Source: an uncultured Planctomycetaceae bacterium (GTDB lineage: Bacteria; Planctomycetota; Planctomycetia; Planctomycetales; Planctomycetaceae). Taken from it: a DNA stretch of 64,000 nucleotides. A program made the translations under genes and the position numbers. The notes under the pieces are model-generated. The model ran no database searches. It had not been told where the DNA came from and was given only the letters and a program-made list of their open reading frames with translations. Shown piece after piece: positions 1 to 64,000 of this stretch. The stretch covers positions 64,001 through 128,000 of the forward strand of contig CAWFGE010000006.1 of the NCBI GenBank assembly GCA_963815195.1, given 5' to 3'. The stretch's first letter is position 1. The number at the start of each line of letters is the position of its first letter.

Positions 1-294
1 GACGGCGGCGTTGATTCGATTGCTCAACAGAATCGACCGCCGGCCGTTCAAATGGTTCAAGGCGTCCAGCGACATCTGGCATTTTTCGAAATTGCCTTCG
101 CGGGCCGCGGTGAGAAAATCATCTATCCTCAGGGCGATCTCGATGCACAACTCCAATCGCTTCGGCCACAGCGAGGCGGCATAAGGGTTGAACATCCCCA
201 ACCGAAACAGCAGCCAACCGACGAACAAGAACCCCGCAACAAGAATCACTGCCGCCGTGATCAAATCCAGACTGCTCGCTTCCGATTGAATCAC
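1..294 (-). CDS. Hypothetical membrane-anchored protein, runs off the window edge (partial)
   Basis: Open minus frame read by hand: VIQSEASSLDLITAAVILVAGFLFVGWLLFRLG... (one TM segment), no stop before position 1; start uncertain (GTG at 294 or 363). Confidence 0.45.
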   Translation of the reverse strand, partial: MIQSEASSLDLITAAVILVAGFLFVGWLLFRLGMFNPYAASLWPKRLELCIEIALRIDDFLTAAREGNFEKCQMSLDALNHLNGRRSILLSNRINAAV

Positions 295-855
295 GAGGGG
301 CGTGTCGTTCCCGGACGGCGGTGCGGAGAATCCGGGGGATGATTTGCGGCGAGGCGGCGTCACGGACGGGCCGCGCGCTTGTGGGCCGCCTTGTCCATTG
401 GGGCCGGGTTCCTGAGGCAGAATCCGTCCGGGACGTTCGGTGCTCCCCGATTCGGACGGGAAGGGATCGAACGGCAGCGGACCATTGGGGCCCGTCCGTT
501 CCCCGCTGCCCGATTCCGCGTGCGGAAGCCGAAAAGGAATTGGCAGGCTAAAGGGCCGCGGCCGCTCGGCGCTGCCCGATTCTTGAGCGGCGGCGGTTCG
601 CGGGCCTTCGCTGACCGGGGATTCCAAGAAAACACCTGCGAATCCCAAGCCGATCATCAACCAAAGAGCGCGGTTCACGGTCTTTTTGCCTTTCGTCTCG
701 CGCCGAAGAGACTGGTTCCCATCATCCAATGTAGCGGATTTCGGAAGCCGGGACCAAATTGTTTTTGCCGAGTTTTGACCGGCGGCGATTTTGAACCGGC
801 CGAAAATCCGCGGCCCAAACATCCGAAAGGTCGCATGACGCCGCTATTATTTGCG

Positions 856-1989
856 CTAGGCCCGCGACGAAAACCGAAACGGTTCGGTCGTGATTTCATA
901 ACCGGGGCGGAGGCCGATGTTGAGGAGCAGGCCCAACGCGAGACAGGTGGCGAGGAGGCTCGAACCGCCGTAGCTCATCAAAGGCAGCGTCAAACCGGTG
1001 ATGGGCATCAGTCCCACGGTCATGCCGGTGTTGATGATGGTTTGAGCCGCCAGGAGCGCGATGATCCCGACCGCGAGCAACCGGCCGAAGGGTTCGCGCG
1101 TGGCAGAGGCGATTAAGAGGCCTCGGACGAAGAGCGCGGCATACAGCCCGATCGCCAACAGCGTCCCGCCCAGGCCCCAGCGTTCGCCGATGAGGCAGAA
1201 GATAAAATCCGTCCGCCCGGCGGGAAGGTGGTAGGCAAACGGGTCGTTCATCGTCATCCCGGCCCATTCACTGCCCCACACGCCGCCGAAGGCCAGCACC
1301 TGTTTCGATTGATGCAGATGATAGCCGTCGCCTCGCGGCGCGGGGCCGCCGTCTTCTTGGGTGAAGAGCGTGACGACCCGCGATTTCTGCTCGGCACTCA
1401 TCCCCCACCAAAGCGCCGGCAAACACAGGGCGCCCAACAAACACACCGCCGCCAAATGCCGAGGCCGGGCCCCCGCGGCGAACAGCATCGCGAACAAGAT
1501 CGGAAAGAACACCAGCGACGTGCCCAGATCCGGCTCGCGGAGAATCAAACCCACCGGGACCAGCGTCAACAAAAACGGCACCAACAGGCCGAACCAGCGG
1601 CGGTAATTGCGGCGGTACATCAGATAATCCGCCAGCGTCAATATGTACGCGAGCTTCGCGAGTTCCGAAGGCTGCAAATTCACCGGCCCCAAATAAATCC
1701 AGCGGTGCGAACCGTTCCGGGCCGGCAGGAAATACACCAACAGCAACAGCAGCAAGCTCAGGCCGAACATCGGCCAGGCAAAATATCTGAGCAACCGATA
1801 CGAAACCGCCGAACTCGCCAAAAGCACAGGCACCGCCAACAGCACCCACACCACCTGGCGATTAAAAAACCGCCCGCGTTCGGTCAGTTCATCGCCGCGG
1901 GCAATCCCCGAAAGGCCCAGGAGCATCAGTCCCAAGGCACAAACGAGAATCGTCCACGGAACGCGGCGCGTCCAATCCCGAATCCTCAA
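856..1989 (-). CDS. rodA: FtsW/RodA/SpoVE family SEDS peptidoglycan glycosyltransferase
   Basis: 377 aa polytopic; motifs [50 protein letters not shown]. Confidence 0.9.
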
Positions 1990-2034
1990 AAAGGATCCTC
2001 CTTCAATGAGGGCCTGTCCATAAGCCGCCTTTAG

Positions 2035-2099
2035 TGAGCGGCTGGGCGCTCGCCGCCGGCCTTTACACGAGGAATCGGCGGCGAGCGCCCAACCGCTCA
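2035..2099. repeat. REP-like intergenic inverted repeat
   Basis: tgagcggctgggcgctcgccgccg ... cggcggcgagcgcccaaccgctca; related element at ~40936-41018. Confidence 0.7.
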
Positions 2100-2229
2100 G
2101 ATCTCTTTCACTCCGGCACCGTTATGTAATGGATTTCCCTATTTGAGGGAACACAGGTTTCGGCTTGGCGGGCAAAGTCCGCGACGGCGAGTTATGCTGC
2201 GGTCGTACCAAACCCGTTTTAACCGCGGG

Positions 2230-2386
2230 GGGGTGGCTGGGGCGCAAGAAATGTTCCAAGGAAAAAGGGGATTTGAGGCCTGGGGCGGTGTGAGATTTTT
2301 CTCGCCCGACCACAGCCCCAGCTTTCGCAATTCAAGCCCTCTTCAAAGGAGGATTGGTGCCCCAGCTACCCAACCGCTTACAGTTT
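2230..2386 (+). mobile_element. ~155-bp dispersed MITE/REPIN-like element, copy 1
   Basis: Aligns by eye end-to-end with the reverse complement of 23566-23721; inverted ends gggtggctggggcgca / tgccccagctaccc. Confidence 0.65.
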
Positions 2387-2459
2387 GGGGCACCATGGAC
2401 CGAATCATGGGCGAAAGCCTCCTCTTAATTCTCCACTGTCAGTTTGAGTCGAAAGGAAT

Positions 2460-3489
2460 TTGAGCGTGGTGCGGTTTTTAGGTTTGGACATTGGCGGGGC
2501 GAATCTGAAATTGTCAGACGGCGAAGACATTGCGAAGTCGGCCGCGTTTCCGTTATGGAAAATGCCCGAGCGGTTGGCGGAGGCGCTTGGGGAGTTGACC
2601 GAAAACATCCCGGCGGAGGGGTTCGCGGTGACCATGACGGGCGAGCTTGCGGACTGCTTCGAGACCAAGGCCCGGGGCGTCAATTCTATTCTCGCCGCCG
2701 TGGAAGATGTCGCGGGCAAGCGGCCGGTGTTCGTGTGGCAGACGGGGGCGGAATTCGTCTCCCCCGAAGTTGCGCGGGAGATTCCGTTGTTGACCGCCGC
2801 CGCGAATTGGCACGCCCTGGCGACATGGGTGGGGCGGATGGCACCGGTGGGGCTGAGTTTGATGTTGGACATGGGCAGCACCACGACCGACATTGTTCCC
2901 ATCTGCAACGGCGTGCCGATCCCCGCGGGCTTCACCGACCGCGAACGGCTAAAGACCGGCGAACTGGTTTACACCGGCGTCCGGCGCACGCCGCTGTGTG
3001 CCGTGGCCCAGTCCGTCCCTTTTCGTGGAGAACTCTGCCCCGTCGCGGCGGAGTTCTTCGCGAGCACGCTCGATGTTTATCTGCTCCTGGAGCAGATTGC
3101 GGAAGACGAAACCGACTCCGCGACGGCCAACGGAAAACCCGCCACACGCGCAGCCGCTCACGACCGCTTGGCCCGGATGATCTGTTGCGATCGCAGCGAA
3201 GTGCTTCAACAAGATGCCCTCGGCATGGCGGCTCACTTCGCGGCCGCGCAGCGCCGGCAGGTCGCAGGTGCGATAAAACGCGTTCTGTCGCAGCACGAGG
3301 AGCCGGTTTCGCAGGTGATTCTCTCCGGCAGCGGCGATTTTCTGCTTTCTAGAGTCTGCGATGAACGGGCCTCCTTCCAAGCCGCCGAGCGGATTTTGCT
3401 AAGTGAGGTGTTTCGCGAGGACATCGCCGAAGCCGCGCTGCGCATTTGCGGTTGCAAGACTCGCCGCCGAGCGAGTGCTGCTCGATTAG
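2460..3489 (+). CDS. mfnF: Hydantoinase/oxoprolinase-family H4MPT/methanofuran-linked C1 protein (MfnF/Orf9-like); probable 1-nt insertion near 3438
   Basis: GLDIGGANLK, AVTMTGELADCF, AANWHA, DMGSTTTDI, ELVYTGVRRTP. The family-like C-terminus ACAFAVARLA* is in the shifted frame (stop 3487-3489); the unshifted ORF runs to 3560. Confidence 0.8.
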
Positions 3490-3677
3490 CCACCCGCGCG
3501 GACTGCTTTTTCATCCATCAGGCGGGCGGTTTTCCGCGCGTTGTCTCCGGAAAAGTCTGAGATTTGACCGCGAACCGGTCGAGTTTTCCACGGTGCCGCT
3601 CCGTGGCATACAAATTGCGTTTGAGGGGTCTTGATCCACAACGTCGGGCACTCAGGCGATATCAAAGGGAATCTGAC

Positions 3678-4040
3678 ATGGCAAATTCGACATTTCCGCA
3701 AGCCGAGGAACCGCCCCGGACCATCGAGTTCCGTAAGGCGTTGGTGCATTTGAAGGGACGGTCGGCGGGCGAGATCGAGGTTCCGATTTTCGTCGGCTAT
3801 TCCCGCGATCTCGACTGCGACTTGGGGGAACTCTTCCTCCGCGTGGAAGGTGAGCCGCGGTTGCTACGGCCGATGGCCCGCGAGTATTTGGACGGAAAGG
3901 TGCGGTTGAGGTATTTCTCAAAGCACGTCCAGGAAACGGGAAAGTTGCCGGGCGAACTCCAACTCCACTGGGGTGGAACCCTTGACGACGACGCCGGAGG
4001 AATGATCCTGCTGTTTCGGGAGGCGCGAGGAAATGGTTAA
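3678..4040 (+). CDS. Hypothetical protein (120 aa)
   Basis: ATG 3678 with upstream aaaggga; globular-looking ORF. Confidence 0.55.
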   Translation: MANSTFPQAEEPPRTIEFRKALVHLKGRSAGEIEVPIFVGYSRDLDCDLGELFLRVEGEPRLLRPMAREYLDGKVRLRYFSKHVQETGKLPGELQLHWGGTLDDDAGGMILLFREARGNG

Positions 4041-4065
4041 GGGTCGCTCTTATTGCCGCATTATC

Positions 4066-4164
4066 AGCCGCAGGGATTAGCCGCAGGGATTAGCCGCAGG
4101 GATTAGCCGCAGGGCGGTAGCCCTGGTTCCTCAAGACAACCGGAGGCTACTGCATTCCGGCTGA
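4066..4164. repeat. 13-bp tandem repeat (agccgcagggatt x3.8) merging into a REP-like imperfect palindrome
   Basis: Copies at 4066, 4079, 4092, 4105; the last continues agccgcagggcggtagccctggtt...aaccggaggctactgcattccggct. Confidence 0.8.
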
Positions 4165-4186
4165 CAACCACCCCGGCCGGCGATCG

Positions 4187-5405
4187 CTATTCCGATTTCG
4201 CAAGCCGGGGGGCTAAGACCTCTTTGGACAGGCGGATGATTTCGAGATGCTCCACGTCGCGGATCGCGGCGCCCAGATCGCTGGGGAGTTCGGCCGCCGG
4301 TTCCGCTCCTTTGGCTTTCAACCGAAAGTCCACGACAAACGCTCCCGCCTGGAGGCCGGGCGAGACGAACTCGGGCGGCCACAGGGCGCGGACGACCTTG
4401 CGGAAGTGCTGGGCCAAGAGAAACGTTCCCACCATCGAAAACCCGCCCATCACGACTTCCGCCACGCCCTCCGCCGGGCGGTAGCTGTAAAAAATCAACG
4501 CCGGCTCGCGATCACTGTTGGAAGGGATCATCTCCCAAGTGCCGGGTTCGCGTTCAAAGTAGATTCCCGGCTCCTCGGATGAGATGTGTTGGCCGCTGAG
4601 ATCCGCCGCCAGCACGCGGCCGCCGTGGCAGGAGGGCACGTTGACGTCGGTGTCGCGGTATCGATAAAAGAACGGGCACGCGCGGTCGCCGGGCTTCGAG
4701 ACGCGGTCCTGCGTGCCCCAAGGCGTTGCGGAAAACGCCCGCGCAATCGCCAACTCGCAAAGTCCGTTGCTTTTGACGGACCCCAAACACACGAGGGCCC
4801 GGCTGCCGGGGATGCCGTCGAACCGTTCATAAGCCGACGTCGCCTCCTCCTTCATTTGCTGGAACTCCGCATCGCGCTCGGCGGGTTTGGCTTCCTGTGA
4901 CCTCATGGAGCAGCTTCCGCACCATGTACTGGTCGAACCGCGGCGCGAGGTCGGCGGGAATCGGCTGCGGAACGAGCGGCGCATCTTGAAGCGGTTCGTC
5001 CGGGGCGAGCGAGCCCTGCTCGGTGCCGTAGAGTTCGTGCAAAAGCATGCCCTGCAAATACGAATCGGAGGCCGGGATCCACAGCAGCCCGGTGTCGTGC
5101 ATTTCGTGCCGAACCCCAAACGACATCACGAGCACCTGGCGTTCTGCGAGGAATGCCCAAAAATTTTCCGGTTCAAGCGAAAAGAGCCGGCCCGGTAAAT
5201 CGTAAGAAGAGAGGTGATGGGTATTGATCAAGTAGTCGCAAATCGCCCCCAGGCTGTTGAGCGAGAGATATTGCACTTCGTTTTTCAAAAGCGCCGAGAC
5301 CTGATGCCGCTCGAGTCCGGTTTCTTCCGAAATTTTTTTAATGGTGCCTCGTCCGGTGTCCCGGAGTTCGTTGAGGAGTTCCGCGAGTCGAAATCTAACT
5401 TGCAT
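4187..5405 (-). CDS. XRE/Cro-C1 HTH transcriptional regulator with large C-terminal domain (~405 aa); frameshift near 4915, probably an indel
   Basis: N-terminus MQVRFRLAELL..TIKKISEETGLERHQVSALLKNEVQYLSLNSLGAICDYL is a typical XRE HTH. ORFs 4827-5471 and 4187-5119 join if one base is removed at cggaagc. Confidence 0.7.
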
Positions 5406-5697
5406 AGGAAGCCTCTTATGGCGGTTTATTCTCCACAGAAACCTATGGCGGTTTGTTTTCCCAAAAGACACGGCTTTGGGCAGGAAGGACGCCGAAAGGA
5501 CGCACGAGTTGTCACTGTGTTCACTTTAGGATCCTTCATGGTTCATAAAAAAACAACAACGCAAGTATTTACTGAATAATATGTTAAGGCGTTAGACCCG
5601 AAGGTCTCCTGAAAGGCGCGATCCATGAGCCTTTCGTTTGTGTCAAAGTTTGCCGATTGATCCAAACAAGTCAACATTTCCGAATTGTAGATTTTTT

Positions 5698-5714
5698 TTC
5701 CGAAACCGTCGGAA
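5698..5714. promoter_or_regulatory. Candidate operator palindrome in the AT-rich divergent promoter region
   Basis: TTCCGA-AACCG-TCGGAA; a further TTCCGA half-site at ~5678; lies between the divergent HTH gene and the Ub-like cluster. Confidence 0.3.
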
Positions 5715-5797
5715 TTTTCTTGATTCCCGATTTGGGCAAGTTACCATGATTCTCAATGTCATACCAACGGTCGCTCGCCGTTAAGGAGGTCAAGCTC

Positions 5798-6196
5798 ATG
5801 ACATCGAATCCCCCTCCCGTTGAACAGTGGGACCCTTTCTTTCGCGACGTGCAGCTCAAACTGGTCGACCGGCTGGGCCTTCAAAACGTCGTTATCTCGG
5901 TGGGGCGTCACAGAGGCTCCAACGGGAAAGTGGAGGTGAGCCTCTTCAACCAAGTTTCCTCCTCGGACGCGTCGGAGCGGGACCCCACGATCCAATGCCC
6001 CGCGGATCCAAAAATCGCCGCCAATGAACTCCCGAAGGAAATTCAAGCAATCTTAGACACGTTGCTGGCGGGTTGTTCGGTCAATTTCGGAGACATCTAC
6101 TTTTTTGTGAACCGAGGTTGGCTGCGGAAAACCATGTTTACCGTCTCCGCCCGGCCGGACGAATCCTCGTATCCTTTCTTCATTGTCAACATTTGA
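5798..6196 (+). CDS. Hypothetical protein (132 aa), first gene in the direction of the Ub-like cluster
   Basis: Strong RBS aaggaggt upstream of ATG 5798 (ORF open from 5756); C-terminal helix-beta-beta weakly reminiscent of DUF2292. Confidence 0.6.
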   Translation: MTSNPPPVEQWDPFFRDVQLKLVDRLGLQNVVISVGRHRGSNGKVEVSLFNQVSSSDASERDPTIQCPADPKIAANELPKEIQAILDTLLAGCSVNFGDIYFFVNRGWLRKTMFTVSARPDESSYPFFIVNI

Positions 6197-6432
6197 TTGG
6201 GAGATTGTTCCGGTCACTCGTCGTTTGGGCAGCTGCTCGCTGCAAACCGAGGTGACCGCCCGCTCTTTCTGATTCTGATCTTCCCCGGAAAGAGTTGCAA
6301 CAACTTTATCCTTGGATGACCCGCGTTTGCAAAACGAGGTCGGCCAATTGTTTCGCCCCATCCCCCGCGGAGGGTGGCGAAAGACTGGCCGGCCTCGTTT
6401 TTTTTGGCCTCTCGCCTAAAGGAATTTTTGAC

Positions 6433-7029
6433 ATGACTCTGCTCTCCCCGCATTCCAAGGCCTGGAGCCTGCGAAAAGAAAAAATCCTCCAGGTCCTCGG
6501 GGACTTCTCCCAGAAAAGTCCGGCGATGTCCTTGTTGAGTTTCGAAGACACCGGCGACGAGGTGCGGGGGATTGTCCAGTTCGAGACCGAGACCCTGGTG
6601 AAACTGCCGGGGCAAGACGTGCAACTGGCCGGTCCCGTGGTCGCCGGGATTCGCTATCACCACCTGTTCCAATCGCAGGCCCCCGTGCCCTGGGAACTCG
6701 TCACGATCCTGTTCCCGATGGCGGTGTATCACCCGAACGTGAATGCGGGCGGGGGGTTATGTCTCGGACATCCCGCGGCCAACGTGCCGATGGACTTGAT
6801 TCTCCACATGACCTGGGCGGCGCTGGTGCTCAACACCCGCCTGGTCACGACCACGGATTGGAACGTGTTCAACCGCGAGGCCGCCGCGTTCGTTCGCCAG
6901 CACAAGGGCCGGTTTCCGCTGACCGAACGGGGCCTGTTGGAAGCCGTTCCGCTTCCCGCCGCCGTCTCCCAAACCGCCGTTCAAAACCCGACCGCCCCGA
7001 CCCCGCCAAAGGAGGAAGCTCAATCATGA
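6433..7029 (+). CDS. Ubiquitin-conjugating enzyme E2 (UBC fold, canonical HPN...C active site)
   Basis: FPMAVYHPNVNAGGGLCLGH matches the UBC signature F-x-x-x-(I/V)YHPNV...G-x-(I/L)CL; downstream FNREAAAF matches the N-x-EAA helix. Confidence 0.85.
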   Translation: MTLLSPHSKAWSLRKEKILQVLGDFSQKSPAMSLLSFEDTGDEVRGIVQFETETLVKLPGQDVQLAGPVVAGIRYHHLFQSQAPVPWELVTILFPMAVYHPNVNAGGGLCLGHPAANVPMDLILHMTWAALVLNTRLVTTTDWNVFNREAAAFVRQHKGRFPLTERGLLEAVPLPAAVSQTAVQNPTAPTPPKEEAQS

Positions 7030-7907
7030 TTGCCGCCCAAAAGTCCGCCGTGCGCACCATACCCGATTGCCTGCTCAAATGCGGCTGGTCTCCGCGGGGC
7101 CGATTGCAGAATTCGTTCTGCCTGCAGACGCCCCAAGGCGAAGCCGTGCTCGAACGCCAGCCCGCGAATGCTCAAAGCGGGTGGACGGAATGGATTTTAG
7201 ATAGCCCGCATCTTCCAAAGCCGGAGCCGCAAGGCGTGTTCTCGGCCAATCGCCAGATCGAGGGGCCTTGGAAATTCGTGGTCACACCCGCGGGCGAGGT
7301 TATTTGCCGGGGCGATTTCCCACGGGAGGCGAACGTGACCGACGATGCGTTCGACCTGGCCGCGGGGCGAACCTGGTCGCCTTTGGAATTCTGGGCGGAG
7401 TCGGCGACGCACATCGCCCAAACCGGTTCGTCCTCTCTGGTCGATGCGCCCAAACCGCCGGCTCCGGCCTTGGTGCATTGGCTTAAGGAGCATGGCTTTG
7501 TGGCGTCGGCCGACGGCGAAGCGGTGAAGGTGACGGTTCCGCTCTCCGGCACGTTCCGCGAGGTCGCGGTCGATTGGGGCCAGGATGGAAACGTTCGGCT
7601 CCAAGCCGAGATCGGCCGGCTCGCGGGCTGGCCGGAATCTTCACGCGCCGCCGCGGAGGATTTTCTGGAGGAAGCCAATCGCCGGCTGCGGCTCGTCCGC
7701 GTGGCTCAGCCGGGCGAAGAGAAGGTGTATTGCCTGGAGGCGTGTTTTTGTGCGCCCGGTCCCGGTGTCTGGTTGCAGTCGGCCTTGGATGCCCTCTGCA
7801 CCGGCATGGCGCTCTTAGTTCAGCCGTTGGCCGCGCTCCGGGATCCCGGCGTGGCCGACATGCTCTTGGCCGGCAGTTCGGCCAAACGAAAAGGAGGTGT
7901 CGAATGA
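7026..7907 (+). CDS. Uncharacterised protein (293 aa), possibly with YbjN/T3SS-chaperone-like domain(s)
   Basis: ATGA overlaps with both neighbours (translational coupling); segments FLEEANRRLRLVRV...VYCLEACF and VFSANRQIEGPWKFVV...EVICRGDF resemble the YbjN fold pattern. Confidence 0.6.
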   Translation: MIAAQKSAVRTIPDCLLKCGWSPRGRLQNSFCLQTPQGEAVLERQPANAQSGWTEWILDSPHLPKPEPQGVFSANRQIEGPWKFVVTPAGEVICRGDFPREANVTDDAFDLAAGRTWSPLEFWAESATHIAQTGSSSLVDAPKPPAPALVHWLKEHGFVASADGEAVKVTVPLSGTFREVAVDWGQDGNVRLQAEIGRLAGWPESSRAAAEDFLEEANRRLRLVRVAQPGEEKVYCLEACFCAPGPGVWLQSALDALCTGMALLVQPLAALRDPGVADMLLAGSSAKRKGGVE

Positions 7908-8209
7908 CCGCAGTCTTGGACGCCCCCGTGATCCCGGATGAACTCACCATCGAAGTGAGCGATCCCACGGGGTTCCAGCACGTCACATTGGAAGGGGTCC
8001 GGGCCTCGGCCACCACCAGCGACATTGTCGCGATGGCAAAGGGTGCGCTGCGTTTGCCCCCGAACGTCCTGTGGGACCTTCGGGAAGAACGCAGCAGCCG
8101 CTTGCTGCCGCCCGATTCTCGTATCGGTGATGTGGCCGGGGAAGCAGCCCCGCACGTCAAGGTGACGATGCAGCCGGATGCCGGCCTCGCCGGCCATCGG
8201 GTTTGCTAA
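7904..8209 (+). CDS. Ubiquitin-like beta-grasp protein (YukD/EsaB-like), C-terminus ...QPDAGLAG-HRVC
   Basis: RBS aaggaggt, ATGA overlap; LTIEVSD-TG..VTL (b1-b2), TTSDIVAMAKGALRLP (helix), WDLR..RLLPPDSRIGDV..VKVTMQP ubiquitin-fold pattern; context next to E2 and JAB. Confidence 0.7.
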   Translation: MTAVLDAPVIPDELTIEVSDPTGFQHVTLEGVRASATTSDIVAMAKGALRLPPNVLWDLREERSSRLLPPDSRIGDVAGEAAPHVKVTMQPDAGLAGHRVC

Positions 8210-8388
8210 GGCCCGATCCGCACCCGCCGGCGATGGCGGGCGGGTGCGGGTTTTGATTTCTGCATTTTGTCGGGTCCGCTGTGCGGGCCACGGAATGACA
8301 ACAAAACACCCGAACCATCACAACGAATCTGGTCCGCACAGCGGACCCTACAAGACTGAATCACCCAAACGACAAGGAGCCGACGCCC

Positions 8389-9501
8389 ATGAAAACATCA
8401 ACTTCTCCGCTGGCCTTTGCCGATCCCGCAGCCGGTGCGAATGACGCAAAACGGTTTGGCTACCGCCTGGTGTTCCAGCGGGCGTCCGACGGCAAACGCC
8501 TGGATACAGGCTTCGCCGATCCGTTCTGGCTGGAGAGTCTCAAAGAGCAAGCGATTTTCCAGGCCCAGCGCCGGGGCCTTGTCGCTGCCGATCCCGCGCA
8601 GGCCGTCGTCTCGGAGCATCCGCTATTCGCGGAAAATACCGACGGCCGGCTCAAGGGATTCGCGATGGCCGCGGGCGAAGGGGAATCCTCGCATTGGACG
8701 CATTTTGAATTGGCGTCCGCCTTCTCCGCCCCGGCGGAAACGGCCCTCCAAAAACTTCTGGAAAGCAAACAACTCGGCACCGACGACAAAGTCACGTTCC
8801 AAATCTTCGCCGAGCCGGCGTCCGAAACCCAGGAAGATGCACCGCAAAACCCCGGCGTGCGGGCGACGGTCCAGCGCAATCCGCTGCCGCTCCTCGCAGG
8901 CCGGCTCTCCGATTTTCTCCCCGATGCCAAACCCAGCGGCGAGATGCAGGAGAAGGACCATCACCTGTTTCTGCCGCGAAAGCTGTTCGAGCAGGCGCGG
9001 GACTATTGCTTCAAAACCGGCAAACAGGAAGGCGGGGCGATGATCGTGGCCCGGATGTATCGCCAGACCGAACCGGAGCCGGACCTCTTCGTCGTGGCAC
9101 ACGCGGTCGTGGAGCTTCGCCATGCCAAGCAGTCGCAGTTCGGGTTCGAGCCGACGTCGGAAACCTTCGCGGACCTGGGAACCCAGCTCAATCTCCGGCG
9201 GACGCGGCTGGGTTTTCCAGAAGAGGTGCCCGCGGTTTTGGTGCATAACCATCCGTTCGAGCCGTCGGTCCGCGACGACGGCGAAGCCAACTGCCCGGCC
9301 TGCCCGCTGCAGCAGGAGTGCCAACTGACCTCGAGCTTTTATAGCGCCAGCGATGTGAATTTCCACCTCAGCATGTACGGCAGCCAGCCGTTCGTGGCGG
9401 GGATTGTGATCGGTCTCACGCCCCGCCGGGAAGACGACGTCCGCATGTTCATTTTGGACGGCACCAAAACCCGCGAACGCGGCTTTCATTGGATCGAATA
9501 G
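8389..9501 (+). CDS. JAB/MPN+ metallopeptidase (putative deconjugase) with N-terminal extension and Cys-rich insert
   Basis: RBS aaggag; E in KQEGGAM, HNHP, FYSASD = E...HxH...SxxD JAMM motif; insert CPACPLQQEC between HxH and SxxD. Confidence 0.8.
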   Translation: MKTSTSPLAFADPAAGANDAKRFGYRLVFQRASDGKRLDTGFADPFWLESLKEQAIFQAQRRGLVAADPAQAVVSEHPLFAENTDGRLKGFAMAAGEGESSHWTHFELASAFSAPAETALQKLLESKQLGTDDKVTFQIFAEPASETQEDAPQNPGVRATVQRNPLPLLAGRLSDFLPDAKPSGEMQEKDHHLFLPRKLFEQARDYCFKTGKQEGGAMIVARMYRQTEPEPDLFVVAHAVVELRHAKQSQFGFEPTSETFADLGTQLNLRRTRLGFPEEVPAVLVHNHPFEPSVRDDGEANCPACPLQQECQLTSSFYSASDVNFHLSMYGSQPFVAGIVIGLTPRREDDVRMFILDGTKTRERGFHWIE

Positions 9502-9530
9502 CCCCGTCACAAAAACCTCTCGTCTTCTTA

Positions 9531-9639
9531 AGCCGCGCACGAAGTCAGCGGTTTTCACTTTGGTTTTTCTTGAGCCGCGCACGAAGTCAGCGGTTTTCAA
9601 GTTATCAGAAACTTAGATCCGCTTACTTCGTGCGCGGCT
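9531..9639. repeat. REP-like cluster: 27-bp direct repeat plus inverted copy
   Basis: agccgcgcacgaagtcagcggttttca at 9531 and 9573; ccgcttacttcgtgcgcggct at 9619-9639. Confidence 0.8.
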
Positions 9640-9690
9640 CAGTGGTTTTTTGGAAATTGAATCTTCATCCCCAATTGGAAGGAACGATTT

Positions 9691-11400
9691 ATGTCGCTCA
9701 AACCTCCCCAGAATCCCGTTGACTTCCACAAAGCCATCGAAATCTGCCGGCAGTTGAATCTGCCCCCCAAGGCCCGGGCGGAGACGCTCATCTATTTAGT
9801 GATGGAGCAGGGGCTGGATTTGGCGCCGGCCCTTGCGGAGATTCTCAATGAGGCCGACGAAGGCCGGGTCAAAAAGGCCGAGGAAGACGAGGAACACACC
9901 CCTCTGTTGCCGGTGCGGTTCATCGCGCATGTGAAAGTGGGCGGCAAAGCGTACGCGGTCGTGACCGGTCCGCAGGGCACGACTTATCTGCCTTGCTCCG
10001 ATCAGGAGATCAAGGGGCTCGAGTTCGGGGATTCGGTGCTCGTCGATTCCAAGAAAGGCCGCGTGGTCGGCCGCGACGGCGCGGTCCCCCCGGCCGGGGA
10101 AGTCGTGCCGGTGGACAGCTTGTCCGCCGACGATGCCGGGCAGGTCGTGGTCAAAGTCCAGGAGCAGGAAGTCATGGCCCGCGTGCCGCTCAAACTCCGC
10201 CGGGAATCGCCGATCCAGCCGGGACAGCGGGTGATCTTCGACGCGGCGACGCGGTTCATCGACCAGGTCGTCCACAGCGGTTCCGACGGCGAGGAGTTGT
10301 TGACCGATCTGGATTCGCTGGATTCGGTCTCCCGCGCCGATTTGGGCGCGCCGCATCCGGTGCTGGACGACATGCTGTTCCGCATCCGCCAGGACGTTTT
10401 GTATCCCGAATGGGCCCGGCAAATGGGGGCCCGGCTTTCGGCGAGCTACCTGCTCTCCGGCCCGACCGGCACCGGCAAAACGATGCACCTCAAAGTCCTG
10501 GCCCGCGAAGTGGCCGACTTCCTCGAAGACCTCACCGGCGAACGCACCAGTCCGCTGATCACCGTCGATGCCAATTCCTTCTATTCGCCCTGGTTCGGCT
10601 CGACGGAAAGCAAGATTCATTCCTTCTTCGAGCGGCTCCACAAATTGGGGGCCAAACAGATGACGACCAAGGACGGCGTCATCGCGACGCGGCCGCTGAT
10701 CGTTACGCTCGAAGAATGCGAAGCCCTCCTGCGGTCGCGCGGCGAAATGGGAGGCAGCGGGCATTTGTTCGATCGGCCTCTGTCGCTGATCCTGCAGAAA
10801 ATCAGTTCGCTGGGGAACGATCTCCACATGCCGGTGTATTTCGTCGCCACCACCAATCGGCCCGACTTGTTGGATGCGGCGGCCCGGCGGCGGATCGGGA
10901 TTCGGCACGTCGTGTTGGGCACATTGACTGCCGCCCAAGCCGCGAGCGTCCTGGAAACCAAACTCGGGCCTTCGATGAAGTACCGCGGGGCGGAGGCTGC
11001 GGATCAATCCCGGCAGCAACTCGTCCAGCAGGTGCTGAATTTCCTGTTCGCGGGGGATGATGCGGCGCAGGGGATTGCGGAGGTGCGGTTCCTCGACAAC
11101 AACCGCCGCACGCTCTGCCGCCGGCATCTCGTGACCGGGGCGATGCTGGAAGAAGCCGTGAGCGCCGCCACGGACGACTGCCTCAAAGAAAGTGCCGAGG
11201 CGGGCGAACTCGTGGGCATCGATGCCCAGGGGGTGATTCGCTCGCTGGAGTCGCAATTCCGCAGCCTGGCGGGAACGCTGCGAGCCCACAACCTGCCCGA
11301 ATATTGCCCGCAATGGTTCGCGGACGAGCCGTTGCGCGTGGAGCACGTCCGCCCGCTCGCCGGCCGCACCCGCCGCCCGGCCTCGTGGGCGGTCAATTAA
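9691..11400 (+). CDS. ARC/Mpa-like (proteasomal-type) AAA+ ATPase
   Basis: Short N-terminal helical region, two OB-like segments (LEFGDSVLVD; IQPGQRVIFD), Walker A GPTGTGKT, pore loop SPWFGSTESKI, Walker B variant IVTLEECE, ATTNRPDLLDAAARRR, and ARC-like AEVRFLDNNRRTL..HLVTGAMLEEAV. Confidence 0.8.
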   Translation: MSLKPPQNPVDFHKAIEICRQLNLPPKARAETLIYLVMEQGLDLAPALAEILNEADEGRVKKAEEDEEHTPLLPVRFIAHVKVGGKAYAVVTGPQGTTYLPCSDQEIKGLEFGDSVLVDSKKGRVVGRDGAVPPAGEVVPVDSLSADDAGQVVVKVQEQEVMARVPLKLRRESPIQPGQRVIFDAATRFIDQVVHSGSDGEELLTDLDSLDSVSRADLGAPHPVLDDMLFRIRQDVLYPEWARQMGARLSASYLLSGPTGTGKTMHLKVLAREVADFLEDLTGERTSPLITVDANSFYSPWFGSTESKIHSFFERLHKLGAKQMTTKDGVIATRPLIVTLEECEALLRSRGEMGGSGHLFDRPLSLILQKISSLGNDLHMPVYFVATTNRPDLLDAAARRRIGIRHVVLGTLTAAQAASVLETKLGPSMKYRGAEAADQSRQQLVQQVLNFLFAGDDAAQGIAEVRFLDNNRRTLCRRHLVTGAMLEEAVSAATDDCLKESAEAGELVGIDAQGVIRSLESQFRSLAGTLRAHNLPEYCPQWFADEPLRVEHVRPLAGRTRRPASWAVN

Positions 11401-11403
11401 CCC

Positions 11404-11552
11404 GGCGAGCGGGGGGCGTCAGCCCCCTGGTTACGTCGAGAGTTGAAACCGCGAAGAACCCAAAGAGACACAAACAGAACCAAAACCGAAAAGCGACAAT
11501 GTGAACCAACCGGTAGCCAATACAACCAGGGGGCTGACGCCCCCCGCTCGCC
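11404..11552. repeat. REP-like element, perfect 29-bp inverted repeat
   Basis: ggcgagcggggggcgtcagccccctggtt (11404-11432) / aaccagggggctgacgccccccgctcgcc (11524-11552); related arms at 20216-20244, ~43416, ~51017, ~59940. Confidence 0.85.
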
Positions 11553-11583
11553 TGAAACATTTTTTTCAACAAGGAGAACTCTC

Positions 11584-11898
11584 ATGAACTTTCGATTGCT
11601 CAAGAAGAAACTCGATTCCGAAATCCAACCGCAACAGCCCCTCGGCGGCGGAGGCGATCCTTCCGGCGGCGATGGCTGTCCGCAGGGCAGCGTGTTCTGC
11701 CGGCATGGGATTCATTCCGGCTGGTTTCCCATCGCGGGGATGCGGCTGGGCGACGCCCGGCCGATTCTCAATCAGTTGCTCAACATCGACCCCGAAGCCG
11801 TCGCCGTGATCAACGGCCAGATTGTCAACGACGATTTCATCATCGGCGAGGATGTCGAGCTTTTGAACTTCGTCAAGAAATCTTCAATCAAAGGCTGA
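11584..11898 (+). CDS. Ubiquitin-like/ThiS-MoaD-type beta-grasp protein 1 (C-terminal Gly, ...KKSSIKG)
   Basis: RBS aaggag; GMRLGDAR..LNIDPEAVAVINGQIVNDDFIIGEDVELLNFVK..G pattern; Gly/Pro-rich N-terminal tail. Confidence 0.8.
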   Translation: MNFRLLKKKLDSEIQPQQPLGGGGDPSGGDGCPQGSVFCRHGIHSGWFPIAGMRLGDARPILNQLLNIDPEAVAVINGQIVNDDFIIGEDVELLNFVKKSSIKG

Positions 11899-11901
11899 CC
11901 G

Positions 11902-12201
11902 ATGACGCGTCCTTCAAACCAACATCCCAAACCCGCAAAAGCCGTCCTCGAAAACGAGGCCGCTCGCGAAGGCCCCGAAGAATCGCCCCAGGGCATCTTT
12001 TGCCGTCACGGGATTTTTTCGGGCCGGTTTCCCATTGCGGGCCTGCGGCTCGGCGAGGTTCGGCCGGTGCTCAGCCGGTTGCTTAACATCGATCCCGAAG
12101 CCGCGGCGGTGGTGGATGGGCGGTTGGTGGGAGACGACTTTCTCATCGGTGACGACGTGGAACTTTTGAATTTCATCAAACCTTCTGGAATCATGGGGTG
12201 A
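11902..12201 (+). CDS. Ubiquitin-like beta-grasp protein 2 (tandem paralogue, ...KPSGIMG)
   Basis: 47/67 identical residues to 11584-11898 over the core (counted by hand); unrelated N-terminal tail. Confidence 0.8.
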   Translation: MTRPSNQHPKPAKAVLENEAAREGPEESPQGIFCRHGIFSGRFPIAGLRLGEVRPVLSRLLNIDPEAAAVVDGRLVGDDFLIGDDVELLNFIKPSGIMG

Positions 12202-13025
12202 CGTTTATGACTGCATCGACGCTCGAGGAGATCCTCCTCAACGACAAAGAATACGAAGTTCGCGGCGGGGACGGCGAACCGTTCCGGGGCCAACTCGGCG
12301 ACCTCATCGACGCGGTGCGGAAAAACGCCATCGTCGGATTCGAGGAAAACCCGCTACCCAAGAACAACCTGGCGTGGAAAATCGAAGCGGGGCCGCTCAC
12401 GGTGTGCATTGTGGAATTGGAGCCGGCCTTTCGCGTGCTCCAGTGGATTCACCCGGAAAGCGCGATGCCTTACGGTCCCGAGGCGATTTACACGCCCCGC
12501 AGCCTGGCCACGCCTTACGTGGTGCTCAAGGTGTCTTTCGTGGCGGGACACATCACCTCGCGGGCGGAACTGTTTTACCGCAACCGCCGGCTGGCGAATT
12601 TGAATGATGAACTCTACTGGCCGAACCTGCTCAACGTCAGCCCCCACGCCTACGGCTGCCGGGCCTGGATCTGCACGCAGTATCTGCGGACCGAGCATTT
12701 TCAGCCGGGCGTCACCCAGGGGCTCGATGCGCTGCTCCATCATCTGTGGGGCGGCGGATTCAACCGCTCCAGCGAACGTCACGAAGGCAACTCGGCCTTC
12801 AGCAAGGCGGCCAAGGACAAGATCGATTCCCGCGTGACCGACGTGGGCCGCTGGGAGCAGGAATCGATCAAGAACCCCCGCTTCGTGTTGGATGTGAAAT
12901 GGAAACCGGTGGGCGTCACCGTGCGGCAGTTGATTCAGGATGAGCTGGATCACCACAAACCCGTCCGCGACCTGAGCCGCACGGGGGAACTCGTCAACCT
13001 GCTCTCCATGACCCGCCGGTCGTGA
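12198..13025 (+). CDS. Prokaryotic E2-like protein (Prok-E2 family D / PRTRC protein B-like)
   Basis: GTGA overlap with the Ubl stop; SLATPYVVL, ELYWPNLLNVS...WICTQ (candidate catalytic Cys), LWGGGFN; flanked by Ubl, JAB and ThiF. Confidence 0.65.
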   Translation: MTFMTASTLEEILLNDKEYEVRGGDGEPFRGQLGDLIDAVRKNAIVGFEENPLPKNNLAWKIEAGPLTVCIVELEPAFRVLQWIHPESAMPYGPEAIYTPRSLATPYVVLKVSFVAGHITSRAELFYRNRRLANLNDELYWPNLLNVSPHAYGCRAWICTQYLRTEHFQPGVTQGLDALLHHLWGGGFNRSSERHEGNSAFSKAAKDKIDSRVTDVGRWEQESIKNPRFVLDVKWKPVGVTVRQLIQDELDHHKPVRDLSRTGELVNLLSMTRRS

Positions 13026-13083
13026 ATGACCAAAGAATGATCGCAACTCTGTTTTCAAGCGGACGGGGTCCCACGCCCCTGAT

Positions 13084-13144
13084 CGCAGCGAAGGGCGTGG
13101 CGATCGCAAAGACCACGCCCTTCGTTCCTCAGGGCGTGCCACCC
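13084..13144 (+). repeat. Dispersed palindromic repeat; inverted copy at 59835-59895
   Basis: cgcagcgaagggcgtggcga...gaccacgcccttcgttcctcagggcgtgccaccc, near-identical reverse complement at 59835-59895. Confidence 0.8.
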
Positions 13145-13202
13145 GTGTCACTCAAGTCTCTAGCCACTTTTGTGAAACACAACTCGCAAAGGACCAACTG
13201 CC

Positions 13203-14078
13203 ATGAACTTTGAGATTCTCATCAAAACGCTCCACACCGAGCTGCCCGAACTCAAGCCGGGGCAGTTTCGGTATGTGCTCGGGCGGGACGGTTTGCACGT
13301 GGAACGGGCCACGCCGATGTATACGAGCAGCGTGAAAGTCGACGGCCCGGTTCCGTTTCTCGCGGAGCATCCCCAGCAATGCCGGCTCAATTGCGGGCCG
13401 ATTCCCTCGAACATGCTCCGGCAGATGGTGGGCTTTTTCCAGGCGGCCTACCACATGCACGGCGGCGAAGCGGCCCTCGTTCTGTTGTACTTTCCCGCAA
13501 CCGGAAAGTTCGCCTGGCATTGCCCGAAGCAGACGATTCGGATGTATTCGTCGTGGGGCAAGTTCCGCGCGGACGATTCGGTGGAATACGACAACCCGCT
13601 GTCGCTGCCGGCGGGCGCGGTGCAATTCGGCGATGCCCATTCCCACATCGGCCCACCGATCCCTTCGATCATGGATCAAAACGATGAAGCCCATTTGGAT
13701 GGCCTGCATATCATCGTGGGAAACATCTCCAGCCGGTTTCCACGATGGCACATTGATTTTTGCATCGACGGCCACCGCTTCTCGGTGCCGACCGACATGA
13801 TTCTCGAAGCCGTCCCCGAAGCCCCATTTCCGGAACCGCCGGTCGGATGGACGCAGCAAATCCAGTTGGTTTATCCCTCGTGGAAAACCGAATCCTACTC
13901 GGCTTCCAAGCCGCGAACGTCCACGTGGAGCAGTTCAAGCCACTCCCGCTTCGGCTCCTCCAAGAACCAGAACGGTTCCGGCAGCCGGGACTCTGTGGAA
14001 GAGAACGACGAGTCGCCTCCGTCTGCATCCGAGAAACCCGCCGCCGAATCCCAACCCAGCGACGAGGATGAATCATGA
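13203..14078 (+). CDS. Prok-JAB metallopeptidase (PRTRC protein A-like)
   Basis: YVLGRDG N-terminus, GPIP..LRQMVGFF, GEAALVLLY, DAHSH..PSIMDQNDE..DGLHIIVGNI; Ser-rich/acidic disordered tail. Confidence 0.85.
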   Translation: MNFEILIKTLHTELPELKPGQFRYVLGRDGLHVERATPMYTSSVKVDGPVPFLAEHPQQCRLNCGPIPSNMLRQMVGFFQAAYHMHGGEAALVLLYFPATGKFAWHCPKQTIRMYSSWGKFRADDSVEYDNPLSLPAGAVQFGDAHSHIGPPIPSIMDQNDEAHLDGLHIIVGNISSRFPRWHIDFCIDGHRFSVPTDMILEAVPEAPFPEPPVGWTQQIQLVYPSWKTESYSASKPRTSTWSSSSHSRFGSSKNQNGSGSRDSVEENDESPPSASEKPAAESQPSDEDES

Positions 14079-14896
14079 TGAATCCCGACACCGAAAAACC
14101 AACGACCGCCGCGGAGAAAATCGCCCGGCAACTGGAAACCCGCTGGCTCGCCGAGGGCCGGATTGTGGTCATCGGCCTGGGCGGAATCGGGTCGATTCTC
14201 GCCCGGTATCTGGTGCTGTTTCTGGCGAGCCTGCCGGACGAGTTTCGCGTGCTGCTTGCCGACGGCGACAGTTTTGAACCGGACAACACCTACCGCATGG
14301 ATGTGCCCGGCTATCAGAACAAGGCCGTGGCGATGGACATGGAACTCAGCGAGCGGTTCGGCCGCGAGGGTTTGGTGATCCGCTCGAAAGCGAAATATCT
14401 CAGCCCCGGCAACACGGACGACCTGATCCGCGAGGGCGACTTCGTGCTGCTCTGCGTCGACAACCATGCCACCCGCAAACTCGCCAGCGACCGGTTAAGC
14501 GAACTCGATAACGGGGCGATCGTCTCCGCGGGCAACGACGGCGTCGGCGACGGCGAGCGGGGCACTTATGGGAACCTGCAGATCTACGCCCGGCAAAACG
14601 GGGAAACCATCGCCGGCGGGCCCTTCGATATGTTTCATCCCGAAATCGCCGAGCCGGAGGATGTCTTCCCCGACGAAATGGACTGCATGGAACTGGCCGC
14701 ACAAGGGGCGCCGCAACTTTTGCCGATGAACCTGGCGATGGCCTCGGCGATGCTCTCGGCGGTGCTCCGGTTTCTGATGCCTCCGCCAGACGAATCGATG
14801 TACGACGAGGTGTGCCTCGATATTTTGGAAGCCACGGCCGTTCCGCAATGGCTGACCCGGCCGCAAAAACGCCCGAAGCCTTCGACCCCCGTTTGA
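14075..14896 (+). CDS. ThiF/E1-like activating enzyme (PRTRC ThiF-like)
   Basis: ATGA overlap; IGLGGIGS, DGDSFEPDNTYR, NKA, CVDNHATR, candidate catalytic Cys in MDCMELAAQGAPQLLPMN. Confidence 0.9.
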   Translation: MMNPDTEKPTTAAEKIARQLETRWLAEGRIVVIGLGGIGSILARYLVLFLASLPDEFRVLLADGDSFEPDNTYRMDVPGYQNKAVAMDMELSERFGREGLVIRSKAKYLSPGNTDDLIREGDFVLLCVDNHATRKLASDRLSELDNGAIVSAGNDGVGDGERGTYGNLQIYARQNGETIAGGPFDMFHPEIAEPEDVFPDEMDCMELAAQGAPQLLPMNLAMASAMLSAVLRFLMPPPDESMYDEVCLDILEATAVPQWLTRPQKRPKPSTPV

Positions 14897-14921
14897 CCAA
14901 CCGAAGAGAGAGGAGCCTTTA

Positions 14922-15548
14922 ATGAAAACGTTCTGCCTGCATCCCATCCGCCGGGCGGTGCTCGATTCCGATCCGCCGCTGTTGTGCATTTCGTCCGCCG
15001 ATTGCCGGGAGGCCCCGCGGATGGTCTGGATCACCAAACGGGGCCGCTTGCGGAGTTCCCCTGCTCAACAAGTCCACGAAACCGCCCGGCGGATGGCGCG
15101 CCTCTTGTACCGCGATGCGGGCCACGGCAATTCGCAATGGCTCTTTGCGCCGCTGTGTGACGAAGTGCTGCACAATGGCATCCGGCCGCTGGCGATCGCG
15201 ATCATCGAACCGGGCGACGTGCTCGCCCTCGGCGAAGAATGCTGGTTCGCGTCGGAACTCTGGCGGCCGGCCCCGGTCCCGGCTCCGGAAAACATCGCCG
15301 AGAAGGAATGCTCCGTCTGCGGCGGCCCGCTCAAATTGGCCCCGGTCATCCAATGCCCCTGCGGGCGGTATTATCACCTCGAGCATCCCGAAACCCCGGA
15401 CGATCCGCAGGCGTTGAATTGCTACCTGACGGCCGGCATGTGCGGATTGTGCGAACGCAAGCCGAGCCTCGAACCGCAGTTTCTCCCAACGCCGCCGGAA
15501 GAATTGATCCCGGAAGACCACCTCGCCGCCGCGCTTGCCGCGGTGTGA
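14922..15548 (+). CDS. FHA-like + C4HC3 zinc finger (Prok-RING/PHD-like) protein, candidate E3
   Basis: RBS aggag; VLHNGIRPLAIAIIEPGDVLALG resembles the FHA C-terminal strands; CSVC-x11-CPC-x4-H-x14-C-x6-CGLC gives eight Zn ligands. Confidence 0.65.
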   Translation: MKTFCLHPIRRAVLDSDPPLLCISSADCREAPRMVWITKRGRLRSSPAQQVHETARRMARLLYRDAGHGNSQWLFAPLCDEVLHNGIRPLAIAIIEPGDVLALGEECWFASELWRPAPVPAPENIAEKECSVCGGPLKLAPVIQCPCGRYYHLEHPETPDDPQALNCYLTAGMCGLCERKPSLEPQFLPTPPEELIPEDHLAAALAAV

Positions 15549-15711
15549 ATGCGTTTCGCGATTGGAAAGGATTGAACCACCGATAAACGAATAAGACGAA
15601 TAAAGACCCACATGGCTTTTATCCGCGCGCCTCCGCGTTCTCCGCGGTCCATATCTTTGGCTTTGTTTGATTCGTCGCTCAACGCGGCTTGATCTTGTGA
15701 GAGGTATTGTC

Positions 15712-16875
15712 ATGGCTCAAGAGGTTTTATCCGAACACGATTTGGCTTCGTGTTGGCCGGCGATTCCCAGTGTGGACTGGCGGCTCCTCGGACAAACGCG
15801 ATTTGTGTTCGTGGGCGCGGGGGCGGTGAATCGGCCGCTGGCATTCCAGTTGGCGTGGTTGGGGATGAAGGGGTGCATCGTCATCGATCCCAAACCGTAC
15901 AAATCCCAAAGCGTCATTTCGCAATGCAAACCTTGCGAAGTCGGGCGGTTTAAAGCCGAAGTTGTCGCGGAGGAGCTTCAGAAGCGGGGCGTCGCGGCGA
16001 CGCCCTTCGTGAAAGACGTGGACGTGGTGCCGCCCGGCTATTTGGAAGGGGACAGCCTCGTCATCGTGGCGGTGGACAATCGCCGGGCCGACATTTGTGC
16101 GAACCGCTTCGCCGCCCGCATGCGCCGGCCGCTGGTGAAAGTCAACGTGGATCCCAATTACCTCACCGCGTCCATTCGCTGTTACGACCTGCGAAACGGT
16201 CCCCTCGCTCTGTGCGCGGAATGCCAAATGACGGATCGGCATTACGAAGAGCAACGGCACCCCTTAAGCTGCGACGGCGGCGAAGTGGGAGAACAAGCCA
16301 CAGGCAGCCCGCGGCCGCTCAGCCAGTTCGCCGCGAATGCCGCGGCTTTGGCCGTCGCCCAAATCGCCGGTTCGCCCGACGAATGGGCCAAGACCTGGTG
16401 GGGAAAGCAATGGCAGCAAAACCTGTTGGGCGGCCGGGGCTTTTTTTCGGATCTCGAACCCAACCCCCATTGCCGCTGGGATCACGCCGCGGCTTGGGAT
16501 CCGCTGATCTTCCTGCCGCACGATCAGCCCATCAGCCTCTCGCATCTGGCCAAGGGAACATTCGGCTCAATGCCGACTTGGGAAGTCGAGTTTTCCGCGC
16601 GGGTCGCGACGCGGATGGTCTGTTCCCAATGCCGAGCCTCCGAGGAAGGCGTGTGGTGGGTCGCGGAACTCGACCGGCCGGTGACGCGTTGCGGTTGCGG
16701 CGGCGAGAGTTTTGCGCTGCCGTTCTTCACCCACAAAAAACTCCCGGCCGCGGAGCTCGAATCCGTTTGGAACCGGCCGCTCGCCGCGTGGGGCGTGACG
16801 CCGGGTTCTGTTCTCCGCTTCGCCTCGGCTTCCAAGAACCAAATGTACTGTTTGCGCGTTCCAAGATTGCCTTAG
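15712..16875 (+). CDS. E1/ThiF-family enzyme with C-terminal Zn ribbon and ubiquitin-fold-like domain
   Basis: RBS gaggt; FVGAGAV, EVGRFKAEV, AVDNRRA, CAEC, PLSC (candidate catalytic Cys), CSQC...CGC, RPLAAWGVTPGSVLRF. Confidence 0.8.
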   Translation: MAQEVLSEHDLASCWPAIPSVDWRLLGQTRFVFVGAGAVNRPLAFQLAWLGMKGCIVIDPKPYKSQSVISQCKPCEVGRFKAEVVAEELQKRGVAATPFVKDVDVVPPGYLEGDSLVIVAVDNRRADICANRFAARMRRPLVKVNVDPNYLTASIRCYDLRNGPLALCAECQMTDRHYEEQRHPLSCDGGEVGEQATGSPRPLSQFAANAAALAVAQIAGSPDEWAKTWWGKQWQQNLLGGRGFFSDLEPNPHCRWDHAAAWDPLIFLPHDQPISLSHLAKGTFGSMPTWEVEFSARVATRMVCSQCRASEEGVWWVAELDRPVTRCGCGGESFALPFFTHKKLPAAELESVWNRPLAAWGVTPGSVLRFASASKNQMYCLRVPRLP

Positions 16876-17034
16876 CCGCGTAGCGGCGGCGGCAATTCTT
16901 CACGAGTCGCATTGAACAAAAGCGATTTCACAGAAAACCATTGCTGTCGCCGCTTCGCGGCTTGCTATTTCTCATCGAGCAATTCTCTCTGCGGGCTGAC
17001 GCCCGCAGCTATCTGCTGTCGCCGCTTCGCGGCT
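16874..17034. repeat. REP-like cluster closing the Ub-like cluster
   Basis: agccgcgtagcggcggcggcaa (16874) inverted to ttgctgtcgccgcttcgcggct (16941 and 17014); hairpin ctgcgggctgacgcccgcag. Confidence 0.75.
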
Positions 17035-17860
17035 GTGGAGCTTCCACGGGCGTTTGGGCTTTGGGCGGCGAGGCTTTGCGGAGGCCCATCATCGGCGGCT
17101 GGCGGTGCACGCGCACCGGAATATACAGCACGGGGAACTTCGCATCGTCGGTGTGGATCCGCACGAGCGTGTCGTAACTGCCCAGCGGCACGGGGGCGAC
17201 TTTGACGTCGATGCGGGTCTGCTGGACTCCATTTTCGTCGGTTGTCGTTTCGCCCAACTCCGCCTTGACGAAATCGGCTTTGCATTCCACGCCGGTGACG
17301 GTGAGCGGTTTCAGACGGTTGTCGCTGACCACGATTTCCTTGGTCGTCGATTCCTCGCCGAACTGATACACCAGCACCGCCCGCGGGCTGACGTAAACCT
17401 GGCGGGGCGGCAATTCGAAGCCGAACGACAGCACGACCGTTTGCGGCTCCGGGTCGAGATAGCGGACGGTGATCGTGTATTCCCGCGGCCCCGGTTGTTC
17501 GCCCGCGGTGGCCACGTGCACCCAAAACCGCCCCGTCTCGCCCGGGGCGTATTCGAGCTTGTCCAACTGCGGCTTCAAACATCCGCAGCTGGGCAGGAGG
17601 GTCGTAATCGTCACCTTCCGATGGCTGGTGTTCGTAAAACGAAACAGCCCCCGCGCGTGGCTGACCGGTTCGAGCGGACCCAAGTCCACGGCGTATTGGT
17701 CGAAAGCAAGCGCCGGCCGCTGTTCAGGCGGCGCCGCGGCATTGGGCCTTGGTCCGGCCACATGAAAACCCAAAGAGGCGAGGCAAGGAAACAGGCCCGC
17801 CAGGATCAATCCCCAGCGGGACAGCCTGGTGCATCGCGGAACGGGGGCAGTCGGTTCCAT
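17009..17860 (-). CDS. DUF1573 (Ig-like) domain protein
   Basis: N-terminal TM/signal; FRFTNTS..VTI..PSCGC..APGETG motif. Confidence 0.8.
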   Translation of the reverse strand: MEPTAPVPRCTRLSRWGLILAGLFPCLASLGFHVAGPRPNAAAPPEQRPALAFDQYAVDLGPLEPVSHARGLFRFTNTSHRKVTITTLLPSCGCLKPQLDKLEYAPGETGRFWVHVATAGEQPGPREYTITVRYLDPEPQTVVLSFGFELPPRQVYVSPRAVLVYQFGEESTTKEIVVSDNRLKPLTVTGVECKADFVKAELGETTTDENGVQQTRIDVKVAPVPLGSYDTLVRIHTDDAKFPVLYIPVRVHRQPPMMGLRKASPPKAQTPVEAPQPRSGDSR

Positions 17861-18110
17861 CCTTTTGATCCCATAAAAACCACAATCGGGCAGGTTGGCG
17901 CACTCGTGCGAGCGGGATTGCTAGCAAAACCGGGCGTTTTGAGCAAGATGGAAATGGCGATTCAATAGAATCACAGAATTATGATTTTGTGGTAAACGAG
18001 CCCGAAGGATTCGTCCCGGTTCGCCGATTTCCGTTGTCATCCGCCGGGGGTTCGCGTTACTTTTGAGGAGATTCGAAGCACGACTGATTTTAGAGAGGGC
18101 GTATTCATCC

Positions 18111-19034
18111 ATGCCGTTGCATCCGAAAGCGGAAAAACTGTTGGCGGGCCTGGCTCGGTCGGACCTCAAACCGATCTGGGACACCCCGCTCGCCGAGGCC
18201 CGCTCGCTCATGGTGGAGACCAGCCGGCTGTTGGGGCCGTTCGACGCGGTCGAAACCATCGAGGACCGGTCGATTCCCGGACCGGCGGGCGAGATTCCCA
18301 TTCGGATCTACCGCCCCGCCGGCGAAGCGTTGCCGATGGTGGTGTATTTTCACGGCGGCGGGTGGGTCATCGGCAGCATCGATTCGCACGACGGCTATGC
18401 TCGCGCACTGTCCAAGTCCGCGAATGCCGTGGTGGTTTCGGTCGGATACCGCCTGGCTCCCGAACATCGTTATCCCGCAGCCGCGGAAGATGCCTATGCC
18501 GCCACAGTGTGGGCAAGCGAAAACGCGGCCGTCCTCGGCGGACGAACCGGCCCCGTCGGAGTCGCGGGCGACAGCGCGGGCGGCAATCTCGCGGCGGCGG
18601 TCGCACTCATGGCCCGCGACCAAAGCGGACCGGAAATCGGCTGCCAGATCTTGATCTATCCCATTACCGATTGCGATTTTGAAACGGGTTCCTATCGCGA
18701 TTTCGCGGAGGATTATTTCCTCACCCGCGATGCGATGAAATGGTTTTGGGATCAATACTGCCCCGCCCGCGCCGACCGCTATGAGGCTTACATTTCCCCC
18801 GCGCGGGCCGAGACATTATGGGGCTTGCCGCCGGCCTTGGTTTTGACGGCCGAGTATGATCCGCTCCGCGACGAGGCCGAGCTTTACGCCGGGAAGCTTC
18901 GCGACGCGGGGAACGAGGCAAAACTCATTCGCTACGAAGGCATGATCCACGGTTTCACCCGCCGGTTCCATCTGTTCGACGAAGCCCACCACGCGATGAG
19001 CGAAACCGCGGCGATCATCGAGCGGACGCTGTGA
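18111..19034 (+). CDS. Alpha/beta hydrolase, hormone-sensitive-lipase family esterase
   Basis: HGGGW, YRLAPEH, GDSAGG, DPLRDE, HGF. Confidence 0.92.
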   Translation: MPLHPKAEKLLAGLARSDLKPIWDTPLAEARSLMVETSRLLGPFDAVETIEDRSIPGPAGEIPIRIYRPAGEALPMVVYFHGGGWVIGSIDSHDGYARALSKSANAVVVSVGYRLAPEHRYPAAAEDAYAATVWASENAAVLGGRTGPVGVAGDSAGGNLAAAVALMARDQSGPEIGCQILIYPITDCDFETGSYRDFAEDYFLTRDAMKWFWDQYCPARADRYEAYISPARAETLWGLPPALVLTAEYDPLRDEAELYAGKLRDAGNEAKLIRYEGMIHGFTRRFHLFDEAHHAMSETAAIIERTL

Positions 19035-19035
19035 A

Positions 19036-20049
19036 TCACGCGGAGGGGATATTGTCGGATGCGTTTTGAGCGGCGCTCAAAATCGCTTGCACATCGCGGC
19101 CGGTTTCCGGCAGGCAGAGCGGTTGAAAGGCTGCGCCCGTCGCCAAGCCCCAGAAGAAATGCGCGGCGGCGTTGATGAGGTGCGTGGGCAAGTCGGGGAC
19201 TTCGACTGCGGAGCCGTTCGGATCGTCATCGGTCGCGAGCAGCAATCGGCCGCCCAGGCGGGGTTCCACGACCAGTGTGCCCTTGGTGCCGTAGATCACG
19301 GTGAGGTAGCTGGTGAGCTTGCCGATCTGGGTCCAGGAGCCTTCCGCGATCGCGAGGGCTTTGGGGTAATGCATGAGGACGAGGGCGTTGTCTTCCACCT
19401 TGAGATGCGGTTTGCAGAGCGTGGCTTTGGTGCCGGTGACCGAAGCGGGAACGCCCAACAGCACCCGCGCGAGGTTCGCCCCGTAACAGCAGTAATCCAT
19501 GAGCGCCCCGCCGCCGTTCTTGACCGGATCGAGCAGCCATTCGCAGAAGTACGGCGAACAGCCGAACTCCTCCGGTCCCTGGTGAGCCGCCCGGTAGCGC
19601 ACCTGCCAGATGTCGCCGATGGCCCCCTGGCTCGCCAAAGCCAATGCGTGCTGAAGCTGCGGCCACCAGGCGAACGGCCAGTTGATCATCAGCCGCACGC
19701 CGTGTTTCGCCGCCGCGGCGAGCATGCGTTCGGCCCCGTCCAAGGTCGCGGCCATCGGTTTTTCGATCAGCACATGCAGGCCCCGCTCCATCGCCCGCAC
19801 CGCGAGTTCCGCTCCCTGGGCATTGCTCGAAAACACATAGACCGCATCGAGCGATTCGCGGCCCAGGAGTTCGTCCAGGTCCTCATAAGCCCGGCCGCCG
19901 AATTCGCGTTGGACCCGCTCGCGAAGCGGCGCATTTTCGTCCCAGGCGGCGACCAGTTCCGCCGTTTCGCAATCCCGGAGCGCGGGCAAGTTGTCCCACA
20001 CATGGTCGTGGATCATTCCGAGGACGGCGACTCGATAAGGCGAACTCAT
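19036..20049 (-). CDS. Gfo/Idh/MocA family oxidoreductase
   Basis: HVLIEKPMA, GGGALMDYCCY, YGTKG. Confidence 0.9.
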   Translation of the reverse strand: MSSPYRVAVLGMIHDHVWDNLPALRDCETAELVAAWDENAPLRERVQREFGGRAYEDLDELLGRESLDAVYVFSSNAQGAELAVRAMERGLHVLIEKPMAATLDGAERMLAAAAKHGVRLMINWPFAWWPQLQHALALASQGAIGDIWQVRYRAAHQGPEEFGCSPYFCEWLLDPVKNGGGALMDYCCYGANLARVLLGVPASVTGTKATLCKPHLKVEDNALVLMHYPKALAIAEGSWTQIGKLTSYLTVIYGTKGTLVVEPRLGGRLLLATDDDPNGSAVEVPDLPTHLINAAAHFFWGLATGAAFQPLCLPETGRDVQAILSAAQNASDNIPSA

Positions 20050-20291
20050 GCGGACGACTCCTGTTGCTCACGCACCGATTTCCCTGGGCAGGGAGGAGAT
20101 CGTTCCATGATGGCAATCCCGCGCCTTCGTTTCCAGCCCAAGTGTGCGGCACGGCGCTAGCCGCCGGTCTTGGGACCGCCAAGAAAACAACTTCAGTTTT
20201 TGAACCAGTTAACAAAACCAGGGGGCTTACGCCCCCCGCTCGCCTGTTGGTCCCAAATGATGAAGTTATATTCTTCGCGATCCTTAGCGAC

Positions 20292-21290
20292 TTACGAACG
20301 CGGAGCCATCGGCGAGAGGAATGGCTGGCGGGTTTTCTGGCTGGGGATGTTCGGCCGCGGGCTGTCGACGGGACCAAAGAAAACCAACAGGCGGCGGTCG
20401 TACTCGGCCGGATCGGTTTCGCGGGCTTTGTTGTGGTTGGCCCCGGGGACGAGCCAAAACTGATGCTTGGCGGACAGCCGGCCGGCGAGTTGATTTGCGG
20501 TTTCCCGCGGCACGTAATTGTCGGCGGAGCCGTGGATCATCAGCACGGGCTTTTTTCTAAGCCGGGGCAGTTCGCGTTCCAAATGCACATACCGGCAACG
20601 TCGGCGGCTTTGACTGATCCGGCGAACGAGCGCCAGCGTGCCCCGTACGTGCCACAGAGGGAACAAGTTCATCACCCGGCGGGAAATGTACAACTCCGCC
20701 CAGCGGAGCGTGTAGTATTCCAAAAGTCCCTCCGTCGTAAAGGCCCCCTCCACGGCCACGCGGCGAATGTCCTTCGAGCGGGCGGCGGCGGCGAGGGCGG
20801 CTCCGCCTCCCCGGCTGATTCCCACCACGCCCACGGGAAGTTCCGCCCAGTCTTCCAGGCTCTTCACATACCGCACCGCGGCGAGAACGTCCTCGACTTC
20901 GTATTCCGTCACCCAATGCAGCGGCTCGTAACCGGGAAGCGTTTCGCTTTGGCCCTGGCCGCGAAAATCGAACGCGAACAGATCAAAGCCGGCGTTCCAC
21001 AGGGCCTCGCAATAATACAAGGCCGAGGTGGAGTCGCCTTCCATCTCGGGGCAGAACACGATCACGCCGCGCGGCTCGCGAAACGGCTGCCGATATACCC
21101 GCCCCAACAGATCCAAGCCGTTCGTGGTGGGGAAGCGGACAACTTCGCCGGGTTCCTCCAGAACTTGGGGGGCCTTGCCGAAGGGCGGTTTTCGCTCGAA
21201 GACGGGCAAAATCAACCGCGCCGCCAAACAGCGCAGCGCGAGGTCGACCAGCAATCCGCCCAATAGAATGATCGACAGAGTCCACGCCAC
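20292..21290 (-). CDS. Membrane-anchored alpha/beta hydrolase
   Basis: GTG with RBS ggagagg; FDFRGQGQS, GISRGG, IHGSADNYVP, GANH. Confidence 0.85.
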   Translation of the reverse strand: MAWTLSIILLGGLLVDLALRCLAARLILPVFERKPPFGKAPQVLEEPGEVVRFPTTNGLDLLGRVYRQPFREPRGVIVFCPEMEGDSTSALYYCEALWNAGFDLFAFDFRGQGQSETLPGYEPLHWVTEYEVEDVLAAVRYVKSLEDWAELPVGVVGISRGGGAALAAAARSKDIRRVAVEGAFTTEGLLEYYTLRWAELYISRRVMNLFPLWHVRGTLALVRRISQSRRRCRYVHLERELPRLRKKPVLMIHGSADNYVPRETANQLAGRLSAKHQFWLVPGANHNKARETDPAEYDRRLLVFFGPVDSPRPNIPSQKTRQPFLSPMAPRS

Positions 21291-22066
21291 CGATTTCCTC
21301 TCCCCAGGTGAATCTCTCGGAATATTCAGCACGCAGGGTGCCAGGTTATGTCTTGCCCCAAGCATAGCACGTTTTTTGGCACGCGGTCTGCTTGCGCGCG
21401 AAGGAATCGGACGCCGTGATCCAATGGCCCGCAGAAAGAGTGGACGGACTTTCCGCTTTCGGTTGACCGTGTGGTTTTCGCCTTGGGCTAGTTTTCGGCC
21501 AAACCCCGCGCCCAGTTTGGGGCATCTTGTCACGGGGCAAAGAAAACCGCGGCCCATTGGAGAAGACCAGCGGTCAGGCAAACTGCGAAAAAACGTCGGC
21601 CCATAGCGAACAGGGTTCGGCTTGTTCCCCGAGGGTTACGCAGGCACGGAATCTCGCAAGCTCGCATCCGAAAACAGAAAATCCAGATCCGCGGCGGCGG
21701 GCAAACGCGCCGCTCACCCGAGGGAACTTGGTCGAACCGCCGGGGATCGGAAATGGGCGGAATTTGGCCCGCGAAACATTGGAGTAGGTGCAGGATGAAT
21801 GGGAGAGAAAAAACATCAAGTCCGATTTATTTGTCCTTTAGGGATTTTCACGAAAAATCTTTCTCATTTCCCGGGCGGGAAATTCCCTTGACGATCCGCG
21901 GCACACGTCGCGCGGCGGTTGCGTGTTGAGAAGCGCGTTTTGCCCTCCGGTTTGACAACGTATCGACTTCCGTTTATAGTCAACCCTTACAGATCATCGG
22001 CGTACGCGTTAAGGCCTTTTTTTACCGCGGCTCCGTTCCCCACACTCGTCAATTTGGAGATTCCCG

Positions 22067-23531
22067 ATGTTAGTCATTCGTGGTGGCGTTGGACGGGACA
22101 CGTGCGATGGGATTTCCCGCCGGAATTTGCTGCGGGTGGGTGGCTCGGCGATTGCCGGGCTGAGCCTGGCGAATTTGATCGAAGCCGACCGCGCAGGCGG
22201 ACGAATCCGAAGGTCGTTACGGCGGTCCCGGCTTCGGCAAAGCCAAGAGCGTGATTCTGCTCTATCTCCAAGGGGGTCCAAGCCATTTGGACTTGTGGGA
22301 TCCCAAGGAAAACGTGCCGGATAACGTGAAGAGTGTTTTCAAGAACGTCTCCACCAAACTGCCGGGCGTGCAGTTCACCGAAAACCTGCCCAAGTTGGCC
22401 CAGGTCAACGACAAATGCACGATGATCCGCTCGATGAGCTACACGCCGATCGGGTTGTTCAATCACACGGCCGCGATTTATCAGATGCTCACGGGCTACA
22501 CCGCCGACAAGGTCAGCCCCTCCGGACAGTTGGAACCGCCCAGCCCGAAGGACTTTCCGAACTTCGGCTGCAATATCATCAAGCTCAAGCCGCCCACCGC
22601 TCCGATGCTGCCTTACGTGATGATGCCCCGGCCGCTCCAGGAAAGCAGTGTGATCGGCAAGGCGGGCACGGCCGGCTTTTTGGGCCGGGCTTACGATCCG
22701 TATTATCTCTACCCTCCGGGCGATGATATGGACATGAAGAAGATGGAGAAGATCAACGTGGACGACCTCACGCTGCGTCCCGAGATTTCGCTGTCGCGGC
22801 TCGAACGCCGGGCTCGATTGCGGGATCAGATCAACTCCAGCCTGCACGAGTTGGAGCAAGCCGTCTCTAAATACGACCTGAATGAATATTACGACAAAGC
22901 CTTGGGGCTGGTGCTGTCCGGCAAGGCCCGCGAAGCCTTCAACCTGGGGGCCGAGTCGAAAGAGCTTCGCGAGAAATACGGCAACAACACCTTCGGGCAA
23001 AGCTGCCTGTTGGCCCGGCGATTGATCGAAGCCGGGACCCGCGTGGTCGAAGTCAACTGGCCGAAGGTCGCCAACTCGGACAACCATTCCTGGGATGTGC
23101 ACTCCGGTTTGACGAAGCGGATGAAGGACCAGTCCGCCCCGATGCTCGATGCCGCTCTGTCGGCTCTGCTCGCGGACATGGATGAACGCGGGATGCTCGA
23201 AGACACGCTGGTGGTCGCGGTCGGCGAATTCGGCCGCAGCCCGAAGCGCGGCGTGAGCACCTCCGGCAACAGCAACAGCGACGATGGCCGCGATCACTGG
23301 CCTTACTGCTACACGTCCGTCGTCGCCGGCGCCGGCGTCAAACGCGGCTTCGTGCACGGCAAGTCCGACAAGACCGCCTCGGCTCCCATCGAGAACCCGG
23401 TGCATCCCAACGACCTGCTCGCGACGATCTACCACAGCGTCGGCCTCAACCCCCGCCGCACGATCTACAACCATCTCAACCAACCCCGCGAAATGGTCAA
23501 AGCCGACGCGATTACGGACATTCTCTCCTGA
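22067..23531 (+). CDS. DUF1501 domain protein (Tat-like signal); frameshift near 22187, probably an indel
   Basis: [57 protein letters not shown]. Confidence 0.88.
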
Positions 23532-23565
23532 CGCGGACCGGCTCCCAAAGCGTCGATTATCACTC

Positions 23566-23721
23566 AAACTGTAAGCGTGCGGGTGGCTGGGGCGCAAATC
23601 CCCTTTGAATAAGGCTTAAATTGCGAATGCTGGGGCTGTCACCGGGCGAGAAACACCTGACACGGCCCCAGATCTCCAATCTCCTTTTTCCTCGGAACAC
23701 TCCTTTGCGCCCAGCCACCCC
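23566..23721 (-). mobile_element. ~155-bp dispersed MITE/REPIN-like element, copy 2
   Basis: Diverged reverse complement of 2230-2386; inverted ends gggtggctggggcgcaaa / tttgcgcccagccaccc. Confidence 0.65.
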
Positions 23722-23957
23722 CTCCACTTTCGACTTGCAGTTTGAGGATGATAACAAATCCCTTCTCCCTTCGGGCGCGCCGTTCCGGGTGGCCAAAGAC
23801 CGGATAGGGTGCGCTCCGCGCCCGGCCCATTATCCCATCCGTAACTCCATCCGCCCGCGTGCATGTTTCGGACGCGGCGGTTAGAATGAAGGTGTGATAA
23901 CTTCCCGCCTGAATCTTCACGCCTTCAACCTCGCGGTTTGCTCATCGGAATGACCTC

Positions 23958-26348
23958 ATGAGACGCGAATTCTGGTTTTGCCTTTCGATACTCGTTTTCG
24001 TCTCTCCGAGCTTCGCTCAAACTCCTGCGAAGGCCGAGAAGCATTCGCCGTCAAAACCGGCAACCCTGGCGATTGATTTCGATCGGCACATCCGCCCGAT
24101 TCTGTCCGATGCCTGCTACGCCTGCCACGGACCGGATAAGAACGCCCGCGAATCGAACCTTCGCCTGGACACGCGGGCCGGGGCTTTTGCCGATTTGGGG
24201 GGCTATCGCGCGATCGTGCCCGGCCGGCCGGAGAAAAGCGAACTCATCCGCCGGTTGGAAAGCGACGATGAAAACGAAAAAATGCCCCCGCCCGCGGCCC
24301 ATCAAAAAATCACTCCGGGGCAAATCGAACTGATCCGAAAATGGATCGCCGCCGGCGCCGACTGGCGGGAACACTGGTCGCTGATCCCGCCCCAGCGAAT
24401 GCCGCCGCCTGGCGTCAAACACAATGCCTGGCCGCGGAACGCGATCGACGCCTTCATCCTGGCCCGCTTGGAACGCGAAGGTTTATCGCCGTCGCCTCCT
24501 GCACGGAATGAAACTCTGCTCCGCCGGGTCACGCTCGATCTCACCGGCCTGCCGCCCACGCTTCGAGAGTTGGAAGCCTTTCTCGCGGATGATTCTCCGG
24601 ACGCTTATGAGAAGGTGGTCGATCGCCTGCTCGCTTCGCCGCGGTATGGGGAGCATTTCGCGCTCGAATGGCTGGACGCGGCCCGCTATTCCGACTCCAA
24701 CGGCTATCAGCAGGAACGCACTCGCACGCTGTGGCCTTGGCGGGACTGGGTCGCCCGAGCCTTTAACAGCAACATGCCCTACGATCAATTTACGGTCGAG
24801 CAACTCGCCGGCGATTTGCTGCCCAACCCGACGACCGAGCAGCTCGTCGCGACGGGGTTTCATCGCAACCACATGCTCAACGGCGAAGGCGGGCGGATCG
24901 CGGAGGAATCCCGCGTGGAATACGTCGTGGACCGCGTGGAGACGACGGGAACCGTCTGGCTGGGGCTGACCGCCGGCTGCGCCCGCTGCCACGATCATAA
25001 ATTCGACCCCTTGACGCAAAAAGAGTTCTACGGGCTCTATGCGCTGTTTAACAGCATCGATGAAACCGGCAGCGTGGACCGCGGCGGCAACGCGAACCCC
25101 GTGCTGCCCCTCCCCACGCCCGACGAACAAGCTCGCCGCAAGAAACTCGAAACGGAACGCAAGGCTCTTGAGCAGGAGCTCAAAGGGGCGAATGAGGAGC
25201 AAAAGAAAGACATCCAAAAACAACTCGACCAAAACAAAAAATCCCTCGATGGCCTCAACAAGTCGGTCCTGGAAACCATGATTATGCGGGAGCGAAAAGA
25301 CCCCCGGCAGACCTACCGCTTAAAACGCGGCCAATGGGACCAGCCGGATAAGTCGGAAGAGATTCCGCCCGGAGTGCCGGCTTGCTTCCCGCCCTTGCCC
25401 AACGAGGCGCCGCGAAATCGGTTGGCGTTGGCGAAATGGCTCGTGGCTCCGAATCACCCTTTGACGGCGCGGGTGGCGGTCAATCGCGCCTGGCAGCATT
25501 TCTTCGGCACCGGACTCGTCAAGACCGCGGAGGATTTTGGAACACAAGGCGAGCGGCCGAGCCACCCGGAACTCATGGATTGGCTTGCCACAGAATTTGC
25601 CGGCCAGTGGGATCTCAAAGCTCTGCATCGCTTAATCGTCACCAGCGCCGCCTACAGGCAGTCTTCTCATGTCACGCCAAAACTGCAGGAACGCGATCCC
25701 GAAAACCGCCTGTTAGCCCGCGGGCCTCGGTTTCGCTTGTCTTCGTTGGCGCTCAGGGACCAGGCCTTGTTTCTGTCCGGGCTATTCGTCGAGAAACAAG
25801 GCGGTCCGCCGGTGAAGCCTTATCAACCCACCGGCGTCTGGCTCGATCTGACGTTGGGAAAAATCAAATACGAGCAAGACCACGGCGACAAGCTGTACCG
25901 GCGGAGCCTGTATACCTTTTGGCGGCGGTCGGTGGGGCCGACGATGTTCTTCGACACCCCGGCTCGGCAGGTTTGCACCGTCCGCCAGGCCCGCACGAAT
26001 ACGCCGCTGCATGCGCTGACCCTCATGGACGACATCACATATTTGGAGGCGGCCCGGTTGTTTGCCGAAAGACTATTTAACGAAGCCGGCGACACCCCGG
26101 AAGACCGCCTCAGTTGGGCCTTCCGGCTGGCGACCTCCCGTTATCCCACAGATAAAGAACTCAAAACATTGCTCTCCATTCTGGAGACGGTGAGAGGCAA
26201 GTATCAAAAAGATCCCACCGCCGCGAAACAGCTCTTGGAAGTCGGCGAGGCCCCGCGAGATTCAAGCCTTAATGAAACCGAACTCGCAGCGTACACGGCC
26301 GTGGTGAATGTGATCCTCAACCTCGATGAAGTCCTCACGAAAGAATAG
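23958..26348 (+). CDS. PSD1/PSCyt2 (DUF1553/DUF1549) planctomycete cytochrome c domain protein
   Basis: Signal peptide; [43 protein letters not shown]. Confidence 0.92.
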
Positions 26349-26412
26349 GTTCCTTATCAGCCGGCACGCGCGAGCGTCCGGTTCAGCGATACGAGAAAAC
26401 CGGGGCGGACCA

Positions 26413-26454
26413 CCCTGCGGGCGGTGCCCCCCTGCGGGCGGTGCCCCCCTGCGG
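26413..26454. repeat. 17-bp tandem repeat (ccctgcgggcggtgccc x2.5)
   Basis: Copies at 26413 and 26430, partial at 26447, within a REP-like intergenic element. Confidence 0.7.
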
Positions 26455-26487
26455 CTATTCTAGTTTTTTTCACTCACAGGCTTCGTA

Positions 26488-27961
26488 ATGTCCGTCCCGA
26501 ACGAGAATATCCAATCGGCTAAACAAGAACTGCTCAGGCGCGAGTTTCTTACATCGAGCGGCATGGGTCTCGGGGCTTTGGCTCTCGGGAGTTTGCTAAA
26601 CCGGGATGCGAGCCGCGGCCACGTCGAGCCAATCGAATCCTGGTCTCAAAGATTTGCCCCATCTTGCGCCGCGGGCGAAGCGGGTGATTTATCTGATGCA
26701 ATCGGGGGCGCCGTCGCATGTCGATCTGTTCGACTATAAGCCGATCCTCGAAAAACGCCGGGGCGAAGAGATTCCCGAATCGATTCATAAAGACCAAAAG
26801 CTGTCCACGATGACGGCGGGCAAAGGCAAACCGTGTTTGGGGGCGATTGCTCCGTTTAAGCAGCATGGGGAATGCGGGGCGTGGGTCAGCGATTTTCTGC
26901 CGCATCTCGGCCAGATCGTGGATGATGTGTGCTTCGTGAAATCCATGAAGACCGAAGCGGTCAATCACGCGCCCGCGATGACGTTTCTCTTGACCGGGGC
27001 CGAGCAACCGGGCCGGCCGAGCATGGGGGCCTGGCTGTCTTATGGGCTCGGCAGCGAGAACGACAACCTGCCCACGTACTGCGTGATGACGTCCCGCGAC
27101 CGCGAAGGGACCTGCGGGCAGTTGTTCTATGATTTTTACTGGGGCAGCGGGTTTCTGCCGACGAAATATCAAGGCGTCAAGTTCCGCGGCGGCGGGGACC
27201 TGGTGCTGTATCTCTCCAATCCGCCGGGAATGACGACGGAAATCCGCCGCGACCTATTGGACGGCCTCGCCAGGATGAATTCCCTAAAATACCAAGCCGT
27301 GGGCGATCCCGAAATCGCCACGCGGATCGCTCAATACGAGATGGCCTATCGCATGCAGACTTCGGTGCCTGCGCTGACGGATCTTTCGACGGAATCCAAA
27401 GCCACGCTCGATCTCTATGGCCCCGATGTGACCCGGCCGGGCTCGTTTGCCTACAACTGCTTGATCGCCCGCCGGCTGGCGGAGCGGGGCGTGCGGTTTG
27501 TGCAGTTGATGCATTCCGGTTGGGACCAGCATCAAAACCTGCCCACGCAACTCATCGAGCAATGCCGGGACACCGATCAGCCCTCGGCGGGTTTGGTTCA
27601 GGATCTTAAACAGCGCGGCTTGCTCGATGAGACGCTGATCATCTGGGGCGGCGAGTTCGGTCGAACCCCCTTCGGGCAAGGCGATATCAACAACAAGAAA
27701 AAGCACGGCCGCGATCATCATCCCTATTGCTACACCACCTGGATGGCCGGCGGCGGCGTGAAGCCCGGCCACAGCCACGGCGAAACTGATGAATACGGCT
27801 ACAACGTCGTCAAGGATCAAGTCCACATCCACGACCTGCAAGCCACGATTCTCTATCTATCAGGCATCGAGCACGAGCGGTTGACGTTCAAGTTCCAAGG
27901 CCGGCATTTCCGACTGACCGACGTGCACGGCCGCGTCGTGCAGGAGCTATTGAAGAGCTAA
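26488..27961 (+). CDS. DUF1501 domain protein; frameshift near 26611, probably an indel
   Basis: RREFL Tat-like motif in 26488-26739; AKRVIYLMQSGAPSHVDLFDYKP, GEFGRTP, GRDHH in 26606-27961. Confidence 0.88.
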
Positions 27962-28076
27962 TACGATGCCTGGCTGCGAAATTGGGCCTGCGCGGAGAAA
28001 GTATTGAAATCTCCGCTCGCGGGCGACATAGTGGAAAGGAGGGCCGTTTCTTTCTGATGGGAAGGATCGATTGTTG

Positions 28077-29518
28077 ATGGCGGATGAATCGGAACCGAAA
28101 CCTCGCGGTTTGTGGGACGTGATGCGGCAACAGGGAGGCTCCGCATCGTCCGAGGGGCGCGCGGCCGAGCGGGCGTCGTCCGTCGCCGCCGACGAAGACA
28201 CCGAACAGCCGCAGTCCGGGGGCAAAGGTTTGTGGGAGTTGATGGGCGTTGCCTCGCCGCCGGTTCCCGAGGTTCCCCAGGCAGAGCCCGGCTTGGAGGA
28301 CCAAGAAGCCGCGCCGCCGCCCGCCTGGTTTCGCCGCAAGAGCGAAAACGATCTCCTCGCGGAAAGCGAATCCTCCACGCCGGCTGCCTCGGACGAGGTG
28401 GAAGAAGAGGACTGGACCGAAGAGGCCGCTCCCGAACCGGAGGAGGAAGTCGAGCTGGAAGCTGACGACCCGGAGGAGCCATACGCCGAACCGCCGATGC
28501 CGGCATTGGCGGAGCCGGTCCCGTTTTTTGTCACGGATTCCGAATCACCCGTGGCGGCGAAGTTGGCAAACATTGAGGTCAAAACCGGCCGCTCGCGGGG
28601 GGCGATGCTCAGCCTGTTGGTGGGATTGTTCGCCGTGCCATTGACGCTCTTGGCCGCGATGCCGGACGTCTGGACGCGAATCCCGCCGGCGCTGTTGGGT
28701 TTTGGGGCGCCGTAATAGGGCTGATTTCCTTTAATGAAATCCAACATTCGCGCGGCCGGCAAACCGGCGCGGGCTTCGCCATCGCCGGGATGATTTTGGG
28801 CACGCTGGCGATGTTCCTGGGGCCCTTGGTCATCGCCCCCTGGAGCGCCAAACAGCGGAAAGCCAGCGGGCGGGAGGTGACGCAATCGCATCTGAAAGAC
28901 ATCGGCCGCGGTCTCAATGAATATCACCAGCAGTTTCACGAATATCCCGCCGGCAGCACGTATCTCGTCGAAGAATCCGGCAACGAAATCGCCCTGCACA
29001 GTTGGATGACCGAACTCTTGCCATACATCGGACAGCAAGCGGCCTATCGTCAAATCGACCGGAGCAAACCGTGGGACGGCGGGTCGAACAAAGCCCCGCT
29101 CACCAAAGAGGTCCCCGCCTACCTGGCGGGCGGCGTGCAGGAGAAATATAACACCCGAGGCTACGCCCTCGCGCATTTCTCCGGCGTTGGCGGGCAGATG
29201 ACAATCGACGGCGGCAGCGTCGCCAATGTCGGGATTTTCGACCGCAGTTCCCAAGTCCGCCAGAGCGATATTCTCGACGGCCTGTCGCAAACCCTGGTCG
29301 CGGGGGAAATCGCCCAAAACTATCGCCCCTGGGGCGAACCGGGCAACTGGCGGACCGTGGGCGAAGGCCTGAACCGCGACAGCACCAGCTTCGGCAACGC
29401 CCAGCGCACGGGGGCTTTGTTCCTGCATGCCGACGGCTCGGTGAAGTTCTACTCCAACACCGTCTCCGCCGACGTCTTAAAACGCCTGAGCACCCGCGAC
29501 GGGGAAGACAACCGCTGA
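28077..29518 (+). CDS. Membrane protein with acidic N-terminus and DUF1559 domain; frameshift near 28708
   Basis: Acidic/Pro-rich region, TM helices, HLKDIG-GL-EYH, HSWMTELLPYI, DGLSQTLVAGE, FLHADGSVKF. Confidence 0.8.
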
Positions 29519-29519
29519 T

Positions 29520-30536
29520 TCACGCCAGGCCGCGGCGTTTGAGCTCGGCGACGACGTTTTGAACGATGGCGCTGACGTCCGCCGGCTCGAGCGTTTCGTC
29601 TTGCGGCACCGGGCAGCCGCCGACGGGTTGATCCGTAAAGCCATGCTCGGAGAGCAAACACTGCAACGTCCGGCTGAGCGCGGCGAGGTCGGTCTGCTGC
29701 TCGGCCGAGAGTGGTTGCCGGCCGCGGCCCATGCGGAAGCCGCGCAGCTCCACCGCCGCCCGGAAGCCTTCGGGAAACTCGGCGGAGTAGATCATCGTGT
29801 CGAACAGGTTCACGAGGTCGTATTGGATTTTGCGGGCCTCGTCGAGCCGGATCGATTTGGTGCAGTCGTAAAGTTTTCGCGTGAGTTCGGGAACGACTCC
29901 GGAGCTGGCGTTTGTGCCCCCGTCGCAGCCGATGAGCATCATCGGCATCAGGGCCGCGTCCCAGCCGGTGAGGAACGAGAAGTCCGGCCGGTGCGGGCGG
30001 ACGGCCCGGATCATGCGGATCATGTGCGGCAAATCGCCGGAGGAATCCTTGATGGCCACGATCCGCGGGCATTCCTCGGCGAGCCTTTGCACCGTGGGCA
30101 CATCGATGGGGCTCGCGAACATGGGGATGTTGTAGAGCGTGACGTCCACGGGCGTGTGGTCGCCGATCTCCTTGAAGTAGGCGTACACCGAAGCCGGGCT
30201 GAGTTTGTAATAAAACGGAGCCACGATCGCGACGGCCCGCACGCCGATCTCGGCGTAATACTCGCAGGCCGCGAGAGTCTCCTTGACGTTCGCTTCCGCG
30301 GCCCCGGCGAGGATCGGGACTCGGCCGGCGGTCTGGTCGGCGATGATCGCCACGATCCGCCGGCGTTCTTCCGGCGTGAACCGCGTGAACTCGCCGGTGG
30401 ACCCGTTGGGATAAAGCCCGTGCACGCCGCGCTCGATCAACCAATCCACATACCGCCTCAGTTCGGATTCGTGGATGTTGCCTTGGTTGTCGTAGGGAAC
30501 AAGGTTGGGCGTGAAAATGCCTTCAAGTCGGTTCAT
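29520..30536 (-). CDS. Dihydrodipicolinate synthase/N-acetylneuraminate lyase family protein
   Basis: NGSTGEF, LYNIP, IKDSSGD. Confidence 0.9.
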
Positions 30537-30822
30537 AGCGGTTCTGGGGATCGTGAGGGGTGGTCTGATTTCGTCCGCGGCTCTTGGAAGCGCTACCATC
30601 GCGGTGCGATGGGCGACTTTCCCGTGTGTTTTCAGCATACCATCCCCGCGGGATTTCGCACCTCACCCGGCTTCGCAAATCGGCAATCTTTGCGAGATGG
30701 AAACGAATACTCCCACCGAAACACGACACCAGTCCTGGGATCCCGATGATCGGCACAGCCGTTCTGATTGCTTTCCAACGCAACTTCCCCCGGAAGCGAT
30801 TCAGAACTCAAAGCGAATCGAT

Positions 30823-31074
30823 TCAGAACGGGTCGTTCTTTCCTGACAGCAATTCGATTTGGACGCGGCCGGCTTCGGACTTGCGGAGGGAAATCCGATA
30901 GCCGCGGACCGAGTATTCGATGGGATCACCCAACGGGGCAAAGCCCAGGAGTTCGATTTCCTCGCCATCGGTCAGCCCCATCTCCATCAGGCGGATGGCG
31001 ATGCCGTCGTCGCCGAGGACGTCCAAAATCCGCGCGCGTTGTCCCACAGCGGTCAGCGAATCGAGCGTGGCCAT
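30823..31074 (-). CDS. feoA: Ferrous iron transport protein A
   Basis: RLMEMGL..G..APLGDP..VRGYRISLRKSEA. Confidence 0.9.
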   Translation of the reverse strand: MATLDSLTAVGQRARILDVLGDDGIAIRLMEMGLTDGEEIELLGFAPLGDPIEYSVRGYRISLRKSEAGRVQIELLSGKNDPF

Positions 31075-31088
31075 GTTTCCGTTCTTCC

Positions 31089-31331
31089 TTAAGGCGTGTG
31101 AGTGTCCGCAACCTCCACCAGCACCGAAGCAGAGCCTTCGATGCGCAGCGACATGCGGTGGTTGTTGACCGCGACGAGGCACGGCGTTCCGGGACGGATC
31201 ATGCGGATCGCGGCCCCTTCGCGAATCCCCATCTCGGCCAGGCGATGCGTGAGGCTCTCGCTGCCTTCCACGGAATGGATCGCACCCTCTTCGCCTGCCT
31301 GCAAAAGCTCCAACGGAATCACCTGGGACAA
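31089..31331 (-). CDS. feoA: FeoA family protein
   Basis: TTG start with aaggag; PLELLQAGEEG..HRLAEMGIREG..RMSL. Confidence 0.85.
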   Translation of the reverse strand: MSQVIPLELLQAGEEGAIHSVEGSESLTHRLAEMGIREGAAIRMIRPGTPCLVAVNNHRMSLRIEGSASVLVEVADTHTP

Positions 31332-31483
31332 CGCCTCGCTCCTTGGGGAAATCGTCGCCGATGTCTGCAAACGGCTGACTTTTTTGCAAGCCCCGGGTTT
31401 CTGGTCATCCTCTTCACCCGAAGGGCTTCCCGCCGATGTGTGAGAACCGGCCGGCTGACATCGGCCGCTCCTCGCCTTGTTTC

Positions 31484-32911
31484 CTACTTCGCGGCGGTTT
31501 TGTCTTGGGTTAAGGGGACCGGGGTGAAGGTTTTGACGAGTTTTCCCGACTCGGCATCGTACAACCGCACTTGGCCGTCGAAGCCGCCGACGGCGACCTG
31601 TTTGCCGTCGGGCCGATAGGCGACGGCGAAGATCGGGCCTTCGATTTCGGGAAGTTCGTGCAGGAGCTTGCCCGTGTCGGTCTCGTAAATCCGGGCCGAC
31701 CCGCCGGTGGCGGTGCTGGCTCCAACGACGAAGCGGCTGCCGTCTTTGTTGAATTCGAGATCGAAGATCCGGCCGGGCAGTCTTTCGTAGCTGCGGATGC
31801 GGTTGAAGTCGTCGCCGATCTTGCGGGCCTGCGTGCGGAAGATTTTATAGAGCTTGGGTTCCCCGTCCGCGCCGCCGGTGAGGACTTCTTCCTTCGCGGG
31901 ATGCCGCTCGACATCGACCAGCCCGCCCTTGAGCTCCCCCGGCGTGATGCTCGTGATGTTGTCCACGAACTGGGCGTTCTCCACGATGACGAGCTTCATC
32001 GACATATCCCGGCTCACCGTAATCAGGTGATCGTTCTTCAAGGAAAACGTCGTCCCGAACACCCAGTCGGCGTGGGCGTCGAACCGCATGATGATTTTGC
32101 CCTCCTTGACATCGATGACGCGAGCCCGGTTATCCGCTCCGCCAAATGCGAGTCTGTGTGCCCTTGTCGTTGAAGCTCGCCCCGAACAGCGTATCGGGTG
32201 CCACCGTCATCGAGAGGGCCAGCTTGCGATCGGCCACGTTCCAAATCTGGGCCTCCCCGAACAAAGCCGGCGTGCCGCCGACGGCCGCCAGTTGCGACCC
32301 GTCCGGCGAGAAGCACAAGGATTCGATCCGCTGCGACCGCCCCACCAGCCGAGCCAGGCGTTCGCTGCCGTCGGCTTTGTGCAGCAGGATTTCCTGAAAG
32401 CCCGACACCGCGATTAGCCCGCTGTCCGGCGAATAGGCGAGGGCCGTGATCACCGGCGGCCTGACGTACCGCGGCGGGTTCTCGGCGGAGATGACTTCTT
32501 CGAGCCTCGCAGGCGTGTCGTCTTCGCGCCTTCCTTGATCCAGCGGGCGATGAGATCGACCTGCTTCTTGTCCAAAGGCTCGGCGTTCAACGGCATCTCG
32601 GGCTTGTCGCCGGAGATGTAATCCAGGATCAGGCTTTCGTCGGGCTTGCCGGGCGTGAAGGCTTCGCCGTTCTCGCCGCCTTTCTGGAAATCGGCAAAAG
32701 ACGTGAGCAGCAATTGCCCACCTTTTTTCGCCGGCTGATGGCAGCCCGAGCAATGCCTCTGCAAAATCGGCCGCACTTGCCGGTAAAAGCTGACTTGCTG
32801 CTGCTCTTGATCCGCGAGTTGCTCTTGAGCCGCGAGCGGACCGCACAGCAAGGCCCAAGCGACGAAAGCCGCGAGTTGGAAAACAGAGGTTTGCGTCAGA
32901 CAACTTTTCAC
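31484..32911 (-). CDS. Planctomycete cytochrome c + WD40 repeat protein; two frameshifts (~32510, ~32155)
   Basis: VSFYRQVRPILQRHCSGCH heme domain, then WD40 repeats distributed over three consecutive ORFs (32450-32968, 32130-32903, 31484-32089). Confidence 0.8.
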
Positions 32912-33019
32912 GATGTCACCTTTGGATCGACCTTTGGATGGATCGCTTTTGGTTCTTCGAAACATCATGGGGCATACGCCCCACGCTCGCCTTTGTCCAT
33001 GATACCGCGACCGGAGGGA

Positions 33020-33778
33020 TTAGCGTACCGGGCCCCAGATTTTTTCCAAGAGGGCGTACATTTCGGGATCGTGCTCTTTCAGCTCGGCCCGCACGAACGG
33101 GTAGAAATCGTTGACGCCGAAATACGCCTCGGTGGATTCCGCGAAATATTCCTTGTGGTTGGTGAGGCCGTAGTGCCGAACTTTCTTGCCCGTGTATAAG
33201 AGCACCTTTTCGTAGAGGCCTTTTTCCTCGGCGTTCTTGAAGACCTGAATCACATCGGGATTGTCGAAGCTCAGGATTTGATCGTGGTAGCCGTGGGCCA
33301 ATTCGTGCAACACAACGTAAGGATGCTTCGCCCACATCCGGCGGTTGTAGAGTTCCCGGGCCTGCGGAATGTGCACGTGCCCCACCAGTCGGGGATCGTG
33401 CTTGTGGGCCAACAGCCAGCCTCGGTTGGGATGATACTGCATCCCCCGGATGTTCGGGTTGTCGAGTTCCAGCCAGATGCGGATCTTTTTGAGATCGGCG
33501 AGCCGATCTTTGGGGACGATAAACTCCACCCGCTGCAAATGGTTCGCGAGGGCTTTGAAAGCCAGTTCCCGGACCTCGGCGTTTTCTTCTTGAAGCAACT
33601 GCGGATCGACGTCGATCGTCCAGCCTTCGACCGTTTGCTCGATGGGATCATAAAACGCCGGGGCGTCGGTATGACCTGCCTTGGCGGCAACGGCCGGCTG
33701 GGGTTCCGCCCGCACGGGTTGAGCGAAGCCCAAAATCAAAAGCAGGATCAAAGCCGAGGGCCGACGATTGCGAGACAT
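33020..33778 (-). CDS. Secreted zinc metallopeptidase (HExxH)
   Basis: Signal peptide; VLHELAHGYH; NHKEYFAESTEAYF. Confidence 0.8.
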   Translation of the reverse strand: MSRNRRPSALILLLILGFAQPVRAEPQPAVAAKAGHTDAPAFYDPIEQTVEGWTIDVDPQLLQEENAEVRELAFKALANHLQRVEFIVPKDRLADLKKIRIWLELDNPNIRGMQYHPNRGWLLAHKHDPRLVGHVHIPQARELYNRRMWAKHPYVVLHELAHGYHDQILSFDNPDVIQVFKNAEEKGLYEKVLLYTGKKVRHYGLTNHKEYFAESTEAYFGVNDFYPFVRAELKEHDPEMYALLEKIWGPVR

Positions 33779-33987
33779 GCCAAACTCCACCGAGAATTGT
33801 GCTGACCGGTTTGATTTCTGTAATTCATGATTCTGTGAATGGATTCCTTTTCCCCAGACTCATTGAAACCCCGCCCCTGCGTGCTGTCAACCGGCGGGCC
33901 GATCCTCATCAGTGCCCCGACGAAAAAAAGCACGAGCCGGTGATCGGCTCGTGCTTCGGTTTGGAGTTTGAGTAACCAATCCAGCGT

Positions 33988-35400
33988 TTAGGGTGCCTTG
34001 CGCACGGCGGGATCGGTGTTCGGGGCGCGTTCCTTTTCGGGAACCGGGGTCGGTTTGTTCGAGTCTTGGAACGTCGGCGTGGGTTCTTGAACCGGATTCG
34101 GAGCCGGGTTGGGATTCGGAGCCGGGTTGGGATTCGGAGCCGGGTTGGGATTCGTTTCAAGGCCGCAATCGCCGGTGGAACAGTCCGTGCACGTCGGAGC
34201 CCCGCAAGGCGTGGGGCAGACCGTCACCGGGACCATCTGGCAAACTTCATAAGCGACCTGCCGGGGCACGCATTTGGCGACCATGCGGGTGCAGGTCACC
34301 GGGACTTGCTTCGCCACGCAATGCGGAATTCGCTCGGTCACGGTATAAGGTACGCGTTTTGTCACGCACACGGGAACTTTCCGGCAGCAGGTTTCTTCCA
34401 CCCAGCGGCACGTTTGCACCGGGACTTTGCGGGTGCGGGTCTCGCAGACCATCCGGCAGGTGCGGATCGGGATCTTCTGGCAATGCGTTTCCCGGACCCA
34501 GCGGCACGTGCGGACGGGCACCTTTTGCACGATCTCTTCGGAAACCATTCGGCAGGTGCGATACGGGATTTTTTGAACGATTGTCTCCGGCACATAGCGG
34601 CAGACTTGCACCGGGCATTGCTTGCGGACGACTTGCGGGCAGCACGTCGTGCAGGGAATCTGCCGGCAGACGACGTTCGGCTGCCAAACCCGCTTGCAGC
34701 ACGTGATGCCCGGACAGCGGACCATGCAAATCCGCGGTCCCGTGCAGGGGTCGCAGACCAGCCGCGGTAGCACCGGGCCGGGGATGCAGACTTTTTGCGT
34801 CGTCCAGCAGCCGCGGTCTTCGGTCACGGTGCGGTAGGTGGTGACGGGCCGCATCACGGTGTAGCAGCGTTCTTGCATCACGGTTTCGGTGACGGGCCGC
34901 ATCACGGTCTTCCGGCATTCGCGTTCGCAGGTCTCCCACACCGGCCGCATCACGGTCCGCCGGCATTCGCGTTCGCAGGTCTCCCACACGGGCCGGCAAG
35001 TGGTGTAGTTGCATTCCTTGTAACATGTTTCCCACACCGGCTTTTGGACTTGATAGGCCTCTTCCCGGCAACTCGTTTCGACAACCGGCTTGCGGACGGT
35101 GTATTGCTCGTCCCGGAACGCGGTTTCGGTCACGTTGCGATAGCACGTTTGCTGCCGATCTTCGTACACAGTCTCGTACACTGTTTTATTGACGGTGTAC
35201 TGCTCCGGCTGATAGCAGGTTTCGTAAACCGTGCGGTAGCAAGTCGTTCGCTCGACCCGGCACGCGGTGTAGCACGCGGTTGGCTGACACGCCGTCGTCG
35301 GGCAGCATTGGTAGCTTGCCGCCCCGCAATAGCCGGCCTCCGCACGGGCACCGGCCAAGGCCAGCACGGCGAGAACGGCTCCGCCCAAGATGTTTCTCAT
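33988..35400 (-). CDS. Secreted Cys/Val/Thr/Arg-rich repetitive protein (planctomycete type)
   Basis: RBS ggagg, signal peptide MRNILGGAVLAVLALAGARAEA; repeats such as KVPV-TCR-V-E and VMRPVWETCEREC; PNPAPN tail. Confidence 0.8.
   Translation of the reverse strand: MRNILGGAVLAVLALAGARAEAGYCGAASYQCCPTTACQPTACYTACRVERTTCYRTVYETCYQPEQYTVNKTVYETVYEDRQQTCYRNVTETAFRDEQYTVRKPVVETSCREEAYQVQKPVWETCYKECNYTTCRPVWETCERECRRTVMRPVWETCERECRKTVMRPVTETVMQERCYTVMRPVTTYRTVTEDRGCWTTQKVCIPGPVLPRLVCDPCTGPRICMVRCPGITCCKRVWQPNVVCRQIPCTTCCPQVVRKQCPVQVCRYVPETIVQKIPYRTCRMVSEEIVQKVPVRTCRWVRETHCQKIPIRTCRMVCETRTRKVPVQTCRWVEETCCRKVPVCVTKRVPYTVTERIPHCVAKQVPVTCTRMVAKCVPRQVAYEVCQMVPVTVCPTPCGAPTCTDCSTGDCGLETNPNPAPNPNPAPNPNPAPNPVQEPTPTFQDSNKPTPVPEKERAPNTDPAVRKAP
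34094..34154. repeat. 18-bp coding tandem repeat (ggattcggagccgggttg x3.4; encodes PNPAPN)
   Basis: Exact copies at 34094, 34112, 34130. Confidence 0.9.
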
Positions 35401-35830
35401 TGTTGTTCCTCCCAAGATGTCAGTAGGATCGAGACCCGGCCCGGCACTGCATCTTGCAGCGATTAAAATGTTTCCGCCTCGGATTATCCGGAGAGAGTCC
35501 GCAAGTTGCAAAGAATTTCTCATTACAATTCTCCGCAAATCCGGAACTGGGTCCCGTTGGTCAGGTCGCCACTATAGCGTAGGCTATGGAAGGCAGGCGT
35601 TTTGCGAAGGCTTTGCGGATCCGGGGAGATTGGCTGTTGAAAATTCGCCACATCCCGGAACAGTCCGAGAGACACGCAGAGTTTCCCCAGCACGACAAAA
35701 GCGGTCGCGGTTGAAACCATTTGTGGATAAGCTGGAGTACAGATTGTACAGAAAAAACGGGACTGCCGGCGTTTGGTCCATCGCCCAACGCGCGCGGTCC
35801 GGGAAAACTCTTTGAGGAAAGGCGCCTGCT

Positions 35831-37555
35831 GTGATCGGTTTTCGATTGTCGGATGGGAAAGACGGCGTTCCGTTTCCGGGAATCCGCCGGAGTCTGTTGG
35901 TGGTGTTGCTCTCGCTGGCGGGGCTGTTGGGCCGCGGAGCCGGTGCCGTTCAAGGGCAGGAAGCCGAAACCCCCGTGGGAAAGCTGCCGCCGGTGTTGGT
36001 GCTCAACGCGGCGGGAGTGGACCGGATGTTGGGCGATGTGAACTATATGTTCAAAACCATAGGCCGGGCGGATCTGATGGACGTGATCAACGGGTTCTTG
36101 GGGAACGCCGGGAACCTGAAAGGCCTCGACCGCAAGAAATCAATGGGGCTGATGTTGTACTTCAAACCCGGTTTGACGCCGGGCGTCGATCCGGTGAGCT
36201 ACGTTCCCGTGGATAACATCGCCGACCTGTTGAAAACCCTGGAACTCGGCCCCATCAAGACGAAACCCGTGGCGGGCGAAGAGAACCGCTACGAAATCGA
36301 AGGCCCCCGGCGATCGTTCTACGTCCAATTTCAAGGCGGCTATGCGTATGTCGCAAATAACCTCGAAGCCTTCGACCGCGAGTTGCCCGATCCCGGCCCA
36401 CTGACGCAAGGGATGACAACTCGCTACGACCTGGCGGTTTCGATCAACATGGACGGCGTTCCAGAGGGCATGCGGACGATGGTCATGGATCTGCTCCGCG
36501 CCCAAATGTCGGCCCAACTCCAGCAGCGCGACGATGAGCCGGACGCCCCGTACCGCGCTCGCAAGGCCGCGGGCATGAACAACCTGAAAATGATCGAAGC
36601 CCTCCTCAAAGACGGGCAAAGCTTTACGCTCGGTTTGGATGCTTCGCAGGAAACCAAGAGCATCGTCGTCGAACTGGAAATGAAGGCCCGCCCCAAGAGT
36701 GCCTTCGCCAAAGATCTCAAAAACTTCCCCGGCAAGCCCACGCAGTTCGCCAACATCTATTCCGAGCGCATTCCGCTGGCGGCGACGGGATCGTGGACCC
36801 TCCAAAAGGACGACAAAAAGGTTTTCAGCGAACTTGTCCAAGCTCTCGATGCGGGGCTGACCGAGGCGATGACGAAACAGAACCTCGATCCCACGCCGGT
36901 GGCGGGCATCGTCAAGTCGCTCGGGTCCACGGTCAATTCCGGCTCGGTGGACTTCTTCCTGCAGTTCGTCGGCGAGCCGCCCGGAAAGTTTGTGCTCTTA
37001 GGCGGACTGAAAATCGACCTGGCGGGCGATTTCGCGGCGGGTCTCCAGGGCGTCTTGCAGCAACTCTCCAAGCTGCCCGAAATCGCCGAGTTGGAGATGA
37101 ACGCCGAGTCCCACAACGGCATCAGCCTGCATCGCCTGCTGGCCAAAGGCGACGGCCGGCCTCCCGAACAACGGCTCTACGGCGGCATGCCCGCGCTTTA
37201 CATCGGCGCGGGACGCGGCGCGGTGTGGTTTGCGTTGGGACGCGAAGGAGCCGCCGAGAAGCTCAAAGAAGCCATCACCCAGGTAGAAACCATCCCCGAC
37301 CAGCCGATCCCTCCCGACAAAATCGCCCCGTTCCAAATGGTGCTCAACCTTTCGAGTTGGGTGGGATTGAATCCGGACGCGAAAGGCGCTGGCCGTCAAG
37401 CCGCCCGCGATGCGTTCACGCCGGAAAACGACCTGATGCGGATCACCAGCCGGCCCATCGAAAACGGCTTCCGCTTGAAATTCCAACTCGACGAAGGCTT
37501 CATCAAATACCTGGGCATCCGCGCTTCCGAAAGATTAGACCGGAGCCAGCTCTGA
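35831..37555 (+). CDS. Conserved exported hypothetical protein (574 aa)
   Basis: Long ORF with host-like codon usage and signal-like hydrophobic N-terminus. Confidence 0.75.
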   Translation: MIGFRLSDGKDGVPFPGIRRSLLVVLLSLAGLLGRGAGAVQGQEAETPVGKLPPVLVLNAAGVDRMLGDVNYMFKTIGRADLMDVINGFLGNAGNLKGLDRKKSMGLMLYFKPGLTPGVDPVSYVPVDNIADLLKTLELGPIKTKPVAGEENRYEIEGPRRSFYVQFQGGYAYVANNLEAFDRELPDPGPLTQGMTTRYDLAVSINMDGVPEGMRTMVMDLLRAQMSAQLQQRDDEPDAPYRARKAAGMNNLKMIEALLKDGQSFTLGLDASQETKSIVVELEMKARPKSAFAKDLKNFPGKPTQFANIYSERIPLAATGSWTLQKDDKKVFSELVQALDAGLTEAMTKQNLDPTPVAGIVKSLGSTVNSGSVDFFLQFVGEPPGKFVLLGGLKIDLAGDFAAGLQGVLQQLSKLPEIAELEMNAESHNGISLHRLLAKGDGRPPEQRLYGGMPALYIGAGRGAVWFALGREGAAEKLKEAITQVETIPDQPIPPDKIAPFQMVLNLSSWVGLNPDAKGAGRQAARDAFTPENDLMRITSRPIENGFRLKFQLDEGFIKYLGIRASERLDRSQL

Positions 37556-37556
37556 T
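37344..37556 (+). repeat. 213-bp direct repeat, copy 1 (3' end of the 35831-37555 gene)
   Basis: Identical to 38347-38559 except tac/tat at 37510/38513. Confidence 0.95.
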
Positions 37557-37740
37557 CATGATCGAAACGATTAAACGGTCGAGTCGGAGAGGTTCGCGGG
37601 GCCGCCCCTTTCCTCGTCAAACCGGCTTTGGTTCGCGGCTTGTCGGGTGGTCGGTCAAAAAATCGATTGGATTCTAGTTCTATGCTGCATTGTGTCTTGG
37701 AAACCCCGTCGAACACCTTTTTTGTTGAAGGATGCCCCAA

Positions 37741-38292
37741 ATGTCGTCGTTCCGAACAACTAGTCTTTTGGGATTGATCGGATTGGGATTGCTTGGATGT
37801 GGGGCGATGTCGGTCGAAAGTGAACCGAGCGATCCAAAAACCGATTATCGGAGTTTTAGGGCGGCTTGCCGCCGAAAATCGGAGCAGTATGGATTCGGGG
37901 TCAAGGGGATCAAGCACGGTGACAAGATTTCTTGGAGCTTGCCGCTTCAGTCCGTCTCCGAGGAGGCGATTCAATTCCAGCCGAAGTACCCCATGCGGGC
38001 AGGCTTCGTGTTAGAATTTCACCCTGCCAAAGATTCGTTGGAAACGTGGAAAGCGTTGAAACCTGGTTCCGAAGTCCCATTTACCGGAGAGATCCATTTC
38101 ACCCGTTTCTTGTATTACCTGGGCCGAAGCGTTCTTCCATCGCAGTTTGAAACGATTCCCGGAGGAAAGGTTCCCGATTCTCCAAGCGGCGGCGGACTCT
38201 CGATGCAAGAGAAACAATATGGTTACCATGTCGATTTGGAAATTGTGATTGAGAATTGCAGACCCGCCACAGGAAAATCAAAAGTCGAGTAG
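37741..38292 (+). CDS. Putative lipoprotein, atypical (more AT-rich) codon usage
   Basis: MSSFRTTSLLGLIGLGLLG-C lipobox; enclosed by the 213-bp repeats. Confidence 0.65.
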   Translation: MSSFRTTSLLGLIGLGLLGCGAMSVESEPSDPKTDYRSFRAACRRKSEQYGFGVKGIKHGDKISWSLPLQSVSEEAIQFQPKYPMRAGFVLEFHPAKDSLETWKALKPGSEVPFTGEIHFTRFLYYLGRSVLPSQFETIPGGKVPDSPSGGGLSMQEKQYGYHVDLEIVIENCRPATGKSKVE

Positions 38293-38346
38293 GTCGTGTC
38301 CGGTGAATCCCTCGTGAAGATCATTCCAAGATCCGATTCGCCGGAA

Positions 38347-38559
38347 TCAACCTTTCGAGTTGGGTGGGATTGAATCCGGACGCGAAAGGCGCTGGCCGTC
38401 AAGCCGCCCGCGATGCGTTCACGCCGGAAAACGACCTGATGCGGATCACCAGCCGGCCCATCGAAAACGGCTTCCGCTTGAAATTCCAACTCGACGAAGG
38501 CTTCATCAAATATCTGGGCATCCGCGCTTCCGAAAGATTAGACCGGAGCCAGCTCTGAT
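38347..38559 (+). repeat. 213-bp direct repeat, copy 2 (orphan gene 3' fragment)
   Basis: Duplicate of 37344-37556 including the stop codon. Confidence 0.95.
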
Positions 38560-38788
38560 TTTGTTCTGCCAAAGGATTTAACGCGAAGCTCGCAAAGAGA
38601 AGACGCAAAGAAGAACGCGATTTGAGCGCTTGCCAAGATATTACCGGCAAGCGCCCGTCTCGTCGGCTAATGCAGCCGGGACGGTTCCACCAAAAGCGCA
38701 CGAACTTTGGAACTCGTGAAATTAACACCTTTGCGCCGCATTGCGTCTTCTCTTCGCGCCTTTGCGTTAAAAAATCTGGGCTACGCAA

Positions 38789-40114
38789 TCAGACCGTCGC
38801 CAACTCCGAGCGGAAGTGGGGCTTGGCGATTGCCAGGTCCGATGCGGCCAGGTCGTGGCGGGAGGCGGGTTTGGCGAACACCATTTGCACGGTGCCGATG
38901 TAGCGTTCCTCGAACGCCGCCTCGCAGTAGCAGAGGTAATACTCCCACATGCGGATGAACGATTCGGGATAGCCCTGCTCGCGGACGGCGTCGAGCTTCT
39001 CAAAAAACCGGTCCCGCCAGCAGCGGAGCGTCTGGGCGTAATGCGGGGCGATGTCCTCGAGATGCAGGACGCGAAGGTCGGTCATGCGGGCGATGGATTC
39101 CATGATCCGCCCCACCGAAGGCAGACAGCCGCCCGGGAAAATGTACCGCTGAATGAAATCCACGCTTCGCAAATAGCCGGCGAACCGCTGGTCGTTCATC
39201 ACGATCGCCTGCAGGCCCATCAAGCCTTCGGGCTTTAAGAGCGAACTGCATTTCTTGAAATACGCGTCGAAGAACCGGTGGCCCACGGCTTCGATCATTT
39301 CGATCGAAATCAACTTGTCATATTGGCCTTTGAGGTCGCGGTAGTCTTCCAGAAGTAAGGTGATTTGATTTTCCAGCCCCGCCTCACGCACGCGCTCGCG
39401 GGCGAAGGTGTGCTGCTCTTGAGAGATGGTCGTCGTGGTCACCCGGCAGCCGAATTTGCGGGCGGCGTGAATCGCGAGCGCCCCCCAGCCCGTGCCGATT
39501 TCCAACAGATGATCGCCGGGCTTTAGGTGCAGCTTCCGGCAGATGCGGTCGATCTTTTCCCGCGAAGCGTCCGTGAGGCTCGATTCCTGCGTGGAAAAAA
39601 TGCCCGAGGAATACGTCATCGTCTCGTCGAGGAACAGCGAAAAGAAATCGTTGCCCAGGTCGTAATGGGCGTGGATGTTCTTGCGGCTGCCGGCTTTGGT
39701 GTTCCGCCGCATGCGGTGCACGAACCAATCCACCACGTTGGCGAGCCGGGAGCCTTTGCCGGCGGCGGGCGTTTGATCCTGCATGTTGCGGATGATGATT
39801 TGAAACAACCGCGTGAGGTGATCGCAGTGCCAATGCCCTTCCATGTAGGATTCGGCCACGCCCAAGGTACCCCGGCGGACGGTCCGGCGGTAAAACGCGG
39901 GGTCGTGGATTTTCACCTGGAGTTCCCAGTCCGCGTCCGCGTCTCCGAGGGCGTGCGTGCCCAGGGCGTCCGTCAGCTGCAGCCGGCCGAACTCTAAATC
40001 CTGAAACTGCTTGAGCACGAGCTTTCGTGCCCAGTGGTCTTTCCAATTCCACTCGGAAACCGTTCGCAGCGAAGGCCGATGTTGGCCGTTGGTCGATGGG
40101 GCGGTGGTATTCAT
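38789..40114 (-). CDS. cfa: Cyclopropane-fatty-acyl-phospholipid synthase family methyltransferase
   Basis: NIHAHYDLGNDFF, LEIGTGWG, SIEMIEAVG, FIQRYIFPGG. Confidence 0.9.
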   Translation of the reverse strand: MNTTAPSTNGQHRPSLRTVSEWNWKDHWARKLVLKQFQDLEFGRLQLTDALGTHALGDADADWELQVKIHDPAFYRRTVRRGTLGVAESYMEGHWHCDHLTRLFQIIIRNMQDQTPAAGKGSRLANVVDWFVHRMRRNTKAGSRKNIHAHYDLGNDFFSLFLDETMTYSSGIFSTQESSLTDASREKIDRICRKLHLKPGDHLLEIGTGWGALAIHAARKFGCRVTTTTISQEQHTFARERVREAGLENQITLLLEDYRDLKGQYDKLISIEMIEAVGHRFFDAYFKKCSSLLKPEGLMGLQAIVMNDQRFAGYLRSVDFIQRYIFPGGCLPSVGRIMESIARMTDLRVLHLEDIAPHYAQTLRCWRDRFFEKLDAVREQGYPESFIRMWEYYLCYCEAAFEERYIGTVQMVFAKPASRHDLAASDLAIAKPHFRSELATV

Positions 40115-40887
40115 GATGGGCGGGTTTGGGGGGTCTCGCGATGGTTGGGGTGAGGAAAAAACGGCACTTTTTTGAGCCACAGCTTGAGGGCTTGCCAATA
40201 GATCGCCGCGGCGACCTTGCCGGTCATCCACGGATGCCGGGCGAAGACGCGGGCCAACTGAAATCCCGTGATCGGCCGGCGGGACAGCAAAAACGTGACA
40301 TCAAACCATTTGGTGTTCTCGCGGAGGTTGTCGATGTGCACCGTCAAATGTTCGCCGGGTTCGCTGATCCGCCAGCGGTAGGTGTAGTCCATATCCAGAA
40401 ACGGCGAGACGTGAAACGCCTTGGGATGCTCGAAGCGGAGCAGTTGCCCCGCGCCCCGATCGGCGGAGCGGTCGAGCACGTAGCAATGCTCTTCGCCCCA
40501 GGGCGTGTTGTGGACTTCCGCCACGATGGTCTGCACCCTGGAGCCCTCGGCATCGAAGCAGTAGTAGAAACTCACCGGGTTCATCACGTAGCCGAAGTAG
40601 CGAAGATGCGTGAGCAACCGGATCGGACCAGAAGGCCGGCGGCCGGTTTCGGTTTCGACCCGATCGCGGACCGCGGCGTCCAATGGAACCTCCGGGTCGC
40701 CGAGATGATCTTCCCGGCGAAACCGCGCGGGGGCGACACGTTTCGTCGACCAGAACCAGCGGCCGCGGAAGACTTCGTCCAACTCCGCCAAGTCGAGGTA
40801 AAGCCAGAAACCGGAATAGGCGAAATCATGCGGCACCGGTAAAAACCGGCGATGCCTGACCCATCCGATATACAAACAGCTTTCCAT
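40111..40887 (-). CDS. DUF1365 family protein
   Basis: HRRF-P-HDF-Y, NPVSFYYC, EVHNTPWGE-H-Y, KAFHVSPF, IYWQALKLW. Confidence 0.9.
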   Translation of the reverse strand: MESCLYIGWVRHRRFLPVPHDFAYSGFWLYLDLAELDEVFRGRWFWSTKRVAPARFRREDHLGDPEVPLDAAVRDRVETETGRRPSGPIRLLTHLRYFGYVMNPVSFYYCFDAEGSRVQTIVAEVHNTPWGEEHCYVLDRSADRGAGQLLRFEHPKAFHVSPFLDMDYTYRWRISEPGEHLTVHIDNLRENTKWFDVTFLLSRRPITGFQLARVFARHPWMTGKVAAAIYWQALKLWLKKVPFFPHPNHRETPQTRPS

Positions 40888-41020
40888 CGCGGCCCGCGGC
40901 CTTTTGTGTTTGGTGTCTAGAACAGGTTTCCTAGTCTGAGCGGTGGGTGCACGCCTCGGGTCTCGATGAAGGGAAGTCCTTCAAAACCAAGACCGGCGGC
41001 TAACGCCCAGCCGCTCAGAT

Positions 41021-42316
41021 CTAAACTTCAACGGTCCGCACTGCGAACCCCACGCGTTCTTCTATCGCTTTCTCCAAGGTTTGATCGAAGGCCCGGCCGA
41101 CGGCCAGCGCGCTGTTGACGCCGTCTTCGTGGAAGCCGTTGCCCCAGTAGGCTCCGCAAAACGAGGTGCGGTTTTGCCGAACGAGTTCGCCGTGCCGAGC
41201 CTGCGCCGCGGCCCGCTTCGTGGTGTAGATCGGATGGTGATACGTCATCGTTTGAATAATTCGCGCGGGATCGATCGCGTCGGTTTCGTTCAAGGTCACA
41301 TTGAACACGTGCCGGGATTCGAGGGACTGGAGGATATTCATGTTGTAGGTCACCGTCGCGGCGGCGGTTTCGTCTTTTGGGAGATGATAGTTCCAACTTG
41401 CCCAGCACTTTTTCATCCTCGGCAAGACCGAGGGATCGGTATGCAGCACGGCCGTGTTCTGTTGATAGGGAAACTCGCTTAATACGTCCCGTTCCGTCGG
41501 AGACGCGTCCTCTAAGATGCGCAAAGCCTGATCGCTGTGGCAGGCGAAAATCACTTCGTCGAACCGCTCGGGCGCACCGCCCTCGGTTGCGATTTCCACG
41601 AAATCCGGATACCGAGTCGCGGACAAAACCGGACAATTCAAGCGGATTTGCTCCCGGAACCCGGCGGTGAGCTTGTCCACGTAACGCCAAGAGCCACCTT
41701 GGATGACGTACCACTGCGGGCGGTTTCGCAGGCTGAGCAAGCCGTGATGGTGATAGAATTCGACGATGAACCGCATCGGGAATTGCCGAAACACGCCCGG
41801 CGGACACGACCAAATGGCAGCGCCCATCGGCACCAGATACTGGCCGATGAACTCTTGGGAATAGCGGTGCTGCCGGACGTATTCGCCGACAGTTACCTCG
41901 TCGCCGGCCGTTTCCAACAGGGCCAGCGATTCGCGGTTGAACCGCGTGATGTCTTTGAGCATCCGGTAGAAGCCGGGGCGGAACAGGTTTCGCCGTTGGG
42001 CAAACAGCCGGTTTAAGGAGGTGCCGTTGTACTCGAGGCCGGTGCGGTCCGAGCGGACGCTGAAGCTCATCGACGTCGGCTGAATGGGGACCCGAAGATG
42101 GTCGAGCAGTTGGAGGAAATTGGGATAGGTGCGGTCGTTGCAGACGATAAAGCCGGTGTCGATGGCGTGCCGTTCGCCCTGCCAATGGACGTCCACGGTG
42201 TGAGTGTGGCCGCCGAGGTAGTCGTTGGCCTCGAAGAGGGTGACCTCATAATCGCGATGCAGCAGATAGGCCGCAACGAGACCGGAGATTCCAGAACCAA
42301 CAATCGCAATCCGCAT
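41021..42316 (-). CDS. FAD-dependent oxidoreductase (amine-oxidase-like, cfa-linked)
   Basis: IAIVGSGISG, LGGHTHT, DTGFIV, GAYWGNGFHEDG. Confidence 0.9.
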   Translation of the reverse strand: MRIAIVGSGISGLVAAYLLHRDYEVTLFEANDYLGGHTHTVDVHWQGERHAIDTGFIVCNDRTYPNFLQLLDHLRVPIQPTSMSFSVRSDRTGLEYNGTSLNRLFAQRRNLFRPGFYRMLKDITRFNRESLALLETAGDEVTVGEYVRQHRYSQEFIGQYLVPMGAAIWSCPPGVFRQFPMRFIVEFYHHHGLLSLRNRPQWYVIQGGSWRYVDKLTAGFREQIRLNCPVLSATRYPDFVEIATEGGAPERFDEVIFACHSDQALRILEDASPTERDVLSEFPYQQNTAVLHTDPSVLPRMKKCWASWNYHLPKDETAAATVTYNMNILQSLESRHVFNVTLNETDAIDPARIIQTMTYHHPIYTTKRAAAQARHGELVRQNRTSFCGAYWGNGFHEDGVNSALAVGRAFDQTLEKAIEERVGFAVRTVEV

Positions 42317-42699
42317 AGATTCGTTCCGCGTCACTTCCTAGCCCCCCATCTTGGGTGGGTGCGATTGTGTTCAGATCTATCGAGAGGAATTCAAATGATT
42401 CGGAAACCCAAGGGGAGAATGAGTGGGAATTCGATGGCGGGTTTGAATCCCCTGGGGGGATTTGATTGAAACACCAAAACACCCATTCAGGGAAAATTCC
42501 CCGATCAAGATTTGAGCAGGTTAGCATCAAGTGTCTGAAACAACAAGCAATCCCGGATAGTTGACGGTTTTATCTACAATTTGGTCTTGACGAAAACGCG
42601 ACTTTCGGGAACATTTCGCCCGAATGGACTCAAGTTTCGGCGTCGGGAAGCCGACGCCGCCGTGCCGGGCGGGTTCCGGTTGCCAAGGATGGTTTCCCC

Positions 42700-43374
42700 A
42701 TGAAACGCTGGCTAACGCATCTCACGATCGCGGCTTATCTCACGACCTTGGGGTGGGGACTGGTGTCGCATACGCTGCAGTTCGGCACGGGCATCCACCC
42801 CACGATGTATTTCATCGTGTGGGACATGTTCTGCGGCTGGGCGGCCTATTCCACCCGCAACCAGGTCATCGTCGAGGGCGAAAGCGGCAAGTTCTATGAG
42901 GTCCTCCCTCCGCCCTGGGGGGAGTACCGGCCCTACGGCAATCTGGGACGCCGGCATTACGACCCCTACCAAACCTTCTGCGCGTCGATGGCTCTGAACG
43001 TGCTCAACCACACAGATCACGAACCGGTCGCGCGGATTTTCGTGCTCGAAGAAGCCTGGCCCAAGAAATTCAACCTGCCCGACCCGCTCTGGGACGCCCG
43101 CTACGAAGAACCCAAGATGCCCCACCGCTACCGGCACGTCCGGCACGTCTTCACGAGCGACGGCGTCGTGCTCCAGTCGAACTCCAACTGGCTGACCACG
43201 CAAATGAATATGACGATGTCCAACAACCCCCGCTTGGAAGCCGAGTTTCGCAAAACCCGGCCGTTCGTGACGCTGGGCTTTAGCGAGATGGAGCAAAACC
43301 AACTCTTCCAACAGTCGGCCCCGTGGAACACGGGCGATTCGCCCCAAGTCAGCGGCTCCCCGCTCGGCCATTGA
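42700..43374 (+). CDS. Membrane-anchored hypothetical protein, HTTM partner
   Basis: N-terminal TM, WDMF motif; directly upstream of the HTTM gene. Confidence 0.7.
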   Translation: MKRWLTHLTIAAYLTTLGWGLVSHTLQFGTGIHPTMYFIVWDMFCGWAAYSTRNQVIVEGESGKFYEVLPPPWGEYRPYGNLGRRHYDPYQTFCASMALNVLNHTDHEPVARIFVLEEAWPKKFNLPDPLWDARYEEPKMPHRYRHVRHVFTSDGVVLQSNSNWLTTQMNMTMSNNPRLEAEFRKTRPFVTLGFSEMEQNQLFQQSAPWNTGDSPQVSGSPLGH

Positions 43375-43488
43375 TTCCGCGCGGAAATCACTCAGCCTCG
43401 ATGATCAAACACTCCGGCGAGCGGCCGGCGTCAGCCGGCTGATCATTCACAACGAACAACAAGCGCCCCAATCAACAAGGATGTCCCG

Positions 43489-45036
43489 GTGAGCATGAGC
43501 ACACAATCGTTTTCTCGGCAGGATGCCCGGATTTCCGAACGGATTCGCGATTTCTTCTATCGGGAGGAAACGCCGTTTTCGCTGGCGCTGGTGCGCATGT
43601 TGATGCCCCTGGTGCTGTTGACCGTGATGCTGCCCCGCTGGGCCACCACCCGCGAACTGTATTCCACCGACGGGGCCCCTTGCCCGTTGAGCACCGTCTA
43701 CGGATGGTGCAATATGCTGCCCCTGGTTTCCGGCGAAGTCATGGTGGTCTTGCACACCATCTTGATTCTCGCCCTCGTCGCCAGTTCGATCGGCTGGTGC
43801 ACGCGGATGTCGTTGGCCATCAGCACCGTGCTTTACATCTACCTCAATATGCTGGATTCCGTCAGCACGATCACCAAGTATTCCGTGATCGCGTCGCACA
43901 TCATGATTCTCCTGACCGTGTCCCCGTGCGGGGCGGTGTGGTCCGTCGATAGCTGGCTCGCGGGCTGCCGGCGGCGGAAAACCCTCTGGCCCGGAGAGCC
44001 AAGGGTGGCCTGGCCGAAGTTTCCCGTGTGGCCGCAGCGATTGATGCAACTGTTGATCGGCACCGTCTACCTGGGCGCCGCCATCACCAAAATGCACACG
44101 CCGGAATTCTTCAGCGGCGACCAGATCGTGTTCTGGATGCTCTCGAACGTGAACTTCTCCAATCCGGCCGGCGAGGTGCTCTCGCAATACCCCACGCTCG
44201 TCGTGGCGTCGGCTTACGTGACCATCGTCTGGGAAGTGCTGTTTTTGTTCCTGGCTTGGAAAGGCCTTGGCCGGCGGGTGATGATCTCGGCCGGCGTGTT
44301 CTTTCACGTGATGACCTTGATGACGTTGGGCTTATACACCTTCCCGATGGTTTGCAGCACGATCTACTTCTCGTACCTCGGGGAAGACGACATTCAGCAC
44401 TTCGCCGCCCGCTTCCGCCGACTGCGCAGGCGCTGGAAGTTTCCCGCCTGGAGCATAGGCGGCGCGGCTCCCGCCGTCGATAGGGCCCGGCTCATGTGGC
44501 GGTCTTGGGCCGTGTATGCGGGGGTGATGCTCCTCACCGCGACCGCGGGCCTCGTTGCGGAATACCTGATGGACCCCTATGGAATCCGCCGGCCCGAAGG
44601 CCGCTACACGCTCAAGGAGATTTCTCCCGAAGCCGCCCACCGCTGGTTTCAGCGGACGGAGCCGATTCGCGAGGAAGACAAGATCTTTTCCTTCGACGTC
44701 GGCACGATCTGCATGGGCGATTCGCTCGCCAACCGCCGCCGGGTCTTTCATCATGGGGAACTCCTCGTCGCGCAGGTCAGCCTGAATCCTCCGCACGAAG
44801 ACCTGTACATCGAATGCAACCTGCACGACGGGGAAGGCCGGCTGATGCACCGCTTGGGTTCGCCGATTCCCCGCGAGCGGTTCCGCGGCCATTTTAATTA
44901 CCGGCTGACGCCGTCTCTGCCGCCGGGCGAATACCAGTTGGTGCTCAACTCGAAAGGCAAAGAACTCTGCCGGCGCACGTTCCACCTCCTGGCGAACGAT
45001 GCCAAACCCGACGCCCGCGCCGCCTCGGCGAACTGA
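43489..45036 (+). CDS. HTTM domain protein (vitamin K-dependent gamma-carboxylase/SdpB-like)
   Basis: LALVR, GWCTR, WSVDSW, RLMQL..VYLGAAITK, FFH. Confidence 0.85.
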   Translation: MSMSTQSFSRQDARISERIRDFFYREETPFSLALVRMLMPLVLLTVMLPRWATTRELYSTDGAPCPLSTVYGWCNMLPLVSGEVMVVLHTILILALVASSIGWCTRMSLAISTVLYIYLNMLDSVSTITKYSVIASHIMILLTVSPCGAVWSVDSWLAGCRRRKTLWPGEPRVAWPKFPVWPQRLMQLLIGTVYLGAAITKMHTPEFFSGDQIVFWMLSNVNFSNPAGEVLSQYPTLVVASAYVTIVWEVLFLFLAWKGLGRRVMISAGVFFHVMTLMTLGLYTFPMVCSTIYFSYLGEDDIQHFAARFRRLRRRWKFPAWSIGGAAPAVDRARLMWRSWAVYAGVMLLTATAGLVAEYLMDPYGIRRPEGRYTLKEISPEAAHRWFQRTEPIREEDKIFSFDVGTICMGDSLANRRRVFHHGELLVAQVSLNPPHEDLYIECNLHDGEGRLMHRLGSPIPRERFRGHFNYRLTPSLPPGEYQLVLNSKGKELCRRTFHLLANDAKPDARAASAN

Positions 45037-45078
45037 CAATTCCCACGGCTTTTTTGCCGTTCACAATGCACCAGGATA

Positions 45079-47007
45079 TTACTTCTCCGGTCGGCTCAAA
45101 CCTTCCAGGTATGCGAGAATCTCCAGCACCTCGTCCCGGGTGAAGCGGTCCAAAAGCGATTTGGGCATCATCGACTTCGAGGACTTGACCATCTCCGCGA
45201 TCTTCTCCCGCGGAATGACCGTCGGCTTCGGAGCTTCCGGATTGACGAGCAGGCTGATGGAATCCTTGTCCTCCGCGGCGACGATGCCCGCCATCGGCAG
45301 ACCGTCCGTGGTGACCACGACCTGCACCTGATACTTCGGCTCGATGCGATGCGAGGGATCCAAAATCTCCCGGAGCACGCCCCGCCGATCGCCTTTCCAG
45401 CGCTTGAACACGTCCGTCAACTCCGGCCCCACCTGGCCGCCCGCGCCTTTGATCCGATGGCAGCCGGCACAGGTGGCTTCCTTAAACAGCTTCGCCCCGA
45501 TCTCCGGCGATCGGCCTTGTAGCCCCGCGTCCAAACCGTCCCGGAAATCTTCGATGGTCCACGCCTGGACGAACTCGCGGTTGCTGCCGATGGGGTCCTT
45601 GGGCTTTACCGGGGTTTTGAGCCAGGCGTCAAGATCGGGAACGACGACCATCACACCGTACATCCGCATCCAATGCCGGGGGAAAGTGCAGACGTAGGGA
45701 TATTCGCCCGGCTCCTTCGGCGCGGTGAAAGTCAGCCGTTCGAGTTTCCCCACCGGCACCATGTTCGTGGCATGCAGCACCTTGTCCGACTTGGGCACAT
45801 AAGGTTTGCCCTCGAAACCAGGATTCGGCCCCAACACCGCCCCGGCTTCCGCGACCTCTTGCAGAGCCCCCGGTTGCGTAATCACAAAATTGTGGGGCAT
45901 CAGGTCGTCGTTTTTTAACACAACCTGCACCGGCCGCCCGGCTTCCACCGCGAAATACGCCGTGTCGTACCGCATCTCTTCTTCGATGGTATGAATCTGC
46001 ACCACCCGCACCGTCACCGCCCGCAACCGCTCGCGGTAAACCCGCGCCGACTCTACCGGCAAGCTCGCCAGCAGTTGGTCGGCGAGTTGCATTGCGTTCA
46101 AAAAGTCCTCCGTCGTCCGCTCGGCCGCCGGTGTGGTCTCGGCCAATTCCACGAGAACCTTCGCAAGATCGGCCGCCGGGCCCGGACTGCGATGTTTTTG
46201 GGGAATCTGCAAAAGCGTCCGCACCGCGGCGGGACGAAATTCTCCATCGGACACAAAGGAAGCCACCCGCTCGAACGTCTCCGCCGGTTTTGAAGGCACG
46301 GCCGCGAGGCTTTCGATCGCCGCCTTTCGCACGTCGGACGGTTGCTGCTTGTCCAGAAGTTTCACCAGCGGATCCCACAAAAGCGAGCGTTTCTTGGGAT
46401 CGGGAATCAACCGCACCGCCTCCAACCAATCGAGCGTGGCCTCTTTCGATTTCGTCGCCAACGCCCAAGCCAGCGAACTGTCGCCCGCGACGATCAAGCC
46501 CGCATACCCCATCGGCCGCAGCAGTTTGTTCTCCGCTTTGGTCGCTTCCTCCAAAGCCGGCTTCTTCGCCGCGAGTTCCGGCACCGGCAATTCAAGCAAC
46601 ATCGCCGCCAGTTGCGCCGCGGTCCGCTGATCCTGCCGATCCTCGGCATCCAAAAGATCGACCGCAGAAACCAGTTCGGCAGCCGCATCCGATTTGTTGA
46701 TCGCCATCAGCCCGGCCAGCGCTTCGTCCCGATCCTGCCGAGCCATCCCGGCCCGCGTCAGAATCGCCATATAAACCGGCACGTACTTCGGATCATCGGT
46801 CTTCCGCTCCACCAACAACAGCCGCGCGTTATCCAGCCGATCGAGTTGAAACCAAACAATCCGCGGACTCTTATCCAAAAACACCTTAGGCGGCGGAACG
46901 GTTTCCTGCTTCTCGCCGTGTTCGTGATGCTCGTGCGTTTGCGCAGCGAGGTCGAGAAGAGAACAAGAGAAAAGCCCAGTGGCAATCAAAAGCAAAAATC
47001 GGTTCAT
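45079..47007 (-). CDS. HEAT-like + azurin/cupredoxin + cytochrome c protein
   Basis: Signal peptide; MPHNFV, YPYVCTFPRHWMRM (type-1 Cu site); CAGCH..GPELT heme domain. Confidence 0.85.
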   Translation of the reverse strand: MNRFLLLIATGLFSCSLLDLAAQTHEHHEHGEKQETVPPPKVFLDKSPRIVWFQLDRLDNARLLLVERKTDDPKYVPVYMAILTRAGMARQDRDEALAGLMAINKSDAAAELVSAVDLLDAEDRQDQRTAAQLAAMLLELPVPELAAKKPALEEATKAENKLLRPMGYAGLIVAGDSSLAWALATKSKEATLDWLEAVRLIPDPKKRSLLWDPLVKLLDKQQPSDVRKAAIESLAAVPSKPAETFERVASFVSDGEFRPAAVRTLLQIPQKHRSPGPAADLAKVLVELAETTPAAERTTEDFLNAMQLADQLLASLPVESARVYRERLRAVTVRVVQIHTIEEEMRYDTAYFAVEAGRPVQVVLKNDDLMPHNFVITQPGALQEVAEAGAVLGPNPGFEGKPYVPKSDKVLHATNMVPVGKLERLTFTAPKEPGEYPYVCTFPRHWMRMYGVMVVVPDLDAWLKTPVKPKDPIGSNREFVQAWTIEDFRDGLDAGLQGRSPEIGAKLFKEATCAGCHRIKGAGGQVGPELTDVFKRWKGDRRGVLREILDPSHRIEPKYQVQVVVTTDGLPMAGIVAAEDKDSISLLVNPEAPKPTVIPREKIAEMVKSSKSMMPKSLLDRFTRDEVLEILAYLEGLSRPEK

Positions 47008-47073
47008 GGCTTGGAATGGCGAAAAACGGGCGGACGATATTGTCTCAAACATTGGTCATTGGAGCTTGGTCAT

Positions 47074-49761
47074 TCATTGGTCATTCAGTTCCAACTGCCG
47101 CAATGTTTCTTCCAGCGTGTACTCTAGCCACTTGTCCGTGTCGTGGTTGAGGGATTCGAGCGCGGTCTCCGTCACGGCGTCGCCTTTGAGGAAACTCAAA
47201 GCCCGCACAGCTTCCAGGCGGACGCGGCCGTGGTCGTCGTTTGCCATTTTTTTCAATAGGGCCAAGGGCTTTTCGATCCGGTCCAGCCAATACGACAGCA
47301 CCCGCACCGCGGCGGCGCGGGCGCGGTAGTCCTTGGCGCTCAAGAGTTGATCGAGCAACTCGCGGTTGACGTGGTTGTGCGTCTGAGAAACCCACAAGGC
47401 TTCGAGCAGGTTGTGCTCGTAATCCTTGTCGCCGGGCGATTGCGTTCGGATCCATTTTTTCAGCTCCGCGATGACCTGGTCCGAATCCCGCTCGGCCAAC
47501 TCCCGGCGGGCGCGGTAGCGGGTGCGGTCTTCGTAGGCTTTAAGGAGTTCCAAAAGGGCCGGGATCGGTTCGCCGGCAATGTTTACGGGCTTGACCAAAG
47601 GCCGGCCGGAGTACGTCACCCGCCAAATTCGGCCGTGGCTGTGGTCGCGGCTCGGATCGCGGAGGTTATGCTGCAAATGGCCGATCAGGGCGTTATGCCA
47701 ATCGACGATATAGAGCGCACCGTCGGGGCCGAATTGCACATCCACCGGGCGAAAGTTGCCGTCTTCGCAGGACACCAGCGGCGTTTTCTCTTTCGCCCCG
47801 AATCCGGAACCGTCATCCAGCATGGACAGCCTGAGCACCGCCCGATCGCCGATCACGTTCGTCAGCAGAAAGTCGCCCTGGTCCTCCTCCGGGAAATTCC
47901 GGCTGGAGACGATTTCGCATCCCGCCGACGGCCGGGCGCACTTTTCGTAGAACGTGGGATAGGCGAGTCGGCCGCGCTGGTCTTTCTTTTTGAACTCGTT
48001 CACGCGGTCGCTTTGCGCACCGCCCACGTGCTTGTTGGGGTAGTCCATCTTGCCCGTGATGGGCGCGGCCCAATAGCTGTAGCCGGGCGAAGCATCGGCG
48101 ACGAAGTCCTGCCCCCAGCGGTCGAACACGTGCCCCCAGGGATTGGCAAAGGCGAAGTTGATGTAGGAGGCGAATTTCTCGGTGCGGGGATCGTACCGCC
48201 AGACCCCGGCTTCGTGCATGCGGGTCAAACCGTAAGGGCTTTCGATTTGGGAATACTTGAACGTGCCTTCCTGAAAATACAACCCCCCGCCCGGCCCCCA
48301 CTCGAACGCCGCGAGCCCGTGATGCGAGTCGGCGGTATCAAACCCCACAAGCTGCCGAACCCGCACGTCGGCCTGGTCGTCGCCGTTGGTGTCTTTGAGG
48401 AACAGAATATCCGGCTGCTGGGCGACAAACGCGCCGCCGCGGCCGATCTCAAAACCCGTCGGCTGATAGAGACCGCCCGCGAAGACTTTGCACTCATCCG
48501 CCCGGCCGTCGTTGTTGTGATCCTCAAAGATCAGCAGCTTGTCGTCGAGCTTCGTCTTCGGTTTCCAATGCGGATAAGACGCCATCGTCGAAACCCACAA
48601 TCGGCCTTTGTTGTCAAAGTTGAGAGCCACAGGATTCGCCAGTTCCGGGAACTGTTCTTCCGAGGCGACGAGATTGATTTCATAACCCGGCGCGAGCTTG
48701 AACAGCTTCCGCTGCTCTTCTGCGGTCCGATAATCGAGCGAACCGAGTTTCCCGGCTTTCTGGTTGGGATCGTTCTTCCCGCCCACGTTGGTTTTCGGCG
48801 TGATGAAAGGCAGCGTATTGCCGTCATCGATGTTTTCGGGAACCGGTTTGCCTTGGGCGATCGCCCAGATTCTGCGGTCGCGGTTGGCGGTCATTTGATC
48901 GAGAATCGCCCGCTCGCGCTCCATCACGTCGGTGTTGTTGTAGGTCCCGTCCGAGCCGGCTTTGCCGCGGGCTCCGTAAATCGAATACCCGTTCACCGCC
49001 CGGTAGCGATGCCACCAGTGGAAGTTCTTGTCATCGATGGCTTTCTTCAATTTGGGATCAAACGCCACGCCCTTCGCATGGAACAATCCTTCCATCAAAA
49101 TCGGTGCCAACGCTTTGTAGCCGGCGGCGCTTAGATGAACTGCATTCAGCGTCAGCCGTTCTTTCGATTCTTCAAACAGCTCTTTTGTCGGATGGAATAC
49201 ATCCACAAAACCCGCGCCGGTTTTCTCGGCGGCGTGTTTGAGGGCGGCGGTGTAGCGTTCCAGGTTTTTATTCTCGGCTTGGCCGTCGGGCAGGTTCGGG
49301 TCGCCGGTGTTCTCGAAAGCGATCGGCGAGATCAACACGACGCGCGGGTGATCGTTGCCGTTGTATTTTTGGTTTTTGGTGTGTTCCACCAAACGGATCA
49401 TCTCGTCGCGGAACGTGTCGAGTCCCTTTTCTCCCGCGAAGGATTCGTTGAACCCGAAGAAATAGAGCACCACGGTCGCCCCGCTGTGTTTGAGGTGGGA
49501 ATCGGGGTCGCCGAAGTTCTGGGAACGAATCCGCTCGAACGGCTCATCGCCGGGAAAGCACAGATTGCGAACGACGAGTTCCTTGTCGGGAAACTTTTTA
49601 TAGAGCAGCGTTTCCCAAGCATTCTGATGCTGCATCCGCTCGCCCAGCGCATTTCCCACCAGGCAAATATGATCGCCCTGCTTCAACTCCAGCACCGCGG
49701 CCTGGCAAAACATTGGAACGAATAAAACCGACAACGCGATAAGGAACAGGGTGCGAATCAT
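47074..49761 (-). CDS. SGNH/GDSL + PVC-type glucose/sorbosone dehydrogenase beta-propeller + HEAT protein
   Basis: GNALGER, FGFNES, LANPVALNFD-KGRLWV, FRPVDVQFGPDGALYIVDW, HGRIWR. Confidence 0.85.
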   Translation of the reverse strand: MIRTLFLIALSVLFVPMFCQAAVLELKQGDHICLVGNALGERMQHQNAWETLLYKKFPDKELVVRNLCFPGDEPFERIRSQNFGDPDSHLKHSGATVVLYFFGFNESFAGEKGLDTFRDEMIRLVEHTKNQKYNGNDHPRVVLISPIAFENTGDPNLPDGQAENKNLERYTAALKHAAEKTGAGFVDVFHPTKELFEESKERLTLNAVHLSAAGYKALAPILMEGLFHAKGVAFDPKLKKAIDDKNFHWWHRYRAVNGYSIYGARGKAGSDGTYNNTDVMERERAILDQMTANRDRRIWAIAQGKPVPENIDDGNTLPFITPKTNVGGKNDPNQKAGKLGSLDYRTAEEQRKLFKLAPGYEINLVASEEQFPELANPVALNFDNKGRLWVSTMASYPHWKPKTKLDDKLLIFEDHNNDGRADECKVFAGGLYQPTGFEIGRGGAFVAQQPDILFLKDTNGDDQADVRVRQLVGFDTADSHHGLAAFEWGPGGGLYFQEGTFKYSQIESPYGLTRMHEAGVWRYDPRTEKFASYINFAFANPWGHVFDRWGQDFVADASPGYSYWAAPITGKMDYPNKHVGGAQSDRVNEFKKKDQRGRLAYPTFYEKCARPSAGCEIVSSRNFPEEDQGDFLLTNVIGDRAVLRLSMLDDGSGFGAKEKTPLVSCEDGNFRPVDVQFGPDGALYIVDWHNALIGHLQHNLRDPSRDHSHGRIWRVTYSGRPLVKPVNIAGEPIPALLELLKAYEDRTRYRARRELAERDSDQVIAELKKWIRTQSPGDKDYEHNLLEALWVSQTHNHVNRELLDQLLSAKDYRARAAAVRVLSYWLDRIEKPLALLKKMANDDHGRVRLEAVRALSFLKGDAVTETALESLNHDTDKWLEYTLEETLRQLELNDQ

Positions 49762-49882
49762 AACAGTTGCCAATGAGTAAAAGTCGAAAGCCAAATCGAA
49801 GGAGACAAGAAAACGGAAGGAGTCCCGAACTCCATCCTCTAACCTCCATCGTCGTGTCGTCAGCCGCCAAACAAAAAAAACG

Positions 49883-50908
49883 TCACTTAGACTGACGAGC
49901 CTCCGGAAGAATGGGCGAATCCCAGCCGGCGATGTCGGCGGGCTTGACGTTCTTGCGGTGCCCGCCGAAGCGGAACGTCGTCGGTTGATAGGGGCCGACG
50001 AAATCGATGTTCGCGTCGGCCTCGACATCCTTTTCCATTCCGGCCGCCCAGAAACAGGCGTTGACGAGCATCCGGCGGAAGTCGTCGTTCAAAATGTCCT
50101 CCGAAGCACCGTAGGTCGTCGTAAACACCCGGCCCTCTTTGCCGGCGGAATTCTTGTAATGCCGAACCCAAACACCGGGGCAGGGCTTTTTGTCTTGGGC
50201 GACGGGGGAATCGATCTTCATGCCGTCGAGAGGTTGAGCGAGAGCGAGCACCTGGCTGTCCGCGAGCGGTGCGGTCCAATAGCCGCCCGCTTGGACCCAA
50301 GGCTGCGACACGCCGCGGAGGATCGGATGCGACTTCGCGTCATCCGCGAGAATCAGCCGCGTGCTCATCGCGTGGTTTTTGCCGTAATGACCGGCCCAGG
50401 TTTCGCCCAGAATCTGCCGGCCGAACCCACCGGGCATGTCCTTCTCTGGGTTGTTGTACGTGAACCGGGCGAACTCGGAGTTTTTGGGAATCTTGAAAGC
50501 GTGCGTCGATGTTCTCAAACCAACCACCGGCCCCGCGCGGTCCAGGTAATCCACAATCGGCTGCATCTGCTCTTTGGGAAAATCCTGAAAGCGGAGAAAG
50601 ATCACCATCAAGTCGGCGGACTTCAATGCCTCGGTGCCGGGCATGTGGCTGGAGCCCGGCAGGATGTCGCCAGATTTGGGATCGACCGAAAACAGCACCG
50701 TGCACTTGAAGCCGTGATGCTTCGCCAGGATGCGGGCGAGCGCGGGGAGGGTTTCTTCCGAGCGGTATTCGTGATCGCCCGCCAGGAACACAATGTGCTT
50801 GCCCTGGCCAATGCCCGAGGTTCCTTCGTAAACCACCGGCTGTGCAAACGCCGGCATCGAAAAAACCAAAATAGCCAACACCGGCAGACTTCGTTTGATC
50901 CACAACAT
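49883..50908 (-). CDS. ThuA-like domain protein
   Basis: Signal peptide; HIVFLAGDHEYRSEE, VGLRTSTHAF, GRVFTTTYG. Confidence 0.8.
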   Translation of the reverse strand: MLWIKRSLPVLAILVFSMPAFAQPVVYEGTSGIGQGKHIVFLAGDHEYRSEETLPALARILAKHHGFKCTVLFSVDPKSGDILPGSSHMPGTEALKSADLMVIFLRFQDFPKEQMQPIVDYLDRAGPVVGLRTSTHAFKIPKNSEFARFTYNNPEKDMPGGFGRQILGETWAGHYGKNHAMSTRLILADDAKSHPILRGVSQPWVQAGGYWTAPLADSQVLALAQPLDGMKIDSPVAQDKKPCPGVWVRHYKNSAGKEGRVFTTTYGASEDILNDDFRRMLVNACFWAAGMEKDVEADANIDFVGPYQPTTFRFGGHRKNVKPADIAGWDSPILPEARQSK

Positions 50909-51097
50909 AAAACGGCCTCGATCAGGTTTGGGAAATCGGATGGGAAAAAATCAGTATAACCCCGACCCCAACCCGCCGCCATTTCGAGCGGACGCGACTT
51001 TTGAACTGCCCAACTTAACCAGGGGGCTTACGCGGGCACCGACCGAAGGTTGGTCTGCTCGCCTTTTGGTCCCCATATTGAAGTTATTTTCTTGACG

Positions 51098-51520
51098 TTA
51101 CTCTGTCGGATGTTCCGGCCCGTCCCACAGCCAGCCGAGTTTCATACGGACGAGTGAAAACAGCATCAACGCCAAACTCGCGCCGACAACATCCATCGCG
51201 AAATCCCACACGTCCCCGGTCCGGCTTTCGATGGGGATCTGCAAAACCTCATCGAGGGCCGCATACACCGCGGCGGCCGCCAAGATCAGGAGGGCGAGCT
51301 TGGCGTTCCAATCATTCCACGCGGAGAGCCACAACGACAAGCACCAGACGAAGCCGCCGTAGAACACGAAATGCACGAACTTGTCCGTGTTCTGCGGAAC
51401 GCCTTCGACTTCGGGCATTGGGATGTGCGTGAGCGTGAAGATCGCGATCCAATACGCGGCGAAGAGCCCCGCCAACACGCGCGGATGCCGCGGTAAAATG
51501 CCCCGCCACTGAATCGTCAT
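51098..51520 (-). CDS. VanZ family membrane protein
   Basis: DKFVHF, YAALDEVLQ, RTGDVWDFAMD. Confidence 0.85.
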   Translation of the reverse strand: MTIQWRGILPRHPRVLAGLFAAYWIAIFTLTHIPMPEVEGVPQNTDKFVHFVFYGGFVWCLSLWLSAWNDWNAKLALLILAAAAVYAALDEVLQIPIESRTGDVWDFAMDVVGASLALMLFSLVRMKLGWLWDGPEHPTE

Positions 51521-51535
51521 TCCGGCCTTTCCGAT

Positions 51536-52800
51536 TCATCCTACGGGATACGGCTTCGCCAATCGGTGCTTGGGATGTTTCTCCAGCCACGCGGCGAGGC
51601 GGTCGGTCCGCGAGATGGCGACGGGCAGAAAATCGAGGGCTGCTTGCAATCTTTCGTTCGGCTCGGCACAACTGAACCGCAAGAAGCCTTGCCCCGCCTC
51701 CCCGAAGCATTCGCCGCCCAGGCACGCCACGCCGAAGTTGTCGTCCGCCCCTTCGAGCAGATAGAGCGCGAACCCGTGGCTGGTCACGCCCAGCTTGTTG
51801 CAGACCGGGGCGATGTTGGGGAACACATAAAACGTGGAGGTCGGATCGATCGTCTGAAAGCCCTCGATCTTGTTGAGACCGGTGGTGAGGAGTTCCACTT
51901 TCTCGCGAAACTTCTGCATGGTGGCGTCGCGTTCGGCGGAATCGTTTTCGAGGGCCGCCGCCCCCGCGAGTTGCACGAGCGCCGGCGTGCAGGAGAGCGT
52001 GGTGTTGATCATCTTGCCGATCATCTCGGTGATGGCGGGCGAAGACACCGCAAACCCCAGCCGCCAGCCGCTCATACTGTAGGACTTGCTGAAGGTGTAC
52101 GCGGCGACGCATTGCTCCATCATGCCGGGCTGTGCGAGCAGCGAATGATGCTGGCCCCGCCAGACCATGTGGCAATACGGTTCATCGCTGAAGACGGCGA
52201 CGTTCTTGCCGCGAATCAAATTCGCAAGTTCGATGAGATCTTCCAGCGTGGCCACGCCGCCGGTGGGGTTGTGCGGGGAATTCAAGAAGATCGCCTTGGG
52301 GGCCGGGTCTTCCTTCAAGAACTTTTCGACGGCCTCGAGGTTCGGCCGAAACGCGCGGGATTGCTCGAGGGACGAGAACACCGCCCGCGCACCCGGCGTT
52401 CGATGTTGGGCACATACGTGGGGAAGTGCGGGCTGAACACCAAGACGCCGTCGCCTGGGTTTAAGAAGGCTTCGCAGAAGAACTGCTCGAAGATCTTCGC
52501 CCCCGGCCCGACGACGATGTTCTCTTTTTGGGCGGGGATATTGAACTCGCGGGACACGAACTTCGCCGCCGCCTCGCGGAAGATTGGCAAACCGGGCGAC
52601 GGACAGTAATGCGATTGGTTTTCCTCGATGGCTTTGGTGCCGGTGGCTTTCGCGGAGGCCGTGCTGTTAAACGGGCTGTCGCCGATCTCGAGTTCCACGA
52701 CGTCTTTGCCCAAGGCTTTGAGGGCCTTGGCCGCCGCGAGCACGGTAAACGCGGTTTCCACCGTCAACGATTTTGCAAATTCACTCAACTCGGCCGTCAC
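51536..52800 (-). CDS. PLP-dependent class I/II aminotransferase; frameshift near 52393
   Basis: LEIGD, GLPIFREA, NSPHNPTG, SDEPY, FSKSYSMSGWRLG; two overlapping ORFs. Confidence 0.88.
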
Positions 52801-53013
52801 GGGATTGTCCTCATGGGTTGTATTTTTCAAGATGCCGAAAACCGAAGCACAGTATGGGACTGGACCCGCGAAGAAACAAGGGTGCTCGGTGTCCCCTCCC
52901 CTTGGGCGAGGGGGTTTAAGGTGAGAGGGGCGAATGCTTTGTCCGTTGCCCGGTCGCCGATTTGTCCGAACGGAAGTCGCCTTGGTCTTGTCAGCCGGTC
53001 GCGTGGTGCGGTA

Positions 53014-53035
53014 TTTATAAAATCTTAACAAAGAT
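53014..53035 (+). promoter_or_regulatory. Possible Pho-box-like tandem (11-bp spacing) upstream of phoU
   Basis: TTTATA-AAATC-TTAACA-AAGAT in an AT-rich patch ~150 bp upstream of phoU. Confidence 0.3.
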
Positions 53036-53182
53036 CCCCCTCGTCTCTTGATATTTCCCCACTACAGTTTGTCAAGGAATCCGGCAGAGAGGTTCCGCCC
53101 CGTGGTTTCGTGCAGATTCTCGACCACGGAATGAAACTGGCGTGTTGGGAAGCGGACAAGACATGCGAAAAGGAGCCTTCCC

Positions 53183-53899
53183 ATGACGATCCATCTCATC
53201 CGCGACCTGGAATCATTGCACCGCGATGTGCTTTCCATGTGCACGAACGTTGAGGAAATTATTCATAAAGCCGTGGACGAGTTGGGGCAGACGGATCACC
53301 GGTTGGCCGAGGAACTCCGCCGGCAGGACGACGAGATCGACCGCTGGGACGTGAAGATTGAGGAAGAGTGCCTGAAGCTGCTCGCGCTCCATCAGCCGGT
53401 GGCCGTGGATTTGCGGCGGATTGCCGCGGTCCTCAAGATCACGGGGGAATTGGAGCGGGTGGCTGACCTGGGCGTGCACATTGCGGAGCGGGCCGAGGCC
53501 CTCGTCGATTCTCCGGGCCTGCACGTTCCCGATCGGCTCAAGCAAATGGCCCAAGTCGCCTTGGACATGCTGCACCGCTCGATCGATGCCTATGTCCAAC
53601 TCGACAGCAAAGTCGCCCGCAACGTCATCAAGGAGGACGATCTCGTCGATGAGATGAATCGGGAGATCATTAACGAACTCGTGGAGACTATGAAACGCTT
53701 CCCGGAGTTGATCGATCCGGCGATGCACCTGTTCTCGGCGTCCCGGCACATCGAACGCATCGCCGACCATGCGACCAACATCGCGGAGGATGTGGTTTAT
53801 CTGGTTGAGGGAGCGATTATTCGTCATGGAATCGATTCCACGGACTTGATGAACCTGCCGGCGCCCGAAAACGGCCGAAACGCGGAATCGGAGCCGTGA
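53183..53899 (+). CDS. phoU: Phosphate signalling protein PhoU
   Basis: RBS aggag; HQPVAVDLR, ELERVADL, ERIADHATNIAEDV. Confidence 0.95.
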   Translation: MTIHLIRDLESLHRDVLSMCTNVEEIIHKAVDELGQTDHRLAEELRRQDDEIDRWDVKIEEECLKLLALHQPVAVDLRRIAAVLKITGELERVADLGVHIAERAEALVDSPGLHVPDRLKQMAQVALDMLHRSIDAYVQLDSKVARNVIKEDDLVDEMNREIINELVETMKRFPELIDPAMHLFSASRHIERIADHATNIAEDVVYLVEGAIIRHGIDSTDLMNLPAPENGRNAESEP

Positions 53900-53925
53900 C
53901 CTGTGCACCAACGTGAAGACAACCG

Positions 53926-54631
53926 ATGAGCAAACAGAAGATTCTGGTGATTGAAGACGAGCGGGCGCTGGTCGAGGTGTTGACGTACAACCTCACCAAC
54001 GAGGGGTTTGAAGTCCTGAGTGCGACGGACGGGCAGGACGGCCTCCGCCGAGCGCAGGCGCGAGCTTCCCGATCTGATCATCCTGGACTTGATGCTGCCG
54101 GTGATCGACGGCCTCCAAGTCTGCCGGCAGCTGCGGAGCGATCCCCGCACCCAGGATTTGCGGATTTTGATGCTCACCGCCCGCAGCGAGGAAATCGACG
54201 AAATCGTCGGCTTCAACATGGGGGCCGACGATTACGTCACCAAGCCGTTCAAGATCAAGCCGTTGATCCACCGCATCAAAGCCCTGCTCCGGCGGACGGT
54301 GCCCGACCAGGCCCATGCCGACCGCGTGGCACTGCAAGGCGTGGAAATCGACCGGCTGAACCATCAGGTGAAAGTCGAGGGCGGAGAGTTGATGCTCACG
54401 CCCACCGAGTTTCGCCTGTTGTGGGTTTTGGCCCGGCAACCGGGGCGGCCGTTTTCCCGGCACGAATTGATGGACAGCAGCCGGGGCGAAGACGCGAACG
54501 CCCTCGAACGCACGATCGATGTCCACATCCGCTCGCTCCGGCAGAAGCTGGGCGAGCACGCGGATCTCATCGAAACGGTGCGCGGCGTGGGTTATCGCTT
54601 CCGGCCTGAAGCCGCCGGCGCTTCGGAATAG
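53926..54631 (+). CDS. phoB: OmpR/PhoB family response regulator; frameshift near 54061
   Basis: ILVIEDE, PDLIILDLMLP, GADDYVTKPF, LTPTEFRLL, RTIDVHI, ETVRGVGYR; follows phoU. Confidence 0.85.
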
Positions 54632-54650
54632 CCGATTCCCAGCCGGAAAA

Positions 54651-54739
54651 GGGTGCCACTGGCAACTTGTTGCCAGTGTTCTCGCAATTCGATGGCTCAC
54701 GAGATCAAAGCACTGGCAGACAAGCTGCCAGTGGCACCC
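54651..54739. repeat. REP-like doublet
   Basis: gggtgccactggcaacttgttgccagtg ... cactggcagacaagctgccagtggcaccc. Confidence 0.8.
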
Positions 54740-55326
54740 AAAATCGCGATCGTCTCAGAAAACACCGATTTTTCGTTTGAAAAATCGCGAAAGGCGAGCT
54801 ATGGTTTTGCGATTCGCCGGATTGGGCCAAAATCCGTATCGCCTGCCTTGCTTGCCCTCCTGCTTCACATCCGGGCTTTGATGCCTGCCGCGCGGATGAA
54901 TCCGACCCATTATTTCCCGCCGCAAAAGAGTCGCACCGAGAATGGAAAGAATCCGCGCCAAAGCGGAGCAAGGGGCTATTCCGCAAAGCGAATGATTTCC
55001 AGATGTTGGATCGATGGCCGGCTCGTCCGCGAGGATTCCCACAGGGGGGAATACTCCAAAACGTGGACGGGGCTATAATTCCCATCAGGCGGCACCGATT
55101 TTGCGTAATTCAAATCAACTTCCAAGCCGTTGGGTTTTTGGAATGGATGTGTACGAAGAAGGAGTTGCCGATTTTCAGGAAATCCCCGAAAAACCCGAGT
55201 TAGCGTCCTTGAGCGAAGTCAAACGGACCGTGCAAAAACTCGCGCGAGACGTCGGCCGAATGGCAGACCGAACCGTGCAGAAATAGGATTCTTTCGAACC
55301 CCCTCTCGAAGCGGAGATCCGCATAA

Positions 55327-56604
55327 ATGTCGAACCTTGATATTCCACCCAGTTCCAAACCGAACTCGCGAATCGCGGCGGGAATGGATTTCCTGTTTGA
55401 AAACTCGTTGTTTCTCATCTCGGGTGCCGCTTTGGCGTTGATTTGGGCCAATGTGAACGAAGGCAGCTACCAGGCCTGGGTCCATATGGCGATTTTCGGC
55501 GGCGGACCCGGGGCTCACGGCGTTGAGCATGCCATCACCTGGCACTTTTTGGTGAACGACGTTTTGATGGCGCTGTTCTTCGCGATTGCCGCGAAGGAAG
55601 TTTGGGAATCGTTTCTGCCGGGCGGGGCGTTGTCGAACATCCGCACCGCCGCGACGCCGCTGTTGGCGACTCTGGGCGGCGTGGCGATGCCCGCGCTCCT
55701 GTATTTGATCGGGGCGGGCCTCACCGGGCGGATGGACACCCTCGGCCGCGGCTGGGCGGTCCCCTGTGCGACCGACATCGCCTTTAGCTACCTCGTCGCG
55801 CGATTGATCTTCGGCAAGGGGCACCCGGCGATTTCGTTTCTGCTCTTGTTGGCGATCGCCGACGATGCGGCCGGGCTGATTATCCTCGCCATCGCCTATC
55901 CGCAGGAGGCCCTCCAGCCGCAGTGGTTCCTGTTGACCGCGGCGGCGATCGGGTTGGGCCTGACCATGCGAAAGTACCGCGTGCGGAGCTTTTGGTGGTA
56001 TCTCTTGGTCCCCGGCGTGATGTCCTGGTTCTCGTTTTACATGGCCGGCATTCACGCCGCGTTGGGGTTGGCTCCGATCATCCCCACGCTGCCTCACGCC
56101 AAGACCGACTTGGGTCTCTTCAGCGAAGAAGAAGACACCCGGCACGATACGCTCAGCGAATTCGAGCACTGGTGGAAGAACCCTGTCGAACTCATCCTGG
56201 GCCTGTTCGGGCTGGTGAATGCGGGCGTGGCGTTCTCGAACGTGGGCACGGGCACCTGGCTGGTGCTGACGGGGCTCCTCGTCGGCAAACCGCTGGGCAT
56301 TACGCTGTTTACCTTCCTCGGCCAGAAGCTCCTCAAGCTCAATATGCCGGCGGGCATGAACTATCGGCACATCATCACTCTGGGCACCGTCGCCGGGATC
56401 GGATTCACGGTGGCCCTGTTCGTGAGCACCGCCGCCTTCGAGCAGCCGGGCCCGGTGCAGGATTCGATCAAGATGGGGGCCCTGGGCAGCTTCTTCGCCG
56501 CCGTGCTGGCGATCGGCGTGAGCCGATTGCTCAAAGTCAAACCCGTCACCGCACCCGTGGAAACCGAGCAGAAAGAACAGTCCCCCGAACTGGCGACGGT
56601 TTAG
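55327..56604 (+). CDS. nhaA: Na+/H+ antiporter NhaA
   Basis: VNDVLMALFF, GWAVPCATDIAF, LAIADD, GKPLGI, AGIGFTVALF. Confidence 0.92.
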   Translation: MSNLDIPPSSKPNSRIAAGMDFLFENSLFLISGAALALIWANVNEGSYQAWVHMAIFGGGPGAHGVEHAITWHFLVNDVLMALFFAIAAKEVWESFLPGGALSNIRTAATPLLATLGGVAMPALLYLIGAGLTGRMDTLGRGWAVPCATDIAFSYLVARLIFGKGHPAISFLLLLAIADDAAGLIILAIAYPQEALQPQWFLLTAAAIGLGLTMRKYRVRSFWWYLLVPGVMSWFSFYMAGIHAALGLAPIIPTLPHAKTDLGLFSEEEDTRHDTLSEFEHWWKNPVELILGLFGLVNAGVAFSNVGTGTWLVLTGLLVGKPLGITLFTFLGQKLLKLNMPAGMNYRHIITLGTVAGIGFTVALFVSTAAFEQPGPVQDSIKMGALGSFFAAVLAIGVSRLLKVKPVTAPVETEQKEQSPELATV

Positions 56605-56614
56605 ACCCCATGCT

Positions 56615-57271
56615 TCAGGCGATCCGAATCGCAAGCCCACGGCATCTCCGTTTTGCCCCCCTTGGCTTGCGAATTCGATAGATTTCGTGTGATTGTGGTG
56701 CAACCGTTCCGGCCGCATTATCAGACGAGACGCCTGCACCAAAAGGATTTAGAGCCGGGCCTTCGGTCCTTAGCACTCTCGGTTCGGCTGCGTCAGGTTG
56801 CATCGGGGCGCCGGATGAGGCTTGGCGGAGCATTCGCTCAAAGCGCTTCAGGTATTCCATGGAACGCATTTCCGGGCAGTTCAGAACGGCTGACTGAAAT
56901 TCATCGGGTGGCCGATATTGGTGCGAGTCGACGTAGTGTATGACGAGGGACGGTGCGACAAGGATTCGACCTTCCGATGGCACATAGACGTTGTCGCGGC
57001 CGAGTAGCACTGAATCATTGGTTTCCTTCATGCCGAACGTCCTGGGACCCCCGCTGAACTTGCAGAAGGGGCACGAATGAAACCCCATGGCAACGGCCGG
57101 TTGCCAAGGATTTCGGAGCAGCTTAAAGAGGGCCACCACAAAATCGAAACCCACTTTGCCGCGATCGAAATCTTCGGAGTCAGTAAGCCATCCCACTGGA
57201 ACAATGCGATCGTCATCCGGCCACGGGTACTTAAAATCTGGCGTATCCACGGAGCCAACTCCGAAGTCCAT
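56615..57271 (-). CDS. Conserved hypothetical protein with H/CxxC motif
   Basis: VGWL, GFHSCPFC, APSLVIHYV-SHQYRPP-EF; start overlaps the upstream stop; more AT-rich than neighbours. Confidence 0.65.
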   Translation of the reverse strand: MDFGVGSVDTPDFKYPWPDDDRIVPVGWLTDSEDFDRGKVGFDFVVALFKLLRNPWQPAVAMGFHSCPFCKFSGGPRTFGMKETNDSVLLGRDNVYVPSEGRILVAPSLVIHYVDSHQYRPPDEFQSAVLNCPEMRSMEYLKRFERMLRQASSGAPMQPDAAEPRVLRTEGPALNPFGAGVSSDNAAGTVAPQSHEIYRIRKPRGAKRRCRGLAIRIA

Positions 57272-58371
57272 CAGGGTTCCAGCACGCAGGCGAACTCTTG
57301 CAGTTGGGCCGTGAGCACGGGCTGCGGGCAGGACCAGACGAGGAAGAACATCGCTTCGCGGACCAACCGCGAGGCCGGATGATGGGCAAGGAAGCCGGCC
57401 CCCTTGGTCGCCGCGAGGTAAGCCTGCGTCATGCGGAGCACCAGCGAGTTCGCCCGCCGGCGGATGGACTCGGCGGAAAGGCTGGGATTCTCCCCCGGGC
57501 CTTCGAGCGCAGCGATCAAATCGTCTTCAAGCGATTGCCATTCCTCGGCGAACGGGCGGTGAATGTCCCACAGGTCCGGGCGTTTGTCGGCCTCGACGGC
57601 CAGGCGGTTGAGGGCCGACGCGGAATGGCCGATCGCCAAAGCAGACGTCGTGAGCGAACCCGCCCCGCCGCCGGTGCCTCGCTTCATCACGTCTTCGACG
57701 GGGCCGGCGATGATGTGGTCCCGGGGAACGAGCACCCGGTTCAATCGGACCGAACCGGTTTGCGACGCATTGAGGGCCAACAGCTCCGGCGGAGGCAGAA
57801 TCTCCACGCCCGCCGTGTTTGTCGGCAAAGCGACCAGAAGCTGCCTGCGGTCGCCCGAGGTGCCGCCGGTGACAATGTAATCCGCCGCGTTCGCGCCGGT
57901 GACCCAGGGCACCGTGCCCTCGAAGATCCAGCCGTCCGCGGTTTCCTCGGCCGAGACCGCGGGCTGTTTCAAATGCTGCCGGGACGTGGTGAGATGCGAA
58001 ATCCCGACCGTGGTAAATAATTCCCCCCGGCAGAACGCGGGCAGCAAGCGGGCTTTGAGATCTTCGTTCTCGCTGCCCGCGAGCCGCTGGCAGGCCCCGT
58101 TTCGCTGGGTGAGAATGAAGGCGGTCGTCAGGCAGGCTTCGGTGAGCCGGAGGTAACCCCGCGTGAGGCTTTCGGTCGAGACGTCCCGCCCGCCGAACTC
58201 TTCGGGAATCACCCAGCCCAGCACGCCCGCGTGGGCGAGTTCGCGGAATTGCTCCGCGGGCCAGGCATCGGTGCGGTCCGGGAGTTCGTTCGCCAACTCC
58301 GCCAGGCGATCGCAGAGGGCTTTCAGCTCGGGAAATTCGTGATTCAAAGAATCCGTCTCGCGGTCCGTCAT
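57271..58371 (-). CDS. Acyl-CoA dehydrogenase family protein
   Basis: GWVIPEEFGG, GWIFEGTVPWVTG, ASQTGSVRL, RLVREAMFF. Confidence 0.85.
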   Translation of the reverse strand: MTDRETDSLNHEFPELKALCDRLAELANELPDRTDAWPAEQFRELAHAGVLGWVIPEEFGGRDVSTESLTRGYLRLTEACLTTAFILTQRNGACQRLAGSENEDLKARLLPAFCRGELFTTVGISHLTTSRQHLKQPAVSAEETADGWIFEGTVPWVTGANAADYIVTGGTSGDRRQLLVALPTNTAGVEILPPPELLALNASQTGSVRLNRVLVPRDHIIAGPVEDVMKRGTGGGAGSLTTSALAIGHSASALNRLAVEADKRPDLWDIHRPFAEEWQSLEDDLIAALEGPGENPSLSAESIRRRANSLVLRMTQAYLAATKGAGFLAHHPASRLVREAMFFLVWSCPQPVLTAQLQEFACVLEP

Positions 58372-58819
58372 TGGGGCAACTTCGATTGAGGAATCTGAAA
58401 ACGTTTTACCACGGAGCCACCGAGGTCCCAGAGAAAGACAGAGAAAAGCAAGAGAGAAAGCACGTGCCGGCTCTACAAGAGTTTATCGTGTCTCGCCCCT
58501 CCGTGGTATTCTCCGCGCCCTCCGCATCTCCGTAGTGACACCTCTTTTTCGTTGTAGTCGAAATAACATTCAACGGAACTCGCTTACCATTTGAGTTATT
58601 CCCATTTTTCCTGAAACCGTGGCGAAAAGGCAACGGATTTGCAGAAAACCGGCGGAGGGGCGGATTCTCCTCGCGAGTGTTAAACAGAATTATCAATCCC
58701 GAGAAACTTTGTTAACCGCCGTTCCAATTTGGCACAGTTCCGGCCAATCGGCAATTTCCGACGAATCCGCATCTCTGATCCGACGCCTCTCACTCCTTTC
58801 CCATGCCGACTGAGCCCTG

Positions 58820-59245
58820 ATGATGACGCCTCCACCGATTTGGCTCGCCGAGACCGCAAACCGGGTTGCGGCCCAGTTTCATTGTGCCGAGGTGCTGGCT
58901 CCCGTGGGCTGCCATTACTTCCGCGATAAAGGCCGCGACGTTTGGGAAGTGACCGTGTTTGTGTCCGGCACGGAAACGCTCGGCGGCGAGCACGACGGCA
59001 AGCGGACGTGTTCGCGGTTCTCGGTCAACCTGGCCGGTGTGCATGCCCTCTTTTCCGAAATCCACGAGTTCTCCTGGCAAGCTGTCTCGATGGGCGAAGC
59101 CGACGACCTCGGCCCGCACCTTTCGATCGAAGGTGTCATCGGCGGGCATACCGTGTGGCTGCGGATCACGGCCCATCCGCCCGAACCGTTTGAGCCGGGC
59201 CGGATTGCCGACGTTTGCGACCGCCGCTTCCACGACCTGTGGTAG
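58820..59245 (+). CDS. Hypothetical protein (141 aa)
   Basis: Clean ORF with host-like codon usage. Confidence 0.65.
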   Translation: MMTPPPIWLAETANRVAAQFHCAEVLAPVGCHYFRDKGRDVWEVTVFVSGTETLGGEHDGKRTCSRFSVNLAGVHALFSEIHEFSWQAVSMGEADDLGPHLSIEGVIGGHTVWLRITAHPPEPFEPGRIADVCDRRFHDLW

Positions 59246-59544
59246 CGGACCCCACGATCGGGGAGGTTCATCATGGGGCCGACGCCCGGGCCGACGCCCC
59301 ACGCTCGCCCGCAGGCCTCAGAATCCCTAGAGCCGTCACAGCTTGACAATTCTATTTCGGAAAAGTTTCCGGGGCTGAGGAATTCCCCTCAAGTTTCCCG
59401 CCTCGGTTCTCCTGAATGAGCTAGGGTTGAATAACGGTTTGGCGAATACTGATGAGTCGAACCCAGCGCACGGTGGGGTGCAATGGTCAGGCTTTTGAGG
59501 TTTCGCCATCTTTTACACGCCACTTTTGAGAGAGGGCAAACAAG

Positions 59545-59718
59545 ATGAAAAATTTCACAAACAGTATCAAACGGTTCCTGGTGTCCGAAGACGGCCCGAC
59601 CGCGGTGGAATACGCCGTGATGCTCGCGCTGATCGTCATCGTGTGCTTGACCGCGATTCAAGCCGTCGGCACCAACGCCAACACGAAGTTTGAATCGGTC
59701 CGCGACGCCCTCACCTAA
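59545..59718 (+). CDS. flp: Flp/Fap type IVb pilin (57 aa; not in the ORF track)
   Basis: Hand translation MKNFTNSIKRFLVSEDG/PTAVEYAVMLALIVIVCLTAIQAVGTNANTKFESVRDALT*; RBS gagagggc. Confidence 0.92.
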   Translation: MKNFTNSIKRFLVSEDGPTAVEYAVMLALIVIVCLTAIQAVGTNANTKFESVRDALT

Positions 59719-60042
59719 GCGTCCGCGCGGCCGGCAGCGGCGGGCTTTTTCGCGCCGCGGCCCAACGCATTCTTCCGCACGTGCCGGGATTCTTTTCCCG
59801 GCACGTGTTTTCTTTTTGCAGAGTCTGGAGATTTGGGTGGCACGCCCTGAGGAACGAAGGGCGTGGTCTTAACGGTCGCCACGCCCTTCGCTGCGCTCCG
59901 GGACGTCCCACGCGATGAGTTTTGCGTTGGATCGGAGTGACCAGGAGGCCGACGCCTCCCGCTCGCCTTGGCGTTTTTGGCAAGATCCGGCAGAATAGAC
60001 AGAAAGGCTCCGCGATTCGCTTCACCCCCAGGGAACGTCCGG

Positions 60043-61803
60043 ATGAAATCCACTTTTTGCCTGACCATTCTGTTGGCATGCTTTTTCGTTTCCATGCTCG
60101 CGGCGGAGCCGCCCGCTGACAAAGCCCTGCACGAGAAACCGCATTGGCGGGAACCGATCGCCTTGACCGCCGTGAAGGATCGGATCTATACGGCCAACCG
60201 CCGCAGCGGCACGGTCTCGGTTTTGGCGGCGGACAATCTCGAAGTCATCGCGGAAGCACCGGTCGGCCGGCGGCTGTCCGACTTGGCCGTGATGCACTCC
60301 GGCGAAACGCTCGTGGCGGTCGATGAGTCGTCCCATCAACTTATCGTCCTCAAACCGACGCCGAGCGGCGTCGCCGTTCAAAAACGAATCGCCGTGGACA
60401 AGACGCCGGTGAGGGTCGCGGTCGATGCCGGGGGAACGCGGTGCGCGGTTGCGTGCTTGTGGTCCCGCCGGGTGAATTTGTTTGGGTCGGATAAAGGCAC
60501 GAAGAAACTTTCGCGGCGGGCCGTGGTGGATCTGCCGTTCGCTCCGCGCAACATGCTTTGGCTGGAGGAACAAAACCGCTTGATCGCAGCGGACTCGTTC
60601 GGCGGGCGGCTGGCGGTGATCGATCCCGACGGCGGCCGCATCCTTTCGGTCAAAAAAATCGCTGGGCACAACATTCGCGGCCTGGCCTTGGGGGCCGGCG
60701 GCAAAGACCTGCTGGTCGCCCAGCAGGTGCTCGATGCTTCGAGCAAAACCATGCACACGCCCGTCTTCTGGGGCAACTTGATGCAAAACGTGCTGCGGTC
60801 TCAATCGCTGGAGGAATTGTTCGCCGCCGAGGAGAACCGGCAGACCGGCGATCTGTTTCGCACGGAACCATTGGGCCATCCCAGCAACGCGACGGGCGAT
60901 CCTTACGATGTCCGCGTGCTGCCCGGCGGGCAAACGGTGGTCTCGCTTTCCGGCGTCGGCGAAATCGCGATCCGGCCCTCCGACCTCAAACCCTTCGAGC
61001 GGTTCGACGCCCAGGCCCATTCCACCGCGATTCTGCCACATCCCGACGGCCGGCGGTTGTTGGTGGCGAACACCTTTGCGGATTCGATCACGATGTTCGA
61101 TCTCAAAAACTGGGGCATTGCGGGCCATATCTCTCTCGGTCCCACATCGCCACTCAGCCAGCGCGATCAGGGCAAGCGGTTATTTTACGATGCCCGACTC
61201 TCGCTCGATGGCTGGTATAGCTGCCACAGTTGCCATACCGATGGGCACACGACCGGGCAGCGAAACGATAACCTCAGCGATCTTTCGTTTGGAGCCCCCA
61301 AGCGGATCCTGCCGTTGGGCGGCGCCCGAGACACGGGACCGTGGGCCTGGAACGGGCAGTCGAAGGATCTCAAAAAGCAAATTCATTCCTCGATCCAGAA
61401 CACCATGCAAGGCAGTCAACGCACTGACGAGGAACTGGCTGCATTGGCGACTTACGTCCAAAGCCTGAAGCCCGCCCCGTCTTTGGATCGCATGCGAGGC
61501 ACGCTGGATGAAAAAGCCATGGCCCGCGGGCAGCGGATTTTTCATTCGCAAGGTTGTGCCGGCTGCCATCAGCCGCCGACTTACACCAGTTCGGAAGCGT
61601 ACAACGTGGGCCTGGCGGATGAACTCGGCGAACAGGAATTTAACCCGCCGTCACTCTTGGGCGTCAGCCAGCGAGATGAACTTTTCCACGACAGCCGGGC
61701 CAAGAGCCTCGAAGAGGTTTTGAAAACCTACCGCCACGGCGATGCCCACAAACTCACCCAAGATCAGCGGGCCGACCTGATGGCGTTTCTGCGGAGTTTA
61801 TAA
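60043..61803 (+). CDS. YVTN-type beta-propeller + di-heme cytochrome c peroxidase-like protein
   Basis: Signal peptide; IYTANRRSGTVSV repeats; SCHSCH and CAGCH; PWAWNG; LFHD. Confidence 0.85.
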   Translation: MKSTFCLTILLACFFVSMLAAEPPADKALHEKPHWREPIALTAVKDRIYTANRRSGTVSVLAADNLEVIAEAPVGRRLSDLAVMHSGETLVAVDESSHQLIVLKPTPSGVAVQKRIAVDKTPVRVAVDAGGTRCAVACLWSRRVNLFGSDKGTKKLSRRAVVDLPFAPRNMLWLEEQNRLIAADSFGGRLAVIDPDGGRILSVKKIAGHNIRGLALGAGGKDLLVAQQVLDASSKTMHTPVFWGNLMQNVLRSQSLEELFAAEENRQTGDLFRTEPLGHPSNATGDPYDVRVLPGGQTVVSLSGVGEIAIRPSDLKPFERFDAQAHSTAILPHPDGRRLLVANTFADSITMFDLKNWGIAGHISLGPTSPLSQRDQGKRLFYDARLSLDGWYSCHSCHTDGHTTGQRNDNLSDLSFGAPKRILPLGGARDTGPWAWNGQSKDLKKQIHSSIQNTMQGSQRTDEELAALATYVQSLKPAPSLDRMRGTLDEKAMARGQRIFHSQGCAGCHQPPTYTSSEAYNVGLADELGEQEFNPPSLLGVSQRDELFHDSRAKSLEEVLKTYRHGDAHKLTQDQRADLMAFLRSL

Positions 61804-62113
61804 CGAGGCGCCGCGGGCGAATTTCAGATTCTTCCGGATCATCAGGAGGGACGACGACGGTGTTAAAGAATATCTTGTCCGCGCTCTGTTACCTCCCTTT
61901 GGGGAGGTCGGACGCGGTAGCGGCCGGGTGGGGGGAACGTGTGATGCGAGCCGATTTTCGACTTGGCAAATGAACCGAAATCGCCGACGCCATGGGAATG
62001 GATCGGGCGATTGGGGACATGCTCCGGATTTCAGCGCAACTGCAGCCAAAACGTCACGCCGCCAACCTCGTTCTCCAGTCGTTTGTAATGCACCCCGCCA
62101 GAAGAGTTTCCGC

Positions 62114-63391
62114 GTGAACCATCCAAAGCCCAGCCTGCTGAAGTTGATCGGTCCGGGAATCCTCGTCGCGGCCACCGGCGTGGGAGCCGGGGACCTCGCG
62201 ACCGGAGCCTTCACCGGCAGCCGACTGGGTGTGGCGGTGTTGTGGGCCGTCGTGTTGGGCGCGTTCCTCAAATACGTCCTCACCGAAGGCCTGGCCCGCT
62301 GGCAGTTGGCGACCGGGGAAACGCTTTTGGAAGGCGTGTGCCATCGCTCCGGGCGGATCGTGGATGTGTTCTTTCTCGCGTATCTCGTGCTGTGGAGTTT
62401 TTTCGTGGGCGGTGCGCTGATCAGCGCCTGCGGCGTCGCGTTTCATGCGATCTTGCCGATGATCGACGCCCAACACGATAAGATTCACTACGGAATCATT
62501 CATAGCGCAGTGGCCGTCTTGCTGGTCCGGCTGGGCGGGTATCGGCTGTTTGAAAAAGTGATGAGCGCGTGCATCGGCGTAATGTTCGTCACGGTCGTCG
62601 CCGCCGCAATTGCCGTCCGGCCGGATTGGTCCGCGATTCTCCGCGGCTTGTTCGTGCCGACGATTCCGAATGCCGACGGCCAGGCATTGGGATGGACGAT
62701 CGCCCTCATGGGCGGCGTGGGCGGGACGCTGACCGTGCTGTGCTACGGCTACTGGATTCGCGAAGAAGGCCGCACGGGGCTGGGCGATGTCAAAATCTGC
62801 CGGGTGGACCTCGCCACCGGTTATGTGATGACCGCGATCTTCGGCCTGGGCATGGTCATCCTGGGCAGCCGATTGGAAGTGGGAGCAGGCAAAGGGGCCG
62901 ATCTAGTGGTTCTGCTTGCCGATGAGTTGAAAACTTCGCTCGGCTCGGTCGGTCCCATTGGCCGCTGGGCGTTTTTGCTGGGGGCTTGGGGAGCGGTGTT
63001 TAGCAGTCTGCTCGGCGTCTGGCAAAGCGTGCCGTACTTGTTCGCGGACTTTCTGCGAATCGCCAAGCGGGAGGAAAACGTCAAACAGGTTCCGGTCAAC
63101 GTCGGGTCCCGCGGCTATAAACTCTATCTCTACGCCCTCGCGACGATTCCGGCGTTGGGATTGTTTGTGGAGTTCCAGTCGCTGCAAAAGACTTATGCGA
63201 TCATCGGGGCCGCGTTCATGCCGCTGTTGGCGCTCGTGCTGTTGATCTTGAACGGTCAAAAACGCTGGATCGGCAAGCAATTTCGCAATTCGCTTTTCAC
63301 GAATCTGCTTCTCATAATGACGCTGTTGTTTTTCGTCGCGGTTGGGATCAACGAAGTCTCCAAATACCTTCCCAAAAGTTGGTTCCACTGA
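62114..63391 (+). CDS. NRAMP-family divalent metal transporter-like protein
   Basis: GPGILVAATGVGAGD, RWQLATGETLLEG, ~11 TM helices. Confidence 0.8.
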   Translation: MNHPKPSLLKLIGPGILVAATGVGAGDLATGAFTGSRLGVAVLWAVVLGAFLKYVLTEGLARWQLATGETLLEGVCHRSGRIVDVFFLAYLVLWSFFVGGALISACGVAFHAILPMIDAQHDKIHYGIIHSAVAVLLVRLGGYRLFEKVMSACIGVMFVTVVAAAIAVRPDWSAILRGLFVPTIPNADGQALGWTIALMGGVGGTLTVLCYGYWIREEGRTGLGDVKICRVDLATGYVMTAIFGLGMVILGSRLEVGAGKGADLVVLLADELKTSLGSVGPIGRWAFLLGAWGAVFSSLLGVWQSVPYLFADFLRIAKREENVKQVPVNVGSRGYKLYLYALATIPALGLFVEFQSLQKTYAIIGAAFMPLLALVLLILNGQKRWIGKQFRNSLFTNLLLIMTLLFFVAVGINEVSKYLPKSWFH

Positions 63392-63452
63392 TGGATCCGC
63401 GGCGGAAATCATCAATCCTTAAACCATTCAGAATAATCCAGAAAGGTTCATC

Positions 63453-64000
63453 ATGCGGCATTGGCTTTATCTTTTGGTTTTGATGGGAACGGCGGCTGCG
63501 GCGCAGGCGGATGACTCGGCTTATCAACTTGGGCCGGATTCCCAACGGCAGGCGGGCGTTCCCCGCGGGAAAGTCACCAAGCACGAGTGGACGAGCAAAA
63601 TCTTTCCCGGCACAAAGCGGGATTATTGGGTGTATGTCCCGGCTCAATACGACGAATCCAAGCCCGCGGCGGTGATGGTCTTTCAAGACGGGCACACCTA
63701 CGTGAGCGAAGACGGCGACTTTCGCGTGCCCATCGTGTTCGACAACCTGATCCACAAAGGCGAGATGCCCGCGGCCATCGGCGTCTTCATTAACCCCGGC
63801 CACAAAGGGGAAGGCAATCCCGCTTCGCCTTGGCGGGCGAACAACCGCAGCTTCGAGTACGACACGCTCAGCGATCAGTACGCCCGGTTTCTGCTTGAAG
63901 AAATCCTCCCGGAAGTCGGCAAGTCCCACCGCTTGACCGATGATCCCAACCGGCGGGCGATTTGCGGGATTTCGTCCGGCGGAATTTGCGCGTGGACCGC
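63453..64000 (+). CDS. Putative esterase (enterochelin-esterase-like), partial
   Basis: Hand translation: signal peptide, RDYWVYVPAQY, MVFQDG, NRSFEYD, GISSGG nucleophile elbow; truncated by the window end. Confidence 0.85.
   Translation, partial: MRHWLYLLVLMGTAAAAQADDSAYQLGPDSQRQAGVPRGKVTKHEWTSKIFPGTKRDYWVYVPAQYDESKPAAVMVFQDGHTYVSEDGDFRVPIVFDNLIHKGEMPAAIGVFINPGHKGEGNPASPWRANNRSFEYDTLSDQYARFLLEEILPEVGKSHRLTDDPNRRAICGISSGGICAWT

Follow-up and report, generated by a model that had tools for sequence, protein, structure and literature searches.

Gene Content and Conservation of the Locus

The 64,000-nucleotide stretch analyzed here (the window) carries a gene for an ATPase of the ARC/Mpa type amid genes for two ubiquitin-like (Ubl) conjugation cascades, which raises the question of which tag this ATPase serves and to what end. 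Positions 6433-16875 contain 12 co-oriented genes on the plus strand (Table 1). Every open reading frame listed in the original prediction is present, the shared strand included, and its total of eleven was a miscount of its own list. The proposed coupling by short overlaps is borne out: ATGA overlaps join E2a to the YbjN-like gene, the latter to Ubl1, and JAB2 to E1a, while a GTGA overlap of Ubl3 and E2b holds if E2b starts at GTG 12198 instead of the alternative ATG 12207. Intergenic gaps measure 163-189 nt at six junctions and 25 nt at one. The upstream 132-aa gene gave no family match in domain and family model searches and probably lies outside the operon core.

Table 1. Genes of the locus and their positions in the window.
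Gene	Position	Strand	Length (aa)	Features
Upstream gene	5798..6196	+	132	lineage-specific; counterpart in locus L007 alone (40% identity)
E2a	6433..7029	+	198	UBC-type E2; H100-P-N102, catalytic C110; cascade 1
YbjN-like	7026..7907	+	293	PF10722 23.1 bits (cut-off 22)
Ubl1	7904..8209	+	101	beta-grasp tag; conserved Gly plus short extension; cascade 1
JAB1	8389..9501	+	370	JAB/MPN+ metallopeptidase; Cys-rich insert; cascade 1
ARC	9691..11400	+	569	ARC/Mpa-type AAA+ ATPase; long N-terminal helix, two beta-barrel (OB-like) domains, AAA+ module
Ubl2	11584..11898	+	104	beta-grasp tag ending in Gly; ~30-residue N-tail; cascade 2
Ubl3	11902..12201	+	99	recent tandem duplicate of Ubl2
E2b	12207..13025	+	272	divergent E2-like; C156, downstream H179; cascade 2
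JAB2	13203..14078	+	291	JAB-N + JAB peptidase of PRTRC-A/6d kind; cascade 2
E1a	14075..14896	+	273	ThiF-type E1; conserved Cys204; cascade 2
Finger protein	14922..15548	+	208	FHA-like domain + C4HC3 binuclear finger; candidate E3 of cascade 1
E1b	15712..16875	+	387	catalytic C187, two Zn sites, C-terminal extension; cascade 1

The cluster is real and not a chance assembly, as neighborhood comparison recovered the predicted synteny: the gene set and its order reappear in other families of the phylum. Among 401 genomes sampled from the host's phylum, probably Planctomycetota, 14 carry it, with ATPase identities as low as about 25%; every assembly is incomplete (about 88-95%), and absence is to be read as "not found." Other loci read RING-E1-E2-YbjN-Ubl1-JAB-ARC and then a second block, whereas in the window RING-E1 has been relocated to the operon end and the third Ubl gene is a recent duplicate. 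The ATPase gene also accompanies Ubl-system genes elsewhere, directly following JAB1 in all 13 genomes with a full-length JAB1. A stable linkage of an ARC-type ATPase with two Ubl cascades whose catalytic residues are intact is supported. Fold assignments were recovered unevenly, with strong support for ARC, E1a and E1b, good support for E2a, Ubl1 and both JABs, and weaker support for Ubl2/Ubl3, E2b, the FHA-like domain and the RING rather than PHD nature of the finger.

The Two Ubl Cascades

Cascade 1 would comprise a fixed upstream block of Ubl1, E1b, E2a, a candidate E3 of the FHA-finger type, a putative YbjN adaptor and JAB1. In profile searches E2a matches nothing but E2 enzymes (eukaryotic E2s, best E 6.7e-4), PF00179 gives E 0.068, and its N102, C110 and G112 are invariant in 12 of 12 aligned rows. 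The second gene, formerly listed as unknown, now passes the YbjN cut-off; it sits between E2a and Ubl1 in most loci and encodes a probable substrate adaptor or chaperone. The C-terminal Gly of Ubl1 is conserved in 13 rows, and in the window copy a short extension comes after it, so that a JAB would have to trim the protein. Ubl1 aligns with a YukD-family (Pfam YukD-positive) Ubl of the same genome (hhalign, 97%, E 1e-10) and weakly matches ubiquitin-fold chains. The E..HxH..S..D signature is invariant in both JABs; in JAB1 (E214, H286, H288, S319, D322), which has weak matches to BRCC36, the E, two H, three C, S and D are invariant in 12 rows. E1b resembles MoeB, ThiF and UBA1 (E 2e-20 to 5e-16, MoeB being best at 2e-20), with C168, C171, C187, C254, H258, C304, C307, C327 and C329 invariant in 10 rows. 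Its C-terminal extension may, by analogy, adopt a ubiquitin fold. Seven Cys and one His of the finger protein are invariant in 10/10 rows, its Prok-RING_1 score is 12.8 bits (cut-off 29.1), PHD and RING matches are mixed with PHD chains outranking RING chains in the PDB profile search, and an N-G pair is the sole conserved feature of its FHA-like domain. The C4HC3 finger protein is treated as a candidate E3 of this cascade.

Cascade 2 (Ubl2/Ubl3, E1a, E2b, JAB2) is a 6d/PRTRC-like block located where sister operons carry Dop-Pup-PafA; we take operon type 6d to be the same as PRTRC. Ubl2 and Ubl3 are of one type (65% protein identity; a 210-nt direct repeat at 73%), and their doubling is confined to the window and L007 among the loci read. 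They are ThiS-like by language-model features (0.93), with no match below E 0.4 in the PDB profile search, and the terminal Gly of Ubl2 is invariant in 15 rows. In E2b, C156 is kept in 99 and H179 in 93 of 100 rows; no Pfam match was obtained in 100 members, no Pfam or TIGR E2 model matched, and Foldseek returned nothing at E 0.001. Structural comparison of its AF2 model (pLDDT 96) reached a top Z of 4.8, and the weak list consists mostly of E2 chains (best Z 4.6, rmsd 3.3, 81 aligned), which weakly supports a predicted E2 fold. JAB2 conserves E, HxH, S and D; its JAB-N assignment is based on weak matches (TIGR03735, E 5e-5, 22.9 bits against a cut-off of 101.8; DUF2016, E 0.19; Prok-JAB). E1a is well supported as a family member (PF00899, 46.9 bits), its Gly loop, DGD, K, DNH and Cys being conserved in 8 rows.

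A Ubl Cascade in the Place of Dop-Pup-PafA

The ATPase is a true ARC/Mpa offshoot, in agreement with the proteasome-type unfoldase originally proposed. Mpa tops both the PDB profile search (5kwa, E 8e-34) and the Foldseek search (7px9, E 6e-28, TM 0.62-0.68). The homology is full-length, covering an N-terminal coiled coil (helix 26-68 in the model), a double OB domain (strands 72-194) and an ARC-type AAA+ module with the pore loop W301-F302-G303.

Seven genomes have Dop-Pup-PafA in the slot 3' of ARC and five, the host's among them, have Ubl2-E2-JAB-E1; the two never occur together at one locus, and 2 of the 14 genomes are cut inside ARC. In the former, Dop-like, Pup-like (ending in GG[EQ] or PGE) and PafA-like genes directly follow ARC, and none of the three is present at the window locus. 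Cascade 2 follows ARC in four genomes; in the fifth it lies at a contig start and ARC at a contig end. The E2b profile finds matches in five of the 401 genomes, each of which also has this ARC. A lone PafA/Dop-like gene, in two pieces, is located on another contig of the host genome, and a Pup-ligase search gave no match in all four other cascade-2 genomes of the sample. Ubl2-linked ARCs form one clade, separated by a 100/100 branch from Pup-linked and actinobacterial ARCs; the IQ-TREE tree leaves the Pup-linked group unresolved, and the Pup-to-Ubl direction is taken from two actinobacterial outgroups and the FastTree placement. An operon with Dop-Pup-PafA behind this ARC is either the ancestor of the window system or its sister. 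The pathway was rightly called Pup-independent insofar as no Dop-Pup-PafA is found at the locus. However, because sister or ancestral operons carry these genes behind the same ARC, this independence probably arose by replacement and not by separate origin.

The N-tail of Ubl2 is basic at first and then Pro/Gly-rich. A Pup-like tail profile fits 11 of 15 Ubl2, 4 of 5 Pup, none of 12 Ubl1 and 2% of 762 background proteins. The thresholds were set after the sequences had been seen; a disordered tail on any Ubl would satisfy them, and the window's Ubl3 fails them.

Proposed Mechanism and Alternatives

We read the locus, with a probability of roughly 0.6, as a two-tag, tag-and-unfold operon in which a ubiquitin-fold tag took Pup's place. 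More tentatively, and at somewhat less than even odds, ARC may have exchanged Pup for a ubiquitin-fold tag, with Dop-Pup-PafA replaced in place by an E1-E2 cascade and a Pup-like threading tail kept on the new tag; together with the upstream E1-E2-E3 cascade, this would yield a two-tag, proteasome-free extraction machine.

Each JAB would trim its own Ubl to the conserved Gly, whereupon each E1 would adenylate its Ubl and hand it by thioester to the matching E2 for attachment to a target lysine. The ARC hexamer would bind the Ubl2-tagged protein and draw the flexible N-tail of Ubl2 past its aromatic pore loop. Mpa provides the model for this step, since the accessible text of PMC8755798 describes the N-terminus of Pup as its threading segment. 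ARC would then unfold the target, or extract it from a complex, without coupled proteolysis, and a JAB would recycle the tag. A precedent is pupylated ferritin of Corynebacterium, disassembled by ARC without a 20S particle according to the accessible text of PMC8223512. In the most speculative step, the tags might act in series, cascade 1 choosing or marking the target and cascade 2 licensing its extraction.

It counts against a two-tag operon that the most constant neighbor of ARC is JAB1 and not Ubl2. The same adjacency favors an alternative in which ARC serves cascade 1 by acting on Ubl1-tagged targets. Cascade 2 would then be a separate PRTRC-like unit that came to lie next to ARC and ousted the Pup genes but did not assume their function. 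Operons of type 6d known without any ATPase (accessible text of PMC1779556) and genome G222, where ARC heads a single Ubl-E2-JAB-E1 block, point in this direction as well, although the latter may be a second, independent instance of the tag switch. We consider this alternative unlikely, as cascade 2 without ARC was not found in the 401 genomes, one viral contig carries ARC and cascade 2 without a cascade-1 gene in 7.3 kb upstream, the free N-tail is missing from Ubl1 in 12 of 12 cases, and the change in ARC falls on the branch where cascade 2 appears.

Whether extraction ends in degradation is a separate matter. The window ARC lacks a GQYL/HbYX docking motif at its C-terminus, whereas both actinobacterial control ARCs end in GQYL, and a search of 14 genomes turned up no pair of 20S alpha and beta genes: the host genome (94.6% complete) has one PF00227 match, HslV-like and beside HslU, and the 13 others have 0 or 1 each. 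For an ARC/Mpa offshoot of this kind, the "unfold" part of the original prediction is thus supported and the proteasomal "degrade" part is not. Tagged proteins could instead be unfolded by ARC and passed to a non-20S protease such as HslV, ClpP, Lon or FtsH; HslV-like genes occur in 8 of the 14 genomes, and general proteases would clear unfolded products in any cell. This seems quite improbable, given that the PF00227 match is absent in 6 of the 14, HslV adjoins its own HslU where neighbors were read, the conserved block has no protease gene, and ARC C-termini are variable, with 1 of 147 family members fitting a loose HbYX pattern.

A further possibility is that an ARC linked to Ubl2 hydrolyzes ATP slowly or not at all and serves Ubl-tagged proteins as a hexameric scaffold or receptor. 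Its Walker B motif reads EE in 107 of 110 ARCs on the Ubl2-linked side (DE in 36 of 37 on the other), its second region of homology is shortened (RPGR loop), and TIGR03689 scores drop from about 290-297 bits in Pup-linked to 94-102 in Ubl2-linked ARCs (window 93.7; curated cut-off 504.75). The Asp-to-Glu change and the shortened region could mean weak or no ATPase activity. Nevertheless, the Walker A Gly/Lys, the catalytic Glu342, sensor-1 Asn389, Arg400/Arg401 and Phe302-Gly303 of the pore never vary in 47 rows that reach down to 34% identity, and we regard a slow or dead enzyme as highly improbable. The MoeB and ThiF matches of E1b and the ThiS-like Ubl2 could also point to sulfur transfer or peptide modification, as in ThiS/ThiF or MoaD/MoeB pathways, instead of protein conjugation. 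This is hardly credible beside two Cys-bearing E2-type proteins, a candidate E3, Ubl2-E2b fusions (12 of the 120 best E2b homologues), a conserved block without sulfurtransferase or biosynthetic enzyme, and the interchange with pupylation genes.

As to the setting, PADLOC matched no system-specific model among the operon genes, and in the flanks of six loci 1 of 38 proteins is a clear defense gene (AbiEi), with one more showing a weak repeat-domain match. The patchy spread of the operon slightly favors a conflict role over a stress role.

Comparison With Known Systems

Kaur et al. (2020; PMC7159879) devote a single sentence to a Ubl-conjugation system that is coupled to Pup in Thermofonsia and Planctomycetes, and propose that it connects Ubl tagging with degradation of the target. 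The Pup-linked sister operon, in which a tri-ligase Ubl block adjoins planctomycete pupylation genes, is very probably this system. The accessible text names no ATPase, no absence of 20S and no second Ubl replacing Dop-Pup-PafA, and "Pup" and "PafA" do not occur in the supplementary files available (PMC7159879). The double-Ubl version, with a second cascade replacing Dop-Pup-PafA, was not found in the literature searched.

The ATPase of the actinobacterial Pup-ARC/Mpa system is homologous to the window ARC and agrees with it in domain order and in its aromatic pore loop, and proteasome-less Corynebacterium exemplifies 20S-free unfolding. In contrast, the window locus has no Pup, Dop or PafA, its ARC lacks GQYL and carries Walker B EE, and its tag would be a folded protein of the beta-grasp type that relies on E1/E2 for activation. 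Operon type 6d, in the accessible text of Iyer et al. (2006; PMC1779556), resembles cascade 2 in its small Gly-ended Ubl, E2 with Cys and downstream His, JAB with an N-terminal domain and ThiF-type E1; as described there, it has no ATPase. Its alpha-helical fifth gene is missing from the window block, which has no further conserved gene, and cascade 2 scores far under the PRTRC cut-offs (for TIGR03736, 19.6 of 144.75 bits).

Prokaryotic RING tri-ligase operons, reportedly treated by Burroughs et al. in 2011, share Ubl, canonical-type E2, E1, JAB and a C4HC3 finger with cascade 1. C4HC3 is a prokaryotic RING pattern according to the accessible text of PMC11354881. One such operon, whose Ubl is homologous to Ubl1, lies on contig C17 of the same genome; its Prok-RING_1 match exceeds the cut-off, it includes membrane proteins, and the part that was read has no ATPase, whereas the window finger is under cut-off and the window operon also carries YbjN, ARC and another cascade.

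The antiphage ubiquitination systems Bil (type I/II) and Bub (6E/DUF6527), for which bacterial protein conjugation is proven, share the order Ubl-E2-JAB-E1 with cascade 2. As far as the available descriptions go, they have no E3-like finger, unfoldase or second cascade; the Bil E1 has tandem adenylation domains (inactive and active), unlike E1a and E1b with one ThiF stretch each, and Bub forms Tyr/Ser oxyesters and involves DUF6527, whereas Cys is conserved in both E1s and both E2s of the window and a family search found no DUF6527 match among its genes.

In the eukaryotic ubiquitin-Cdc48/p97 system, tag-directed, ATP-driven extraction does not require coupling to a protease. The likeness would be functional only, the window motor being a single-ring ARC instead of a double ring, with no adaptor homologues. 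If the tag switch from Pup did occur, the operon would stand as a living intermediate on the way from pupylation to unfolding directed by ubiquitin, and it would be the functional equivalent of ubiquitin-p97 in a bacterium.

Results

The operon is real, conserved and uncharacterised. On the basis of sequence comparison, we give a probability of roughly 0.6 to a reading in which two parallel conjugation cascades would supply an unfoldase working without a proteasome, with the ubiquitin-like protein Ubl2 as the putative tag that engages the ARC-type ATPase. Cascade 1 consists of Ubl1, E1b, E2a, an FHA/C4HC3 finger protein, a YbjN-like protein encoded by the second gene, and JAB1; cascade 2 consists of Ubl2/Ubl3, E1a, E2b and JAB2. 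The gene order of the original prediction was recovered unchanged, as twelve ORFs on the + strand, and the GC content of the block (0.60-0.64) is the same as that of the window. Three separate Ubl types were ruled out, as Ubl3 is a duplicate of Ubl2, and an ORF considered as a thirteenth gene was rejected, since dozens of intergenic repeats scattered over the genome match it and it is missing in L007. This locus of an uncultured Planctomycetaceae genome is the nearest named relative (ATPase 77% identical), with all twelve genes present and both flanks in common with the window; named homologues belong to Gemmataceae, Rhodopirellula and Planctomycetes, which places the host probably in Planctomycetota.

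Location of the operon and of related features (window = G000:C6:64001-128000; G000, host genome; L, loci; C, contig)
Feature	Location	Remarks
Operon	window 6433-16875, + strand	
Candidate operon regulator, divergent Cro/C1-type HTH gene	window 4190-5471, - strand	two ORFs here, a single 425-aa ORF in L007
Intergenic palindromic/dispersed repeats filling several operon gaps	window 13022-13213, 11404-11552, 9525-9641, 8267-8353	the first is the ORF rejected as gene 13
Frameshifts in the L007 assembly, one each, from either sequence error or gene decay	L007:10001-11705 (ARC), 14274-15094 (E1a)	
Gene of 400-440 aa between ARC and Ubl2	L016:10774-12027, L021:12038-13363, L024:1507-2709	weak AAA/Cdc6-lid or STAND matches; none in window
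Pup-like proteins, 64-70 aa, ends GGQ/GGE/PGE	L017, L019, L020, L077, L078, L079, L082	encoded between a Dop-like and a PafA-like gene; genomes without detected 20S
Lone PafA/Dop-like gene	L005:1369-3139 (G000:C1, - strand)	split into two ORFs; long hydrophobic insert in the first
Viral contig	L036:7376-13344	ARC, extra E2b, Ubl2-E2b fusion, JAB2, E1a, among HNH and ParB genes
Another ARC-like ATPase	L124:11036-16451 (G222:C49, - strand)	directly followed by Ubl, E2-like, JAB, 796-aa E1
Second ubiquitin-like operon of the host genome	L085:341-9267 (G000:C17, about 58.3-67.3 kb, - strand)	YukD-type Ubl, two-ORF E1, JAB, FHA protein of the membrane, two membrane proteins bearing Prok-RING_1 (and in one case a trypsin-like domain), UBC E2

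In a sample of 401 genomes spread evenly over the phylum, the window ATPase (E 1e-25) found matches in 8 genomes, a JAB1 profile in 33 (full-length in 13) and an E2b profile in 5; ATPase and full-length JAB1 matches were pooled into 14 genomes. The ATPase was found in none of the 20 same-family genomes of the sample. The expected co-occurrence of the ATPase with Ubl-system genes elsewhere was borne out, as ARC is the next gene in all 13 genomes with a full-length JAB1; the locus of genome G390 carries no JAB1. The common gene order is RING-E1b-E2a-(YbjN)-Ubl1-JAB1-ARC, where RING denotes the finger protein, and a permuted version with RING-E1b at the end is found in the window and L007. The 20 weaker JAB1 matches, not full-length, lie in E1-JAB or E2-JAB operons in the loci read, with no ARC within about 1.5 kb on either side. 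Among 16 additional loci (L007, 14 metagenomic and 1 viral; L026 and L027 apparently represent one organism), Ubl2 was found downstream of ARC in 14, and the remaining two end too early.

Bacterial ARC/Mpa is known to read Pup. ARC is followed by Dop-like, Pup-like and PafA-like genes in 7 of the 14 pooled genomes, with Dop/PafA-like genes called by family scan in three and by a custom profile in four, and Pup-like ORFs present in all seven. In five genomes, the window's included, the genes after ARC are Ubl2-E2b-JAB2-E1a (separated from it by a contig break in G094), and in two the contig is cut within ARC. A Pup-ligase match was obtained in none of the four other cascade-2 genomes. The sole match of this type in the host genome and in G401 is a lone PafA/Dop-like gene, in pieces and on another contig; neither ARC nor Pup was seen beside the host copy (L005), and the gene fits the planctomycete single-copy paralogue described in the available text of PMC7947786.

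An IQ-TREE phylogeny of 20 rows, from which L021, L022, L024, L028, L029, L030 and L076 (partial, near-duplicate or with downstream context missing) and all context-less proteins were omitted, placed the 10 cascade-2 ARCs on one side of a 100/100 branch, and grouped the 7 Pup-linked ARCs with two actinobacterial ARCs, with no resolution among the seven. In a FastTree phylogeny of 57 rows, one Pup-linked pair is the sister of the cascade-2 clade. The Walker B type tracks this split, being EE in 107/110 ATPases of the cascade-2 side and DE in 36/37 of the other side, counts in which genomic context is known for a minority of rows. Because the actinobacterial ARC is Pup-linked, the simplest course of events is that cascade 2 took the place of Pup once, a direction that we infer. 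The viral contig L036 carries ARC and cascade 2 with no cascade-1 genes in the 7.3 kb upstream, indicating that ARC and cascade 2 can travel on their own; phage capture or counter-defence is possible in this case. That ARC, constantly adjacent to JAB1, would serve Ubl1, with cascade 2 as a passenger, is unlikely, although it is the best of the alternatives.

For Ubl2 as the prospective tag, a precedent exists in the engagement of substrates by Mpa via the disordered N-terminus of Pup (excerpts of PMC8755798). Ubl2 possesses an N-terminal tail of 25-35 residues, basic first and Pro/Gly-rich thereafter, and a similar tail is found in the Pup-like proteins that the sister operons encode. A three-part threshold was passed by 11/15 Ubl2, 4/5 Pup-like and 0/12 Ubl1 sequences and by 2% of 762 background proteins, the Pup set being the 5 of 7 proteins extracted by script. 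As the threshold was chosen after the sequences had been seen, the apparent Pup-like tail on Ubl2 is suggestive only.

A 20S proteasome was sought with PF00227 in 13 of the 14 operon-bearing genomes and in G401. Six of these 14 genomes gave no match and eight a single one; all eight we take to be HslV-like by motif, and HslU adjoins the gene in all four cases where the neighbour was seen. As the search was positive in archaeal control genomes, 20S subunits would have been detected. The genomes of Pup-linked operons likewise yielded no 20S, and the GQYL tail, which docks the 20S proteasome, is absent from the window ATPase. Proteasomal degradation as the default was rejected on these two grounds, and the degradative half of the tag-and-unfold-or-degrade pathway in the original prediction is not supported. 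Transfer of unfolded targets to another protease is improbable. ARC activity without a proteasome has a precedent in Corynebacterium (available text of PMC8223512).

The window ATPase branches off from the ARC/Mpa family. Mpa was the first match of a profile built from 47 homologues (positions 86-521, E 8e-34), Mpa structures were the first matches of the AlphaFold model of the ATPase (pLDDT 85, E 6e-28), and its TIGR03689 score of 93.7 bits is well under the cut-off. Walker A, the catalytic Glu342, the sensor-1 Asn389, Arg400/401 and the pore residues Phe302-Gly303 are invariant in all 47 rows, and its Walker B motif is EE; a role as a dead-ATPase scaffold is more improbable still. A TIGR03689 scan of the 401 genomes is dominated by FtsH/Cdc48-type matches, and among the 150 matches listed at least seven are full-length, six Pup-linked and one from G222. 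The Ubl of the G222 locus has a charged N-tail and an extension C-terminal of the Gly, and this locus may represent an ARC that became coupled independently to a Bil-like cascade.

Single-sequence family scans of the operon proteins returned little besides ThiF and AAA. E2a shows the HPN..C signature of canonical E2s, and a search with its profile yielded E2 enzymes alone among the best 60 matches (top E 7e-4). Both E1 proteins keep the nucleotide-binding residues and one invariant Cys each, and both JAB proteins keep E..HxH..S..D. Ubl1 shares homology with a Ubl of the YukD family encoded at another place in the same genome (hhalign 97%). The C4HC3 finger, a prokaryotic RING pattern according to excerpts of PMC11354881, is invariant, with both RING and PHD matches seen in the profile search. 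The model of E2b (pLDDT 96) matched E2 structures weakly (Z <=4.6), yet E2s were the majority of the top 20; Foldseek gave no match at E 0.001, and a Pfam scan of 100 E2b members found no E2 family. Cys156 is present in 99/100 rows and the downstream His179 in 93/100, an arrangement that fits the E2 family described for operon type 6d in the accessible part of PMC1779556, and a Ubl2-E2b fusion occurs in 12 of the best 120 homologues. The predicted UBC and Ubl folds were supported by profile for E2a and Ubl1 and more weakly for E2b and Ubl2. Ubl2 is ThiS-like on the sole basis of language-model features, and its profile gave no PDB match under E 0.47 (SAMP2 at E 1); sulfur transfer rather than conjugation is very improbable.

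Discussion

The patchy spread and the viral copy suggest a role of the operon in conflict. Against such a role, clear defence genes made up only 1 of 38 flanking proteins at six loci, and the operon occupies a shared site in L007 and the window.

The operon family unites putative bacterial ubiquitination cascades with a predicted unfolding motor and provides a natural matched pair, in which one upstream block and ATPase lineage is followed by either Pup or Ubl genes. The way in which a proteasomal ATPase may change its tag, an issue fundamental to the ubiquitin-proteasome system, thereby becomes directly testable, as does a RING-type three-enzyme cascade in bacteria; the operon proteins are all small and soluble, come from environmental bacteria that are not pathogens, and are open to reconstitution.

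A search that most subscription journals lay outside of found no description of an ARC combined with two Ubl cascades, nor of an exchange of Pup for a Ubl, and Burroughs 2009, 2011 and 2012 may describe the operon. PMC8195603 and the available text of PMC7203096 contain nothing pertinent to it. Coupling of a Ubl system to the Pup system in Thermofonsia and planctomycetes is the subject of one sentence in the accessible portion of Kaur et al. 2020 (PMC7159879), and the available content of two of its supplementary files gave no match for Pup-system terms. The descriptions of the CBASS Cap2, Bil and Bub pathways, as far as available, include no unfolding motor, and Bil and Bub differ from the operon in E1 architecture and chemistry (excerpts of 10.1101/2024.11.21.623966; PMC11601596; PMC10557695). 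Cascade 2 is akin to operon type 6d (PMC1779556, in part). The operon is a new combination of known kinds, and what makes it valuable is that matched versions with Pup and with Ubl exist.

Follow-up and report, generated by a model that had tools for sequence, protein, structure and literature searches.

What do two ubiquitin-like tagging sets do on the two sides of a single proteasome-type unfolding motor? The question is raised by a planctomycete gene cluster in the window, the whole stretch of 64,000 nucleotides analyzed here, in which an outer set and an inner set flank one Mpa-like AAA+ ATPase (positions 9691–11400). All genes of the cluster are on the + strand. The outer set is composed of an HPN-type E2 (E2out), a ubiquitin-like protein (UblOut), a JAB peptidase with a cysteine insert (JABout), a RING protein, and a long E1 (E1out). 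The inner set, at 11584–14896, contains two Ubls ending in glycine (Ubl1 and Ubl2), a cysteine E2 (E2in), a JAB (JABin), and a short ThiF (ThiFin). The reading that we favor, with somewhat better than even confidence, is that 13 genes form one conserved operon around the Mpa-type ATPase, in which the inner set is predicted to tag and untag proteins for this ATPase as its own module, and the outer set probably adds tagging at a second, optional level.

The genes of the cluster are tightly packed. Overlaps of 4 nt link E2out to g03, g03 to UblOut, Ubl2 to E2in, and JABin to ThiFin, and the intergenic gaps are 3 nt between Ubl1 and Ubl2 and 25 nt between ThiFin and the RING gene. The composition is uniform, with a GC3 of 0.65–0.81 along the whole operon, and together with the packing this gives no sign of a recent insertion. 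The cluster is preceded by g01 (5756–6196, +), which encodes a 146-residue protein without a match in family searches; a 40% identical copy is found in the same position in locus L001 only. Further upstream, a divergent gene (4827–5471, −) encodes a Cro/C1-type helix-turn-helix protein (Pfam HTH_26, 2.2e-7). It is possible that this protein is a regulator; clustering of neighboring genes did not recover it beside the system in other loci.

The gene content that an earlier note had assigned to the inner set is borne out. Ubl1 (11584–11898) and its tandem paralog Ubl2 (11902–12201, 52% identity) terminate in SSIKG and SGIMG, respectively. In the AF2 model of Ubl1, residues 36–104 form a beta-grasp domain preceded by a disordered, low-confidence N-terminal tail of about 35 residues, with pLDDT below 50 for residues 1–30. 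Each of the best 50 Foldseek rows of Ubl1 is either a ubiquitin-like protein or TtuB, a sulfur carrier. G104 is invariant among 21 relatives, and many inner Ubl relatives have C-terminal extensions. The tandem pair is also present in L001, L092, and L108, and all the other loci contain a single copy. E2in (12198–13025) carries the motif LYWPNLLNV...WIC, and in 46 relatives W157, C159, and N146 are always conserved and H195 almost always. Its AF2 model has a pLDDT of 89.8, and its weak fold matches include recurring E2/UEV chains, all with Z below 5 (best 4.7) and Foldseek E-values of at least 0.15. These weak structural matches, combined with the motif pattern, lead to the prediction that E2in is an E2-like cysteine enzyme of a family without a curated model. 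JABin (13203–14078) has an N-terminal domain and the motif YVLGRDG...HSH; the full E..HxH..S..D pattern is invariant in 38 relatives (E89, H146, H148, S155, D158, and D161), and the protein matches the MPN protein 2kcq of the PDB at 4e-3. ThiFin (14075–14896, 273 aa; Pfam ThiF, 2.5e-12) is a short E1-like adenylating enzyme in which D63-G64-D65, R74, K83, D129, and one cysteine, C204, are invariant among 35 relatives.

The outer set also has the content claimed for it. E2out (6433–7029, in a reading frame open from 6295) is a canonical UBC-type E2 with HPN and a catalytic cysteine; Cys110 is invariant in the alignment of 21 relatives and the H-P/A-N motif is present in 17 of them, and its profile retrieves only UBC E2s from the PDB (35/35 rows, best 2.8e-4). 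It is followed by g03 (7026–7907), encoding a protein similar to YbjN and type III secretion chaperones (Pfam YbjN, 9.5e-5, with 23.1 bits above the cut-off of 22), for which the Atlas leads are YbjN/TY-Chap1 clusters with a score of 0.87. A gene in this position, between E2out and UblOut, is found in 11 further loci, and g03 is likely an adaptor. UblOut (7904–8209) has four residues (HRVC) beyond its conserved C-terminal glycine; by alignment count, 11 of 19 relatives end at Gly or Gly-Gly, and the other eight have a short extension. Its profile matches ubiquitin-like proteins, including the one of Caldiarchaeum, at 3e-4 to 4e-3. The earlier designation of UblOut as YukD-like holds in part only: 5/19 relatives have weak Pfam YukD matches and 3/19 match ubiquitin, whereas the copy in the window matches neither Pfam YukD nor ubiquitin. 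JABout (8389–9501) is a JAMM metalloprotease with a long N-terminal region. E214, H286, H288, S319, and D322 of its JAMM motif are invariant in 19 relatives, and C302 and C311 of the cysteine-rich insert nearly so. The RING protein (14922–15548), a candidate E3, has eight conserved Cys/His residues, of which seven (C130, C133, C145, C147, H152, C167, and C174) are the same in all of 20 relatives and the eighth, C177, in nearly all; its profile matches the RING-H2 fingers of EL5 (1.1e-4) and RNF24 (1.8e-4). The N-terminal domain may be FHA-like, as suggested by one Atlas lead (0.87). In E1out (15712–16875, 387–402 aa, open from 15667; Pfam ThiF, 3.9e-6), an adenylation domain and a C-terminal domain are accompanied by CxxC..C..H and CxxC..CxC motifs and by Cys187, which is conserved. 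The Mpa-like AAA+ ATPase and the YbjN-like gene also belong to the cluster, although the earlier note did not list them among its members.

Comparisons with hhalign support the proposal that the two sets belong to distinct families, with probabilities that show no similarity between the E2s (0.1%), the Ubls (1.6%), or the JABs (0.7%). E1out and ThiFin alone are related, and at the superfamily level only (probability 97.6%, 16% identity). The C-terminal glycine is kept in both modifier families, and the catalytic residues are conserved in the relatives' alignments of every enzyme of both sets.

The inner set had been called PRTRC-like. This description is apt for the JAB alone. PRTRC_A is the sole NCBIfam family matched by the relatives of JABin (38/38, best 1e-12), all under the cut-off; JABin of the window reaches 22.9 bits where the cut-off is 101.8. 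PRTRC_ThiF is matched by 30/35 relatives of ThiFin, whose top NCBIfam matches are to ThiF/MoeB models. No relative of E2in (0/46) matches any Pfam Prok-E2 or PRTRC_B model, and the Ubl (0/21) is likewise without a PRTRC or Prok-E2 match. As described in the study of the PRTRC cassette or operon type 6d (Iyer et al. 2006, PMC1779556), that system shares with the inner set a standalone Ubl ending in glycine, an E2-like protein with a conserved cysteine and a conserved downstream histidine that replaces the usual upstream one, a JAB with an N-terminal domain, and a ThiF-like E1. The inner set differs from the cassette described there in having no ParB, helical "enzyme-like" protein, or PRTRC D/E/F. 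ParB is absent as the earlier note had stated: none of 16 scanned proteins matches it, and the six ParB_N matches in the genome are all on other contigs. By these matches the inner set is connected to PRTRC only distantly, via its JAB, and is not itself a PRTRC member.

The ATPase matches almost the whole NCBIfam pup_AAA model (1.1e-26, positions 20–481 of 512), with a score of 93.7 bits that is far under the curated Mpa cut-off of 504.75. Mpa chains from the PDB align to its residues 110–527, no C-terminal docking motif is present, and the gene is single-copy in the genome. Gene neighborhoods were counted in 80 loci from metagenomes, with E2in as the anchor. An AAA match is located upstream of the inner set in 31/32 loci with at least 2 kb of upstream sequence, and in 22/22 with at least 3.5 kb. 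On the 3' side of E2in, JABin is found in 44/44 and ThiFin in 31/31 of the loci where sequence length permits. Where at least 6 kb of sequence precede the ATPase, 11 of 14 loci have the outer set as well. L079/L088, L093, and L074, which contain the inner set and the ATPase, lack the outer set even when searched with profile HMMs; conversely, seven Planctomycetota genomes have the outer set without the inner one. The two sets thus exist separately, as had been anticipated, and the outer set is frequent yet optional. The linkage counts across loci identify the ATPase as the hub of the system. The suggestion that the cascades share the ATPase is compatible with the gene neighborhoods, in which both sets stand beside the same kind of ATPase.

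The nested arrangement in the window is an exception and not a trait of the system as a whole. In 13 long metagenome loci and in genome G390 the sets are in tandem, one on each side of the ATPase, and the usual order is RING-E1-E2-x-Ubl-JAB-AAA-Ubl-E2-JAB-ThiF. The nested order occurs otherwise only in L001, with a 77% identical ATPase, and in L038, whereas G390, next in relatedness, is arranged in tandem. The nesting is a lineage-specific move of the RING and E1out genes to the 3' end. Nor was the pairing a local merger, as had been proposed: it is old and widespread, with 215 metagenomic relatives and no fewer than 842 protein clusters. In the sample of 400 Planctomycetota genomes, E2in is present in four and E2out in 12, and both are missing from 20 genomes of the same family.

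The survey of ATPase loci in the 400-genome sample points to the role of the inner set. The outer set, the ATPase, and the inner set occur together in four genomes (G390, G101, G094, and G400), whereas in seven others (G053, G083, G133, G063, G088, G192, and G055) the outer set and the ATPase are accompanied by two Pup-ligase genes; G092 has the ATPase and Pup ligases only. In these sister loci Dop/PafA-Pup-PafA genes are located right at the position of the inner set, 3' of the ATPase. Two genes of L026 match Pfam Pup_ligase at 1.6e-97 and 2.2e-74, and all eight Pup-ligase loci contain a small open reading frame ending in GGQ, GGE, SGE, or PGE. Because the inner set occupies the exact place of the Pup genes in relatives, it is read as a stand-in for Pup, although a shared genomic slot is no proof of shared function. 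This correspondence in position was overlooked in the earlier note. In a tree of the ATPases, which is unrooted and so does not show which way or how often swaps took place, the inner-set loci form two groups, one of which falls with Pup-linked ATPases. A PafA-like gene is present elsewhere in the genome (contig C1), and Pup-type chemistry is therefore not replaced entirely.

The Pup-Mpa system of Actinobacteria and its proteasome-less planctomycete form, as presented by Iyer, Burroughs and Aravind (2008, PMC2588565), resemble the cluster in having an Mpa-like ATPase with an equal span of domains and, immediately 3' of it, a small tag gene with attaching and removing enzymes, and in having a tag with a disordered N-terminal region. 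The same article reports that 20S genes are absent from Rhodopirellula, as they are here: HslV (5.9e-75) is all that PF00227 matches in the genome, and each of five relatives carrying the system has no match or one. In contrast to disordered Pup, which ends in GGQ/E, the tag here is a beta-grasp Ubl ending in glycine. Its attachment is predicted to proceed via E1 and E2 thioesters instead of a glutamine-synthetase-like ligase, and its predicted removal is by a JAB metalloprotease instead of Dop. The ATPase also differs in scoring far below the Mpa cut-off.

Prokaryotic E1/E2/RING/Ubl/JAB operons were reportedly described by Burroughs, Iyer and Aravind in 2011 (Mol Biosyst). The ubiquitin-like operon of Caldiarchaeum subterraneum is reported to have been reconstituted (PMC5654768), and PMC4197634 mentions relatives of such operons from Planctomycetes, Actinobacteria, and Acidobacteria. 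The outer set resembles these operons in combining, in one operon, a UBC E2 with HPN and cysteine, a RING finger, a long E1, a Ubl ending in glycine, and a JAMM peptidase. It differs in its union with an Mpa-like ATPase and, in addition, with either an unrelated second set for conjugation or a Pup module, in the cysteine insert and long N-terminal region of JABout, and in the YbjN-like gene between E2 and Ubl.

The co-occurrence of the sets in 11/14 long loci, their unrelated modifier, E1, E2, and JAB families, and the restriction of the RING E3, a possible regulatory target, to the outer set would also fit the reading of the earlier note, two orthogonal cascades acting in sequence. One modifier would act on the machinery of the other cascade, as NEDD8 activates cullin-RING ligases, or would mark the same targets in a second step, with the ATPase as a downstream effector only. 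We consider this rather unlikely, since each set is found with the ATPase minus the other, so that neither strictly requires its counterpart. Moreover, the outer set pairs equally with the Pup module in seven genomes, which two parallel inputs fit better than a dedicated relay.

It is also unlikely, slightly more so, that the cluster is an anti-phage or conflict system of the Bil/Bub/CBASS kind, in which Ubls are put on invader proteins and the ATPase dismantles these or triggers cell arrest. The sporadic distribution given above fits such a function, as it would a selfish element; uncharacterized E1/E2/RING/DUB operons of bacteria are predicted in PMC10557695 and PMC3417536 to act in defense; and the ATPase has weak PADLOC matches to TRIP13 and IetA. 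However, no PADLOC defense model matches any component other than the ATPase and the E1, the flanking genes are ordinary planctomycete genes with no defense-island genes among those seen, and the sister loci are pupylation loci, which belong to a housekeeping or stress pathway. Bil and Bub operons, as presented in PMC11601596, PMC11601603, and PMC10557695, similarly unite E1, E2, Ubl, and peptidase in one operon, and their Ubl copy number is variable, as it is here. Bub Ubl-E2 fusions are paralleled by L093, in which the inner Ubl and E2 are apparently in one reading frame. The E2s here have a conserved cysteine, whereas according to the same sources Bub uses Ser and Tyr; in a Pfam scan the cluster is without the BubE/DUF6527 protease, and it contains a RING E3 and the Mpa-like ATPase.

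A sulfur-carrier machinery for cofactor or thionucleoside synthesis, to which the ThiF/MoeB matches of the ThiFin relatives and TtuB among the fold matches of Ubl1 could point, is very improbable: an E2-like cysteine protein and a JAB are fixed partners (44/44, 31/31), Pfam and NCBIfam scans of the cluster turned up neither a rhodanese domain nor a biosynthetic enzyme, and the C-terminal extensions of many Ubl relatives would need trimming. Least probable of all is that the inner set is a true PRTRC-type mobile cassette inserted by chance and acting alone in plasmid or ICE biology, since its matches to PRTRC_A (38/38) and PRTRC_ThiF (30/35) are outweighed by scores far under every PRTRC cut-off, the lack of matches to PRTRC B, C, D, E, and F, the absence of ParB from the window and its contig, the uniform composition of the operon, and the link to the AAA+ ATPase in 31/32 loci.

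In the favored reading of one operon around the ATPase, ThiFin would adenylate the C-terminal glycine of an inner Ubl and pass the Ubl to Cys159 of E2in, which would join it to lysines of target proteins. The disordered N-terminal tail of the inner Ubl may serve as a thread for the hexameric ATPase, as the Pup tail does for Mpa, and both the trimming of the tag and its removal would fall to JABin, as a counterpart of Dop. In the outer set, JABout would first cut the four extra residues from UblOut, and E1out, E2out, and the RING protein would then attach the trimmed modifier, possibly through the YbjN-like protein acting as an adaptor. Tagging with UblOut would thus provide a second, E3-selected input into the same machine. 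Because the genome has no 20S proteasome, the proposed outcome is unfolding or hand-over to another protease, and not proteasomal degradation. As its gene position suggests, the inner set is likely a ubiquitin-fold replacement of pupylation that serves a proteasome-less unfoldase.

The cluster consists of 13 genes on the forward strand (5756–16875) in the order g01, E2out, g03, UblOut, JABout, AAA+ ATPase, Ubl1, Ubl2, E2in, JABin, ThiFin, RING, and E1out. The first of these, g01, belongs to an unknown family. The inner set extends from Ubl1 to ThiFin (11584–14896), and the outer set comprises E2out, YbjN-like g03, UblOut, JABout, the RING protein, and E1out; the presence of these two gene sets, described in the earlier note, was confirmed. 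In four gene pairs, the coding sequences share 4 nt; 3 nt separate Ubl1 from Ubl2, 25 nt separate ThiFin from the RING gene, and the remaining gaps are 163–236 nt long. GC3 is 0.65–0.81 across the whole cluster, and there is no step in GC content. A gene of the Cro/C1-type HTH family (4827–5471, reverse strand) lies upstream of the cluster in divergent orientation and may encode a local regulator. The gene pairs located downstream (22251–26348) are unrelated to the cluster; from their translations, we take them to be DUF1501-like and planctomycete cytochrome-C/DUF1553-like genes, which form pairs typical of planctomycetes.

The ATPase (9691–11400) is present as a single copy in the genome, a Planctomycetota assembly of 8.9 Mb with a completeness of 94.6%. 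It matches the NCBIfam model of Mpa (pup_AAA, TIGR03689) with an E-value of 1.1e-26 over model positions 20–481 of 512, with a score of 93.7 bits that is far short of the curated cut-off of 504.75 for membership. Mpa chains from the PDB align to residues 110–527 of the ATPase. Mpa/ARC ATPases dock to the 20S proteasome through a C-terminal motif. The motif is not present in the C-terminus of the ATPase (..PASWAVN), and the only PF00227 match in the genome, at the given completeness, is HslV rather than a 20S proteasome subunit.

Ubl1 and Ubl2 share 52% identity, and both have a C-terminal glycine immediately before the stop codon. In the alignment of 21 inner Ubls, G104 is invariant. The AlphaFold2 model of Ubl1, calculated from the alignment of 21 relatives, contains a confident beta-grasp at residues 36–104, and residues 1–30 have pLDDT below 50. 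A Foldseek search with this model returned nothing at E ≤ 0.001, and the best 50 matches listed are all ubiquitin-like proteins or the sulfur carrier TtuB, with probabilities of 0.98–1.00. In E2in, residues W157, C159, and N146 are invariant among 46 relatives, and H195 is nearly so. The model of E2in is confident (pLDDT 89.8); Foldseek found nothing at E ≤ 0.001 (best E 0.15; several of the low-ranking rows are E2 chains), and the best Z-score from the VIA wide fold search is 4.7, a level that is common by chance according to the tool. At least 12 of the 50 listed VIA matches are E2 or UEV-type chains. E2in likely has an E2 fold. JABin contains the full JAMM motif, which is invariant in 38 relatives, and ThiFin is a ThiF-family protein with a single invariant cysteine, C204. 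The profiles of E2in, inner Ubl, and g03 produced no usable match to solved structures. Pfam and NCBIfam searches with the window's E2in, Ubl1, Ubl2, UblOut, JABout, RING protein, and g01 returned no match at E ≤ 0.01; for the same proteins, Pfam at E ≤ 10 provided the sub-threshold hints UQ_con (0.068), Prok-JAB (0.14), DUF2016 (0.19), and Prok-RING_1 (0.12). The E2in family includes at least 842 protein clusters, all of them unnamed and none with Pfam domains. It has no curated model; the cluster is a source of unannotated families that could be studied structurally and biochemically.

The inner set varies among the loci compared. In one metagenome locus (L093:9548–10675), inner Ubl and E2in apparently form one reading frame of 375 amino acids, which, if so, is a Ubl-E2 fusion as in Bub operons. 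In another (L074), the inner genes are rearranged and follow the order Ubl-JAB-ThiF-E2. Nine loci, but not the window, have an extra gene of about 410 amino acids between the ATPase and the inner Ubl. It is located at 8074–9327 of L011; in L066, L067, L070, L075, L076, L081, L099, and L111, the ATPase and the inner Ubl are likewise separated by about 1.4 kb. The N-terminal domain of its product is conserved, and the C-terminal half is degenerate AAA-like (AAA_lid_2 at 0.0076 only).

The window's copy of E2out has the HPN motif, and Cys110 is invariant in the family. The E2out profile matched UBC enzymes in 35 of 35 rows in the comparison with solved structures (best 2.8e-4). The profile of UblOut matches ubiquitin-like proteins, including that of Caldiarchaeum, at 3e-4 to 4e-3. 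The description of UblOut as YukD-like holds for part of its family: among 19 relatives, five match Pfam YukD (best 1.3e-4) and three match ubiquitin, whereas the window's own copy matches neither. The window's UblOut has four residues (HRVC) beyond the conserved glycine, and 11 of the 19 relatives in the alignment end at the glycine. JABout has an invariant JAMM motif plus a cysteine insert. E1out contains adenylation motifs, two zinc-type motifs, the conserved Cys187, and a C-terminal domain with conserved CxxC..CxC. In the RING protein, eight Cys/His positions are conserved, seven of them invariant and the eighth nearly so. Its profile finds RING-H2 fingers at 1e-4, in alignments that line up the zinc ligands; the distance from ligand 5 to ligand 6 departs from the classical RING pattern. 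The N-terminal half of the RING protein (14922–15300) contains a conserved 'VNG..P' block and has an Atlas lead of 0.87 to FHA-domain clusters, a hint of a phosphothreonine-reading (FHA-like) domain on the E3. We treat this reading as a lead.

The division of the genes into two family sets is borne out by hhalign probabilities for inner versus outer proteins of 0.1% for the E2s, 1.6% for the Ubls, and 0.7% for the JABs. ThiFin and E1out are related at the superfamily level only. Judging from these comparisons, the inner and outer sets are not duplicates of one another.

The nesting of the inner set within the outer genes, which the earlier note described, is a local rearrangement. A metagenome scan with the E2in alignment yielded 215 relatives, and 80 loci were kept. 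In thirteen long metagenome loci, the sets are in the tandem order [RING]-E1out-E2out-gap-UblOut-JABout-AAA-Ubl-E2in-JABin-ThiFin. The Planctomycetota genome G390 is also tandem, with the order RING-E1out-E2out-g03-UblOut-AAA-Ubl-E2in-JABin-ThiFin; a match to JABout was not found in this locus. The window's gene order is repeated in L001, a MAG with an ATPase 77% identical, and the ThiFin-RING-E1out arrangement was found among the metagenome loci only in L038 (E2in 63% identical). In an unrooted ATPase tree, the window pairs with L036 and then with G390 (support 100/99), which indicates that the move of RING and E1out to the 3' end arose within a small lineage. JABout, the ATPase, and ThiFin of L001 (8686–9784, 10001–11702, and 14274–15088) each match as two pieces in different frames, either owing to frameshifts or to errors in the MAG assembly.

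The association of the inner set with the ATPase is nearly constant. Where 2 kb or more of sequence is available upstream of the inner set, the ATPase is present in 31 of 32 loci (the exception is L047), and where 3.5 kb or more is available, in all 22. Of the 14 loci that extend 6 kb or more upstream of the ATPase, 11 contain E1out, E2out, and JABout. Outer-set genes are absent from L079, L088, and L093, and profile HMMs confirmed that there is no outer set in L079, L093, and L074; L079, L080, and L088 look like a single sequence sampled three times. Among 400 other Planctomycetota genomes, E2in occurs in four, E2out-like genes in 12, and full-length matches to the ATPase family (E ≤ 1e-116) in ten; a further copy is truncated where its contig ends. 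The co-occurrence comparison proposed in the earlier note found the inner set without the outer set in L079/L088, L093, and L074, and the outer set without the inner set in seven genomes that carry a Pup set. As far as seen, the inner and outer sets occur apart, but never away from the ATPase.

In these seven outer-only genomes (G053, G083, G133, G063, G088, G192, and G055), the ATPase is followed on its 3' side by a tandem pair of genes, each coding for about 560 amino acids. Both tandem genes of L026 have matches to Pfam Pup_ligase, with E-values of 1.6e-97 for one and 2.2e-74 for the other. In eight of eight such loci, the Pup-ligase genes are accompanied by a small ORF that terminates in GGQ, GGE, SGE, or PGE. 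The sister operons (L025, L026, L027, L028, L034, L151, and L154) have the organization RING-E1-E2-x-Ubl-JAB-AAA, followed by the two Pup-ligase genes and the small ORF. In them, a ubiquitin-like cascade is joined to a pupylation locus, and no proteasome genes are nearby. Four layouts can be distinguished: the ATPase with the inner set (L079/L088, L093, and L074), with the Pup set (G092), with the inner and outer sets (G390, G101, G094, G400, and the long metagenome loci), and with the Pup and outer sets (the seven genomes). One and the same position is taken either by the inner set or by Dop/PafA-Pup-PafA, and the outer set can be added to each of them. This interchangeability beside an Mpa-type unfoldase is a more interesting point than the nesting. 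Inner-set loci fall into two groups in the unrooted ATPase tree, one of them with the Pup-linked ATPases (split 97/97), a pattern that would fit more than one history of Pup/Ubl swaps. The window's genome keeps a PafA-like gene away from the cluster. Its only match to the Pup-ligase family, on contig C1 (L120:8204–9974, reverse strand), is divided between two neighbouring ORFs (286 and 302 amino acids), with a hydrophobic stretch in the first ORF and no adjoining ATPase.

The inner set had been called PRTRC-like, and this description holds for its JAB only. All 38 JABin relatives match PRTRC_A and no other NCBIfam family (best 1e-12). JABin scores 22.9 bits against PRTRC protein A (TIGR03735; cut-off 101.8) over model positions 20–188 of 192, and on this sequence evidence is a distant relative of the protein, not a member of its family. 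ThiFin reaches 19.6 bits against PRTRC ThiF (TIGR03736; cut-off 144.75), and general ThiF/MoeB models are equal or better. None of 46 E2in relatives and none of 21 inner Ubl relatives match PRTRC models at E ≤ 1, and there is no match to PRTRC proteins D, E, and F in the cluster. The PRTRC cassette (NCBIfam TIGR03734-TIGR03742) includes a ParB-related gene, whereas, as the earlier note observed, the cluster lacks one: ParB had no match in the 16 proteins scanned, and the six ParB_N matches of the genome are all on other contigs. According to Iyer et al. 2006 (PMC1779556), the E2-like protein of their operon type 6d has a cysteine and a histidine further downstream; these traits, and the small glycine-ended Ubl also described there, are shared by the inner set, with C159 and downstream H195 in E2in. 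In contrast, JAB-N of type 6d keeps one arginine and one tryptophan under strict conservation, and JABin has no such invariant or near-invariant column before E89 in 38 relatives. The additional helical protein with conserved polar residues of type 6d has no counterpart gene in the inner set. The inner set bears a distant resemblance to PRTRC and type 6d, which lies in the general outline and in the JAB; its scores fall short of the PRTRC cut-offs, and ParB and proteins B to F are absent.

The outer set agrees in composition with prokaryotic E1/E2/RING/Ubl/JAB operons that were reportedly described by Burroughs et al. in 2011. In Caldiarchaeum-type operons of this composition, the UBC E2 has HPN and a catalytic cysteine, and the RING finger has eight zinc ligands, features shared by E2out and the outer RING protein. 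The glycine-ended ubiquitin-like modifier and the Rpn11-like JAMM peptidase of these operons have parallels in UblOut, which keeps the glycine, and JABout, which keeps the JAMM motif. The Caldiarchaeum-type E1 has a catalytic cysteine and a C-terminal ubiquitin-fold domain presenting the E2; in E1out, Cys187 and the C-terminal CxxC..CxC domain are conserved. Related operons in Planctomycetes are cited in PMC4197634, and RING-containing bacterial operons are called rare and uncharacterised in the recent PMC10557695. A literature search found no description of a composite in which an E1/E2/RING set is combined with an Mpa-like ATPase and also with either Pup or a second Ubl set, with the limit that Burroughs 2009, 2011, and 2012 may already show it.

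A tentative proposal, which we consider somewhat doubtful, is that PVC bacteria possess a ubiquitin-fold tag-and-unfold pathway interchangeable with pupylation. The inner Ubl, put on by E1 and E2 and taken off by JAB, would replace Pup as the handle of a proteasome-less Mpa-type unfoldase, and the RING-E3 cascade would be a second input to the motor. Apart from this wider proposal, we have a preferred mechanism, which we hold to be slightly more likely than not; gene neighbourhoods and motifs are its basis, and from them we infer all the rest. In this mechanism, the inner set would supply the ATPase with a tag and with the enzymes that attach and remove it. It would do so with a beta-grasp Ubl, E1, E2, and JAB, and would correspond in function to Pup, PafA, and Dop. 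The disordered leader of the inner Ubl may be the thread for the ATPase pore, and the outer cascade may add an E3-selected ubiquitin-like mark. In a cell without a 20S proteasome, the outcome could be unfolding, extraction, or transfer to another protease. The suggestion in the earlier note that two cascades may share the ATPase is supported by the gene neighbourhood.

The patchy distribution of the cluster would also suit a defence system or a selfish element. PADLOC has no system-level match for the cluster; it reports generic E1-E2 domain matches for both E1s and TRIP13/IetA matches for the ATPase, and nothing else, and the DUF6527 serine protease of Bub has no match among the cluster proteins. 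A recent insertion of the inner set was rejected on the basis of the uniform composition and GC3 and the ancient pairing of the inner and outer sets.

Ubiquitin together with a proteasomal ATPase is seen as a hallmark of eukaryotes and archaea, and bacteria are thought to pair Mpa with Pup, a tag unrelated to ubiquitin. Here, a ubiquitin-fold set and a Pup set are found in one slot beside the same kind of ATPase, with a RING-E3 cascade joined to either. The shared slot and the attached cascade open three questions to direct testing: by what route unfoldases acquired the ability to read ubiquitin-like tags, whether one tag system can be exchanged for another as a module, and what the role of an Mpa-type motor is without a proteasome. 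If the proposed tag-and-unfold pathway is true, it would be the closest bacterial analogue yet of the ubiquitin-and-proteasomal-ATPase axis, and a natural experiment on the exchange of Pup for a ubiquitin-like tag and vice versa.

Follow-up and report, generated by a model that had tools for sequence, protein, structure and literature searches.

The window, a stretch of 64,000 nucleotides from an uncultured Planctomycetaceae bacterium, harbors an operon with the gene order 146-aa protein, E2, YbjN-like protein, Ubl, JAB1, AAA+, two Ubls, 275-aa protein, JAB2, E1a, FHA-RING and E1b, with the genes from the E2 onward on the plus strand. The E2 (6433..7029) is of the HPN type, with H100-P-N, seven residues and C110 as alignment invariants, and its profile retrieved UBE2C from the PDB (E 0.0019); the matches listed are E2 enzymes. 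It is followed by the syntenic YbjN-like protein of the outer module (7026..7907; PF10722, E 1.9e-4), the outer-module Ubl (7904..8209), a JAB1 metallopeptidase-like gene with an HNH...SASD motif (8389..9501), whose homologue in locus L053 matches Prok-JAB (E 3e-7), and an Mpa/ARC-like AAA+ ATPase (9691..11400; AAA 4.3e-17; TIGR03689 1.1e-26, below its cut-off). The inner cassette (11584..14896) comprises two Ubls ending in Gly, a 275-aa unknown protein, JAB2 and the ThiF-family gene E1a. E1b (15667..16875; ThiF, E 3.9e-6), a ThiF-like E1 with a Cys-rich C-terminal part, lies directly downstream of the FHA-RING gene. PDB sequence searches with E1b and the 275-aa protein gave no useful matches. 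The outer Ubl ends in ...QPDAGLAG followed by HRVC, and its relatives end in ...AGLG or ...DAGG plus a tail. A comparison of AGLAG plus HRVC in the window (7904-8209), a tail of HPGC in locus L001 and a bare AGLG in locus L004 (12882-13172) indicates that the need for C-terminal processing varies among relatives. Upstream of the operon a Cro/C1-type HTH gene is located in divergent orientation (4827-5471, minus strand; HTH_26, E 2.2e-7), and the GC content dips to 0.52 beside it (5001-6000).

The FHA-RING gene (14922..15548, plus strand) starts with ATG and encodes 208 amino acids plus stop. It begins 25 bases past the stop codon of E1a and ends 118 bases before E1b, and its GC3 of 0.78 is on par with that of its neighbours. 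An earlier note, written from the DNA letters, had proposed this open reading frame as a bacterial FHA-like protein with a C4HC3 finger; the frame is real, and all strings named there are present in its translation, among them VLHNG at residues 82-86 and IEPGDVLALG at residues 95-104. The start codon is supported because M1 is invariant in the first 19 homologues. The encoded protein can be divided into a predicted FHA-fold beta-sandwich (residues 1-118; 14922..15275), a C4HC3 binuclear zinc finger (residues 130-177; 15309..15452) and a C-terminal tail (residues 178-208; 15453..15545), which is conserved and Pro-rich in its first part (R179, L183, P185, P189, L195) and continues as a variable terminal helix.

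A search of 5.8 billion clustered proteins recovered 19 relatives by single sequence and 38 by profile, all with E values of 1.5e-41 or below and lengths of 192-221 residues. The clusters belong to Planctomycetota wherever a name is given, and the gene neighbourhood shows conserved synteny. Scans of contig collections located the gene at four loci in species-representative genomes, from Planctomycetaceae (two), Thermoguttaceae and Gemmataceae, and at six loci in metagenomes; among the latter, L009 does not differ from L004 across the compared region. In a sample of 401 Planctomycetota genomes the sole match was the window's own genome, and the close FHA-RING family is therefore rare and patchy. 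Neither Pfam nor NCBIfam nor PADLOC assigned a family to the protein at E <= 0.01, and a sequence profile search of the PDB returned nothing significant (top match an AN1 finger, E 1.3).

The zinc ligands were assessed in an alignment of the 38 family members, which share 37-100% identity with the window protein. All eight predicted ligands, C130, C133, C145, C147, H152, C167, C174 and C177, are invariant (38/38), and the remaining residues among the 19 Cys and His of the window protein are each conserved in at most 29 of 38 sequences. This pattern of conservation is far beyond chance, and it falls on exactly those residues that had been read from the letters as C-S-V-C, C-P-C, H, C and C-G-L-C. 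The resulting spacing is C-x2-C-x11-C-x-C-x4-H-x14-C-x6-C-x2-C. H155 would be an alternative sixth ligand with canonical H-x2-H spacing, and it was ruled out by its conservation in just eight of 38 members; the C4HC3 assignment with the long 14-residue spacer from H152 to C167, which had been noted at the outset, is accordingly correct. The spacer between ligands 5 and 6 constitutes a family-specific conserved insert (residues 153-166; 15378..15419) with L153, E154, P156, L165 and N166 as its invariant residues, and judged from the alignment it is not junk. V132, located between ligands 1 and 2, is likewise invariant (38/38). The linchpin of eukaryotic RINGs is an Arg or Lys at position +1 after the last ligand; in the family, R or K is found at C177+2 in 36 of the 38 members and the +1 residue is variable.

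The finger (residues 114-208) was modelled alone with AlphaFold from a nine-sequence alignment (pLDDT 84.0). RING E3 domains head the Foldseek list, with the RING of RNF12 on top (probability 0.97, target TM 0.57, E 0.054, rmsd 3.0 over 72 columns), and none of the Foldseek matches reached E <= 0.001. The best eight rows of the exhaustive structural aligner VIA are all RING-H2 E3s, namely, RNF12, ZNRF1, Ark2C, RNF165, RNF38, Praja-1, RNF13 and gp78, and the first 21 rows after realignment of the Foldseek candidates are RING E3 entries. The Z scores (4.0-5.2 after realignment; 5.2 for RNF12 in VIA, with rmsd 2.8, 57 aligned residues and 30% identity) are modest for a domain of 60 residues and of a size that can reflect a common arrangement. 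The span matching the RING-H2 E3 domains comprises residues 114-190, and the predicted model contains the hairpin (142-152) and the helix (167-170) of the RING fold. The C-terminal finger is thus predicted to fold as a RING-H2-like cross-brace, in which C130, C133, H152 and C167 would form site I and C145, C147, C174 and C177 site II. Absence of a predicted cross-brace had been set beforehand as one refuting outcome; the model instead predicts a cross-brace, with RING E3 domains as the top fold matches. C4HC3 is also the signature of PHD fingers, and TFIIH p44, C1 domains, PARP zinc fingers and PHD fingers occur among the lower-ranked fold matches, so that a PHD-, C1- or nucleic-acid-binding-type finger, with a reading or regulatory function outside conjugation, deserves mention together with the sub-threshold PHD and C1 matches of some canonical Prok-RING_1 proteins. 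Such a finger is highly improbable, because RING E3 domains outrank these folds in three structure searches and the operon context consists entirely of conjugation machinery.

The closest described sequence family is Prok-RING_1 (PF14446), which we take to have been defined by Burroughs, Iyer and Aravind in 2011. The window protein scores below its gathering cut-off of 29.1 bits, reaching 12.8 bits over its full length and 15.8 bits when the C-terminal half is scored alone, and it is not one of the two matches in its own genome. Homology emerges at the profile level: an hhalign comparison of the family finger with 28 canonical Prok-RING_1 sequences gave 87% (E 3.9e-6) over 34 columns that cover the first half of the finger and end at the insert. 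The canonical spacing, derived from 29 planctomycete fingers, is C-x2-C, about 12 residues and C-x2-C-x4-H-x2-C-x6-C-x4-C. Both types share the C4HC3 ligand order, the arrangement of C-x2-C, 11 to 12 residues, a second Cys pair, four residues and His, and the six residues separating ligands 6 and 7. They differ in the His-to-Cys spacer (two residues versus 14 in the window protein) and in two Cys pairs, which read C-x2-C and C-x4-C in the canonical proteins and C-x-C and C-x2-C in the window finger. On sequence grounds, the finger is a divergent relative of Prok-RING_1.

Prok-RING_1 is common in the phylum, with matches in 129 of 401 Planctomycetota genomes at E <= 0.01, in 61 of them above the cut-off. 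Partner domains in the 28 canonical proteins are DUF4190, trypsin-like, zinc-ribbon and TPR domains and none is ubiquitin-related, so a finger of this type does not by itself imply an E3. A Pfam FHA domain is absent from all 28, in contrast to the window finger with its fused FHA-fold domain. The family is strongly expanded in some lineages, as documented by matches in 11 of 11 genomes of family f23, and several Planctomycetota genomes contain at least 16 matches. In the window's own genome, but outside the window, two canonical Prok-RING_1 genes have a canonical FHA-domain ORF at a distance of about 1.8 kb (contig C17, 60654-63493), which represents a second FHA/RING association in this genome, there as separate genes. 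A metagenome ORF (L010, 20-1288, plus strand) combines an exosortase (EpsH) membrane domain with a C-terminal finger that has the same CPCGRYYH string as the window family, yet canonical H-x2-C spacing.

The N-terminal part was assigned from predicted structure. The AlphaFold2 model of the whole protein, based on a 19-sequence alignment, has a mean pLDDT of 85.4 and a pTM of 0.80, and Foldseek matched it to FHA domains in the PDB, the best being that of KIF1A (E 5.8e-4). Exhaustive structural alignment against 48,161 chains yielded 12 chains with Z >= 8, with Rad53 as the best match (Z 8.9, rmsd 2.8, 87 aligned residues). An FHA domain is named in the title of 31 of the best 50 rows, and the other 19 are presumably FHA-bearing proteins as well. 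All FHA matches fall on residues 1-118, and a language-model look-up with the same residues pointed, as a lead only, to FHA clusters (scores 0.86-0.88). We conclude from the model that the first 118 residues are predicted to form an FHA sandwich, a fold of eleven beta-strands, packing against the finger.

At the sequence level this relationship is hardly visible. Pfam found no FHA match in residues 1-126 at E <= 10, the protein is not among the 36 canonical FHA domains detected in the scan of its genome, and hhalign against 12 of these domains reached only 21.8% over 40 columns in the last strands. This signal sits in precisely the segment VLHNG...IEPGDVLALG that had been interpreted as the terminal strands of an FHA domain, an interpretation that agrees with the predicted fold. 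The phosphothreonine-binding residues (Gly-Arg, Ser-x-x-His and loop Ser/Asn), whose G, R, S, H, S and N do not vary among the 12 canonical domains, have no conserved counterpart in the 38-member family, in which G86 and the near-conserved N85 and G98 are the sole residual FHA-type positions. The initial caution that GR and SxxH could not be recognized was thus justified. Taken together, the fold is predicted to be that of an FHA domain and its chemistry not that of a phosphothreonine reader. The mean pairwise identity within the family is 35% for the FHA part versus 71% for the finger, and this difference fits a variable recognition module on what would be a constant catalytic adaptor.

The order of the two domains is reminiscent of the eukaryotic FHA-RING E3s RNF8, CHFR and Dma1, which bind phosphothreonine via conserved Arg, Ser, His and Asn residues and carry C3HC4-type RINGs. 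The RNF8/CHFR-like pairing claimed at first sight holds for the arrangement of an N-terminal FHA and a C-terminal RING in the predicted structures; it does not extend to the finger, which is C4HC3 instead of C3HC4, or to the phosphothreonine-binding residues, which are not conserved. The pairing is therefore best read as an analogy. In the structural ranking the FHA domain of RNF8 (2pie_A, Z 7.1) occupies position 33 and not the top, and Atlas rows combining FHA with RINGv (score 0.87) provide a lead only. Given the different type of finger, the likeness to eukaryotic FHA-RING E3s is probably convergent.

The gene neighbourhood ties the FHA-RING gene to conjugation enzymes. Locus L001 contains 13 of 13 genes in the order of the window, L002 the genes from JAB1 through RING, where the operon stops, and L005 and L006 the order E1a-RING-E1b; L004 starts with RING-E1b-E2-YbjN-Ubl-JAB1-AAA. 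E1b directly follows the RING gene in six of the eight distinct close loci with downstream DNA, the exceptions being L002 and L003. More distant relatives were found with a profile of the E2, which matched 18 of 401 planctomycete genomes, eight neighbourhoods of which were examined. A gene with 27% identity heads the operon RING-E1b-E2-YbjN-Ubl-AAA-Ubl-275aa-JAB2-E1a in genome G390 (locus L050). The interval between its outer Ubl and AAA+ gene measures only 237 bases (6245-6482) without a JAB1 match, and this operon seems to keep the inner JAB2 alone.

Four further operons (L051, L053, L054, L056) open with an FHA-RING-like protein of 185-270 aa, in which the FHA end-motif vNG...L.DRDEI is combined with a finger whose His-to-Cys spacer measures five to eight residues. 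An E1 gene directly follows in all four and an AAA+ gene is present in all four; an E2 was found in three (L051, L053, L054), and for L053 the positions of the Ubl and JAB genes were determined as well. Several of the operons are ordered RING-E1-E2-Ubl-JAB-AAA. Profile comparison of the two FHA-RING groups by hhalign gave 93.7% (E 2e-7), the alignment of 114 columns bringing all eight ligands into register, and the distant fingers match PF14446 with E values between 5.5e-6 and 0.14, so that these relatives bridge the window family to Prok-RING_1. The corresponding series of His-to-Cys spacers runs from two residues (canonical) via 5-8 (distant operons) and 11-12 (L050) to 13-14 (window family). 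The inner cassette is absent from these distant operons, which assigns the FHA-RING gene to the set formed by E1b, the HPN E2, the first Ubl and JAB1. The order RING-E1-E2 in five loci (L004, L050, L051, L053, L054) supports, at the level of gene order, the originally proposed connection with the HPN-type E2.

Taking the close and distant loci together, 10 of 12 have the RING gene immediately next to an E1 gene, the two being separated by a short gap or overlapping. This adjacency could point to a subunit that assists or regulates E1b, perhaps by gating the activation of Ubl or its passage from E1 to E2, and is not a target-selecting ligase. The variability of the FHA part fits varied targets better than a single constant E1 partner and, to our knowledge, no E1 requires a RING-fold partner; we consider a role of this kind distinctly unlikely. 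The AAA+ gene co-occurs with the RING gene in the window and in eight loci (L001, L002, L004, L050, L051, L053, L054, L056), as would be expected from a non-catalytic receptor or shuttle that binds Ubl-tagged proteins, free Ubl or the AAA+ protein and delivers its cargo to the unfoldase without activating the E2. The conserved tail after the finger could serve such a protein as a docking motif, and the canonical Prok-RING_1 proteins examined lack ubiquitin-related partner domains. However, the closest-linked neighbour of the gene is the E1 and not the AAA+ gene, the fold matches are E2-binding RING-H2 domains, and the invariant V132 occupies a place where E2 contacts are known, which makes a pure receptor unlikely.

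Downstream of the Mpa-like AAA+ gene, the distant operons carry genes of the Pup-ligase family (PF03136, E values between 1e-74 and 1e-97): L054 (14185-17743) and L056 (2185-5544, minus strand) have two each, and one was found in L051 (2097-3806, minus strand). The ubiquitin-like cassette of RING, E1 and E2 is therefore located directly upstream of pupylation genes. Small ORFs near or between the Pup-ligase genes of L053 (16111-16455, plus strand) and L056 (3744-4241, minus strand), with stop-to-stop lengths of 114 and 165 aa, end in ...QQGGQ and ...QAGGE, respectively. These ends resemble Pup C-termini; Pfam gave no match to either ORF at E <= 0.01. Directly upstream of the FHA-RING gene of L053 lies a gene for a TIR_2 protein (7002-7904, plus strand; E 3.2e-28; ThsB_TIR, 5e-8), a neighbour that hints at a defence context.

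Based on these data we favor, with moderate confidence, a role of the FHA-RING protein as the RING-type E3 of a eukaryote-like module consisting of E1b, the HPN E2, Ubl and JAB1. Using the invariant V132 and the short helix that follows C167, the finger would dock onto the Ubl-charged E2 and promote discharge of the Ubl, and the fast-evolving, phosphate-blind FHA domain would select the target protein. Tagged targets might then pass to the Mpa-like AAA+ unfoldase of the same operon, and the JAB peptidase may reverse or process the tag. The candidate E3 function is supported by the ligands (38/38), the RING fold matches, the profile link to Prok-RING_1, the E1 adjacency, the invariant V132 and an E2 that keeps the HPN, the seven residues and the Cys. 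Against it stand the Z scores of the finger of at most 5.2 together with Foldseek E values above 0.001, the PF14446 score below the cut-off, the hhalign match confined to the first half of the finger, the placement of the Arg at +2 instead of +1 after the last ligand, the partners of Prok-RING_1, which are not ubiquitin-related, and the two loci L002 and L003 without E1b after the gene. A further counterpoint comes from the Bil and Bub systems, whose gene lists contain no E3 in the available text of PMC11601596.

RING fingers of prokaryotes were predicted as E3s of Ubl/E1/E2/JAB operons by Burroughs, Iyer and Aravind in 2011, as cited in the available parts of PMC4197634 and PMC10557695, and related Ub/E1/E2/RING/JAB operons from Actinobacteria, Planctomycetes and Acidobacteria are mentioned in the former with reference to the same study. 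According to the accessible text of PMC10557695, RING-type E3s are rare in bacterial operons and the RING-containing operon families are uncharacterized, in agreement with the rarity of E3s in bacterial Ubl systems stated in the earlier note. The window operon shares Ubl, E1, E2 and peptidase genes with Bil (BilABCD) and Bub, but these are described without an E3 in the available text of PMC10557695 and PMC11601596, whereas here the FHA-RING gene is part of the outer module. The kind of protein is already known; new are the soluble fusion with a degenerate FHA domain and the long conserved insert. Our literature searches turned up no bacterial Ubl operon described as encoding a soluble FHA-RING fusion, and Burroughs et al. 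(2011) may describe one.

The prokaryotic RING with an experimental test in the cited literature is archaeal, namely, the small RING finger E3-like protein srfp of Candidatus Caldiarchaeum subterraneum, which according to the available text of PMC5654768 is required for ubiquitylation in vitro. When I30, which lies between ligands 1 and 2, W58 or R69 was mutated, ubiquitylation was weakened or lost, and I30Q abolishes it (same source). Like the window protein, srfp is a prokaryotic RING encoded alongside Ub, E1, E2 and a JAMM peptidase in one operon; ligands 1 and 2 enclose a hydrophobic residue in both (I30 in srfp, V132 in the window protein), and a basic residue follows the last ligand in both (R69 and R179). 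The ubiquitylation role of srfp was shown in vitro, whereas a ligase role of the window protein is predicted from sequence, models and gene order. Unlike srfp, the window protein possesses an FHA-fold domain and the long insert, and it is encoded in a doubled operon with an Mpa-like ATPase.

A more far-reaching scenario, which we regard as conceivable and put forward tentatively, is that of an endogenous bacterial RING E3 whose FHA domain chooses its targets, perhaps phage proteins or damaged ones, independently of phosphate and whose RING fires a eukaryote-like E2~Ubl, the tag then routing the target to an Mpa-type unfoldase. In relatives the cassette is placed directly upstream of pupylation genes, and here a second, Bil-like cassette would have been acquired instead. 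If true, this would represent a bacterial counterpart of ubiquitin-proteasome targeting, and the relatives physically connect ubiquitin-like tagging to the Mpa/Pup machinery. The family also illustrates how a substrate-recognition domain could have joined a RING outside eukaryotes. It offers a small, soluble and confidently modelled FHA-RING protein adjoining its cognate E1, E2, Ubl and peptidase, and in vitro reconstitution should therefore be straightforward. In the window's own genome, two adjacent Pup_ligase fragments outside the window (contig C1, 54335-55964, minus strand) occupy separate open frames; they correspond to positions 1-168 and 223-440 of the profile and point to a Dop/PafA-like gene that is split or frameshifted, and the single Proteasome-family match is a 191-aa ORF on contig C17.
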